DNA of 64,000 nucleotides from Octopus bimaculoides. Its lineage: Eukaryota. Location of the stretch: the NCBI RefSeq assembly GCF_001194135.2, contig NC_068988.1, positions 91,512,342 to 91,576,341 on the forward strand. The letters are read 5' to 3'. The position numbers were made by a program, and so were the translations under genes. Below the pieces are notes generated by a model, which saw only the letters and a list, made by a program, of their open reading frames with translations, ran no database searches and was not told the DNA's origin. This document shows positions 1-64,000 of the stretch, piece by piece; the stretch's first letter is position 1; each line of letters starts with the position of its first letter.

Positions 1-432
1 AAACTGAAGGAGTACATTAACAGGCAATATTTTTTTTTCTTTTTTAGATCTATTTGAAAGGACATTTTGATGCCATTTCGATGCTTATTCACCATTATCA
101 TCATATTGTAGCTATAATTTTTCATAAATTATACTATGTTTTTCAATAACCTTTGAAAATAATCAAGAATTTAGAATAGATTAATTTGTTTTTAGTAAAA
201 TAATTAACTTTTTCAGTATTACTGTGGTATGTATAACATAACTTAACAAAAGGTTCTTACGTACATGTCTGATGAATGATTTTAATTTAAATATGAACAA
301 ATTAAAACAGATTGGTATCAAAGAACCAGGCAGTTTGTTAACATAGGTTTTACAATATTAATATGGTTCAGGTGGAACTATAATACATCTTTTCTAATAC
401 ACTCTCTCAGTGTCATCTCTTTATTGCAGATA

Positions 433-1010
433 ATCATCATCATCATCATCATCGTTTAACGTCCGCTTTCCATGCTAGCGTGGGTTGGACGATTTGACTG
501 AAGACTGGTGAAACCGGATGGCAGAGTTTCTACAGCTGGATGCCCTTCCTAATGCCAACCACTCAGAGAGTGTAGTGGGTGCTTTTACATGTCACCCGCA
601 CGAAGGCCAGTCAGGCGGTACTGGCAACGGCCACGCTCAAAATGGTGTACTTTATGTGTCACCCGCACAAGAGCCAGTCCAGGGGCACTGGCAACGATCT
701 CGCTCGAAAATCCTATGAAGGCCAGTCAGGCGGTACTGGCAATGGCCACGCTCAAAATGGTGTATTTTATGTGCCACCTGCACAAGAGCCAGTCCAGGGG
801 CACTGGTAACGATCTCGCTCGAAAATCCTTACACATGTCACGGGCACAAGTGCCAGAAAGGCGACGCTGGGCACAGGTGCTATCCCGATTTCGCTTTCGC
901 TTGCCCCAATAAGTCCTTCTATCCATATCTTTCAAAGCCCATCTCTGCAGAGACTTCTTCCAACTCAAACTCATAGTGGTTTTCACCCAGCATGCTTCAT
1001 TACATGTCAC
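433..1010 (-). mobile_element. 3' end of an RTE-type LINE / RTE-tailed SINE with a (GAT)n tail and an internal 115-bp tandem duplication
   Basis: (cat)n-cgtttaacgtccgctttccatgctagc signature recurs at least 6 times in the window; the minus-strand ORF 726-1058 has an RTE ORF2 C-terminus-like WKKSLQRWALKDMDRRTYW; duplicated unit at 602-716 and 717-829. Confidence 0.7.
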
Positions 1011-1571
1011 TATTAATGAAATAGTCTTTTGAATACACAACATTGAGCCACACATCATTTGTAATGTATTTCAGTGTAATGAGAGATGTTACATGGGGTT
1101 ATAGAGTTTTTCTCAATGAACAAGGAGTATTTATGGTGATATCAACCAAAGAGAGACTACGCATTGACTTTTTCAGCTTTGAGTCATTAACTGCCATCAT
1201 GTCTAATTGTCAAATATATTTTAATAAATATTCTTTGAGTTTGTTTGACATTGATTTCTGCCGACATCCCCCTCCATTACTAAAACTTTCTTTTGATCAA
1301 GAATAAAGAAATTTTGTGTGTGTCACACACACACACACACACATACATGCACCAACACACAAGTAATCTAACTGGTCATAAAGCAGTTCAAAGTGTAAAT
1401 ATATAATTTTGACTGTGTATGTACATAGCTAAATAAAACTTCTGTTCTAAGAAACACTTTTGTAGCTAACTACTTCAGAATTTTCTTAATGTAGTGCCAT
1501 GTATGTTAGTTCATTATATTTCAAGAAATTAGAGTTCTAGACTGAATACCAAACAGTATTTAAATTTGTCA

Positions 1572-1574
<3 letters not shown>

Positions 1575-1608
<34 letters not shown>
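1575..1608. repeat. (CT)n microsatellite
   Basis: Directly visible. Confidence 0.95.
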
Positions 1609-1609
<1 letters not shown>

Positions 1610-1807
1610 GAAATTCAAATAATATCAGTAATATATTGGGGTTGATTCAGCTCCATAATCACTCCTTTAAAAAAAAATCTGTTGCTTTGTGTTATTATAA
1701 GAGATCATTATATATCAAGCAGAGTGGTTTTCAAATTGTGTCACCTTCAAGAATTTGTAATTTATTTGGAAATATTTTGTCAAAGTGTAATTTTCCAATA
1801 TTTACAG

Positions 1808-2392
1808 AACTGAAGGAAAAAGGTAAGAAAATAACTGCTACCATGCCAAGCAACAGTCCTGATTCAAATAGTCCTAAAACAGAACTGACCAATACTAAAA
1901 GTGGACAGAGATTATCTGCTAAAAAACCTGCTCTAAATCAACCATTGAAAACATATGAAAAAGTTTCATCTACTAGAAGATCCAGTAGGATTAACATTAA
2001 ACACCAGGATCTTCCTTCACCACAAAAAAAAGCTACTCCTCCAAAATCTCCAAGAAAACTTCGTTCAAGAACTAGAAATAACAAGATGACAATGAGCCAA
2101 GAGTCCAGTTCAGATTTTGTTACAAGTTCAACTGCAAAAGTTGCTGGAAGAGAAAAGGAGAACATGCTTAAAAACACATCATCTTTAAAACCATATGAAA
2201 GATCATCTCGAATAAAACAAAATGTTGGGTCAACTCCTGTTTTAGATATTTCAAATAATTCCTGCAAGAAAACAGAACAAGCTAAAAAGATTCCTGATAC
2301 AAGAGACAACTCTGCTTTGACATCAGTGGAAAATACAAAAACCAACCTTGACCAGTCTCACTTTCCAGTATCTCAGTGTGGAGACAACAAAT
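1808..2392 (+). CDS. SYCP2: SYCP2-like exon (585 nt, phase 1-1): LKEKGKKITATMPSNSPDS...SQCGDNK
   Basis: Acceptor ttttccaatatttacag at 1807, donor aaat|gtaagc at 2393; lies within the 282-aa ORF 1636-2484; S/K/T-rich with SP/TP sites. Confidence 0.8.
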
Positions 2393-5156
2393 GTAAGCTT
2401 ACCATAACAAATATTTTTTTTTTTCCATCTTGTATTGCCAATGGTTGTAAATTAAATTTGAAATATATTAAAATTCTTTTTTAAATTCTCAATTGCAGAA
2501 TAATGCTAATAATATAGCCTGAACAGGATAAACTACCCCTACACTTTTCTCTGCAAAATAGGGGTAGTTTATCCTGTTCAGGCTATATTATTAGCATTAT
2601 TCTGCGATTGAGAATTTAAAATCACTTCTTTAACTTTCTAAAAGACATCTCAATGCTTCTAAAAAAGCAAACTTCATTTGTTTATTTACGTTTGTCGTAA
2701 TTTGAATTTAACATTAAAATTCTTATATTTAACTACTTATTTTGCATTCATTATATCCTCATTGATTTTACGTCTCTAGCCCAAACAACTACAGTTAAAA
2801 ACACATCTAATAAGACAAGGTTGAGATCATTTGACAAGTTAAACCTGCTGCCAGAAAAGTATCCACTTCGCAAAGACAATCACAGTAAGATATACACAAG
2901 ATTTCCAGTATAACCTCCACTTCATGTGCTTTCCCTTTGTTTGTGCACATAAACGTGTGTGTGTGTGTGTGCACATATTTGTATCTGTGTGTATATGTAT
3001 GTACTTACGGATACACAGAAAGATAGATGTGTATACAACATTTTAAAGTAGGCTAACTGTATAGTCATGTGTTGTAAATGGCAATTAAAAGGTTTAATGT
3101 AAGGAATGGTATCTAGAATCTCCTGTTGAAGATGATATATGACCTACACAAGTGGTTTGTTTATAGTGATCAAATATATGTACTGTACATTAGCTCACTC
3201 CCTCCATCGATGTTGCCTGAACAGGCGCACAGGAACCACACATCAGGCATCAAAGTGATTGCAAAGCGACATGGAATGTAGTGTTTTGCTCAAGAACACA
3301 ATGCACCACTCGACCCAGAAATTGAAACCATGATCTCGAAATTGTGAGTGAAACACCCAAACCACTAGGCTATGTACCCCCAAAACATATTGTGTGTGTG
3401 TGTGTAACAAGTAGAGAATGGGGAGAATAGAGTTAGTGTCGTTTTTATTCTTCAGATTACAGCTGTTTCAACGACATATGAGTGACAAATTCTATAATAA
3501 TAAGTTGCCAAACATGGAAGAGAGCAATGATTATGTCATATCGAGGTAATGAACATAATCATGTGATTTAAATGAATATAATTACCTGTTGATACTGATT
3601 AAAGTTGTGTGTATCATTTCGTTTTCTCTTTATTTCACATCCGAGCTTTGCTCAAGGGAAACTACTTAGTAATTGTTTCTCCAGTTATCTTAGCTGATAA
3701 TATATTGGTTAGATCTCTTTTATTTGTTCTCTCTGATTTCTTTACGTGCTTTAATTTTCTCAAGCTGACACAAATGACACATTTAACTCTTAATTTTGAT
3801 TTGTTTCTCATGATTTTTTTGGTTTTTTTTAGATAAAAAGAGACCTGAAAACAAAACCACAAGCAATTCAACTGCAACAGAATTGAAGGAATCAAATAGA
3901 TCAATATTGAACAATCCATCTATCTGTACTATCCAGGAAACCCAAGAAAGTGTGTTTTTCATTATTTAACTTGACTATCTCTTTATAATTAATTATACTC
4001 AGTCGTTATCACAATCATTGATTTTTCAAGAATTGATAGTGTAGTTCAGTGTAAGGTGTAAAGAGTATTGTCTTAATTTCTGAGTATTTCTGGTACCCTG
4101 TTGACTAATATTCTTTTCACAATTTAACATTTATTTTTCTGTACCAGAATAGGGAAAATGTTTCGTGTTCATTTTTTACTTTTGTTTCATTTTCACTGGA
4201 GTAATTCTATTTCCTACTGGATACCCTTTTTACTTTTAACCACACAAATATGAAATAGGGGTGGAATATGTTTTTGCTAGTCAAACAACTCCATTTAGCG
4301 TAATCAGAGGTACTCCTATACTACTTCATCAATTTGTACCAATGAAAATGTTATAAACTTGATTTACTCAATGTTGTGCCTTTAATATGATATTTCTGCA
4401 TTGCTAATTAAATACTAGTATGATTTTACACTTTTGTCACATCAACATTACTGACCATCTGAAAGAATATATCTTTTATTTAAGCTTTATACTGATACAC
4501 AATAATATCCTAATACTTATACCATTTTGTGTGAGTGTCATCAGAGAGATACTGAATGATAAAGTGATAGAAGGGATATATATCTCTTCTATCACTGATA
4601 TAACAGCTAGGTCAGTCAGTACATCAATCTAGAGTTTGGAGAACTAACATTAATTTACTATGTGTCTATCTCTTGAAAAAGAGACAAAATCTCTCAGACA
4701 CTTTGTGATTTTGAGAATCCATCATCACCTGTGCCTGAAAGAAGTCATGTTTCACCTGGAAAATTTCCCTAAGAGACCCTGCTATATGCTTGTGATTTAT
4801 CAACCAATATTTTGATGCTATTTCTAGTAGATCAAGGAACCATATAGAGCCTCCGTATTGTCCGACATAATGCCTTACATTATGTGTGTGTAACTTAGTC
4901 ACAATAAAGTGATTCACTGGTTATTTTCCAATATGCCCACTCCATGTATTAAGTGTTGTTTTCTTTCATTTATACATATAAATGGGTAAATGTGTGTGTG
5001 TACGTGGCAAGGTCAGGCTTCCTGCAGTCTCTGCGTTCATGTCTGCTTGTCCTGAGTTGGACTCATCAGGCATCAGCAAGTTTGCGACAGATGTGGAGAT
5101 TGCCTTCCATAAGTTTTTGCTTGCAAAAACAAGCCAAGAGAGTATGTATGTGTGTG

Positions 5157-5192
<36 letters not shown>

Positions 5193-8100
5193 TCTATAAT
5201 GTGTGTGTTTCTCATAAATAAATTAGTAGTCAGAGAGATGATTGACGACAAATCAAGTGGTGGAAGTCCTAAGGTTGCCCAACTTTGTCTTCATCTTAAT
5301 TCTGGCAAATACCTGTGACAACACTGGAACTCAGCTGTATTAGCCATTTTTCTGGTCAACATTGATGATGTGGAAAAGAGATCCCGCTGATCTTCCATAC
5401 AACTTGCCTAAACTCTAGAGAACACAAATCCTGTGTTGTCTAACCAGACTATCAATACAGGGTGAAGTGAGATTTTCTAGGTACTGATGTATGGTTTTGC
5501 AAAGCAAAAGAGATGCCAAAAATATTTTTAAAAACAGAGAGAGAGAGAGAGAGAGAGAATAGTTCTTAATTAAAATATTTGTCTGTTCAATGGTTACAAC
5601 AGACAACATTATTCTACCATCATTAACTTTATAGAAAGATATCAGTATTGACTTATATAAGATCCTCTGCATTAATGTAGATCACTGCCTGCAAAGAAAG
5701 GATGCATTGATCTTAACTAGATTGCTTTTGATCATAGAATTAAAGTGCAACATGAAATGAGTTTGTCTATTATAAAAGACAATTAGCATTTGTAACTTTG
5801 AGGTTAAGGTGATAGAATCTTGATCATTAACAAGGTATAAGCTTAGTTCTTATAACAACTATTAAGCTCTATTTCCCTGAGCAAGACAGCTTATTCTAGT
5901 TTATGTGGCTGAACAAAAGATGAATTTCTTCTCTTCTATAGAGTTCGGCTGTAAACGCAGTTGTTCCAACAAAAAGTATCCCACTTCTGGGAGAATTTAA
6001 GATACGCCGTTTTTATTGTTTATTTATTTATTTAACTTTTTTACTGTTTGCAATGCCGCTTGCATGTGATGCAAATGCGGAAGTCTAAGGGAGATAATAA
6101 GCCACCAGTGTAAGGGAGGTAAATTGTCAATTTCAGTTTTATTTTTTCTAGAAAGAATCTTTTTAAATAGTTATTTCCAAGAAAATATAAATTTTTTAAA
6201 AATTCTTTTCTCAAAGGACAATGTTAAAAATTAGAACACAAGAGTGATTGAATCGTTGATTTTGTTCTTTCAGGCTTTTTCTTTATAAATATCTTTGAAA
6301 ACGTGATACTACTAGAAAATATGCAATATGAAGCCGCTGTAACTGTCTACTTAATTGATCTTTTTTAGCCTTTCTTATAACAATTTGTAGATATACACAT
6401 GAGTACAGAAAGTCAACAAATCATTGATATCAAGGACAAATATTCTTTGATAGAATTTTATTCCTATCCTATTTTCTTTGTATTTGCATTTTCACATAGT
6501 GACAGTGAACTAATTGAAATCTAGCTATCAAGATAGTTTCTATGTCAGTGGCCAAATAGTTCAACATAGCAACCAAATCTTTGCCAACAATACCTATTTT
6601 ATCTTTAAAATGAGATCCACATATATTGTTTTCTTTTGTTTTACACAAGTTACTTGGTTTTTATTGGAGCAAATGTTTATTACATTTGGTTACTCTTCCT
6701 ACCACTAATTACTCAAATATGCACCTGTAAGTCAAACTGTAACACGTAGAGTTAGGGACTTTGTTCAGGAGTACAATGACAGCTTTAAATTTGATGTGAG
6801 TGTACTTAGTATTAACATATTTAATACATGAGGGAATTAAAAAGCAAATTATAAATAATTATATAGTGAGGACAAAAATTAGTGACTAACTAATGTGATT
6901 TTAGTTTATTAAATGTGGCAGATAACTCTAAATAAGTTTCCCTGTGATTATGACCTCATCAGCAAAGCATAAATTTTACTGCACTTTCCAGAATAGTGGT
7001 GGAGAAATCACTAAGTAAATGTATAAGATTGTACTCTGATTAGTGTATAAACCTAGAATTGTTTAGGGAAAAAATAAATCAGAGATTGAAGAAAATAAAG
7101 TTAGTTTTAGCATATTTAATGAGGAACGCAGTCACCCAGCATCTTTACACCTATTAAGCTGCTATATGTATATAATTTTGCATTTTAGAGCATTATAATT
7201 CACAATAAAACTGGAAAAATATCTAGAACACACATTAACTTAGGATGTTTGCCTGTACTTGAAATATAAGACTACTTTAAATTTTATACATAAAAGACAG
7301 TATATCTTTATTTGTATATCTAACATACAGTTTTGTTGATTTGTTGTAATCCTTTAACTGGATACTTGTTTACTCTTATAAAACTGACTCAACAAGTGAA
7401 TTAATTAAAATGAATATCAGTAAAAGACAGTGTTATACTCTTGTTCACTAAAATATACTTCCTAAATGTTAAGTTCTCATTATAAATATCTCAGATTTTA
7501 CAGCTCTTAAGCACTACAAAAATGTTCATTTTCCAGACTGTGCATATGAAGAGAATTCTATAGTCATCCCAGAATCTGTGCCACTCAAGCAGCAACCTCT
7601 CGTTTCTAGGAAACTGGCTAACTCCAATACTAAGTAAGTTAAAGCTCATATTCTACAGAATGTAAATCTCTTCTAAGGTACAAGAACTGGGAAAAGGGGA
7701 TAAATTCTAAACAAGATAAATCTGCAATACAAATTCAATCCATTTACCTTAATCCACATATCTACAATTTCCAACCAGAGTTGCTAACCTGGAGAGAGTA
7801 AACAACTTCAAAATCATTATATCTGCAAGAAATAACTACTAAAACATACTTTAGATAATAGTCAACTCTTTCAAAAGGAAAGAATATGTTGTACAGTGTA
7901 GTCCTAGCTACACTAGATCTGAGCATAAGACTGAATGATCATCTTGGGAATGTCTCTGATTTCTAGATCAGCATTGACTTGAGGTTAACAACAATAATCT
8001 GGAGATCTGTGTTCTGCCAGTTTAACTTAACACCAGTTAAAATCTTTAATGGTAAGCCAAGATACCATACAAGAAATTTTCATATTCCTTCAAAGAAATC

Positions 8101-8788
8101 AGTTGAGTCTTTCTCTATATTTTCATCTTTTGTAAAGAAATATTGTTCATTTTTCTTTCTAGGATTAAACATAAAATTTCTTTGAATTTTTGTGAAATTT
8201 GTATAAACTGATTATGTTGATCAAAGTAAAATTAACATTATAAACATATATCTCAATGGTGCAGACATAGCCAAATTGTTGTAGATTTATTTCCGCAGGT
8301 AGTTTAGGCCATGAACAGAATTTAGTAAAAAGAAATTGTCCCAAAGCCCAGTCTTGACTGACTGGTTAAAAGCTTCACTTCACAACCAACACATTCCAAG
8401 TTTGATTGTTCTGTGTGACATCTTGGGCAACTTCCTTTATCACAGCTTTAGGATCAACTCAATCCTTGTGATTGAGGATAGAAACTGTAGAAGCCTGTCA
8501 GATGAACTGTACCTGTAATAGCTTTTTTCAATCTGATAGGCTTGGTATACAGGTATATCTTGGATGACGTATTTCCTCAAACGGCTCTTGAAGTCCTCCT
8601 ATACAAGGAAAATTGGTTTCATCATCTCTTCTTTTTTTTACCATGCATGCTTCTATTTAATTTCCTTTTGTTAATATTGTATATCGTGCATATTTACATT
8701 TGAAAAATGTTTTTAATCATGCAATTCTATGTAAAGCCTCAAATTTTATGTATACACAGACACACAAGCATATACATATATATATACA

Positions 8789-8829
<41 letters not shown>

Positions 8830-10895
8830 CAAATTAAAAGGGTAAAGGTTTATCAATTTATTAATTTATTAATAAATCAACAATTAGTAATTTTTACCAA
8901 GCCCTTCGGTATGTAAGCACCATTATCGGTGGAGAACTTATTTAAAAGTTCATATATATTTATAAACATAATTAAGGGATCAGCAAACATTTGCTTCACC
9001 ACATACTGAAGTTCAGAAATAGCAGCTAAAAAAGCTGAGACTCCAACAGATATATATATATATATAATACATGACAGGCTTTTTTCAGTTTCTGTCTACC
9101 AAATCCACTCATAAGGCTTTGGTTAGCATGAGGCTATAGTAGAAAACATTTGACCAAGGTTCCACATGGTGGCACCGAACCCAGAACCATGTGATTGGGA
9201 AGCAAGCTTCTTTATTTCATATGATTTGCCACAAGGGCATTGCACAGAAGAAGCAGTTGCGGGCTAGACTGGTAAAGGAGAAACACTAGCACTCCCCAGG
9301 CTAAAGTAGGTCTTCACCCATATAAGGTGTTGTTTTCTGTTTGGTGGGATATGAAAAGTTTAATCCATTTTGAACTTTTAAACCTAAACCAAATAATAAC
9401 AAAGGAGATCTACTGCGAGCAGCTTGAGCAGCTTAAGTCAGTGCTAGAAGGAAAATGACCATCTTTGGTTTCAAGACAAAAGGTGTTCTTCCATATAGTG
9501 AGGATGACATTCCAAAGGCTGGGGCAGTTTGAATAGGAAACGATGCCTCACCCATCATATTTGCCAGACATTGCCCCATCTGATTATCATTTATTCTGCA
9601 GTCTTCAAAATCATTTGGATGGCAAAAATATGAATTCTGTAGACGAGGTCATAACATTACTGGTTGAGTACTTTTTGTCACAGACAAGTGAATTTTGGAA
9701 GTGGAGCCTTGCAAGTCTACCAGATAGATGGAAGTGTATTGTAGAAAATGAAGGAGAGTATATTTTAAATTAAAAAAGAACTTTGTCTTATTTTTTAAAA
9801 ATAAAAGAAGTATAAAAGAAACCACATTATTTATGGGATGACCCAATACATTAAAAAAAAATAGTTATTATTATAATGCTGAATTGTTAGTACACCAGAC
9901 AAAATGCTTAGCAGTATTTCGTCTGTCTTCAACATTCTGTGCCCAAATTCCACCAGGGTTGACTTTGCCTTTCATCCTTTCGGGGTCAGTAAAATAAGTA
10001 CCAGCTGACCACTGGGGTTGATGTAATCAACTTCTTCCTTCCCCCAAAATTTTAAGCCTTCTGCCTATAGTAGAAAGGATTATTATTATTATTATTATTA
10101 TCATTATGACAAAGACAGTAAGCTGGCAGAATCATTTGCATGTTAGACAAAATGCCAAGTAGTATTTCTTCTGGCTTTACATTTTGAGTTCAAATGCTGC
10201 CAAAATTAACTTTGCCTTTCATTCTTTTGGGGTGGATAAGTACCAGTAAAACACTGGGGTCAATGTAATCGACTAGTCCCCTCCCCACAAATTTTAGGCC
10301 TTGTGCCTAAAGTGGAAAGGTTTATTATTAATTATTATTATTATTATTACCTCCAGGCAAACACCGGCTTTTGACAGTGGTATCGCCTCAAGTGTTGATA
10401 TTCAAAAGCAGAGAAAAAAAACAGTTTTAGAGGTAGGTATTATAAAGTAAACATTAATAGATTGTTATTTATTAAATATTATTGCTTATTGCGATATTTA
10501 TATAGTTGAGTGGCAAAGCTTGTAAAACATAGAAAATAAGTCCCTCATAATTATTATGGGACCTTTGATAGTAAAACTTTTCAGTCAACTGTAAATGATA
10601 TAATCTACTCTCTTATCTTCCATTATTCATGGGAATTACTCTTTAACTTTCCCTAAGTGAGAGAATTTACTATATTATTCTCATACCCTCTTGCATTGTG
10701 GGATTAGAGGGACAACACTGAAGACTTATACTTCAAGTAGTAGCCTTGGTGCCTCAGAACTAGCTAGTCTCATGCCACCTTCCAATATTGTGTCCATCCT
10801 ATTCCTAATTCGGTGAATGGAAGCTGGAAACCTGTAATGTGTGTGTGAGTTATCATCATCATCATTCAGTATCCATTTTCCATACTGGCATGGGT

Positions 10896-10927
<32 letters not shown>

Positions 10928-13900
10928 CCAGTTGAGTATTGGAGTCAATATAATCAACTAGTTCCCTCCCACCAAATTTCAGGCCTTGTGCCTAAAGTAG
11001 AAAGAAATTTATTTATTTTGAGTATGAGGAAGAAAGAGAAGTAATGTTCATAAGCATATTTAGACCCCACTAGGAGGAGTTGCTATGGTTAGTATACTTG
11101 TAGCTTCATATAGGGCAGAACGAGAGTAAAACACAATGAATATCAGAGGCGGGGGAGTAGCTGATAATCCAAATGAATTCAAGCAAGAGAGCAGTGGTAA
11201 AGTCAGCATATTCAGAGGAGCATAGGCCATTATCATGAGGGACAAGAGAATGGACCAATAATTGTGTAAAAGTAAGAAGCAATGGATTGGTTTTCATACT
11301 ACTGGAGGATTTTTTGGAGACTTTTCCCTTTCAGTTGTCTACTATGAGGACTGGGATGATGAGTAGTCATTCAGAGCAAGATGTCTGGACTATACTTTAG
11401 ATAAGGCCTATCACCACAAAATAGCCCCTGCTTCAGATCCCACTCCTCTCTAGACACAACTACTCTGCCAAACACATTTGCTGCTATTGAGTACTGACAT
11501 TAGGAAAATTATTGTTAGTGGAATAAAACATTTAAGTCGACATTTAAATGATTTATATGAGATATATACTATGAGCATTCTACATATTCAGTGGAAAATC
11601 TGTTAACGATGTTATATTTTATGTAATAATAGCAATTATTTTGAACATAATGGCGGTGCCCCAGCATGGCCACAGCTCATGAGCTGAAACTAGATAAAAT
11701 GAAAAATAAAAATGAAAAATAAGCACAAAGCCCTAAATTTGTTGGAAAGGGTCTAATAATGCATATCAACACTAGTACCTTATTTTAACTAACCTTGCAG
11801 GATGAAAAATAAAGTTAAAAATAAGATTTTAACTCATTATATAGAGACATAACAGCATTTAGGGTGTCATTTTACTGTTTTTTTTTTTTTTTTTTTTTTT
11901 TTTNNNNNNNNNNTTTTTTTTTTTGTTTTTTTTTTTTCATCCATTGTCATTAATAGTGATTTGTAACATAAGCCGAGGGTCAGAAACTGGAAAGAAATAT
12001 ATAGTAGTAGCTCATATCAACGTCAATATATTACAGGTATTTATTTTATCAAGCTGGCACGATAAAAAAATAATGGGGAAATAATGGTAATATAAGACTG
12101 TCCTAAATTATTTTGTAATTACATTTAATGATTAGATTTTGATTTACCTGTCATTTCTTCTATTTTCTTTCAGAAAACTGTTATAAAAATAGCTCCTTCT
12201 TCAACAAAGGATGTCAGTATAAGAGAAGATCCTTCATTCATATGTAAGCTTTTTGATTGTTGTTGTTTTCATAACATTGTGTTATAATAATAGCTTAGTT
12301 GTTCAGTTTCCTTATTGCTGTAATTTCAAATTTAATATTTCAATTTTCAATACCTTTAAATGGATGATAAAATATGGTATACACTTCTATATTCAATTAT
12401 TGTCACACATACTACATATGCATGCACACACACGTTGGCCAATGTGTCATACATGTTTAACTGCAATGAGTGAGTGTGTCGTGAAATCTTATGAAACTTT
12501 GTTAAATGTCCTGTCCAATTAAATAATACATGGTTTAAATTTTCTGCTGTTTTGTCAACACAGTTTATTTTTTCAGATTTCACAATCTAGAAAATTCCCA
12601 AGAATCATTTACCACTTTACTTTTGTTCTCTAGATCATTCTTTGATACAGAAAAATTCTGAATTGAAGTCCAGTAATATTGATAAAATCAAAGAAATAAA
12701 TAATGATGTTTTGAAAGAAGTAACAAAGGTCACTGAATCTAAACAGACTGCTGTAGAGAATTTATCTACAGCAGATAATAGAATGAAAACTAAGAGGCCA
12801 GTTAAGAAAACGTTTTTCCATTTCATAAGTTCTGATAGTGATGCTAATTCTAACAACAATAAAACCATACCTTCAAAATACTCCACCATCACAGAAGAAA
12901 ATCTCAAGAAATTTAACCAGCAAAGAGACAAGTCATTGGTTAATAATTTAAATGCTAGAATTAAAGGCTTTGTGAAATCTTCATGTGAGACTGTTTTCCA
13001 AGACATTGACAATGTTGACAAGAACCAGACTATGAAAGAAGATGAAATATTGAAGGATCCTCATCATTTTTCCACACTTCACAAATCAAGGAATCTTGAT
13101 GTTGATTTAACAAATGACAAAAGTCCTAAAACTACAAGTAATACTTCTGACCATAATAATAATAATAATAATAATGATAATAATGACAATGACCTATCAA
13201 ATAAGTCATCGGCATCTAGTAACTTATCTAGTCCTGTTACTGATCCTACAATGAGGAAAAAATCACCAGAAAATACAAATCAACAACAGAAAGTTGCTAG
13301 TCCAGAGAAAATGGCACAATCAACAGAAGGGGACCAACTAGTGAACCCCAAAACTGCCCATAATAGTTCTAAGTTCCAAACCAATTCGAAACACCAATCA
13401 AAAACAAAACGCAATATTCCAAAAGGATCCCTCTCTTATTTCTCTGCTCAACCACCAAAGGAAGCACATAGAAAATCTGAAGGTAGCCGAAGCCCAAGTT
13501 TTAAACTATTTGAACAGACTCCACCTCATCAAGCACGACACAAGGCAAAAAGAAATTACAGATCAAATAAACAAGCAAATTTATCTAAGCTTTATGACCC
13601 TTACGATTTTGACAATATCAGTAATAGCTCTTCTAATGTTAAACAGTCTATCAGAAGTTTATCTCCAGTCATTTCAGAAAAACGTAAATTTTTCAAGACT
13701 AGGCAGAATACTAAAGCAAGCAATTTTTCAAACTACTTAGATATCACCAAAAGATCAAAACCAATTAAAGAATCTGAAAGTTTTCTGCCATCTACTGCTT
13801 CCAAGAAAACCAAACAATCTTTAAACAAAAAGCATGAAACTTCAAATCAGACATCTAAATCTGTTACTTTAAATCAAACATTAAAATATGTTACTTCAAA

Positions 13901-16900
13901 TCAGACACCAAAATCTGTCTTAGATGAATTTAACAAAGACCAGTCCAATGAAACACACTTTAATCTCTTAACTCCTGGACGTCAGGGTTTAAATAACAAA
14001 CAACGTGATGGTTCGGAAAGAAGTGACAAAACTTCCAAGAAAGTTTCGAGCATCTCAGTTAATTCTAAGGTAAGGGATAATATTTTCTCTAGATTTAATC
14101 TCTGTAATAGCAATGATAATGATTACTTAAGTTAGTATAGAATAGCTTTGCAGCTCTGTTACTGATGTAAATTTAATGCTTATTGTATTTCTTTTATTGC
14201 TGAAAACATTTTCTTTTTACATTTCCATTGATTCAACTTTAGCTGTTCATCATTTTCAACACATGAACTGGGACAACTGCAGAAACAAGAAAATATTGAA
14301 ATTAATCTCATTGACATAACAATTCTCACTAATATTCTGTTGCTTTTATGATGTTATGTTATTACTGTGTGGCCCTCCCCAGCCTGTTTCAATCCTGATC
14401 GAACTGATCTATGGCACATAGGTGGTCTGTCTATGTGTAGCCTGCAAATCTAACATTTCAGGCATTTACATGATTCAAAAACATTGCATGTGTCAATTCC
14501 ATATTTCTAAGCATTTTGCCCTAATATGTGTATATGTATATGTGTGTGGTGTGTATATATATATATATATAAGATAGTAGGAAATGTCTAATGGCGATAT
14601 GGTTGTTATTTTTAGCAAGTCAAATGACAACATATTATTCATTAAATAGAAACTTAAGATAATTTTTACTGTTGTTACTCTGCAACTCGTCTCTCACTCT
14701 CAAATTTTTAATCAGCCCTGGTCGCTGTTCAAGATTCTTTTCGGTTTCTCTGCACCCATCACACTCCCTACCTACACACACTATCATATTTCTGAAGTTT
14801 CTAAAAGTTGAAATGAAGACATTAATTACTGTAGATTTTAAAAAGATTATTGTTATTTTAACAGCCAATCTCATCTTTTGCTTGTTTCAGACATTGGAGT
14901 GCAGCTTAGCTGGGGCACTACCTTGAAGGGTTTTAGTTGATCAAATCAACCTCAGTACATATTTTAAGTCTGATACTTATTCTATTGGTTTCTTTTTCCA
15001 AACAGCTAAGGAACATAAACAAACCAATACTGGTTGTCGAGTTGTGGCAAGGGACTAAAACAAATACAAAGACACACACACATACTACAAAGATACACAC
15101 ATATACACAATGGGCTACCACACAGTTACTATCTACCATATTCACTCACAGGGCATTGCTCAGCCTGAGGCTATAGTAGAAGACACTTGCCCAAGGTGCT
15201 GCTCTGTGGGACTGAAGTGAAAGCCATGTGGTTACAAAGCAATCTTTTTAACCATACAGCTATGCCTAAACAACTTTACAAAATAGTCAAGTATTGTGTT
15301 GGCACTCCGTCGCTTACGACGTCGAGGGTTCCAGTTGATCCGACCAACGGAACAACCTGCTCGTGAAATTAACGTGCAAGTGGCTGAGCACTCCACAGAC
15401 ACGTGTACCCTTAACATAGTTCTCGGGGATATTCAGCGTGACACAGTGGGACAAGGCTGGCCCTTTGAATTACAGGTACAACAGAAACAGGAAGAAAGAT
15501 TGAGAGAAAGTTGTGGTGGAAGAGTACAGCAGGGTTCGCCACCATCCCCTGCCGGAGTCTCGTTGAGCTTTTAGGTGTTTTCGCTCAATAAACACTCACA
15601 ACGCCCGGTCTGGGAATCGAAACCGCGATCCTATGACCGCGAATCCGCTGCCCTAACCACTGGGCCATTGCGCCTCCACTGTCAGGTATTGTACTAACAG
15701 ATTAAATCTGAACTGACACCAACTAAACTAGGAAATGATACCATCTTCTTAATTCATCAGTGTTATATATTTAATTACTATCTAAGCATGTTTTCCCTCA
15801 TCTCTCAAACTTCATCCATCTCATCTCCATCTCAGACTATTCAGGTAACATATTCTCCTTTCCCAACTCTCACACCTGTAGGAAGAGTACATTAAATAAT
15901 GTAATCCTAGATACATAATATATGGATAAAAGACATGTTGATTATACTGGAATGTCTTTGATCAGAGACGTACTTACAACAACAAAACTGAAACAGTAGT
16001 ACTGTAGTGGTATAAATAAGATATATTGTCAGAGACGCCTCTAATGACACAATAGATCAAGGTACTCATTTGCTTTCACTACTTTTAACCTCTTATTGTT
16101 TGCTATTGAAATTCAAGTATTCGGTATTTTGTTTATTCCCTAGATCTATGGTCATGTTTCTTACTATAATAACATTTAATTCATTTCTGTCCTTTGACTA
16201 CTTTTTTCTAAATTTGTTTCTTTAACATAAAGACAGCAGCCAATAATGCACGACTAACTCGTAAGCGGAAACCTGTTAATTATAAAGAAGCTGATACTAG
16301 GTAAGTTGTGTAAGGATATTAACATCATGACTTGGAGTAAAGAGCCAACAGGATAGGGTTTATAACCAATTATATAGTTTGTTAGTTTCTTATTACTATT
16401 GAAATTTATGAATTACCTTAAGGAGAAAAAACACTTAATTCTTACATGTCTCTTTTTATCTAACTGTGTGGTATTAATTACATGTTCTTCTAGAAATGTT
16501 AGCTCCGATAGAATGACACCTTATTCAAAGAAAGATTTACTGCTTGCTCATTTAACCCTTCTGAAGTTTGAGCTGAAGACCAGCTTTGTAAGTCTTTGTG
16601 ACTCGTGAAGATATTGTTATTATTATCATTATTAAGATGACATGCCAGCAGAATCACTAGTACATCGAACAAAATGTTTCACAGAATTTCTTCCAGCTTT
16701 ATATTGTGAGTTCCAACTCCATTGAGGTCAACTGTACCTTTCATCTTCTTGGAGTCAATAAAATAAGTACAAGTTAAACACTGGGTTGTTGTTATCAACT
16801 AATCCCCTCTCTTTTGGGGAAATGGTGAGAGCATTGGTATAGGAGAAGGAGTTGTGTCCGTTACTTTCACAGGTATTCCCAGACCAGTGAGAGTGACTCA

Positions 16901-19900
16901 GTTAACATTACTTTTGAACTGTTGCAAGTTGACAGTTGTAAGGAAAACATACACACAACAGGAATTCTAGAGGGCTGATGTTCTGGGAATGAAGCAAATG
17001 ATTAGTGTGGGTCAGAAGTGATTGAAGTGTGATGACATTTTGGAGTAAGTGTATGAATGTGATGGGTTATACAAAGTGAAATAGGATGGTAAGGCTACTG
17101 AAGCTGTGATAAAAAAAAAAAAAAACAGAGAAAGGAGACAGCATGTTTGTGGGTCAGAGGTTTGTGTGTGTTGATAAACAACTATGTGTCAATCATTCCG
17201 GTAACGTTTCTTTGAATGGAGTTAGGGCTTGTGATTGATAGTAGTGGGCTGAAGTATTTTCTAGATCTGAGGAAGAAGTCTAGTCTTCTGGGTATAGTCT
17301 TTGCTATATTGAGTATGTGCACTTGTTAAGTGAGACCCTCAGTCACGATAAGGCCTAAGCGTTTATAGCATTTTGACATACTGATGAAAGTAGACAGTGT
17401 TATGATTAAAACTGGCAATCACTTGTAGAACTAGAATATCAGTGGCACAATAAAAATCACCTAGTGCAATATTCCCATGAACTTCTTCAGCATTTAACAA
17501 AATGGGAATATGAATTCATACTGAAGATAATTACCAATGCCATATATATATATGTTTTTAGATATTATGTGTGGGTCTATATGTGTGTGTGTATGTATAT
17601 ATATATATATATATATATCGTCAACAACATCAGTTTACATTTGTTATCCATAGAAGTTAGCTTATATTCAGAATTATTGCTCTCCTTTATTTGAATGAAA
17701 GACCAAGAAAGAAGTGGCTAAGTCTGACTTCAGGATGCTGAATGACCAGAGAAGCCTATAGCTTTGAAATTCGTATTATGGAGTTATCTTTGATTTGGAA
17801 ATTAAAAAAGAAAAAAAAAAAACATTGAAAAGAGAATTTATCATTTTACTTCAATAAATGTTTTAATGTTATAAACATTAAATATGATACAGAAATCTTA
17901 ATATTGTAGGCTGTCAGTCTATTGGTAATGCATCTCTATTGCAAAGGAGAAAATTGTCTTACCAGGAGTCAGTTCTATTATGTTCTGTTTTTTTTTCATT
18001 AGTGACAGGAATGAAGTATGTAATCTTTGTGCCCTTCTTTAATTCAATTTCCTTCCTTTTTCTTTTATTTCAACCATACAACCCATAATATCTTTATGAA
18101 GATGCAATTTCAGTTGTGTTGGATCTATTCATTGTGGAGTCACCAAAGTTCTCGGGGATCTATTACATTAACTTTACTTTACATTATTTGCTTTCAGTGA
18201 AAGAAAAGGTATGGAAATGTATGTAATGAAATTATTTATAAAAATGTCTTTTCTTCTGGTTAAATCAAAATTGTTTATATCATTATTATTTAATTTAGTT
18301 AATTTATTATTGCATAAAAACTTATTTTGCTTTTATATTCATAAAGCTCTGAAGATCAAATTAATGATGATGAGGTAAGTGTTTCTTAGTTTAACAAACA
18401 ATGTTTATTTAACAAGATAGAAATATAAAACCCATAGACCTGTGGGTCAAGGGATGGAAGTTAAAATATTCACACATTTCTAAGGGATTTAAATGAGAAA
18501 TTAAAATTGGAGTGTAGTTTCATCTATCAATAATAGCCGTAATAGATGAATTAATATATATTGAATTATTATAAGCTGTTTCTGTTGTGGTGATGGTGAT
18601 AGTGGTAATTTTGTAGGACTCCACCCCAAAAGACCATCAAAACATTAATAGCACCAATCTTTCTTTAGGGCTAAATGCGCCATATAGAAAGAAGCTGAGT
18701 TAACTGATGTAAGTTGCAAAGACACTATTTATGCTTGTGTATGCACATGTGCATTTATATACACAAGATTTTTTGAGGTCATTTGTATGAATTTCGAAAA
18801 AAACACATAGCTCTTCAAAGAAAAACTGTATTTGAAAACAGATTGGTACAAATAATCTTGAGAAGACTTTTATCACACCTATTTAATGAATCCATTGTTA
18901 GCATCAGTGACTACTTCAATACAGGCTCAGAAATATTTACATACCCGAAGCAGATGATCTTTATCAAATGTTAGACGTAATGTTGGTTTTGGTGAACTTG
19001 AGAGATTATATGGTGTTGGGGGGGGGGGGCGATTAACATCTCTCTCATCTACACTCCATATGTGGAGTGAGGTCTGGGAGAATATGATCATGGAGATTAG
19101 CTTGCATACACACCTGGGTTGTCCTAACCTTATGAGACAGTTCAGAAGCTTGTTGAAAGACGTACAGTCTTCCGTTGCATACTCTCTCTACCCAGGGTTT
19201 CACAACTTTGTCTAACACCTCTCTGTAAACAGAAGCCTTCACTCTTAAGCATTATGTAAGAAAGTGAGGAGGTATAGCATCTCACTCGTTACTGACAACT
19301 CCCAAAACCATCACATTTGCTGAGAACTTAGTATGCATGACCACTAGAATATCATGCAGGCCTTTGAAGTGTCATCAGTCATTTCTTCATTTACCTTTTG
19401 TTCCTGACTGACATTTCTCTTATCATAGAAAAACACCAAGGAGCATTCCAGCCCCTTGGTATTTCAACTTGTTTAGCAGTACAACTTGTACTCGATGTCC
19501 TCAAGCACAGCTTTTCTGATGGTACTTTCTGAAACCTTGAGGTCCTTTGCAATGGTTCTGATTCACTTTCTAGATTTTTTTATCAATTATTTCTTGGAAT
19601 TTTTGTACATAGTAATGTGTTCTCATAGTATTAGGACCTTGTGCATGTGTTTTGCATTTAGCTGCTAATTTTGGATCCCCATTAGCAGCTTCCAGCACCT
19701 TTCAAATTTTGACAATGAAGAATCGGGGAACTTTCATGAAGCAAGCTATCTCTGTATCACAGTGCTATGCTTCTAAGGCAATGGTTACAGCTTACCTTTT
19801 CATTCACTGAGTCAACTTGATGTCTGACATTATTTACCAAAAATGTAAGGTACAAAAGAAGTCAGTTAGAATTCTTGAAAGAAGTGTCCTTAAAAAACTG

Positions 19901-22123
19901 ATGCACTCTGTGTAATATATAATACACATATACAGAGGGAGATACTATCCACTGATGAAGGTAACAATGACACTATGTAAGTGTGTGTGTGCATGCGCAC
20001 ACGCACACACTGGAGTAATGTTCATATCATAATTGTAATGCAGTAAAAACTGTCTAAAATTGATGTGTTACATAGTTATACTATACCAAACCACAGTATT
20101 TCCATTAAATGAAGTTCATAGAAGAGCCAGATATGTGTTATAGCAGAAACATAAAGAAATATAACTTTTGAAGTCCAGAAAGTTCAAGAGTATTGTGGAT
20201 TTCAAATCAATTTCACAGATTCGAGATGCATCTCAATACATAAACACATGTATATTAAGAATGGTTGTAGCCTAGCACACTTGAGTTACCTAAACTATTT
20301 CTTTTTTTTAATAGTTTAGTCAGAGAAGGAAGGGTTAGTACCCATGATGTTTTTCAGGATCTGTAGGATAGAGATTAAGGTTGACTCCATTAAGACCTGG
20401 TCTTAATGGAGTCAACCTTGCTAAAAGCACTCAAGCATCATCATCATCATCTTGCTTGAATGCAATACTGGTCAGTGCCAGAGAGAGTGACCTCTACATA
20501 TACCTAGTAGGCTGTAGATAAGGAGGTGAGTGATTTGTGTTTGATAGAGGAACAGGATGTTTGTGATGGGAGAGGCAGCTTGGACCAGATTCCACAAATA
20601 TTTTAGGGAAAAAACAAGAGTTGTTCATATTTATAATTTTTGGACTGAGAGAAGAAGAGGTGGTGACCACTACTTGACCCCTTTATTTTGGTGACTTTGG
20701 ATGCACTTATCAATATCTTGTACTTGCTGAGAGACTAGTCATGAACTGAGGGGAGAAGAGAACAGAGGATTATATGCCAGGCTTTTATCTATGAGTCCTG
20801 TTTCTTGCACTATCTGGCAGCAAGCTTCTTCTGGAAAATGCTTCCCACCAAACAAATTATGCCTGAGAAAGAACCATGGGAATTGACACATCAAGAGTTC
20901 ATTATATACTCCTGTCAGAAACCTAATCCGAGTGCTTGTAACTCTGCTAGAGACATTCATGGGTCATTTGTTGTTTAACTGGGTGTATTGTTGAGGCTAC
21001 CAGTTTACTTCTCCCAATATATATATATATATATATATATTTATTTATATATATATATATATATATTATTATTATATATATATATATTTATATATTATTA
21101 TATATTATATTATTATTATATTATATTATTATATTATTATTATATTATTATATATTATATTATATTATTATATTTATATATTATTATATTATTTTATTAT
21201 ATTATATTATATTATATTATTATATTGTTATATATTATATTATATTATATTATTATATTATATATATTATAATATTTATATATTATTATATATATTTATA
21301 TATTATATTATTATATATTATATTATATTATATATATTATTATATTTATATATTATTATATATATTATTATATTGTTATATATTATATTATTATATATTA
21401 TATTATATTATTATATTAAATTATATTATATTATATTATTATATTAAATTATATTATATTATATTATTATATTATATATATTATTATATTTATATATTAT
21501 TATATATATATTTATATATTATATATATTTGTATATATTTATATTCCATGAAAATCTTGTATCTGATTCATTTGCAAGGTCTCTGTCGGTTATGTATTAG
21601 TTATATGTGTAGAATACTGTTTTTTTACACCAAGATGTATCCTTTGCTCACTTTGTAATAAACCTCTGATATATGTTCTAGTCTGTTGTTAGCAGTAGGT
21701 CAGAAGCCAGCATGCCACAAAAGATACTGAAAACAGTCACAAGAGAAGGTCAATCAAAACACAAGAGTGTATCTCCAGTCAGTTCTGAACATTTTTCCAG
21801 TTATCAAAAACAATCTCTCAACTCAAAACAGAAAGCACAACCACTCTCCAAGCAACTGAATCAAGTAAGTGTTTTTGTTATAATTATTATTATTAAGGCA
21901 GCGAGCTGGCAGAATTGTTAACAATTCAGGAAAAATACTTAGTAGTATTTCATCTGTCTTCACATGCTGAGTTCAAATTCTGCTTAGGTCAACTTTACCT
22001 TTCATCTTCTCACAGTCAAAAAAATAAGTACCATTTGAGCACTAACGTTGATGTAATTGATTTACTCCCCCCCCCCAAACTTGCTGGCCTTATAACAAAG
22101 TTTGAAACCATTATTATTATTAT

Positions 22124-22176
<53 letters not shown>

Positions 22177-25100
22177 AGGCAACCAGCTGACAGAATTGCA
22201 TTGGTAAAAATGCTTGGTATTTTTTTCTGGCTGTTTACATTCTGAGTTCAAATGTCACCAAGGTCGACTTTGCCTGACATCCATTTGGGATCAATAAAAT
22301 AAGTACCAGTCGAGCACTGGGGTCGATGTAATCAAATTGACCTCCTAAAATTGCTAGCCTTGTGCCAAAATTTGAAACTATTATTATTTTTTTTTTTTTT
22401 TTATCTCAGGTTTTGTTGGAACTCCTGAAGACTTGTATGCATAGCGGGCTTGCTGCCTGCAGCCTATGGTATCATGTTGTCTCTTCTTCTCAACTGTCTA
22501 ATACTTTCCTGATTATTCTGGCCATGCCAAGGAGGCAGACCTTTTGTAACAGTTCCACTGGGCACTCTATTCCGATTTCCTTTATATTCTTATTGATGCC
22601 TTCTGATACTATCCCCAAGGATCCAACAATAATTGGCACTATCTTCACCATTTTCCAAAGCTGGATTATTTCATACTTAAGAGGGTTGTATTTATCTATT
22701 TTTTTCGCCTTCCTTCTTGACTATTTGTGGGTCAGAGATGCATGCAACATCAACTATATAGCACACGTGCACCTTGTCCACCACCTCTAGGTCCCGTCTG
22801 TTATGCTCTAGCACCTGATCTGTTTGGATTGGGAAATAAAGAGGATTTTGCATGTCTCCAACTCCGCCACTCTCTGTGGTTTGTGCTCATACTATGTCTT
22901 GCCTCTCTCTAGCCCCCACTTTTTGCACAGTTTCCAATGTAGCACTTTCACTACCTTATCATGTCGCCACAACTTGTAGTGGTTTTGGGTAAGTCTAGGA
23001 CATTCATTCATGATATGGGCAATGGTTTCAGCAGAGACACTTGCTCATTCCAAAGGTTGACCCTCCAGTTCATGGCTAAAGCTTGGTCTTGTGCAGCCAG
23101 TATAGTGCTATTAGTCTCTTTTTTCAGTATTCCTTTCTTCAGCCAATCCCACCTGTGTTCTCCATCAATATCTGTTGTGGCTATATGGAATCGTGTCATC
23201 CCTCATTGCACAATGCTTCTTTATGTCTTTTTTTGTACTTCTTTTGTTTTTCCTTTTTTCTTTTCATTAAATACTCCCTCATTCCTAACTGACACTAGCA
23301 AGGTTTCCTTACTTTAGCATAGGTACCTCATTAAGCTCTTGAGTTCAATATGCATGCAGTCTTCCACACTTATCAGTCCCCTTCCTCCATTTACTCTCTT
23401 CGTGTATAGGCAATCAGTGTCTGCATTGTTAAGAGCCTTCTCCATGCATCATTAAGAGCTTTCTTGTCTTCCTGTCTAATTCCTTTAGCTCCTTCTCAGT
23501 CCATTTCAGAATTCCAGTGCTATACCAAACTACTGCATGCAAGTTTATTGCCAAAATTACGTTTCTGGCATTCAGCTTTGAAGCCAATATTTTTCTCACT
23601 CGCTGCAGGTACTCTTTCTTTGTCTTTCATATAATTGTGTTTAATTCCGTCTACCTCAAGTATTCCCAGGTATTTATAACTGGATTGAGATTCAATTGCC
23701 TCTATCATTTCACCGCTTGGCATCCATAAGCCTTCTGTCATTTTGAGAGTCCAAACTCCATCTGAATATCATTTGAGAAAATCCGCACAAACTGGACTAG
23801 GCTGTCCAGTTCTGCCTCATTTTTTTGTGAATAACTTCAAGTCATCCATGAAAAGCAAGTGGTTTAGTTTTCCCTTACCTCTTCCCAGATCATACCCTAA
23901 CTTTGTCTTCAGCACAAAGATCAGTAGGGACACATTGTCCCCTTGGAAGATTCCTCTCTTGGTTTTCACCTCTCCTGATACCTTATTCCTTGTTGTCAAT
24001 CCAGTTCTCCAATATTTCATACTGTTCTATATAAGGCTTCTCATGTCTTCTGCTACTCCATACATTTCCATTGTTCTTGTTATCCTGGAGTGTGGTATCA
24101 TATCGTATGCTTTATGATAGTCAATTTATGCCACACTCGGGTTTGTGTGTCTTCTCTTGCAGTTTCTGATGATTAAATTATCAATTAACAACTGACCTTT
24201 TGTCCCTTGACACCTCTTTCAGCACCCTTTTTGTTCAATAGGTAGCAGCCCACTTATTATCATCATCATCATCATCATTATTATTGTTGCCTTTGCACAG
24301 CTTCTAACGCTGGAGATGTACTAGAGTGTTAGCTGTTCACTACCAGGGAACTAAGGTAACACCTCTTAATTTTCAAGCATCCTTCTGGAGTATTCGAGTG
24401 GTTCCAAGCAGTTTTGTTTTCTGTAAGTGCTCCACCCTTATTGCAGCCCCTATTTGTTCCACGTACTTCTGAAGATTTTTGCTCACTGCTCCGACAATTA
24501 TTGGTACTACTGCTACCTTTTTCATCAACTACAATTGCTTAACTTCCCAAGCTAACCTGTTATATCTCTCGACTTTTCTTTCTTCCTTATTGCATACCTT
24601 GTTGTCAGCTGGGCATGCTATGTCTATGATCCAGCATAATTTGTTTTCTTTTTCAACTAAGACTATGTCCGGCTTCCTATTCTTAATCTCATGGTCACAC
24701 TGAATTATTATTATTATTATTGTTATTATTATTATTATTAGACAAGACAAAGAGCGCGATGCGATTGCATGAAGGGGTCTGAATGTCTTCAGTAACTGTG
24801 TCTTGAATACTTTTGTTTGACCACTTTTCAAAGGCATCCATGCATGCTTCTACCCCTTCATCATGGTCAATATTGGGTTGTAAGAAAGAAAAATTCATGG
24901 TTACCAAAAGACAGTTCTTGACATGGCCTCAGTGCTTAAAAAAGTTGTTGATTTTAGACATGAAATCAAAAGTATCCTGAATATAGGAACTTGATCTTTT
25001 TATGACAGGAGTAGAAAGCCTTCCAGCTATTCCAAAATCTTGGCTGTACAACATTCATATCGGCTGCAAATTGGATGCATTGGAGGAAATCTTTTGAACT

Positions 25101-25357
25101 TTTTGTGTATTATTATTATTATTATCATCGTCGTCGTCGTCATCGTCGCCGTCGTCGTCGTCGTCGTCATGGCAAGCTGGCAGAATCATTAACACAATGG
25201 GCAAAATGCTTAGTGGTATTTCGTCCATGTTTACATTCTGAGTTCAAATTCCGCCAAGGTTGACTTTGCTTTTCATCTTTTTGGGGTCAATAAATTAAGT
25301 ACCAGTGAAACAATGGAGTCGATGTAATTTTCCAGCCTTGTGCCTATAGTAGAAAGG

Positions 25358-25393
<36 letters not shown>

Positions 25394-28300
25394 GTTGTTG
25401 TGTTGTTTTTGTTGGTAACATATAATACTGAGGCTTACTAAACATGTTTTTATATATCTTGTAGACTATCAATATGTTAGATGGTTGATCATGGGCGAGT
25501 GTGATAAGGTTGGTACAACGAAAAGAAGACCTAGATTAGACATGTTCTAGTTTCTAATTTAGTCTGGTTATATGATACTCTGCCTGTCAATAATTATATT
25601 TACTACTGTTAATATACTCACATAGAGAAAAATCATCTGCATGTTGGGTTTGAAAAAGAAATTGAAACTCTAAACTCGCTTGCCCTTATTGATCTGATGT
25701 TTATTTTTGGAGAATTTGGTTACTGTGGCAAATAATCTATAGTTACAATTAAAACCCTGACATACCAATGTATATATTAAAGAACTTGTATAATATAGAT
25801 AGTGTGTGTCTATACAATGGCATTGTTGTGTGTGTGTGTAGTAATTAAGATAGAGTATGTAATAGAATGTTAAGCTGAGAATAGTCATAGGCAACAGTGG
25901 TCTCTACGTATGCACCACAAATGCGACTAACAAATGAGCCAAAGAACTGTTTCTATGAGACATTCCTGCAGACTGCATTGATAACAGACAACAACAACCT
26001 TGTTATCACATCTGTTGACTTATTATCATCATTATTACTATTATTAATGTATTATTAATGATGAGCTAGCAGAATTGTTAACATGCCAGGCAAAATGTTT
26101 TGCAGCATTTCATCCATCTTTACATTCTTTGTTCAAATTCCACCAAGGACGACTTTGCCTTTCATCCTTTCAGGGTCAGTAAAATAAGTACAGTTGAACA
26201 CTGGGGTCATTGCAATTGACCCCAGTATTCCCAACATTTCAGGCCTTGTGCCTATAGTAGAAAGGATTATTATTGTTGTTATTATTTGAGTGGTGATTAA
26301 TCAGATCATTAACATGTGGCCAACTTTCCTTCTTCTTAAAATTACTGGCCTTGTGTCTAAATTAGAAATGTTAGTATATCAGGCCAAATGCTCAGCAACA
26401 TTTTTTCTGGTTCTTTCGGCAAGATCAACTTTGTGGTGATAGCACACTGACTGAAGAAGGATCAAGTGTGATGCAACTGATGTTTGCAACACTAACTTCA
26501 AGTGAACATGCAATCCGGATAGGTTTCATACTCACCAAGGATTAAGATTGATAGATGGTTTTGAATACGAAGTCTTTTCCCCTGCGGAGATGTATTAAGT
26601 CAGAGATAGAGGAGTTTATCATAAAAATGAAAGAAATAGTGAGATCAGAAGAAACAAATAAAAACATATGTGTGGCTGGATGTAAAACACCATTTTGGAT
26701 TTGTATTTGATATGTGATAATGTGCTTATGTATGCACAGAGGGTCGTAATGTCTACCTCACTACAAGGTCAAATGTTATAGGAATTCCACACTGGTCATC
26801 CAGGAATTTCTAAGATAAAGTTGCTTATGAGGAATTATATTTACTAGCCAAAAATGGATCTAGATATTGAGAAGTTGGTAAAATCCAGCAGAGGTTGAGC
26901 TCTTGCAGCAAAATCACCACCTATAAAATTTCAATAGATTTTGCAGGACCAGTACACTGATCATAATATCTAATAGTAGTAGATAGCTTTACAAAATGGC
27001 CAGAAATGTGTAAATGTAGAAAACAGAAATGTGGCCAGAAATGTGTAAATGTAGAAAACAGAAATGTGGCCAGAAATGTGTAAATGTAGAAAACAGAAAT
27101 GTGTAAATGACAGTAACAGTCAAATTTCTACACAAACTTTTTGCTAGGTATGGTGTCCTTGGCACCATAGTCTTCGATAATGGTACGCAATTCATGGCGA
27201 ATGAATTTAAGAATTTTTGCAAGATGTACTCAGTTGAACATATCCCTAATCCTCTGTATCCCTGAAGATACAGATGTAGTAGATGTGTGAGAGTAATTAA
27301 CAGTGCGAGTAGTTTCCAAATAAATTAGTTCAAAAGCTCTAAAGGCTCCCTAGAAGTAGCTAATAGCTTTCGTTACTTTGATTAATTCAATTAGTAGTAG
27401 AAGGGATATTTCATAAGCAAACTAGCCAGAATAAGAACAATGGGCAAAGTTTAAGGTGATATCAATTTTGCTAATAACAAAGGGATTCTGTCTCTGAGTT
27501 ATAAGCATTTTGTTTGATTCTTGTGAGCAACATTGTTTGAAGCAAAATATGGGCATTGAATGTGGAGAATGTGTAATTGGAAAGAAATATGGCAAGCATG
27601 TCCTGCTGGGTGTGTAATTTTATGTGCATGAACAATGGTGCACATATGAGCTAAGAGGAAAATTGAGTGTAAAAGGAACCAGATGTAGTATGCAAAAGAG
27701 AAGACTGAGCTAGAATGGATATATGAGGAATATGGAGAATGATAGCTGCATAAAGAAGTGTTGAAAGTTGATCGCAAGAGATTAAACCTCACAAAAGAGA
27801 TCAGGACTGCAACAAGTGGCAAAACACTGTGCTAGAAAAAGCCCATCTGACCCATGCAAGCTTGGAAAAACAGTGATAAAATAATATTGATGATGATAGT
27901 GTGCGTATAAATATTTAGATGGCAGAAAAGAGCTCTGGTGTGTATATGCAGACATTACAAAATATGACTATCCTGTGTATTGAAGCACTCCACAAGTAAA
28001 TAGTTGTTTGTAATAAACCACTTAAGAAGTGAGAGCCATGCTAAAAGTGGAAAATTCATGTTAGCTTTAACCTGTCACATACACACTTGATGTAGTAGAC
28101 TGTAACATAAACCACAAGTCAGTATGATTACTCATCTGAGCAGCCGGAGACTCTGTCAGGTGAATAAAGTGACATTTTGAAGTGCTTCAAAGAACCAGAT
28201 TTTCAGGACCTGAAAATCGCATTGTGTTGAGTGAAAGCAAATAATAAGGCACAGGCATACATCACTAGATATAATTAACTTATATTCTTTATCTGTGTAG

Positions 28301-31300
28301 ATTTAACAATAAATTGGCACAGTTAATGAAGTCAGAGTGCATTTTCAAACTGAGTGTGGGTGCAGACTCAAATGAATTTATTCTCTTTCAAATGTTCTGT
28401 TTCTTTATCAACAGTCAATTTTGAGAATACCTATGTATTCAATTCTAAATTAATCCAAAATAATAATAATTTCTAACATTGGAAGGCCAGAACTTTTTTC
28501 CTGTGGAATAGTACAGTATAAGTGATTTTATCAATCCAGTACTTGAATATTACTTATTTTATCTATCTCAGAAGAGTGGAATGCAAAATTTACTGAAGCA
28601 CAATTTGAAATCAAAACAAAAAGGTGTTAAGTAAATACTATGAAGTTTTTTGTCTTTTGTTCCACCACTCCTGCCTATTCACCATTCTTATTTAATTTAA
28701 CAGTAAAAAAAATTTGGATTTTAGAAAAAAAACTGCATGCTAGGATACTTGTGTCTCGAGTAAAATACAAAAAAAAAGAAATGTAGTTTGTTGGTGTGCT
28801 GTATAGAATAGAATATACTTGCTTCATTTATTTTAATTCTTTACTATCAATGTAATAGAAAAAAAATGTCTTTAAAATATTATTGTTATATTTCAGGATG
28901 ATCGGGTTTTTTCATTTTTTTTTTCTTTGCCAAATAAATACACGCATTATATATTCGTTCTTCACTTGTTTATTACTATTCTTATTTTATCTTATGTCCA
29001 TTGTTCGGAAATCTTTCGTCACATATCTGTCTTCTACAATGAAAGATTTCTGGACAATGGACATAAGATAAAATAAGAACAGTAATAAACAAGTGAAGAA
29101 TGAATGTATAGTGCATGTGTTTATTTGGCAAAAAAAAAAAAAAAAAAGTTACCATCCCAAAATATACCAATATCTGNNNNNNNNNNTTTTTTTTTTTTTT
29201 TTTTTTTTTTTTATAACTTGGATGTGTATTTTAATTAGACAGTTTATGCAGATACTGAAACTGAATAAAAAAAATAGGTCCCAGTAAGATAAGCCTACAA
29301 CTCTTACCTTGGTGTATTTAGTACTACATCATGAAATTTCTAGAATTAGTTACCTGTTCTGTTGATGCTTTTGTATCTACACATCATAGAGAAGAGCTAA
29401 AACAATACAATGAGACACAGGATGTACAAGGCAGATTCAGAACAATCTTAGACTTAATTTTTGATAGGATAGGGGGTAGAGCCAGTGTATAAGACCACTG
29501 CTGGCTCTCCCAGATTATTGAGACTGATATGGTTAATATTCCTTTTGACCATTTATAGGTCAGTATCTACAGAAAATGTAAGAAAAATATGAGCAAGGAG
29601 AGAATTCCCAGTGATTACTGTTCTGTGGAGGAATAATTGCTTAAATATTATATAGTATGGAATCTAAGAAGAGAGATGGGTAGGCATGATTGAAAATGAC
29701 TTTTTAACAGTTGTTAGGTAGAACAGAGACCATTCTAATGGCCATGGCAATGATGATGATGATAAAATAGGCAGAAAATGTAAAGTGCATCTGTGAGCTA
29801 ATGGTTGCAGTGTGTTGGGGGAATTGGTTCAAAAGTGAATAGAAAACAGTAGTGTCACAGTTTTATAGTTGCAAGGTTCTAATAAAAGTAATGTTTTAAT
29901 CTTCATGAGGGCTCTTTTTAAAAAAAAAAATTTTTTTCACTCTCATGTCTCATCAGCTGAAAAAGGCAAATTCATTTCATTCTTTCTGTATTTGCAGACA
30001 AATAAGAGAGATAATCAAGAGCAGAAAAAGAGGTAGAGTAATTTTTACTTTATTTTATCTGTTTACTTATCTATTGCATATGTCTTTTTCATTCATTCAC
30101 CTGCCTTGCTCAAAGCATTATTATTTGCTAATGGAAGAGCAGTTACATATGTATATATATAAAAAACAAAGAGACAACACCAGGAAAAAACAAATGTTAT
30201 GTAATAAACTTCGTTCGCTTAGAGCTGTTTCTATTATAAGAGGTAGTGGACTCATATATATATATATAACAAATTAAATTTAAATTTAAGTTTAAATTTA
30301 AATGTTGAAGTGAATCTAACGGATTTTGTGTGTTATTTTAAATGGCTTATAAACACCTTCCACACTGCAATTGTTTTCGTTTCAGCACACGATCTCAGAT
30401 CAGGTCACTTGCTATGCAAGTGCATCTCCGTAATATATATATATATATATATGTATGTATAAATAGAGAAAAGGATAAAGAGGACAATGGCAATACATGA
30501 CTTATAATCCCCACTCTTGTTTAAACAACGAATGGGACATAACTAGCCGGTATACAGCACTTACTCGGTATTACCTGTATCTTTGGGTTTGGCTAAATCC
30601 AATACCCTTCTTAACCTTAAATATATATATATATATATATATATAAGGAAAGACACATTACATAATGTAGTCCTAGATATGCAGTGTCTAGATTAATTTA
30701 CCTGGAGGCACAGTCCTCATGGCCTAGTTCCCTTTGAAAAATTTCAAATCTCAATTCAATTCAAGTTGAAGCCATTCTACCACTTCATCAAGAATTGCAA
30801 CATTAAACTTCTAGTGAGGCAATTACAACAATAGCAAGTATCCACCAGCCAGCAATAGACTTACAGAGGTTGTATCACGGAGGAATTAGTATAGGGAGCT
30901 ATACTGAAGCTACCCTGACAGTCTATATCACCTCAACCAGACACTTCACAACATTATGTGAGCACATACATTGACTGAGTGAAATGGTTATTACTAGAAA
31001 GTTCAGTGACCCCCACTGAAGGAATTGCTATCAGGATTGTTAAACGTTGTGGAACTTCATTGGGATTGTTAAAATAGTTTGTAAAGGTAGTAGATTCGGG
31101 AGAAGGATCTTTTCAAAAAATTCGCCTTATTTTTTTTTACCAAAGTTCTCTGATGCCCCATTTAAGGATGGTACACTTGTTAAAGTTCGAGTAAATAGAA
31201 TATTGAAGTCAAGAAAACTTGGAAAAAAGATGAGCAGTCTAAAGGAAAGCATGGTGTGCATTTTGCAGTGTAATTCATGGATTCTTAGAAACATGCAAAG

Positions 31301-34280
31301 ATTCTCATTACAAGAGGTTAGGGGTAAAGATTACTGAGAGGCATAAGAATATGGGCTGCTGCTGCTGTTGCATGTCTTTGCAAGAGCTTTCCGGGCATTC
31401 CTATTTTACTTTTTTTGCCATGGAAACTTAGGTAGTTAACATCATTGAGAGTTTAGGAAAATATTTTACCGTGACATTGCAACAAATGAAAGAAGGTGCC
31501 AATGCTGCTGGGTGAGACAATACATAGCCTCTGGCTAGAATAGATGAAAATATTCGGATCTTTTTTAAAACGGGGGCCACATTTTTCATTAACGAAACAC
31601 TTTGAAACTTGGAACACTGGTAGAATGTGTCATATAAAACATCTTTTTCTCTTAGTCTTCTTAAAAAAAAAAAGAAATCCATAAGTTTTTCCATGTTAAA
31701 GTTGTTGTATTTCTGTAATTTCAACCAATCACTGACGTCCATTCAGCCAATAGACATTAAGTGCCGACTACATAAACAAACGATTCTGAAACAATTAACC
31801 CTAACCCTAACCTTAACCTTACGGTTAGGGTTAGGGTTAAAGCAAATTTAAAATGAAAAAAGCAAATAAAACGAAGGTATGGAGATTAAATACGCTTTAC
31901 ATCGCTTAATCAGCCAAAGGAGTAAATTTAAACAACTGAATACTTGTCAGTGATTGGTGGAAATTATCGAAATAAGACAAATTTTTACATGAAATAAATT
32001 CGAATACAAAAATATTTTTCTGTTCTATAACACAAAATAGATAAGTATACGAAGTTTGAAAGTCTTTCCGTACCAAAAACACTACGTAAAACATTAATGA
32101 AAAATGTGGCCCCCGTTTTAAAATAGATCCAAATATTCAAAAATGCTTCTCTTTCATATTTTCTATTAAAGCCAAGATACATTATTTGATCTAATATTAA
32201 ATCCATCCTATTTATATCTCATAATCTGTAATTAAACCTCAAATTTCTTAATTTCAGCAACACCAACACAAACAAAATACAAAAGGTAATTATTGACTCC
32301 TGTTTTCTTTCTTTTGCCTTGGTAAAAACTTAAAAGTAAATGGCTGTTCTTGGTCTTAAAATATCAATCAGTCACAATCTATTTGTCTCAAGTTGTTGAT
32401 CTTAAGGTATTAGCTGCAGTATCTCAAGATTTGTCTTGTCTGTTGAAACATATTATCTGAAGTCTTATATTGTTAATTCTGTGGAGAATAGCAGCTGCAG
32501 CATTCATTCACCATCAGTCATCATCTTACCCCAGTCATCAGCCAACCTCATATTTCCCATTATTTTTCCACCCTGTCCATTCTTTGACGTTACTTGACCA
32601 CCCTCTTTGGGGTTTTTCCATTCCTTTTGTATGGCAGAGGTTCATGCATGACCATATTTACTTGTGATAGGGGATGATCATCATATCATGCTACATAACC
32701 AAGCCATTTCATTTTCTGTTTAAAACGATAGAAAAGTTTCTGCCTTTGCAGTAATTTCTTCCTTAACACATAAAGCACAATGGGCCACAATCATGGCTGT
32801 CAGGCACAGGTTGACAGGCCACAATCGTGGCCCAGATAGATGCATTTAATTTATGGGTGTTTGTTAGGGTCTAATGTCACTCAAACGCTCTGCTACCCCA
32901 CAGAAAGCAAGGGGGCTCATAGTTCAACTAATGACTTTTCAGATGATGTAAAACTTGCCACCATTACACACTAAGAAGATATTTAAACTATTTTTTTTTG
33001 TTTTTTATGTGTGCATGATAGTCTCATTTTCATAAAATGTGCTCATTACTCCATGCTATGTAAGTGTAAATCCCAGTGCTTTATGGCTTAATGCTCATTA
33101 GTTCATTGTTCTATATATGGAATGCAAATCTCTCAGCATTTTGATTTTACTGTACAAAGCCCAGTTATAGTTTAAGATACACCTGGAGGAGAATTAGCAA
33201 ACATTATTACCAGGAAAGGTACACAAAGAAATCTTCACTATCTTTGGTAGTGCTTCACTATTCATAATAAATAAACTTTACAAAATATGTAATCAACTTT
33301 TATGCCAGCAATTTTAGACATCCACCATGGACTCTTCCTTGGTATTTACTCATCTTCTATAGCTGACAACTTTTCTATTTCAAAAAATGCCAATAAAGGA
33401 GGAAATGAGGGTTTTACAGGCCACAGTGATGTTATTGTTAGGGAGAGCAGTTATGCTGTATTTATTCAGAGTGGAGATACTTTGGTTCTTAACAGGATAA
33501 AATGTATCCACTTCATGCTGTAAAGGGATTGGCAATAGGAAAGGCATTCATCTATAAAACATTTGCCAAGACACAACAAAGATTGCAGTTTTCTCTGCTA
33601 TTGTATTAATAAATTTCACTTGCTGAAAAACCCCAGCAAATAGTAAGGTATTGCCATCCGATCCATGCTATCATAGGAAAACAAACATCGATGTTGACTA
33701 TTCTGTCGACTTTATATTTTTGATTTTATCTACAGTTAGTATATTTATTAGTATATTTACCAGTCATCCTTGGCAGCTGTTTTGCTTTTTATTTAATTTC
33801 ATTTTATATAAGACACAGGCATGGCTGATGGTTAAGAAGCTTGCTTCCTAACAATATGGTTTCAGATTCAATTGCACTGTGTGATAACTTGGGCAAATGA
33901 GTGGATTTGGTAATGGAAATTGAAAGAATCTTGCTGTATATGTGTATGTGTTAGTGTCTCTTTGTCTTGACATCATCAGATAGTTGTAAACAAATGTCAC
34001 CATCATGAGGACACCACCAAGAGGTGTCCTTGTTTCCAGTCTTCTGTGAAAACATGTCTGGATATAGGGAAATATTACCTTACTAGGAAACAGGGGTCAG
34101 TTAACAAGAGCACATTCAAGCCATAGCAAATCTGCCTCAACAAATTCTATCCAACCCACGTGAGCATAGAAAAGTGGTTGTTAAAATGACAACAGTGACA
34201 ATGACGATAATGATGATTAGGCTATAATTGAACTGACTATTCTTTATTGTTAAGTAACAGGGTTTCGTTCCAGTAATCAA

Positions 34281-34311
<31 letters not shown>

Positions 34312-37300
34312 TAGATGTATATGTTTTATGTTGTTTATATATATATATACAATTCATCATATTTCTAAAGAATCTAAATATTGGTTTTAAATTTTGGCAC
34401 AATGCTGGTAAGCATTTTGCCTGGCAAGCTAATGATTCTGCTGGTTGCCACTTTAAAGAATCTGAAGAAGTTCTTAGCCTATTGTTAATAATTATAGATT
34501 TATTGTCATCTGAAAATAATAGTTTAGAAATTAATAATTATACTTTAGTGAGTTCTATATTTTAAATTGATGTTTTTTTTGTGTGTGTGTGTGGGGGGGA
34601 TGGTTATGTTAAAACTTTCGTCAACCTAAAATATTCAACCACAGAACTGAACTATTTCACTATCTTCACAAAATTTTATAGTTACTTTTGTAGATCTTAT
34701 ACTTATCATCAGCTAATTATATTTCATTTGATTAATCACATAAATTATAAACTATGAACTAAGCAGCAGTCACAATTTTCTTGAAATAATTATATTTCAA
34801 TGAATGTTTTCCTTTGGTATTTATAAATTTTCCCTTCCTAAAATCTAGTTTGATTTTCTTCCATTTCAGATATCAGTACCTTCTCTATCAGGATCCCACT
34901 TTGGTAGCAGTATAACTCAGTAAGTTGGTTAGTCATTAAGATATGTTTTTTGTTGGTAAATTGTTATTTTGCTATGACATAAATTTAGGAGCAATGATAA
35001 CTTACGAACCAAAGTAAGTGTCACTAACTTTACTTAATTGTAGTTTAAAAAAAAGAGTTGTAACAGTCGAATATAGTGTGAATATGTGTTAAACAGGAGG
35101 CGCAATGGCCCAGTGGTTAGGGCAGCAGACTTGCGGTCATAGGATCGCGGTTTCGATTCCCAGACCGGGCATTGTGAGTGTTTATTGAGCGGAAACACCT
35201 AAAGCTCCACGAGGCTCCAGCAGGGGATGGTGGCGAACCCTGCTGTAGTCTTCCGCCACAACTTTCTCTCACTCTTACTTCCTGTTTCTCTTGTGCCTGT
35301 AATTCAAAGGGTCAGCCTTGTCACACTCTGTGTCACGCTGAATCTCCCTGAGAACTACGTTAAGGGTACATGTGTCTGTGGAGTGCTCAGCCACTTGCAC
35401 ATTTATTTCNNNNNNNNNNNNNNNNNNNNNNNNNNNNNNNNNNNNNNNNNNNNNNNNNNNNNNNNNNNNNNNNNNNNNNNNNNNNNNNNNNNNNNNNNNN
35501 NNNNNNNNNNNNNNNNNNNNNNNNNNNNNNNNNNNNNNNNNNNNNNNNNNNNNNNNNNNNNNNNNNNNNNNNNNNNNNNNNNNNNNNNNNNNNNNNNNNN
35601 NNNNNNNNNNNNNNNNNNNNNNNNNNNNNNNNNNNNNNNNNNNNNNNNNNNNNNNNNNNNNNNNNNNNNNNNNNNNNNNNNAAAAAAATTATGAAAATAA
35701 AATCTTAGTTAATTATACAAAATATGTACTGAAAATTCATAATGATCAAGGTAAAAATTTAACTACCACAACTGCCAGATCAGACTGGAGCCTGGGGCAG
35801 CCATCCGGTTTCACCAGTCCTCAGTCAAATCGTCCAACCCATGCTAGCATGGAAAGTGGATGTTAAACGATGATGATGAATGCATCTCAGTAAAATGTCT
35901 GTTAGTATTTTGTTTTTTTTATTCTTTCAGTCATTCATTTAGTTAGCATTTTGACATGTGTACATAATGTATTCACATTTTCTCAACTTCCTTTCCATCA
36001 ACTCTTGAATAAATTCACCCTTTTAGTTTCGTTAATTTCTGACTAGATTTAGATTATTTTAATGATACAGCTAATGTACATAGTTACTATTATATAGCTA
36101 TAATTAAAATATTGCAATTTATTCTAGTTAGTTCTTCATTATTTATAGTTTTATGATCTTAATCAGATGATCTAATCACACTTGACTGACAAATTTAAGA
36201 ACAAACTACTTTAAATAGTTTGGAATATCTAAAGCAGTAATTAAAGTTGAGGATGTATCCCTTATTTATAATATTATGTTTCTGTGGATTCATCACTCAT
36301 TTAAAAATCTCTCAATGATTGAACATTATGAATCAATTGAATCATGAAGTCAATGTATATCCTACATTCTCTAGAGTACAAACTAGCCAATACGGGAACA
36401 TTTCAGAATTAACAATAAAAAGGGAAATATATTGTCAACACCGCCTTCCTTTTTCCTTGATGAATATCTCTTTCATAGCTTTGGTTTATAGAAGTGGACC
36501 AATATAAAATGTTTTGTGCCTTGCAACATATTATCTGTTGTTGTTGGTCAACTCTGATCTAGCAAACCTATGATCGAAAGTATTCTTGTCATGACCATCC
36601 CATCTTTTATTCAGACATAATATATCTCGGACTACATTATTCATTATATTCCTCTTTTTTTTTTAAGCTAAAGTGTGATTTGGAGGCAATTTAGCTGCTA
36701 TGTCTAGCAGGTCAATTAACCTTGTAAAGGCTCTCTCATTAGGTTGCATATATTTTTAATATCTAGTATGTACTATAATACATGGTGCAAGTGGGACTAC
36801 TCCAAATACTCGCTTTTGGATTTGTTGGGTATATCTGTGTCGGTTAAAAAAACATAACCTAATCAGGAAAATGTCTTCCCTAACAGATGCCTAACCAACC
36901 TCCCTACTCTATGCTCACAATATTCAAATTATAGTAATAAAACAAGTACAGAATCACTGTATTGGAATTGATAGCTTGTCAGCATTTAATTTAATGTCTA
37001 CTGTATTTCAGAATTATTCTGAACATTGGATCAACCTTTAAACATAAAACTCAAAGACAGTAAAGGCCCCCTAAAAATGTAGAACCTATAGAATACACTA
37101 CTCTTGTTACTAGGTTAATTCAGCACTGTGTATTGTTCTATACCACAAAGTATCTATCTGTTGAGTTTAGAGGTCATTGCTTTAAGCTAGAGCAATAGAT
37201 ATTGTGTTTACTTGTTTGGCTGACTATTGGTAAATTTTATTTATAGATATTTAATAATGTTAATATTTGTTGTTATTTGTCATTCTGCTTTAATCTACAT

Positions 37301-40300
37301 ATATTTTTGCCTCTGTGGGATAAATAAATTGTTGTTGTTATTATTAACAGATCCTAGTGTTTAAAAAAATACCACTCAACTGGCAATTTTTTTATCACCT
37401 CAGGAGGAATTAAGGCAAAATAGAAAATCCCACTAAGGTCAACTTTACCTTTTATCCCTTGTGGGTCAATAAAATAAAGTATTAGTTAAGTAGTGAGGTT
37501 GATTTAATCAACTAACCACTTCCCCTAGAACAGAATATGATGCAAACCCATGTCGTCCCACATTTACCTTCACCACCGCTCTGATCATCCACATCATATA
37601 ATTCAGTCAAATCTGAAATCCTAATTTTTGAGGATAAAACTGATTTGTACTGATATAGAGGATTATATCTGGCAGAATTTTTCCCTTTTAGGGGCGAATT
37701 TTTCATTTCAAATTTTTCAATTTTGATTTTGCACATCAAAATTTTACAAAAATGTCTATGAAGAGGAGTGTAAGCTCTTCTCTTCTTTACACACCACACC
37801 CTCTGTAGTCGAACAACTGCATAAAAGAAATGTCAAACGTTAACTGTCTCCACCCACTCAGTGCCTTAAAGGGCAAAGAAGAGAAGGAGAAGAAGCGTTC
37901 TGGCACATGCAGCACTAAAGAGGAAAACGAAGGCTGTTCATTGGACCGCCTTTCCAATAAACATTTCCTTGCTCTCACCACCACTATTGCTCCTACACTG
38001 GAGAGGGAGGAAGAGAGAAGTGGCAACGTGTGTACCAGTGTGACCACCAGCAACACCACCAAGGCCAACACAAGCAGCTACGACGACAACAACAACAACA
38101 ATAAGGCCAAGTGCAATGGTTTCACATCCACGGCAAAACAAACATCAGAGGAAATCAAGGTAACGATTGAAGATATAAAAAATGCAAAGGAGTTGTTAAG
38201 GAAGGACGGAAACAATGTCTTCTTTAACACTCCACAAGAATTAATACATGTAACTAACAAAAGAACAATCACCTACAAGATATTCAATATAAAACAAAAA
38301 AATAGAATGGACAACTCAACAGCAGTTGGAGATCGCTTTAAAACCAATCATCATCATCATCATCGTTTAACATCCGCTTTCCATGCTAGCATGGGTTGGA
38401 CGATTTGACTGAGGACTGGTGCAACCNNNNNNNNNNTTACCTTCCACAAGTCCTTTAACTTTCAAACTTTGACATACATCTATGAACCTTTAAAGCTTTC
38501 ATATCTGTGAACCTCAAAAATTTTTATTACCCATCAACCTATTACGGAAAATTAAAACTTGTACTCCTACCTTAATCGTATTTTAAATAGTTATTTTATT
38601 TTAATTTCTCTCATCTTCATTCCTATCCTACCATTGGCGTTACCCTGCTGTCTCATTAAAATCCAACCATGTTGCCTGAGATACACTAACACAGGAGGGT
38701 ATCATTTGAAGGAGATTTGGCTGCTATTGGTTGCAAGTCAGGTGACTGCATAAATGTTTTGTTGGAGTATCAATTGCTGAAAGAGCAACAGATGAGAGAA
38801 AAGAGTCCCCAATGTCACCCACAGAATACTGCAATCTGAGTCTATGTATCTATGTACCAACGTTTCTTTTCATCTATGTATCAACTGTCTCTCTCACTTT
38901 CTCTCTTTCTCTCTCTCTTCCTCTGTGTCCCTCCTCTCTCCTGCTTTTAATTTAACACTGTTCTATCTTAATACTGAAGAAAAGTGTGACGGACAGACAG
39001 ATGGATGCAGCTCTTATAGTATAGATTATTATTATTAATAATGAGAATTGACAAGAGCCATCATCAACAACAAGTACTAAATCTCCTTTAAAAGGAAAAT
39101 CAGAGAGGTGTCAGTTAATTTTAGCAGACATTGCTTTAGAAAACAATAAACCAGTTAGTAACTTATAAGAGGCATATCAGAGTGGGACTGCAAATGACAT
39201 GCTAGTAGTGAGAATGGCACTCGACCATTTCTTTGCCATGAAACACAAAGGCTGTAGTATCCAAGCTAGAGTCCATGCTTTGAAACACAAAGGCTCAAAA
39301 GCCATTGGCTGGGCCTGGGTAGCAGAAGCATAGCATGGAAACAAATCTAGAATTCAGTGTGTGACAGACTGCAACAGCCATGTGCTCTCCGATTCCAAAC
39401 AGACGAGCACAGTGTTTCGGCAACACTTTGCTAATCTCCTTTTGAGGAGTGGCATTCTTGAATCAGTAGGCTTTGATGCGTACCTTTATGGTATGCCATG
39501 CCTAACAGACAAGGAGATTGAGTGTTGCAAGAAACTGATTTCAGTGGAAGAAGTGGCAGATGTACTGAGCTGCTGTGTGAGACACAAATCATCAGGATTA
39601 GATGGCCTGCCCTATGAACTATACTTCCACATGTCTGACTTGTTGCTCCAGTTTTGGCAGCAGTCTACGGAAGCATTCCCAGTTGTGTGAGCTGGGGAGT
39701 CGTGACTGCTGAGGAAGGATCCAAACAAGGAGGGTGTGACTGAAAACTTTACTCAACACTGAGTTAAAGATTTTAGCTAAGATGCTCTTTAAGAGTCCGG
39801 CACTTGTTGTTGGTAGTATAGTCAGGGATGCACAAACCTGTGCAATCCCCAGTAGATCTATTCGCAACAACCTCTACCTCATGCAATACATTGTGGAATG
39901 GGTTGGGAATAGATCTGGATTTGGAGGGGCACTGGTCACTTTGGACCAGTCCAAAACTTTTGACAGGGCGGACTATCACTATCTGGTGTCTGTCCTAAAA
40001 GCTGTCAGTTTCGGTCCCGTCTTCAAAGGCTGGATCATCACAGTGTATAGTGGCATCTGCTTGATTGTCAAATTAAATGGCCACCTCTTGAATCCTTTCA
40101 CACAATTAACCAAGGATTCCCTCTCTCCTTGCTTTATATATTTTAGTTTTAGAACCCTTGCTGTGAAGGCTGGAAAATTTGAGGAGTATCCCGCTGGAAC
40201 TAGGCCACAGGACAGCTGTGTCTGCATATGCAGACAACATCACTGTCATGGTATTCAACTCTTTGGATGTAGAAACGATCGATACTATACTGAAAGAATA

Positions 40301-42423
40301 TCAGGCATGCCCAGGAACACTCATAAACCAGAACAAATGGGTAGGCCTGCAACTAGGCTCTTAGAGAGACAAGTCCGTGTGGATTAGCGGCAATATCTGT
40401 TACTTGACTGAGAGTCCAGTGAAAGTGTTTAGAGTCTGGTTCAGACCAGATCTCCAGGCAGATAAGAAATGGGAAGAGGTCATGGTTAGGGTGGCCAAAC
40501 TCACCCAGAAATGGGCAGATAGCAAGCTGTCTCTGAAATGTCAGGCAGAAATAGCAAATGCATATATCATCTTGGTAGTGTACTACTGCCTAGCTGTTGT
40601 ACCTTGTCCTAAGAAAACTCTTCCCAAATTGGAGCACTTACTTTTCTGATTCTTATGAAAGGGTCAGGTTCTGATGGTCAGAAAATCTATTTGCTGTCAA
40701 CACCCACACTGTCGTGGTCTTTAGACGCCATCTTTTATGATGTGGCATCATGCTTTGAGGCTGTCATACCTCCAGAAATATCTAAATCATTCCAATGGAG
40801 TAAACAGCAGCAATGAATATAATGGTGAACTGGTGCGGGCGTCCTTAGTGTGACACGTCCTTCCACAGCTTATCTTATTGACAGAGCTGCTGTGATAGGT
40901 CAAATGTAGACCAAGATTGGATGTTTGGCATCTAGAATGTTGCTAGGCACTCACTGCACTGTACCAGCTGGTCGAAACTGTTAGCAAGAAAACAACCCAA
41001 GATTTTTATAGGAAGTTAGTTTAAAGTATGAGCAATGATGGCCTAGGATTTGCTCTAGGTATTGACAAGAATAGTTTGAGTAGTTTCTTCTGAACAACCT
41101 TCAGGCCGAAAATCATGGACAATTTCCAAAAGTCTTTGGCATAGCAGTGCTACAGGGAGACATTGCCTGTTTGAGGCAAGCTCTTCGGGCTTGGAAGTGC
41201 CAACAGCTGAACCTGCTTGAGATGCATACCGGGGAACAAGACTATCCTGCATGCAATAATTCAATGTTCATGAATTAGAGAGTTGTGAGCTTGTGTGGAG
41301 CAGCTGCCGTTGCATGTAGGACAAATTCAGCTATCTTCCAAGTGTGTTGTGAAGATTGATGCACTACCTTCCCTTAGCAGAGAAGGAAGGCAGATCTTTC
41401 TCTGCTTAGTGGCTGTGGCAAAAGAGGTTGAGTGATGGAACTGTTTGAAAGGCTTGAAGACAGGCACTTTCTTTATCTGGCCAAGCACTCATCAATTCTT
41501 TTGAATTATCATTTGAAGAAGGAGGTGCTTCCTTCTAATGTGTTTATCAAAAGGTGGTCAACAGTGGCAAGAATGATGAGACCAAATGGACCAACTCTGA
41601 GTATGTTTTTCTAAGCAGACGGAAAGAAACTGAAAGAGGGCACTTTCCCATGCCTTAGGGATGGCAGAGTAATCCAGGATTTTTGCATGGGGTTTACCCC
41701 AAATTACCCTAAGTGGACTGTCCCACTATTGGGGATTCTAATTATATATTTGTTTATTATTTTTTTCTCTAATTTCTATTATATATCTCTCTTATATCAA
41801 TTAATGTGGTATCTCCTTTGATTGATGTAAATCCCACCTGTTTTCATATTTTCTGTTTTTATGTGCTGTAACTTGTCTTTCAATATTGTCCTCCATGTCT
41901 TGGGCCCTTGTTGCCAATAAGATAAATCATTATTATTGATTGAGAGCAGTACATACCATCAAAGTGACATTAGGGTACAAATATATCTATCATGACTACC
42001 TGCCTGATAAGGGTACACCAGGCACATACATCACAATCATATGTGCATGACATGATGGTCTTATATTGAGATAAACAGCACATGATCTTACAGGTTAGAA
42101 TTTTCTTAAGGTCCAGTAGCCCATTCCACTCAAAAGGTCCTTGAATGAGGGTTATTTAGGGCTGATAAACAAAACACTCATGTTTCCAGAGGTGAATTAT
42201 TGAAACCCCAAAGAATTCCTCTCATCACACGGCTATGAGGCTCTCCCACTATTCCTGCTCATGATCAAAGATGTATATATTGTCAGCCACTAAGAGATAA
42301 GCTCAACTGGTTATAGTCAAGCAACTGACAGGCAAATCTGTGGTATTGAGCAGAATATTTACTGCAGCCCATGACAAAGCATGTACATGTGAGAGCCATT
42401 GCCTGCTACTGCACCAGAGCTGC

Positions 42424-42456
<33 letters not shown>

Positions 42457-45400
42457 CATTATTATTATTATTATTATTATTATTGATCATGAAGAAAATG
42501 ATTTCCTCTTCTAAATGTAACCTTCTGATAATTTGATGATTGATTATTTCATCTTTTAGAGAACTGTTATTGATTATTTGGCCCAAAATACTTTTGTGCT
42601 ACACTTTCATATACATACATGTATATATGTATGTGTGTGTGTATATGTTTGTGTGTCTGTTTGTCCCCCCAGCATTGCTTGACAATTGATGCTGGTGTGT
42701 TTACGTCCCCGTAACTTAGCGGTTCGGCAAAAGAGACCGATAGAATAAGTACTAGGCTTACAAAGAATAAGCTCTGGGCTAGATTTGCTCGACTATAAAG
42801 GCAGTGCTCCAGCATGGCTGCAGTCAAATGACTGAAACAAGTAAAAGAGTAATACATACCTATTATTTCAGCAAAGATAATCAAGAGAACACTTGTTTTA
42901 TTTTAATAATTCTCGTTAATTTTCAGAAACAGTGAGATCAGTTGGATTGCTGCTAAAAAAAACAATCACCAAGAAAATCAGATACAGAAAACCTACAGTA
43001 CCAAGAAAGACAAATCCTATTTTGGTTCTTATCCCTGTATACCCAAATCATTGAAAAGCAGGAAGAAACCAGTGAAAAAAGACAGTAAAAAATTGAAGAA
43101 CTATAAGGTTTTAGTTAGTTGTTTATATATTTTATTTCTTCATTTGTTATTTTATCATAGTTTTAAGTTAAGGTTATTACAAAATTTATCTGACCAACAA
43201 TATATATAAACCAATATTAAATAATACCTGCCAAGGTTTTTATCAAATATATACTCGTCAGAGGACATGCTTTTATTGACAAGCAGTTTCAAAAAATAAA
43301 GGGGAATACTAATAAATAAGTTAATTTTGTATATCATGATAATGAGAATATGAATTTAAGTACATTAACATAGTAATTATTTGATGATCTCCTTGATGAG
43401 TGATGTTTAATATTAGTAAATGTGTTTTTCTATTGTTTTCATATCATTGTTGTAAATTTGTCCTTGTTTTGTTTAAACATTCTTGAGTCCCGCCCTCCCC
43501 ATTTTTATATCAACACTAGTAGGAACAAGCTAATTAGAAGTCCCTATGTGGTTGCTCACTTTGCTAGAAATACTAGCCAAATCTCTTTCATATCACATCC
43601 TACTATCTTAAAAATAGGAAGCACACATAAGATAATGTAATTCTAGATATACTATGCCTGAATAAAAAAACAGAATGAGCATGGCTGAAACTAATTTGAT
43701 GATAAATTTGTTGGATCAGAGTAGATTTGGAGATAAGCAACAACAGTAACAACAACTGGTGGCAAATACCTGATGTTGTCCAACTTCATTAAATAATTTG
43801 CACAAATAACATCAGTATATAAAAAATATCTTAGTTTCTCTTCATATTTAACAATAAACTTCTTCAAGAATCTGATATTTTTCTTTCTATGAATGCAAAA
43901 AGATCTGTGTGAAAAGTGAAGTTGTATTGCTTGAGGAAAACTAGTTAAAAATGTAGGCAATATACATGTCATTCTAATTTTTTTAAATGAGACAAGGGAG
44001 ACACTATGTAGTCACTGGATTGGTAGAAATAGCAGCCAAATTACCCTTAAACCATATGCTATCTTAAAAAAAAGAGAGGACACATTGGGTAATGTAGTTC
44101 TGGATACATTGTATGAAAATAAGATGATATGACTTCGACTTAAAGTCCATTGGGTAAGGACTGACAAATAACAACTTGTTTTAATTAGAGAAATAACTTG
44201 TCAACTAGAAATCATAGAAATGAAATTATATTACAGTATTTAAGCCACACACAAGGTTGTACCACAATCTTTCCTAAGTCAAACAACTGACATGGTGTAA
44301 CTGTTCCAGAAGCCAGGAAATGATATGTGGGTTTACAGCTGTAGCTATGATATATTAACTATAAATAAACCATTTTTATAGTTTCTCAATATAATTCTAA
44401 TTATCTCAACATAAGTTTGATTTCAATGCAAATGTATATAACTATTATCTATGCAGATTTGGTATCAAATCTAAAAGTAGCTTAACTTGCTAATGGTCTA
44501 ATTTACAAATTTTAGTATTTTGGAAGAGCCTGTGTCACTCAACTCTTAGAGATACATTTGATCTAGGTGTTTGACATGTTAAAAGAAGACCTAGACACAC
44601 ACACACACACACACACACACACGCCTTTTTTTCTGTTTTTAAATAATTAACATTGTAAGACAAGCAGATCCTTGTTTCCATCCAGTATGTTAGATGTATA
44701 CTAATTTATTAAGGTAAATACAAAAGTAGTTCCCTGGTATGTTATGTCCAAGATTAAATTATTCACTATCCTCAATCATTGTAAGATGGTATGGTGAAGT
44801 TTGTGGGAGAGTTTGCTTTATTTCTACTACATCAAGCAACTGCATAGAGTCTGTGATGTGTGTACTCATTGAAAGCAAGAGATACAGAAACGATCCAACA
44901 GTATTTCAGACAGCTTGACAGAAACTGAGGCGGCGAACTGGCAGAAACGTTAACACGCCGGGCGAAATGCTTAGCTGTATTTCGTCTGTCTTTATACGTT
45001 CTGAGTTCAAATTCCGCCGAGGTCGATTTTGCCTTTCATCCTTTCGGGGTCGATTAAATAAGTACCAGTTACGCACTGGGGTCGATGTGATCGGCTTACT
45101 CTCTTTGTCTGTCCTTGTTTGTCCCCTCTATGTGTAGCCCCTTGTGGGCAGTAAAGAAATAAGAAACTGAGAACTCGAGATACACACAGGGTTCAGTAGA
45201 TGTAACTGACAGTGACATAATCTGTGCCGGAGTATAATAGCTACTGTTAGGATGTAGTGAGAAAAGGTTCAGTAAACCATTTCTTCTCTCTCCCTTTGTA
45301 AAAAGTAGACTTTACAAAGTATGTAGAAGAAGTGTGGTGGTATGTGATAGTGGTATGGTCTGTTTGATATACAAGTGTTCATTTCCTCTCTTGCACAGTA

Positions 45401-47623
45401 CTGATGCAGTGCAAGAGTGGGTAGGAATTAAATGTATCACTTGAAGGCATAGGAAAAAAATGCTGTCAGGATTTAGAATAAACACGAGTGATAAGAGTGG
45501 CAATATTCTATACAGAAGATCCAGCCAACTTGGGAAAACAGACATTGAAGTGATGATAGTGGTGGTGACTGGTTGTACATGAGAAGGAGATTATTTCTTC
45601 CATATAGTATAGAAAAGAATGATTATTTTTCAATTAAGCTTTTATATTATGATTATTATGAAAATATATTCATGACAGTTTGTTAAAAGTTAACATAAAA
45701 ACTCAATGCCTATATACTTTTATTGCTATACTTCATAAACACTTATATTTGCCTATGCATACAGTTTTTGCTAAATAAAAATCTGTAGATATATTCTGAG
45801 GAAAGAATTTTGACCCAGGAAGAACATCACAAATTGAACTTTCAAGAAAATTTCTCCAATTATTAAGAAAACTCTTCTGACAAAATTGAGCTTAATGTTT
45901 CTTTGTCTGATCACTTAGACTGAAGCAAAAACAACAATAACTTATATTCTTTTATCTTAAACAGGAAAAGGAATTGACATTTCATGATACTGAATTCACA
46001 TGTAATGGTTCTCTCAACTGTCTTACTGATGAAGAACATCAAGTGTTGACCAGAACAACTACAGAACTGAGCCACAGTGAGAGCATCAACAAATCTCTAG
46101 TGTCTTTTAATATATCAGAGAAATTGCTTCCAACAAACAGTGTTTTGGGAGTTCACCAATTTCAACCTAGTTGTAGCTCATCATTTACAGCTCCTTCAAA
46201 AGCAACTGACAATCTTCAGGGGACTGTTGATATATATCCACGCAGTGATTCTAGCAAATGTGCATCTCTTGTTTCTTGTGTCTCTCTTGCATCTCATTCA
46301 TCTCTCACATCAATCAACAGTAAGAAAAACCAATTTCTCGACTCCCCACTTGAGGAAAGAATTTTGACCCAAGAAGAACATCACAAACTGAACTTTCAAG
46401 AAAATTTCTCAAATTATCAAGAAAACTCTTCCGACAAAAGTGAGCCTAACGTTTCTTTGTCTGATCACTTAGACAATTTTTCAGGGTCTAATCTCTCTAT
46501 TACCAGTTTCCAAAAGAATTCCATGCACCAGCAAGCCCAGATGTCACCAAAACAGACTTCATTTTGGAAGCCATCTTTATGGGTAAATTTTGAAGTCTTT
46601 TTATGAAACCTCATCTGCATTATTTCTGTGCATTGTTGATATCACCTATGTAGTCTTGTTAGAAACACACATGCAAACATTGGAATTAAAACATTGTGTA
46701 ATCTTTTGGATTATTGGGACACCACCAAAGGGTTCATCTTAAGAGTGTATCACAAACAAGTTGAAATGGAGAATCACATCTCTTTTCTAGTTGTTGCTTT
46801 TATACACACGAAAGTGTTATGATTGTCCTTTTATAGAGATTACAACAGAGTACCTTACCTAACAGCAAGATAGGAATCTCCTCTCTCTCATGGTGCTAAT
46901 ATTTTACTTGCACCACATGTATGAATTAATATATTACATCTGTGTTTATATATTTAGAATTATTCATAAAATAAGTTCATGCATCATAAGGAGAGATGAA
47001 TTGTGATACTTCTGGCAGGACTGATAAAACCACACAGATAGGAGCTGATAATAATTCTAATGAATATTAAAAGCTCTAGTTTCTAATGCTATGCTTTGAC
47101 TTTAAATTTGATTGTTAACAACTGAATTCCTTCAGAATAAAGCTGAATATTATCATGAATGTATTACTGTCTCATTTAGGACAATTTCACTCAAGACAAG
47201 AGTACAAAGATTAACAACTTTCAAGGTAAATTCTTTTAGTCGTTCTTTTAAAATATTCACTGTTGTGTATGTAGCATCATTACTGTAATGTACAGTAAGA
47301 TTCTCTAATAGGAGAGAGCCTTTTTATTTAGGTACTTACTTTTAAAACTATTAAGTGTCCTGTTTTCTATTAAAAACCAGGTGAGTAGAACTAAGTATAC
47401 TGAGACCATTAACGTTACATATCAATCCCAGATATATGACATAATGACTGTTATATAGCCACATGGTTAAGATGATCATATGATTCAGGGTTCAATCCCG
47501 GTGTGCAGACTCTTGAGCGAGTATTTTTTGTCATAGCCTTAAATTTACAAACATTGAGTGAAAGTTGACTGACAGAAATTCTCAGATGTCTCTTTCTCTT
47601 CCTCCCTCCTTCTCCTCTCTGTT

Positions 47624-47661
<38 letters not shown>

Positions 47662-48096
47662 TAAATATTATATATATATATATATATATATTATATATTA
47701 TATATATATATATTATATATTATATTTATCTTATGATATTTACTTTGCTTTATATTATACTCATTTATTGTGCTTTTAATTGTTAATTTTTCTATATGTG
47801 ATAGTTGATTTTCATCGATGAGTTCTTGAAACTTGGTTATTTTCCCTAAAACTATATATTTTATATATATTTTATCTATAAAGCTCAATTTAATTTTAAT
47901 TTTTTATAAATNNNNNNNNNNNNNNNNNNNNNNNNNNNNNNNNNNNNNNNNNNNNNNNNNNNNNNNNNNNNNNNNNNNNNNNNNNNNNNNNNNNNNNNNN
48001 NNNNNNNNNNNNNNNNNNNNNNNNNNNNNNNNNNNNNNNNNNNNNNNNNNNNNNNNNNNNNNNNNNNNNNNNNNNNNNNNNNNNNNNNNNNATTAT

Positions 48097-48137
<41 letters not shown>

Positions 48138-49791
48138 TTATACATTTATATTTATCATGTTCATATAGGCTCCAAAATGGAAAGTTGTTCACAACAATAA
48201 TTGTCTCAAAAAAGATATTCTCCTTATAGGATGACATGCAAAACACATTGAGTTGAGCTCTGAATGATGTCAGCATTTGAGGGTACATAAGCATGTTAAA
48301 TATAAATGTACACAGCTTTATTCTAATCATAGCTGTTTAGTCTCTTATAATGAATTTATTCTAGCTTGACAGAGCTTTTATACATACCAGCAAATGTATT
48401 TTTTGCTGTTTACATGAAGGAACATCACTTTTTACTGGGCTATGAATGACTGAAACAGTATCTGTAACAGATAAAACTCAACCATGCAGAAACATTATAG
48501 TCTGATGACACTTTTCAGAACCTAGCTTAATGTTTTCACACACACATTGTCTATAAAGAAAATAATCTTCTAGAGACAGTGGAAGAGAGAGTACCCAGGA
48601 AGTCATGGGACAAAGTACTGAAGGATGACCTCAGGACACTGAACATTGCAGAGGAGATGACAAAGGACCAAGATATCTGACACCTTGCTGCACTCAAGAA
48701 GATCTGTCCTCTACAGCAGAAGTGTTAATGCCCCTACCGCAGATGAAGAGGATTGACCTGCAAAAGCCCTGTGCTGGTACCATGTAAAAGGTACTCATAC
48801 GAACGCCATGTGAAAGCACTCGGCACACACTGTTAAGTGGTTGGTATTAGGAAGGACATCCAGCCCTAGAAACCAGGCCAAATCAGACTGAAACCTGATG
48901 CAGCTCACCTGCTTGCTAGCTCTGGTCAAATTGTCCAACCCATGCCAGCATGGAAAACAGATGTTAAAGGAGGAGGATGATGATGATGACAACAACAATG
49001 TGAATATACTTGAACTGGTTAAATATATATGTACAGAACTATTTTAATTATTATTGCTTAGTGTGTTTATAAATAATTCAGCTTGACAAATTGCACATGC
49101 AAGCAAATGTATTTTTTATTATTTATATAAAAGAACAACTGTTCTTACTGGTCTTTGAATGACTGGTGTCTATAACTAATGGAGTGTAACCACACAGAAA
49201 GGCATGTCTTACAGTCCAGTAACAGCATTTAGAACCTGAGTCAATGTGTTTGTATATTTTGTCATTTCCTGAGGTACTTTTGGATTCTGCTTTCTTCATG
49301 AACAATTCAACTTCCTTGATTGTAAGATCTGAAAGGTCAAACCAAATCTCAGGGTCAGGAGGAAACAAATCATCACTAATTAAAGTCTGAATAAACACTG
49401 CATATATGACTAAGCACCCACTACACTCTCTGAGTGGTTGGCGTTAGGAAGGGCATCCAGCTGTAGAAACTCTGCTAAATCAGATTGGAGCCTGGTGTAG
49501 TCATCTGGTTCACCAGTCCTCAGTCAAATCGTCCTACCCATGCTAGCATGGAAAGCGGACGTTAAACGATGATGATGATGTATGTATGTGTCTATGTATA
49601 TATATCATCATCATCATCATCATCATCATCTTCATCATCATCGTTTAACGTCCGCTTTCCATGCTGGCATGGGTTGGACGATTTGACTGAGGACTGGTGA
49701 AACCGGATGGCAACACCAGGCTCCAGTCTAATTTGGCAGAGTTTCTACAGCTGGATGCCCTTCCTAACGCCAACCACTCAGAGAATATATA

Positions 49792-49846
<55 letters not shown>

Positions 49847-50363
49847 GTGCTAATATTGAACAGAGACAATGAGTATTCAACACTGCATTGCTGGATAAAA
49901 ATTTCAACAGAAATATGGTATCAAAAAGATTAAAATTAATATTCATTCACAAAGCAGTAGATCGATGATTGAGGGTATTAATAGTTTAATGGACTAAACT
50001 ATCAAAAACAAGTTATTTCCTGCTAAAATGGGTTGGATAGGTCTAACAACTTGACTGACTACTTTGTTGTGATAAGTCATTATCCTGCAGATTCAATAGA
50101 AAATACCTGCTATATATGAGGTGAATAATGTCATACATTAATGTTACTGATCTTTCTGGTTTTCCCCCCTTTACTTCCAGTTTTCCATGACAGCATGGGT
50201 TAGATGAATATGTATTATTGAGGCATTGTTGCTTACTCTTAAGAGATCCTTTATTTCATGTCTTTGAAGGTACAAAGCCAGTGTGATTTCTTGACAAGAG
50301 AAATGACAACTGTATCACAATATTTGGAGATTATGTAAACAAGCATGCAGGCAGATGTGTGCA

Positions 50364-50417
<54 letters not shown>

Positions 50418-53400
50418 TACACACATGAATACATACTTACATACATATAGTCTTCTTTCATTTTCCATCTACCAAATTTCCTCATAAGGCTTTGGCTGGC
50501 TGAGGGTCATAGCAGAAGACACTTGCCAAAGATGCTGAACCTGAAACCAAGTGGTTGGGAAACATACTGTTTGACTACACAGCCTTGTCTGCACCTATCA
50601 AACACCTACCAAAATTAGTAGTGCTTGTAATATTTTATAGCAGTAGTTGCTCATATTACTACTACAGTTGTTACTACATTAGAGGTGATGATGATATTGG
50701 TGGTAGTTTAATTCCAACTTCTTAGTTATGGTTCCCATTTAACACTGCATAATTAACATCAAATAAGCGTAAACTTTCCATATCCTACAATAAAAATAAT
50801 TTCAAAATTTCTCCCTCTGCAAGAAACCATATACAGGGGTTGGACAAAATAATGGAAACACCTAGCATCTTTGCATTATAATTTTGAAATATCTATAAAA
50901 CCATTGAAAGCTTGTTTATTTTTGTTTTTTGATCTATTGTTAGTGTTGCTTAATATGTTTAGCTAAAATTGCTGTTTCTTTTCAGATATCATCAGAAAAA
51001 GGTAATTAAAATTCATTAAAATGACAGATCTATTGGACTTTCAAAGAGGTCAAATTGTTGGTGCTCGTATGGCAGGTGCTAGCGTAATGCAAACAGCCGA
51101 AATGTTTGATGTATCAAGAAGTGCTGTCTCGAAAGTAACAATAGCCTTTGAGAAAGAGGGAAAAACCTCCTCATTGAAACAAAACTCCAGAAGAAAACCA
51201 AAACTTTCAGATAGGGACCGTCAGACTCTTACACAAATTGTTAGAAAGGATCACAAAAGTACAGCTCCCAAAATTAAAGCAGAGCTTAATGACCACCTCG
51301 AGAACCCAGTTTCTACAAAAACTGTTCACCAGGAGCTGCACAAAGCCGGATTTCACAGGAGGGCTGCAATCAGAAAACTACTACTTTCAAAAGCAAACGT
51401 TGCAAAGCATTTAGAGTGGAGTAAAATCCTACAGAATTAGTCCCTAGAGCAGTGGAAGAATGTTATATCCTCAGATGAGTCATCCTTTACCTTATTTCTG
51501 ACCACCGGCCGAGTATACGAGTAGAGACAGCCAAAAGAAGCATTTGACCCAGATTGCCTTCTTCCAACTGTTAAACATGGAGGAGGATCTGTGATGATTT
51601 GGGGGGGCTATATCTTAGAAATCTGCTGGCCCACTGTTTTGGTTTTCCTTCATGGCAGAATTAATAGTCAAAATTATTTAAGCATTTTTCTGATCAAATT
51701 CATCCAATGGCTGCGGAACTGTTTCTGGAGGGAAGCACAGTCTTTCAGGGTGATAATGCACCAATTCACACAGCTAAAGTTGTTACTGAATGACACAAGG
51801 AGCATTCTAGTGAAGTTGAACATCTTATTATCTGGCCACCACAGTCCCCAGATCTCAATATTATTGAACATTTATGGTGCAATTTAGAAAAACAAGTAAG
51901 GAGTCAATATCCTTTACCATCATCACTACAAGAATTGGAGACTGTTTTAGCTGAAGAATGGACAAAAATTCCTTTGAAAACAATTCAAACTTTGTATGAA
52001 TCCATGCCTTGTAGAATTCAAACTGTAATTACTGCCAAAAGTAGTCCTACCCCATATTAAGATAAATTTGTTTGAAATTTTGAGGTGTTTCCATTATTTT
52101 GTGCAACCCCTGTAATCTTCAAATCCTATTTTATTTTGTTCTTAGCCTTGCCAACAAAGACATATAAGAAATCAGTGACCGTGTCAGTCAGTGATGAATC
52201 TGTAGAAGTTCTTACTGCAAAAGTGTCAGAGAGGAGTAGTCATCAATATTCCTGTACCAGAGAATCAGCCTACTTACCAACTGAGAGTAAAAGTTCCGAC
52301 AATTGTAGCAATTACAAATCTGGTAACATCAAACAACTTGTCCATTCTATTGGAACTGATATGAAAAAATCTATTGCAGTAAGTCACATTCAATGAATTA
52401 AGATGTTGTTCCATAGTTGTATTTAACATTCCAAAATTCTTTTTGCATTTCATTTTCTTTTATATTGACTGATTTGTTGAAGGTGAATGACTACTTTACT
52501 TAATCCACTTTAAATCTACTTTAATAGTTGTTTTTCATGCAACAGGCACTCCTATGTATCTTTCCCATTCACTCTTTTATCACACAACTCAGTGTTCATT
52601 CACAAAGCTCCTACACTTTCTCTTGTCATACTAACATCTTGATTAAACAGTTGTTCTACACTGCCTTGATGATGTATAGAAATGTGTCCCAAAGCTATCA
52701 CCATACTACAAAAGATCAGTTTTACCGGCACTAAATTCTGATATTGTCTCCTCTGCCTTTCTTTACCAGAATTAATCATTATGATAATGGGTTTTTTTCT
52801 CATCAGTTAAGGTGAAATTTAATTAAATAGTATTTTTATTTTTAAATAATACTAAATATGTTTTTAAATTGTATCGAATATTAGCAACCACTTTACTATC
52901 ATTCTCTTAACAGGCATAGTACCCTATCTTCTTCATATATATAAATGAATACACATACATACATACATATACATACATAAGATTTGACATAGGAGCATCT
53001 GGTTGTCCAATCAACTGGACAACTTGCTCATTGAATTAACATGTAACGTTGCTGAGTATTCCACTGACATATATCCTTAATGTAATTCACAAGGAGAACC
53101 AGCATGATGCATTGTGACAAGGCTAGATATTTGAATAACAAGTACAGTCCATCTGATAGGCTTCTATACAGTTTCTTGTAGCAGCTAACTATAATACTAC
53201 TATACCAGTCATTGGGGATGGTGCCTTCCTGAATAACCTGATTAACTATATGGGTGACTAAAACTGTATCTTACACCACCAGAAATTTTAATCATTTTGG
53301 CAGTGATTCCTGATGGCCCAGGGGCTTTCCACGTCTTCATGTCCTTAATTACCTTATCTATTATGCTGCTATCAACTCTGAAGGCTAGACCCTCAATTGG

Positions 53401-56400
53401 TTTGATATTTGGTAGATTCTCCTTCACCCATTCATTTTCCACATTTAGTAACCTTTCATAGTGACACTTCCATGCATCCTTCTTCTCTGAGTCACTAAGT
53501 GCAAGCATACTATTATCCATTCGCACACATTTCTCACCTACCACATCTCTATTCTCTCTGATACACTGCTTTGCAATCCTGAACACCTCATGCCTCTGAT
53601 CCTCATGCTGTAAAACATTTGCAAATCTCTTACCTTCAGCTACTCCTTTTGCTATGTATACCTGATGCCTATCTGCCCTNNNNNNNNNNNNNNNNNNNNN
53701 NNNNNNNNNNNNNNNNNNCTGTCAACCTCCTTGCTCCACCACCATGTCACCCTTGGTCTAGCTGAGACTCTGCACCAACCACAGATTTCGTCCGTAACCC
53801 TCAGTAGATTGTCCCGCAGGAACTTCCAATTGTCCTCTAAGCTATATGTCCCCAACTCTTCCTCTCTTTTGTCAGAAGCTTCCATTAGTAAATCTCTAAA
53901 TTTTTGTCTGTTTGCTGGGTCTTTGAGCTTCCATAGTCTTCTTTTCCAGATTGGTTTATTTCTCTGAGTCTTTCTAGCTCTAATTCTGAAGTCACTGTTG
54001 GGTTGTACAATTTTCACCTGAGAAAGACTTTATATTTTTAAGCATCCATCTATTCGTGACCTGGTGAGGAGGTAGTCACTCTGGCTTATGTGCTCACCAG
54101 ACTGATAAGTGATTAAGTGGTTGGCTGGTTTTTTGAAGTTAGTGTTGCAGATCATGAGATCATTTGCATCACAGAACTCCAGCAGTCTTGTTCCCTCCTC
54201 ATATCTAGGTCCAAAACTATAGTCCCCATGCACTCCCTGGAATCCATTGAAGTCACCAGCCACAAGTCTCTGTCATTTGTCATTGAGATGATCTGCAAAA
54301 GGATCTCATAGAATTGGTCCTTCTGCTCATCAGTCGGCCCAGACTGAGGAGCATAGGCAGAGATAAATGTCACTGTTAATTTACCTAGGATAAGTCTCAT
54401 CTTAATTACCCTATCACATACTCTGGCTACCTCAATTACCTTATCTACCCACTTTTCTGCTAACAGTATGCCTACTCCACCCACTCCATCCTTCCTGCTG
54501 ACCCCAAATAATTCGAATCTCTGTCTCTTACCTGTGAGGAATCTAGCTGAGGTTCCCCTCCATCTTACTTTTTGCACACCACACACATCAACATGGTGTC
54601 ACTTCAGCATTTCAATAATCTCCCCACTCCTTCCTTTCCTTGTGCCAACACTGATGGTAGCAACCCTGAGATTGAGTACTTGGAAGTGGTAGCAGTACGG
54701 TAGTTTTGGAAATTTTGCCATCACCTGAAATGAAGATCTGCAAAAATGCTTGCCAGCTACCATAGAGTTTTGACACAGTTTATTCAGTAAATTACAACGA
54801 ATCACAGTTCCCCCACCTTGCCCAACATCTAGAGCAAGAGCCAACAAGTTGATATGAGAATAGAGTAGTTACATAGGGCAGTTTAACTATTATATGTCTA
54901 AATATTTATATATGAGGTACCTTTATCTGTATACTATATTCACCAGGGTGCTTATATGAGGATATAACGAGGTATAAAGGTATACTCAAAATGTGTATTC
55001 ACATACGCAGGAAGTGTATGAGTCGCCAGGTAAAATTGTTAATGTACGAATTAAGATGGTGGGGGGGAGGATGGGTGGGCATAACAGGTGTGCAAAATGG
55101 ATGTTGAACACAGGCCATGTGCAAACTAAGTTTTACATACGACATAGCGAAACGGGCTCAGAAGAAAAGCCATAGTATTTAATAATTATCATTATTCTTA
55201 TTATCATTAAAATATTAATGCTAAATTAATATTACATGGAAAAATGCGAGCATGAAAAGTAATATTCTTAAGAGTATAAAGCTGGAAAAGTACAGAACAA
55301 GTTATTACACCTGGAAAAGTACAGGACAAGCTATTACTTCTAGTAAAGCAAAGAGTAAGAAACTTTTTACTTAAGATATTGCAGCAAAGAATGCCATTCT
55401 TCTAATTTATCACTCTTTACAGTTCTCATCTTTAAATTTATTATACAAAATTGTTCGGATAATTATTCACTTTTTTCTGTATTTAAGTTATTAAATGAGC
55501 CAAATTCTACATAAATAAGTATAGTGTTATTTGTAAATTATAATAAAATAATTTTTAATATTCAAATTTTAATTTTAGCTGCAATATTTTAAGTAAAAAG
55601 TTTCTTATTCTTTACTAGAAGTAATAGCTTGTCCTATACTTTTACAGGTGCAATAACTTGTCCTGTACTTTTCCAGGTTTATAATCTTAAGAATATTACT
55701 TTTCAAGCTCGCATTTTTCCATGTAATCCATGATTTTTCCAGGCATTGCTGTTATAAGATAATTAATAATGTGTCAATTAATAATTTAAGATTTTAAATT
55801 ATAAAATACTGAAAGATAATATATCAATTTTTCCATGTAAGTGATGATGATGTTTCAATTTTTTTCATGTTTAATTTAAATATATGTTGTGATTGAATTA
55901 TTTGATATTACCCATCCACACCAAATTAATGTTGGTTGCACCATGGCTCACCAAAAGTTACAAACAAGACCCTAAAACCATCAGTTACCAGGCTCACCTT
56001 AAGTAACCTAATTTTGCAATATTAGGTGGTCACAGGAATTCATACAACAACAAAAAAAAAAATTCCAGTTATTCTGGGATTAGTGGGGAAACCCCCACCT
56101 CATTTTTTCCAAACAAAAATAAGGGATTTGCAGCATATTAGGAGGTCAGGGTACTTGATTCCACGCAAAAAATCAAATTTTTTGTGTTTTTTTTTCTAAT
56201 ATAGAAATTGACCATAATGTTGTTGCTATTTAGCCTCAAATCAACCCTGATACTGCAGACCTATCATCAAAGACATTCCAGCCTTCAGCAAACCGTCTTT
56301 TCAGGGATAATGTAGGACATTACATACAATGGTTGTGTGATTTAGGTAGGGGAATACTTTGGCTGCTATTTTTAGCGTATCAAGTGACCAGGTAGAGGCT

Positions 56401-59400
56401 CTTTCATTGGTTTGATTACATGATGAGATCTTTTTACTCATGTATATATATCATCGCAAACACGAATTTGTCCATGGTCACTTTGTAACTTCTGACAAAA
56501 TAACTTCTAAAATACAAAATTTTGTCAAAAACGTTAAGAGTAAACCCTGTTCTATGTAACACATTCTAACAATATCGGAAGTTTGAAAGTGTTTAGTTAA
56601 AAAAAATTAATTAAATAATCTGAACACCAAAGTCGACCTCGGTGAAATTTGAAATCAAAACATAAAGACAGATGAAATACCACTAAGCATTTCACCCAGT
56701 GCGCTAATGTTTCTGCCAACTNNNNNNNNNNCCTTGAGGTTGCAGATATTTTGATGTAACTTTTTTTCTACTGAACCAAATCTTAAACTATTTATGCCAA
56801 AGTGTAGCTGACGGGTTGTCCTCTTTAAAACTATTAACAGTTTGCAATTTAGTTGAGAACTGAATTAGTGGTGAATCTGGGAAGCTGCTGCGATTGATGA
56901 AATGGTGGACTTAAGAATATATTCAACCGTGGTTGAATGATACATCCACATTTTAATCATTAAATTTATCGCATATGCATTTTGCAATGGGATTGGTAAT
57001 CTGGCTGAAATTAAAATGAAATGAAAGTACATATGGCCTTGGCAACTAGATATTAAAAGAAATGGGGGAACCCTAGATTCATTGACTTAGTCACATTTGA
57101 ATAACAACAACAATCACTTAGTTGTTGATTCAAGAAAGAGCAGTAAAGAAATGGAATACTATTTGGGAATGTATTTTAAATAATTGAAAATAAATCCTAC
57201 AAACACTACTGATTATTATGAAATATCTCAGAAGTCTTTACAAAATAAGATGGTTATTGCTATAAATTCTTACACACACACACACTCTCTCTCTCTCTCT
57301 CTCTCTCTAAATGCACCAAATATACATGAAATGATGACTGAAAATAGATTAACTACACATGCATACACATATGTATTTACCTTGGACATGAAACTGTTTT
57401 TAGCAGTGAGTAGCATACTTATGAAGTGAGTAGATTGTTATAATTCTCAAAAAATTTCCTGCTTCAACATTTTCCTTTGCTAAATATCCTTTGTTTTATG
57501 TCTCTTTGTTTTATGTCTCTTTGTTTTCACACCATGATGGCCCCGTTATTTACATTTGCCACTTTTAGATAAAACAGACTAATATATCTGCAATCACTAA
57601 AGAAACTCTAGCTAAAACAGAGAAGGCCCTTTTGAAAGTATGGCAAAAAGATTTTCACAGCCGGTAAACTACATTTTATATTAATTTTTTACTATCTTGT
57701 ACATATTAAGTGCAGTTATTAAATTTAACAAAAACATTCTAAAGCTGGTAAGCTTGGTTTTATTTCCATTTTTCTTTCTTCTGTATAGAAAGTGTGATTA
57801 TTAGATTTGTTTCTATTTTAAAATTTAAATGTAAACACAGTAATTTTAGCAACATTCACCCTGTGACTTGCTATCAAATCTTGGTGCAAGAGTTTGTTCT
57901 TGTATTTCATTAACTTTGAAAGAAGAAATAGAATTTTTTTTCAATTTCTGTTCACGATTTAAACTATTTACACATGCCACACTCTCTCCCTCTCTCTCTC
58001 TCTCTCTCATGATCAACTAATCATGTAATGTGTCAGGACAATCTCCTTTATTTTTCTTTGTATGAGGAGAATTGTTGTTGTTGTTGTTGGCACTCCGTCG
58101 CTTACGATGTCGAGGGTTCCAGTTGATCCGATCAACGGAACAGCCTGCTCGTGAAATTAACGTGCAAGTGGCTGAGCACTCCACAGACACGTGTACCCTT
58201 AACGTAGTTCTCAGGGATATTCAGCGTGACACAGTGTGACAAGGCTGACCCTTTGAATTACAGGCACAACAGAAACAGGAAGTAAGAGTGAGAGAAAGTT
58301 GTGGTGGAAGAGTACAGCAGGGTTCGCCACCATCCCCCTGCCGGAGCCTCGTGGAGCTTTAGGTGTTTTCGCTCAATAAACACTCACAATNNNNNNNNNN
58401 NNNNNNNNNNNNNNNNNNNNNNNNNNNNNNNNNNNNNNNNNNNNNNNNNNNNNNNNNNNNNNNNNNNNNNNNNNNNNNNNNNNNNNNNNNNNNNNNNNNN
58501 NNNNNNNNNNNNNNNNNNNNNNNNNNNNNNNNNNNNNNNNNNNNNNNNNNNNNNNNNNNNNNNNNNNNNNNNNNNNNNNNNNNNNNNNNNNNNNNNNNNN
58601 NNNNNNNNNNNNNNNNNNNNNNNNNNNNNNNNNNNNNNNNNNNNNNNNNNNNNNNNNNNNNNNNNNNNNNNNNNNNNNNNNNNNNNNNNNNNNNNNNNNN
58701 NNNNNNNNNNNNNNNNNNNNNNNNNNNNNNNNNNNNNNNNNNNNNNNNNNNNNNNNNNNNNNNNNNNNNNNNNNNNNNNNNNNNNNNNNNNNNNNNNNNN
58801 NNNTCTCTCTCTCTCTCTCCTCTTCACACTTGCACACACATATTGAGTATAGAGGATGTGTGAAGGTTAGAGAGAAATGAAGCATGCTCTGCTTGAGCTG
58901 TAATGTTAGTATACAAGAGCAACATAGTACATATCAGGTAAGAAAATAACTGTGTGTAAGATGAATCAGATATATTGTGCAAGAGGGATGATTGCATTGG
59001 AATGGACAGATAATGTGTTTGAATGATGACAGAGGAGTAGAAAAGCACCAAGAGATTCAAGTAGAATAAAATTGTGAAAGAGGAAAACCGAGGAAAAAGT
59101 TGTAATATCACATATGGAAATCAAATGTTGTCTTTGCTGTAAACTGTACAACTGTATTAAATGATTTATGTATGTTATAATAATAATAATTTTGTCTTCT
59201 TCATTTAACTTTACATTGTTTCTGAAGATTATTTTACTTTTCCTTCCCTAATTATTTTAGACATGACCTGCACAAAGATTTTGAGAGTAAAGTATTCAGA
59301 GAATTTGAGAGACTTCACAGAGAAATACTCTCTTCTGAAGAATGCAGACAAACACTTATGGTATGTAGCTTTTCATTTCATTTCTTCCATGCTGGCAGAG

Positions 59401-62400
59401 TTTCAGAGAAATGTGTTTGTTTCATTTGAAATGATATAACAGGCATTATATTGTATTTGCTTATGTGTAGTGGCATAGAATTGGTTAAACATGACCATAT
59501 AGTGTGTTTCCCTTATAGTTTTGATTTGTAGTGACTTTGAACACAGCACTGAAGCTAGCAGAACACTTGTTTACCACAGTACTTTTCTTGCATCAATAAA
59601 CTGTATCTATAGAATTTATTTGAGTCTCATATTGATATTTATTTTAATATATTTACATATAGATTATGTGGTTACTGGTATATTTAGATGTTTAACTGTG
59701 CACACATTTTAATTAGCTCTATCTATCCAGCAGGGTTGTGTCTTGGCTCCCACTCTGTTCAGTGGCTGCATGGACTGGATACTCAACCAAATGGTGGCTC
59801 AATCAAGTTGTGGTGCCCTCATTGGTGAAACTAGTGTAATGGACCTAGATTTTTAGCTGATGACACAGTTATTCTTGTTGAGTCTCTGGATGTCTTTAGG
59901 AGTGCACTCCTTTCACGGAGTAAGGAAGCAGAACTATCTAGACTTCGAGTCTCTTGGGTCAAGATAAAAGTCCAGTCTTTCATTGGTTTCTTGGAGGACT
60001 CCACCTCATCTGTCTCTGTGGCAGGTGAGTATGTTGAAGTTGTTGACTGCTTCACTTACCTTAGCATTGGAATTCATAGTGACATTAGCTGCAAGTCTGA
60101 ATTCCTAAAAAAGACCTGGACGAGCTGGTGTGGTTGTCGATTCATTGAACAAGGCTCCTAAACCGCTAAGGTGTGGCACTTTTTCCCACAGCTATCCTCA
60201 TCCATTTTCGCCACATGACCATACCAGCGCAATCGTCTCTCTTGCACACCACATCTGATGCTTCTTTGGTCCAACTTTTCTGTTAATAATAAATCATTGT
60301 CTTTCTATTTTCAGAAAACTGTTGATGAACAAATAGAAAACTCAGAAAATTGTCGATTCTCACAAATGAAATGGTAAGAAAAATTGAAAGTAACAAAATT
60401 GAATGTTATGTCCATTAATATAACTTCATATCATCATCATTAGTTATCTTTAAGAAAATTTAAGCCCTTATCCCTACTCAATAAAGACATAATGTCTTAT
60501 GAGTTTCATCATCATCATCATCATTTAACATCTGCTTTCCATACTGGTGAGTTAATTGCTATTTTTTATTATTTAATTAATTTACCCAGAAAAAGGTAAC
60601 TTCACTAAAATAGTGAGTGGTCTGGGCAGGATTTGAACTTAAAATGCACAGAGCCAGAACATACTGTAGATGGCTATTTCACTATTACACAGCTCTTGAC
60701 TGGTACTTCATTTTATTAACCCACAAGGCATTTAATTTAATGATCTAGCAATTCTACTAATCAGCCATCCTAACAAATCTTCTTTTAAAAATTCACATTG
60801 AAGGAATGTAAATGTAAAACATTACACTGGTAGGATATATACACTGCCCTTGAAGGGTTTTAGTCTGGAAATTATAGTTGTGATCCCCGTGCTGGTGGCA
60901 TGTAGAAAGCACCATTCAAATGTGGCCGATGCCAGCGCCGGCCTGATTGGCTTCCGCTGTACTAGTGGCACGTAAAAGGCACCAACCGATTGTGGTCGTT
61001 GCCAGCCTCCTTTGGCCCCTGTGCCAGTGGCACGTAAAAAGCACCCACTACACTCTCAGAGTGGTTGGCGTTAAGAAGGACATTCAGTTGTAAATACACT
61101 GCCAGATCCGACTAGAGCGTGGAGCAGCCTCATGGCATCCCAGACCTCAGTCAAACCGTCAAACCCATGTCAGCATGGAAAATGGACATTAAACGATGAT
61201 GATGATGATGATGAAATCAACCCCAGGACTTTTTTTTTTTAAGCCTAGTACTTATTCTATTGTTGTGTTTACAGTGTTGTCACTGGTTGTCAAGTGGTGA
61301 TGGGAGGCAAACCACACACACACACACATATATATATGTATGTTTATACGATGAGATTCTTTCAGTTTCTGTCTACCAGATCCACTCACAAGGCTTTGGT
61401 CAGCCTGAGGCTATAGTAACAGACACTCGCCCAAGCTGCCACACAGTAGGACTATACCTAGAACCATGTGGTAGAGAAGCAAGCTTCTTACCATACAGCT
61501 ACACATGACTCAGTGGTTAGAATGTCAGGCTTACAATCGTGAGGTCGTGAGTCTGGTTCCTGGACCAGGCTGTGTATTGTGTTCTTGAGCAAGACACTTT
61601 ATTTCACATAGCTCCAATTCACTCATCACTGGTGTATCAGCCTTTGCCTTTTCTTTGGACAACATCGATGGCATGGAGAGGGAAGACTGGTATGTACGGG
61701 CAACTGCTGTCCTTTCTCAAACAACCTGCACCTCGGAAGGGAACTTTCTAGATGTAATCCCATCATCATACATGACCAAAAGGGATTTGATATATATATA
61801 CACATGTAACCCAGTGCAACCTGTTGTAAACTGGCAACTCTAGCAAGCTTACTTGGTGCGGAGGGTGATTTTGGACACTGCAGGATGATAAACAAGACCT
61901 GTCAAAGGAGAACTCAGGAGAGATAACGGCCATCCAATTTAGTCAAGTGCAGATAGTGCTCACCAGCCATAGGGAAGACAATCCATCTAAGAGAAGGAAA
62001 TCTCTGATATAAAACTATTCAGTGAGGTCTTAAAACCAGCTAATGTCATGAAGTTGTTATACTTTCATCTATGGATGGCTGATAATAATAATAGAATATA
62101 TATGTATATATATCACTAAAGAATTATGTAAACAAGAAAGAAAAAAAGAGTGCTCAATACATACTGTAGAGCTATGGCTTATTTAATGCAAGCTGAAAAG
62201 GAGCCACACACCTCTACTACAACAAACCTATTCCTATTTCTTCCATCATACTTTAGCCTATCGACACCACGCAGAGCAACCATCCTATTTCCTATTCTCC
62301 TTCTCAGGTAAGAGAGTTCTTTAGTCTTGGAATTACAAAGCAACTACATTTGTGCAGATACCACATATAAAGCACCCAGTACACCCTGCAAAGCAGCTGG

Positions 62401-62748
62401 CATTAATCCACTTTACAGAGTGTACTTGTGCCTCAGGGCTGGATGCCCTTCCTAACCAGAAGGGCATCCAGCTGTAAAATCCGTGTCAAAAGTGACATAG
62501 AAACAAGATGCTGTCCTCAAACTAACTGTCCAACTCATACCAGCATGGAAAGTGGATGTAACACTGATGATGATGATTTATATGAATGAGAGATAGTTGT
62601 TTATATGTTAATCTGTTATTAAACTGTAAATGAATATGGTAATTAATCTAGTATTGTCATTTGTTGCAGCCTAAAACGACTACAGATGCTGTATTCACAG
62701 TATTACACAACCGTGTGCACTGACAATGAAATCAAGAAAGATAAACAG
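1808..62748 (+). CDS. SYCP2: Multi-exon gene, partial at both ends: SYCP2-like meiotic axis / synaptonemal complex protein (long disordered linker plus C-terminal SYCP3/Cor1-like coiled coil). 20 exons, about 1394 codons in window
   Basis: 20 AG...GT exons join with matching phases (1-1-1-2-0-1-0-2-0-0-2-0-2-0-0-1-0-2-0-2-0) and no stop. The C-terminal peptide IKQLVHSIGTDMKKSIA-IKQTNISAITKETLAKTEKALLKVWQKDFHSR-HDLHKDFESKVFREFERLHREILSSEECRQTLM-KTVDEQIENSENCRFSQMKCLKRLQMLYSQYY aligns gaplessly to the recalled SYCP3 core. Linker motifs RLTRKRKPVNYKE and SEISWI resemble recalled vertebrate SYCP2 motifs. Confidence 0.72.
2479..2621. repeat. Near-perfect inverted repeat (63-bp arms, 17-nt spacer); hairpin or MITE remnant
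   Basis: Arm 2479-2541 is the reverse complement of 2559-2621 with a single mismatch. Confidence 0.9.
3833..3949 (+). CDS. SYCP2: SYCP2-like exon (117 nt, phase 1-1): YKKRPENKTTSNSTATELKESNRSILNNPSICTIQETQE
   Basis: Poly-T acceptor ttttttttag at 3832, donor gaaa|gtgtgt; open in the required phase; composition matches the other exons. Confidence 0.7.
7537..7633 (+). CDS. SYCP2: SYCP2-like exon (97 nt, phase 1-2): CAYEENSIVIPESVPLKQQPLVSRKLANSNT
   Basis: Acceptor ttcattttccag at 7536 (an in-frame alternative acceptor at 7503 adds 11 codons), donor taa|gtaagt; the only open frame is the required one. Confidence 0.75.
9250..9848 (+). mobile_element. mariner-family transposon 3' remnant (decayed transposase C-terminus plus right TIR)
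   Basis: HPSYLPDIAPSDYHLFCSLQNHL matches the mariner YSPDLAPSDYHLF motif; upstream VWWDMK; ends ...ttatgggatgacccaa followed by TA. Confidence 0.85.
9890..10330 (+). mobile_element. Two tandem copies of a tRNA-derived SINE (ctggcagaa...gagttcaaat...ataagtaccag...ctggggtcgatgtaatc family)
   Basis: B-box-like GAGTTCAAAT, shared body and (ATT)n tails; approximate bounds. Confidence 0.75.
10357..10432 (+). CDS. SYCP2: SYCP2-like exon (76 nt, phase 2-0): QTPAFDSGIASSVDIQKQRKKTVLE
   Basis: Acceptor ttacctccag at 10356, donor gag|gtaggt; supplies exactly the phase 2 to 0 bridge needed. Confidence 0.8.
12174..12243 (+). CDS. SYCP2: SYCP2-like exon (70 nt, phase 0-1): KTVIKIAPSSTKDVSIREDPSFI
   Basis: Acceptor tattttctttcag at 12173, donor tat|gtaagc. 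Confidence 0.8.
12634..14069 (+). CDS. SYCP2: SYCP2-like giant exon (1436 nt, phase 1-0): HSLIQKNSELK...LYDPYDFDN...SSISVNSK
   Basis: Acceptor ttttgttctctag at 12633, donor aag|gtaagg at 14070; covers most of the 497-aa ORF 12642-14135. Confidence 0.85.
15296..15677 (-). mobile_element. Full-length tRNA-headed SINE with (AAC)n-type tail (family B)
   Basis: Reverse complement begins ggaggcgcaatggcccagtggttagggc...gtttcgattcc (Pol III A and B boxes); near-identical to 35096-35409 and 58072-58390. Confidence 0.9.
16233..16300 (+). CDS. SYCP2: SYCP2-like exon (68 nt, phase 0-2): TAANNARLTRKRKPVNYKEADT
   Basis: Phase-0 continuity requires the AAG acceptor (taaag at 16232); donor tag|gtaagt; basic RKRK-x-x-NYKE motif. 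The 5' boundary is less certain. Confidence 0.75.
18347..18374 (+). CDS. SYCP2: SYCP2-like microexon (28 nt, phase 2-0): S-SEDQINDDE
   Basis: Acceptor ttttatattcataaag at 18346, donor gag|gtaagt; phase fits. Confidence 0.7.
19040..19760 (-). mobile_element. Decayed Tc1/mariner-superfamily transposase fragments (maT/rosa-like)
   Basis: Minus-strand YREVLDKVVKPWVERVCNGRLYVFQQ, plus HTH-like IRTIAKDLKVSESTIRKAV near 19500-19600; approximate bounds. Confidence 0.65.
20377..20419. repeat. Perfect 43-bp palindrome (21-bp arms, 1-nt centre)
   Basis: aaggttgactccattaagacc-t-ggtcttaatggagtcaacctt. Confidence 0.95.
21017..21545. repeat. About 530-bp almost pure A/T low-complexity tract (TA / TATTA units)
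   Basis: Directly visible; only about 3 G and no C. Confidence 0.95.
21682..21864 (+). CDS. SYCP2: SYCP2-like exon (183 nt, phase 0-0): SVVSSRSEASMPQKILK...KQLNQ
   Basis: Acceptor atatgttctag at 21681, donor caa|gtaagt; overlaps ORF 21712-21921. Confidence 0.75.
21895..22380 (+). mobile_element. Two tandem tRNA-derived SINE copies separated by an (ATT)n(AGT)n microsatellite
   Basis: aaggcagcgagctggcagaa...gagttcaaat...ataagtacc pattern twice; (AGT)n at about 22124-22175. Confidence 0.8.
22395..24270 (-). mobile_element. 5'-truncated decayed non-LTR retrotransposon with RT and restriction-like endonuclease (R4/Dong-like RLE clade)
   Basis: Minus strand: GIFQGD, LNHLLFMDDLKLF, YKYLGILE, WLKKGILKKET...AAQDQAL, D-V-A-C...EKIDKY...VPIIVGSLG; A-rich tail at about 22385-22400. 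Confidence 0.9.
24271..24705 (-). mobile_element. Second, divergent RLE-LINE 3' fragment (endonuclease domain plus tail)
   Basis: Minus strand CDHEIKNRKPDIVLVEKENKLCWIIDIACPAD...KVERY (PD-(D/E)xK-type motif); (AAT)/(GAT) tail. Confidence 0.85.
25170..25390 (+). mobile_element. tRNA-derived SINE copy flanked by microsatellites
   Basis: ggcaagctggcagaa...gagttcaaattccgccaaggttgactttg. Confidence 0.75.
26060..26280 (+). mobile_element. tRNA-derived SINE copy
   Basis: gagctagcagaa...gttcaaattccaccaagg...ataagtacag...ctggggtc. Confidence 0.7.
26770..27265 (+). mobile_element. Gypsy-type LTR retrotransposon integrase remnant
   Basis: FHTGHPGISKIK (zinc-binding region), DFAGP, YLIVVDSFTKWPE, LFARYGV...VFDNGTQF...EFKNFC; contains stops and a 35-bp triplication. 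Confidence 0.85.
26997..27101. repeat. 35-bp unit x3 tandem repeat inside the integrase remnant
   Basis: tggccagaaatgtgtaaatgtagaaaacagaaatg repeated three times. Confidence 0.95.
28896..29157. repeat. Long imperfect inverted repeat (92-bp core arms plus polyT/polyA extension, 23-nt loop); foldback/MITE-like
   Basis: 28926-29017 is the reverse complement of 29041-29132 with 8 transition mismatches. Confidence 0.9.
29998..30032 (+). CDS. SYCP2: SYCP2-like small exon (35 nt, phase 0-2): TNKRDNQEQKK
   Basis: Acceptor tctttctgtatttgcag at 29997, donor gag|gtagag. Confidence 0.7.
31569..32117. mobile_element. Non-autonomous DNA transposon (MITE), Kolobok-like, with an inverted telomeric-repeat core
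   Basis: Perfect 24-bp TIR AACGGGGGCCACATTTTTCATTAA; flanking TTAA on both sides (31565-68, 32118-21); purine-purine start as in Kolobok; (TAACCC)/(GGGTTA) head-to-head at 31795-31840. Confidence 0.75.
32258..32285 (+). CDS. SYCP2: SYCP2-like microexon (28 nt, phase 2-0): S-NTNTNKIQK
   Basis: Acceptor ttcttaatttcag at 32257, donor aag|gtaatt; phase fits. Confidence 0.7.
34870..34919 (+). CDS. SYCP2: SYCP2-like exon (50 nt, phase 0-2): ISVPSLSGSHFGSSIT
   Basis: Acceptor ttttcttccatttcag at 34869, donor tca|gtaagt. Confidence 0.75.
35096..35409 (+). mobile_element. tRNA-headed SINE (family B), cut by an assembly gap
   Basis: ggaggcgcaatggcccagtggttagggcagc...gtttcgattcccagacc. Confidence 0.9.
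35775..35879 (+). mobile_element. RTE-tailed SINE 3' fragment
   Basis: cagtcctcagtcaaatcgtccaacccatgctagcatggaaagtggatgttaaacgatgatga. Confidence 0.8.
37809..38345 (+). mobile_element. Probable ORF1 5' remnant of an L1/Tx1-like LINE (ATG at 37830), interrupted by a SINE at 38348-38426
   Basis: About 170 open codons, A/C-rich and unlike the host exons; out of phase with the host gene; upstream of and on the same strand as a Tx1-like ORF2 remnant. The ORF1 identity is inferred. Confidence 0.45.
39190..41700 (+). mobile_element. Decayed L1/Tx1-clade LINE ORF2 (RT plus C-terminal Cys/His region)
   Basis: KSSGLDGLPYELY, RSIRNNL, LDQSKTFDRADY, FGPVFKGWI, SAYADNITV, and a C-terminal C-x2-C...H...C-like segment near 41170-41270; many stops and frameshifts. 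Confidence 0.85.
42640..42850 (+). mobile_element. SINE 3' region (gtttacgtccccgtaacttagcggttcggcaaaagagaccgatagaataagtac family)
   Basis: Recognised abundant repeat; degenerate partial copies at about 11650, 14900-15080 and 61230-61330. Confidence 0.7.
42927..43107 (+). CDS. SYCP2: SYCP2-like exon (181 nt, phase 2-0): NSEISWIAAKKNNHQENQIQKTYSTKKDK...KKLKNYK
   Basis: Acceptor ttaattttcag at 42926, weaker donor aag|gtttta; open in phase 2, matching the previous exon. Confidence 0.75.
44926..45165 (+). mobile_element. Well-preserved tRNA-derived SINE
   Basis: gaggcggcgaactggcagaaacgtt (A-box-like) and ctgagttcaaattccgcc (B-box-like); CpGs retained, suggesting a young copy. Confidence 0.85.
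45797..45920 (+). pseudogene. Intronic 124-bp decayed duplicate of coding sequence 46351-46474
   Basis: Colinear, about 90% identical by eye; a CAA to TAA stop in the copy. Confidence 0.9.
45965..46582 (+). CDS. SYCP2: SYCP2-like exon (618 nt, phase 0-0): EKELTFHDTEF...QTSFWKPSLW
   Basis: Acceptor tttatcttaaacag at 45964, donor tgg|gtaaat; coincides with the 210-aa ORF 45974-46606. Confidence 0.8.
47180..47225 (+). CDS. SYCP2: SYCP2-like exon (46 nt, phase 0-1): DNFTQDKSTKINNFQ
   Basis: Acceptor ctcatttag at 47179, donor aag|gtaaat. Confidence 0.75.
48760..48990 (+). mobile_element. RTE-tailed SINE copy
   Basis: aagtggttggtattaggaagg...catccagc...ccaacccatgccagcatggaaa and a (GAT)n tail. 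Confidence 0.7.
49415..49784. mobile_element. Two RTE-tailed SINE copies in tail-to-tail inverted orientation
   Basis: 49427-49580 (+) is the reverse complement of 49606-49784 (-), joined by a short TATG/TA spacer. Confidence 0.9.
50834..52112 (+). mobile_element. Near-full-length Tc1-like DD34E transposon, transposase pseudogenised
   Basis: 30-bp TIRs caggggttg(g/c)acaaaataatggaaacacct with TA on both sides; ATG 51021 paired-like HTH; SDES, FQGDNAP and SPDLNIIEHLW catalytic motifs; in-frame stops (e.g. 51438) and a frameshift. Confidence 0.95.
52146..52378 (+). CDS. SYCP2: SYCP2-like exon (233 nt, phase 1-0), ending in the start of the coiled coil (SGNIKQLVHSIGTDMKKSIA)
   Basis: Acceptor ttattttgttcttag at 52145, donor gca|gtaagt; lies within ORF 52085-52396. 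Confidence 0.85.
53195..54850 (-). mobile_element. RTE-clade LINE, 5' part (APE endonuclease to the start of RT), decayed and 3'-truncated
   Basis: Minus strand VRWRG, GVGILL, ISAYAPQSG, GDFNG, NTNFKK, TYQSG...DYLL, WWWSKEV, KAPGPSGITA. Confidence 0.9.
55231..55727. mobile_element. Foldback/MITE-like element: about 150-bp imperfect TIRs carrying subterminal tandem repeats
   Basis: 55231-55385 is the reverse complement of 55578-55727 (about 90% by eye); ctggaaaagtacag(a/g)acaag(t/c)tatta occurs twice in each arm; no clear TSD. Confidence 0.8.
57569..57663 (+). CDS. SYCP2: Coiled-coil exon (95 nt, phase 0-2): IKQTNISAITKETLAKTEKALLKVWQKDFHS(R)
   Basis: Acceptor ccacttttag at 57568, donor ccg|gtaaac; the TK..L and VW......R pattern matches recalled SYCP3 TKASL...HVWKTQQDQR. 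Confidence 0.85.
58072..58390 (-). mobile_element. tRNA-headed SINE (family B) with (TTG)n tail, head lost in a gap
   Basis: Near-identical to 15296-15600. Confidence 0.9.
58391..58803. other. Assembly gap (largest); others at 11904-13, 29177-86, 35410-35681, 38427-36, 47912-48091, 53680-718 and 56722-31
   Basis: N runs. Exon phases match across each gap, so only frame-neutral exon content could be hidden in them. Confidence 0.99.
59261..59360 (+). CDS. SYCP2: Coiled-coil exon (100 nt, phase 2-0): HDLHKDFESKVFREFERLHREILSSEECRQTLM
   Basis: Acceptor attattttag at 59260, donor atg|gtatgt; heptad-like helix. Confidence 0.85.
59728..60150 (+). mobile_element. RTE-type reverse transcriptase fragment
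   Basis: QQGCVLAPTLF...DLDF-ADD, FTYLSI; frameshifted. Confidence 0.8.
60315..60373 (+). CDS. SYCP2: Coiled-coil exon (59 nt, phase 0-2): KTVDEQIENSENCRFSQMK
   Basis: Acceptor ttctattttcag at 60314, donor atg|gtaaga. Confidence 0.85.
60885..61215 (+). mobile_element. RTE-tailed SINE / LINE 3' UTR with repeated ggcacgtaaaa(a)gcacc motifs and a (GAT)n tail
   Basis: Same tail family as 433-600 and 49415-49784. Confidence 0.75.
61355..61505 (-). mobile_element. SINE head fragment (tttcagtttctgtctaccaaatccactcacaaggctttggt family)
   Basis: Similar copies at about 9075-9210, 15120-15270 and 50455-50590, and in the opposite orientation at about 33825-33960. Confidence 0.65.
62670..62748 (+). CDS. 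SYCP2: Coiled-coil exon (79 nt, phase 2-0): C-LKRLQMLYSQYYTTVCTDNEIKKDKQ; gene continues beyond the window
   Basis: Acceptor tttgttgcag at 62669, donor cag|gtaaag; matches recalled SYCP3 RLKTIKQLYEQF. Confidence 0.85.
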
Positions 62749-62894
62749 GTAAAGAATGTCCTAAATTTGATATTACAAGTATTCCAAAATGTAGGATACT
62801 TTCCTTATACAAGACATATGCATAAAAAATTACACTTCATATTTATATATATCTTTTTTCTTCTTGTTTCTCTCCTTATTTCTTTCTGTGTTCC

Positions 62895-63020
62895 TTTCAG
62901 TTGAAGAGCGTAGGTTCGAAACGTCAAAGACTTTCTCTATTCCCGAGCGTTAAACTAATACATCCATTTGTTGTTTACACCACCTATCTTCGTCTGTTGT
63001 TGTTTTTCGTAAATTCTCTC
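62895..63020 (+). mobile_element. Penelope-like element terminal fragment
   Basis: gaagagcgtaggttcgaaacgtc resembles the typical PLE end motif; followed by (TA)n. Confidence 0.4.
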
Positions 63021-63821
63021 ATATATATATATATATATATATATTCTTTTATTCTTCTACTGGTTTCAGCCAGAGGCTGGGGCCATGTTGGAACACCACC
63101 TTTCAGTGTTTTGGGATCTCCTTTTGGTACTGTTTTTGGTGAACAAACACATGCACATACATATGTATATTTGTGTGAAAAGAGGGAACATCATTCTGAT
63201 GATGAGGCAAGAATGAGCTCGAAGCATTAAAATATTTGTAGTGGCTTCATGCAGGCATAGCGTGGATTCGATCCTCAATTGCCAAATTTCACTTAACACT
63301 TCAACAGTGCTTTTCTCACGCTAAAACAATAGTTTTCCTGTGAATGACAGCAGTCATACATTTCCCAGATGCTTTCGCTAAGCAGAATAATATCTTTGCC
63401 ACTTGACCCTTCTAACCCCTTCTAGGCCACCGCTGGCTGGAATGGAGATAACAGACCTCCAACAAAAACATTTGTTCTCAACAATATGTCTATCCTTCTG
63501 GCTGCTTTTTGATAGTTATAAAAACAAGGACTTCGTAAGCTAAAGGCAGTTACTGAGACCGACCATCAGTGAGTGTGAACGCTATTACTGCACTTCCTTC
63601 ATATATTTATATAAACTCTCTCACCAACCTCTGGAAACCTCTCCTGCCAACCTCCAACAATCTCTCCCTCCTCCAGCTGACAGTTTTTTCGTACTTTTTC
63701 ATGATGGAAAATACACCTTTTGTGGCAGTTATAACGAAATTGCTTTCTTATATCAGAGTAATAAGGCGTATCAATAAAACATCTTTACCCCAAGGAATTA
63801 CCAGGTATACCAGCTAGTACA

Positions 63822-64000
63822 TACATGGTGTAGCAGCATCATAGTCAACTGCTACAAAGGTAAAGGTGACGCTTTAGATACAAATAATTACAGAGGCATC
63901 AAGCTGTTAGATCATGTTATGAAAGTTACAGAGAGGGTCATAGCCCAACTAATTAGGGAGCGAATCAATTTAGATGAGATGCAGTTTGGGTTCGTGCCAG
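63822..64000 (+). mobile_element. RTE LINE reverse transcriptase fragment, running off the window end
   Basis: WCSSIIVNCYKGKGDALDTNNYRGIKLLDHVMKVTERVIAQLIRERINLDEMQFGFVP. Confidence 0.9.

Follow-up and report, generated by a model that had tools for sequence, protein, structure and literature searches.

The 3′ part of a probable SYCP2 meiotic axis gene, with an SYCP3-related coiled-coil tail, in Octopus bimaculoides DNA

Introduction

How should a gene be classed whose protein would end, after a long low-complexity arm, in a helical tail that reads like SYCP3? The question is raised by 64,000 nucleotides of Octopus bimaculoides DNA (NC_068988.1, positions 91,512,342 to 91,576,341 of the forward strand), hereafter the window, in which a sequence-only reading had seen an SYCP2-type protein with an unusually SYCP3-like tail, proposed as a possible intermediate in the duplication that gave rise to the two families. 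The coiled coil of SYCP2 has its closest homologue in SYCP3, and the duplication has been placed at the base of Metazoa (Tromer et al., 2021, PMC8131943; West et al., 2019, PMC6349405). Mammalian SYCP2, as published, combines a long, poorly conserved middle region with an SYCP3-related C-terminal coiled coil, a layout like that predicted for the window, and this coiled coil assembles with SYCP3 into 2:2 heterotetramers and filaments (PMC6349405, PMC8131943). Red1 in yeast and ASY3/ASY4 in plants are analogous axis-core proteins, long and with a C-terminal tetramerising coiled coil, and plants also have a short copy that consists of the coiled coil only (PMC6349405, PMC8131943). Red1 forms homotetramers; sequence similarity of Red1, ASY3 or ASY4 to the window is not expected.

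The tail exons

A tblastn search of the window with human SYCP3 returned nothing significant, because the exons are short, and they were found by a search on motif, phase and splice site. E1, E2 and E5 were located from the motifs of the sequence-only reading together with splice sites, not by scoring against human SYCP3, and the exon lengths were worked out before any relative's gene structure was examined. There are five exons on the forward strand, as that reading had it, with AG/GT splice sites, compatible phases and lengths of 233, 95, 100, 59 and 79 nt (Table 1). Its end point of 62748 holds, whereas its start point, 52325, falls inside E1.

Table 1. Tail exons (E1 to E5) and putative arm exons (A to F) of the window; a slash marks the splice junction
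Exon	Positions	Strand	Size	Content and splice sites
Arm A	1808-2392	+	306-codon open frame	Ser/Lys-rich, in 35% GC DNA; no Pfam domain
Arm B	12634-14069	+	about 479 codons; 514-codon open frame	Ser/Asn/Lys-rich; best acceptor and best donor (AAG/GTAAGG)
Arm C (predicted)	21682-21864	+	61 codons	best donor AA/GTAAGT
Arm D (predicted)	37809-38159	+	117 codons; in 199-codon open frame	donor AAG/GTAACG, phase 0
Arm F (predicted)	45965-46439	+	158 codons + 1 base; in 221-codon open frame	best acceptor ttaaacag/G; best donor AAA/GTGAGC
Tail E1	52146-52378	+	233 nt	57 non-conserved residues, then start of SYCP3-like core (SGNIKQLVHSIGTDMKKSIA); acceptor ttgttcttag/CC, donor GCA/GTAAGT
Tail E2	57569-57663	+	95 nt	IKQTNISAITKETLAKTEKALLKVWQKDFHS(R); splice sites read
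Tail E3	59261-59360	+	100 nt	HDLHKDFESKVFREFERLHREILSSEECRQTLM; splice sites read
Tail E4	60315-60373	+	59 nt	KTVDEQIENSENCRFSQMK(C); donor GTAAGA
Tail E5	62670-62748	+	79 nt	LKRLQMLYSQYYTTVCTDNEIKKDKQ; then donor GTAAAG

The two leading bases of E1 finish a split codon and its 3′ end is in phase 0. The terminal CG of E2 and the A of E3 form an Arg codon, as do the terminal TG of E4 and the C of E5 a Cys codon. Among 59-nt AG..GT candidates of the right phase E4 has the best support, with pyrimidines at 16 of the 20 upstream positions. All the hallmark sites that had been listed (G.D..K, TK..L, VW......R, L...........F, EE and R..Q...LK....LY.Q) are present, TK..L and VW......R both within E2.

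Since a donor lies directly 3′ of E5, the gene runs on past this exon, and by analogy the window should be followed by two further exons, of 66 and 54 nt. For the 66-nt exon, positions 62749-64000 held no acceptable candidate. A sixth exon at 63426-63533 (EITDLQQKHLF, like DIAELQKKLLF) was considered and rejected, since it scores at chance level and its frame does not match E5, which ends in phase 0. Runs of N occur in the E1-E2 intron (53680-53718 and 56722-56731) and in the E2-E3 intron (58391-58803); these three gaps hide no coding exon, because the flanking exons join in frame and the lengths of 95 and 100 nt are those of a gastropod and an annelid.

Homology of the tail to SYCP3

The segment used for comparison comprises 131 residues, namely the last 20 of E1 and all of E2-E5, and it aligns gap-free to human SYCP3 (PDB 4CPC), as the claim of an SYCP3-like helical tail implied. 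HMMER matched 119 residues at E 4.7e-6, the only clear PDB match of the tail (runner-up E 0.28), with 23 identities and 59 positives in the alignment to human SYCP3. The Smith-Waterman score is 123, about 13 standard deviations (z) above 5000 shuffles (36±6.4, maxima 72-75), the outcome being the same for plain and heptad-preserving shuffles. E1, E2 and E5 together supply 96 of an ungapped score of 122, and E4 adds almost nothing.

The Pfam Cor1 profile, applied to this proposed homology, matches the tail at 25-26.3 bits (E about 1e-5 to 2.4e-5), albeit under the gathering score of 32.1 bits. The match covers profile positions 1-102 of 132, the final ones corresponding to coding sequence past the end of the window. 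In one run the Pfam Mer2 profile (E 2.6e-5) stood alongside Cor1 (E 2.4e-5), both below cut-offs, and in a second run Mer2 was weaker. As a match about as strong as Cor1, it indicates that coiled-coil composition alone can give E near 1e-5, and a Mer2 identity of the tail was set aside as noise of this kind. The same two E values, and the nearly nil share of E4 in the score, could suggest that the whole SYCP3 resemblance is compositional noise over chance open frames, but this is refuted by heptad-preserving shuffles that never exceed 75 against the observed 123, by an alignment gap-free across five exons, and by exon lengths and phases equal to those of two independently annotated genes, in Gigantopelta and Lamellibrachia (below). 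Judged from its sequence, then, the tail shows true homology to the helical core of SYCP3/Cor1.

Against 5.8 billion public proteins the only match of the tail was a read-through E1 open frame of a sister species, and in an alignment search that combined the octopus tail with human and mouse SYCP3 the matches listed were tetrapod SYCP3 only. The profile alignment drew on the window's E1 and E5 only, MAFFT having misplaced E2-E4. A 12-residue gap that MAFFT placed at the end of the tail was dismissed as a truncation artefact, E5 being aligned without a gap in the tails of relatives.

Gene structure of SYCP2-type relatives

Two annotated genes resemble the tail closely in structure. The first, LOC121375304 of the gastropod Gigantopelta aegis (XP_041358620.1, 1443 aa), has, like the window, a Ser/Lys-rich arm, here of about 1100-1200 residues, followed by a C-terminal Cor1 tail. 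Its tail exons measure 233/95/100/59/79/66/54 nt, the first five identical to those of the window in length and phase, and the counterpart of E1 is the exon 20033-20265. This identity of structure goes with a low identity of sequence, only 25 of 131 residues being shared between the two tails. On the same strand, a 698-aa Gigantopelta model with the PF18584 SYCP2_SLD domain extends into the first part of the Cor1-tailed model. The two share a giant exon, which the 698-aa model translates in a different frame, ending about 110 nt on, so they are taken as one gene split by a frameshift.

The second relative is KAI0216857.1 of the annelid Lamellibrachia satsuma (192 aa), with exons of 95/100/59/79/66/54 nt. 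Its 95/100/59/79 series is that of the window, from which it differs in being annotated as a separate short protein (‘Synaptonemal complex protein 3’) and in having a first exon of another length. The frame of this Cor1 model stays open upstream of the annotated ATG, and 3.8 kb upstream of the model lies the end of a same-strand SYCP2_SLD model of 1745 aa. The Cor1-tail genes of Gigantopelta and Lamellibrachia are thus SYCP2. The phases of the 95/100/59/79 series (0-2, 1-0, 0-2, 1-0) follow one lophotrochozoan SYCP2 pattern, which the window matches, and the earlier proposal of an SYCP2-type gene is borne out in that its exon structure is that of genes found directly downstream of SYCP2_SLD exons.

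Canonical SYCP3 is built otherwise. The set compared comprised Pfam Cor1 (PF04803), human 4CPC, sea urchin XP_041472448.1, Mytilus, Batillaria and Pinctada. Its helical core is equal in length to the window tail and aligns with it gap-free, yet the exon pattern, 35/118/100/99/105/54 in sea urchin with the same boundaries over the mappable core exons in mussel, agrees with the window only in the Arg-codon intron after VW......R and in a 100-nt exon of the same phase; a final 54-nt exon is common to canonical SYCP3 and the relatives' SYCP2-type genes. Canonical introns lie at FG/AD and after EQYxK, those of the window after KSIA and SQMK-C, and sea urchin and mussel SYCP3 have no intron at the position of the E4 3′ end. 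Canonical cores are about 45-50% identical across phyla, human and sea urchin sharing 62 of 131 residues (47%), whereas the window tail shares 23-27 with either and the Gigantopelta tail 31. In the window the W of the canonical QQW[DE]xD is replaced by L, and the canonical FKQQQK is absent.

These differences bear on the reading in which the tail exons would form an ordinary short SYCP3 (about 230 aa) whose small first exon has gone unseen, and the Ser/Lys-rich exons would belong to an unrelated neighbour. SYCP3 proteins are the tail's best database matches, the splice from F to E1 is unproven, and the 57 residues that E1 places before the core come close to the roughly 65 of SYCP3. Canonical SYCP3, however, is a short protein of some 190-250 aa whose own start codon lies a little before the core, and E1 contains no in-frame ATG; its length and phase are those of an internal exon of the Gigantopelta gene. 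The introns after KSIA and SQMK-C are SYCP2-type and absent from sea urchin and mussel SYCP3, and a canonical core would be expected at 120 Cor1 bits rather than 26 and with QQW intact. A short SYCP3 is accordingly very unlikely, and the comparison supports, from intron positions and sequence, a tail that belongs to a long SYCP2-type gene. This assignment comes from intron positions and architecture, not from a tree, because the tail is equally far from the Gigantopelta tail and from SYCP3.

Other tails, cut at the same point, reach 50-120 Cor1 bits. Over the same 131 residues the window scores 26.3, Gigantopelta 50.1, a third SYCP2-type tail 51.0, Lamellibrachia 56.8 and sea-urchin SYCP3 119.5, so the window tail, with the lowest score among SYCP2-type tails, is the least SYCP3-like of its kind and the most diverged of those compared. 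The suggestion that it is unusually SYCP3-like, and hence a duplication intermediate, is contradicted by the 50.1-56.8 bits of the other SYCP2-type tails, and the tail is no closer to SYCP3 than a mollusc SYCP2 tail such as that of Gigantopelta (26.3 vs 50.1 bits). The SYCP3-like helical tail is real; it is a normal SYCP2 tail of related invertebrates, not an unusual intermediate.

The upstream arm

Upstream of the tail, large open frames provide candidate exons for the arm. The 5′ boundary of A is uncertain (alternative acceptor 1611); its best donor (2392, GTAAGC) leaves one base that fits the acceptor of B. C is in phase 0 at both ends and fits B and D, and D has an alternative donor at 38249 in the same phase. 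An ORF at 42910-43206 was rejected as an arm exon, no acceptor matching the phase of D. F has no in-frame ATG, and its best donor, 46439, leaves one base that fits the two leading bases of E1. A second donor at 46582 is in phase 0 and misfits E1, and the open frame of F extends 55 codons beyond 46439; the F-E1 junction is ambiguous in that it hinges on picking this donor. With A and B as training set, codon usage proved too noisy a signal to fix the 3′ limits of D and F. The intron predicted between F and E1 carries a Tc1/mariner element 31 nt upstream of the E1 acceptor and a gap of 180 N (47912-48091).

Joined by top-scoring sites in compatible phases, the predicted chain A-B-C-D-F-E1..E5 has 1198 codons and no stop. 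It gives 1067 residues before the helical part, some boundaries being uncertain, so the earlier figure of about 1265 low-complexity residues stands as an approximation. A link from arm to tail is plausible on these splice phases, and the composition of the arm (S 16, K 12, N 10, T 9%) is close to that in Gigantopelta (S 15, K 12.5, T 8, E 8%). A DPYDFD motif, at 13596 in exon B, is common to both arms, which are otherwise unalignable, and the Gigantopelta arm consists of one 2.4-kb exon and many small ones where that of the window would have several large exons. Two relatives have the motif STLKRK[YF]PD upstream of the tail; it is absent from the window. A Pfam search of the upstream open frames in the window gave no domain match, and the 514-codon frame of exon B had no homologue among 5.8 billion proteins.

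The divergence of the tail would be accounted for if the locus were not a functional SYCP2 orthologue but a lineage-specific paralogue of SYCP2 type, or a copy in decay. Consistent with this are its place at the bottom of the Cor1 scores, the Tc1/mariner element so near the E1 acceptor, the lack of a match for the arm, and the observation that in a related species E1 and its flanking intron are conserved to about the same degree. SYCP2 arms typically diverge fast, however, and decay sits poorly with five open tail exons that keep intact AG/GT sites and ancestral lengths and with a chain of 1198 codons free of stops; E1 is kept in the related species, and the sole indel within it is 6 nt and in frame. 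A paralogue or decaying copy is therefore very unlikely.

Identity of the gene and proposed assembly

The window very likely contains the 3′ part of an SYCP2 orthologue of a cephalopod-like invertebrate. As predicted from the DNA, this is about the 3′ two-thirds of an SYCP2 meiotic chromosome-axis gene, the visible part amounting to at least about 1200 codons. Mammalian SYCP2 differs from what can be seen here in its N-terminal ARM-like and PH-like domains and its HORMAD closure motif, none of which is visible in the window. The SYCP2 class, which Tromer et al. (2021) define as the ARM-PH-coiled coil members of the SYCP2-3 family, is given from the structure of the tail, and the ARM-like (ARLD) and PH/Spt16M-like (SLD) domains would lie upstream of base 1. 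The closure motif, which in SYCP2 comes directly behind the N-terminal domain, would fall outside the window or at its very start.

The protein would thus consist of a long, probably disordered arm, rich in Ser, Lys, Asn and Thr and encoded by few large exons, and a C-terminal coiled coil whose exons are small, five of them in the window and probably another two past its end. By extension from mammalian SYCP2, the C-terminal helix and SYCP3 would make up a 2:2 bundle of four antiparallel helices, and such bundles, linked end to end, would give the filaments at the core of the meiotic chromosome axis. HORMA-domain proteins and chromatin may be tethered by the arm together with the N-terminal domains outside the window. 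The tail resembles SYCP3 because SYCP3 originated long ago as a copy of the SYCP2 coiled coil.

It is very doubtful that this lineage might be without a canonical SYCP3, its diverged SYCP2 tail alone building the axis filament as a Red1-like homotetramer. Source names were checked for 30 of 150 SYCP3-family representatives, and those 30 included bivalves, gastropods, a brachiopod, a priapulid, sponges and a coral but no cephalopod, a sample that was not systematic and is weak evidence. A literature search on cephalopod SYCP2/SYCP3 found nothing.

Implications

The locus is a new member of a family already known, apparently without annotation, and the exons described here can serve as a gene model of its 3′ portion for a genome in which SYCP2 seems to lack annotation. 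Pfam Cor1 can still pick up the resemblance to SYCP3 in lophotrochozoan SYCP2 tails. This is an annotation trap, in which such tails pass or approach Cor1 and are split off as ‘SYCP3’ or ‘uncharacterized’, and intron comparison offers a simple means to separate SYCP2 tails from true SYCP3. The finding leaves the understanding of the meiotic axis unchanged, and the gene structure adds support to the published view that SYCP3 is a genomic copy of the SYCP2 3′ exons.

Tail exons and their resemblance to SYCP3

The window DNA is AT-rich (35% GC) and eukaryotic, with eight runs of N. Splice sites and reading phase sufficed to define five small exons, E1 to E5; the last 20 residues of E1 together with E2 to E5 make up a tail of 131 residues. 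Across successive exon boundaries the joined product begins SGNIKQLVHSIGTDMKKSIA, IKQTNISAITKETLAKTEKALLKVWQKDFHSR and HDLHKDF, and it finishes with LKRLQMLYSQYYTT after the last. Two codons are split by introns (CG/A for Arg between E2 and E3, TG/C for Cys between E4 and E5), and a GTAAAG donor directly 3' of E5 indicates that the gene extends beyond it. Assembly gaps at 53680-53718, 56722-56731 and 58391-58803 all fall within the first two tail introns; since the flanking exons join in frame and have the lengths seen in related genes, these gaps conceal no coding exon.

Features of the window
Feature	Position	Strand	Length (nt)	Remark
Arm exon A	..2392	+		proposed chain
Arm exon B	12634-14069	+		proposed chain
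Arm exon C	21682-21864	+		proposed chain
Arm exon D	37809-38159	+		proposed chain
Arm exon F	45965-46439	+		proposed chain; 3' end ambiguous
E1	52146-52378	+	233	splice sites and phase
E2	57569-57663	+	95	splice sites and phase
E3	59261-59360	+	100	splice sites and phase
E4	60315-60373	+	59	splice sites and phase
E5	62670-62748	+	79	splice sites and phase
Tc1/mariner element	50832-52114			intron upstream of E1
Open frame	53242-54598	-		intron 1, beside N gap at 53680
Open frame	63778-63999	+		window end
Interspersed repeats, two families	15287-15571 and 58066-58376; 38340-38405 and 60504-60550			introns and exon edges

As the sequence-only reading had proposed, the tail resembles the helical core of SYCP3, and the resemblance is real. 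A search of all PDB sequences gives one clear match, human SYCP3 (4CPC; E 4.7e-6, runner-up E 0.28), aligned over 119 residues with zero gaps. The Smith-Waterman score against human SYCP3 (a sequence identical to 4CPC across residues 65-230) is 123, compared with a mean of 36 (sd 6.4) and a maximum of 72-75 in 5000 plain and 5000 heptad-preserving shuffles; ungapped scores for E1 to E5 are 36, 31, 24, 2 and 29. That reading had also looked to a Cor1 or SYCP3 profile: Pfam Cor1 (PF04803) matches at profile positions 1-102 of 132 (E about 1e-5), with 25-26.3 bits, short of the gathering score of 32.1. In one of two Pfam runs Mer2 matched with similar strength, showing that E values of this kind are inflated by coiled-coil composition, and homology was therefore rested on the shuffle test and gene structure.

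SYCP2-type genes in other invertebrates

A direct protein search with the tail returned only the E1 read-through open frame of a close relative (Logan assembly, SRR11869385), and the 514-codon upstream exon gave no match in a direct search. A profile built from tetrapod SYCP3 sequences and window exons E1 and E5 gave 515 matches among 1.84 billion representatives. Nearly all of the 150 listed were short SYCP3-type proteins, the one long protein among them being a 1443-residue 'uncharacterized protein LOC121375304' (XP_041358620.1; matched region 1274-1441) from the gastropod Gigantopelta aegis, in which a Ser/Lys-rich arm precedes a Cor1 match that passes the threshold (51.6 bits) at the C-terminus. 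At its locus (CM027795.1, 1-25664), a 698-residue model with PF18584 (SYCP2_SLD) overlaps its start on the same strand, reading the first 110 nt of its 2.4-kb exon in a different frame and then reaching a stop. The shared exon start in different frames indicates a single SYCP2 gene with a split annotation, and the two NCBI models suggest that the frame shifts within an A-rich run around 11460-11570.

At a locus of the annelid Lamellibrachia satsuma (JAHXPS010004774.1, 1-14444), a 1745-residue SYCP2_SLD model is followed after 3.8 kb, on the same strand, by a 192-residue 'Synaptonemal complex protein 3' (KAI0216857.1). A 109-residue model on that strand also precedes this protein, whose own frame is still open 5' of the annotated ATG. 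The protein has the SYCP2-type exon pattern and is in all likelihood a separated SYCP2 C-terminus rather than SYCP3. At the Mytilus edulis SYCP3 locus (CAJPWZ010000363.1, 1001-43363), the 533-residue 'SYCP3' CAG2191479.1 matches FNIP_N/M/C and only part of the Cor1 core, and looks like a chimeric gene model.

Gene structure

The relatives' proteins were mapped exactly onto their own loci, the window exons having been fixed before any relative was known. The five window exon lengths recur in Gigantopelta (233/95/100/59/79/66/54 nt) and, from the second onwards, in Lamellibrachia (95/100/59/79/66/54 nt), with the same phases in all three. This identity with two SYCP2 loci supports the earlier assignment of the gene to SYCP2, the N-terminal domains and last two exons of which would fall outside the window. 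Core exons of canonical sea-urchin SYCP3 (XP_041472448.1) measure 35/118/100/99/105/54 nt, and Mytilus SYCP3 has the same boundaries across the mappable core exons. SYCP2-type tails have marker introns after KSIA and after SQMK-C, both present in the window, whereas those of canonical SYCP3, between FG and AD and after EQYxK, are both absent from it.

Other features are common to the two types: a phase-2 intron in the Arg codon after VW......R with a 100-nt exon (E3; 21420-21519 in Gigantopelta; 4229-4328 in the canonical SYCP3 locus L003) and, in the relatives, a final 54-nt exon (25611-25664 and 17349-17402, respectively) and an equal total of 258 nt after the 100-nt exon. These shared introns and exons agree with the published conclusion that SYCP3 arose at the base of Metazoa by copying of the SYCP2 coiled coil (Tromer et al., 2021; PMC8131943), and fit an origin by genomic duplication of SYCP2 3' exons rather than retroduplication.

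Probable connection to the upstream arm

The tail is probably joined to the low-complexity exons upstream. E1 has no ATG and begins mid-codon, and its internal 233-nt counterpart in Gigantopelta supports an internal exon joined to the arm. Upstream lie five long same-strand open frames (306, 514, 79, 199 and 221 codons), far above the length expected in 35% GC DNA, in which no Pfam domains were found. When each frame's top-scoring donor is paired with a top or frame-initial acceptor in the following frame, the exons link in compatible phases into E1, open across 1198 codons; the chance of a phase fit at all five junctions is roughly estimated at 2%. In amino-acid content the arm (S at 16%, K at 12%, N at 10% and T at 9%) resembles that of Gigantopelta. 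The least certain part is the 3' end of exon F: its frame stays open for 55 codons beyond donor 46439, another donor, at 46582, does not fit the phase, and codon usage did not discriminate between them; the following intron also contains a transposon and a gap of 180 N.

DPYDFD (13596-13613 in exon B; residues 712-717 in Gigantopelta) is the one sequence found unchanged in both arms, which otherwise cannot be aligned, and a similar motif, [YM]DF[EDQ], occurs in SYCP3 N-termini (AYDFE, SYDFQ, KMDFE). With an estimated chance expectation of about 0.2-0.5 for any common 6-mer, it is no more than a hint of a short linear motif.

Transposons and repeats

Terminal inverted repeats of 32 nt (97% complementary) bound the Tc1/mariner element, which has a TA duplication and broken transposase frames matching HTH_Tnp_Tc3_2 and DDE_3. 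Ending just 31 nt 5' of the E1 acceptor, it may sit near the branch point, and its absence from the corresponding site in a related species marks the insertion as recent. The two tabulated open frames look like fragments of non-LTR retrotransposon endonuclease/reverse transcriptase; neither matched Pfam at E 0.001. The repeat families have the translated signatures ALRRLRCRGFQLIRSTEQPAREINVQVAEHSTDTCTLN and HHHHH(R/H)LTSAFH, the latter forming much of the long open frame past the inferred exon D donor.

Divergence of the tail and implications

The sequence-only reading held the tail to be unusually SYCP3-like, and so a possible intermediate of the SYCP2/SYCP3 duplication. Equal 131-residue segments argue against the former and do not support the latter: Cor1 scores are 26.3 bits for the window tail, 50.1 for Gigantopelta, 56.8 for Lamellibrachia, 51.0 for a third SYCP2-type tail (P0269) and 119.5 for sea-urchin SYCP3. 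The window tail shares 23/131 identities with human SYCP3, 27/131 with sea-urchin SYCP3 and 25/131 with Gigantopelta, the tail of which is closer to human SYCP3 (31/131), so that the claimed novelty, which required a tail closer to SYCP3 than other mollusc SYCP2 tails, falls away. With 62/131 between human and sea urchin, canonical SYCP3 is highly conserved and SYCP2-type tails are diverged, the window's the most among those compared. Limited SYCP2/SYCP3 coiled-coil homology has been noted before (West et al., 2019; PMC6349405), and an earlier survey mentions that oyster has the two annotated separately (PMC4132317).

By analogy with mammals (West et al., 2019; PMC6349405), the SYCP2 C-terminal helix would pack antiparallel with SYCP3 in a 2:2 four-helix bundle, such bundles would link end to end into filaments forming the core of the meiotic chromosome axis, and the SYCP2 N-terminal region would bring in HORMA-domain proteins. 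Nothing in the window contradicts this mechanism. The gene belongs to a known family, of which it is a new and apparently unannotated member.
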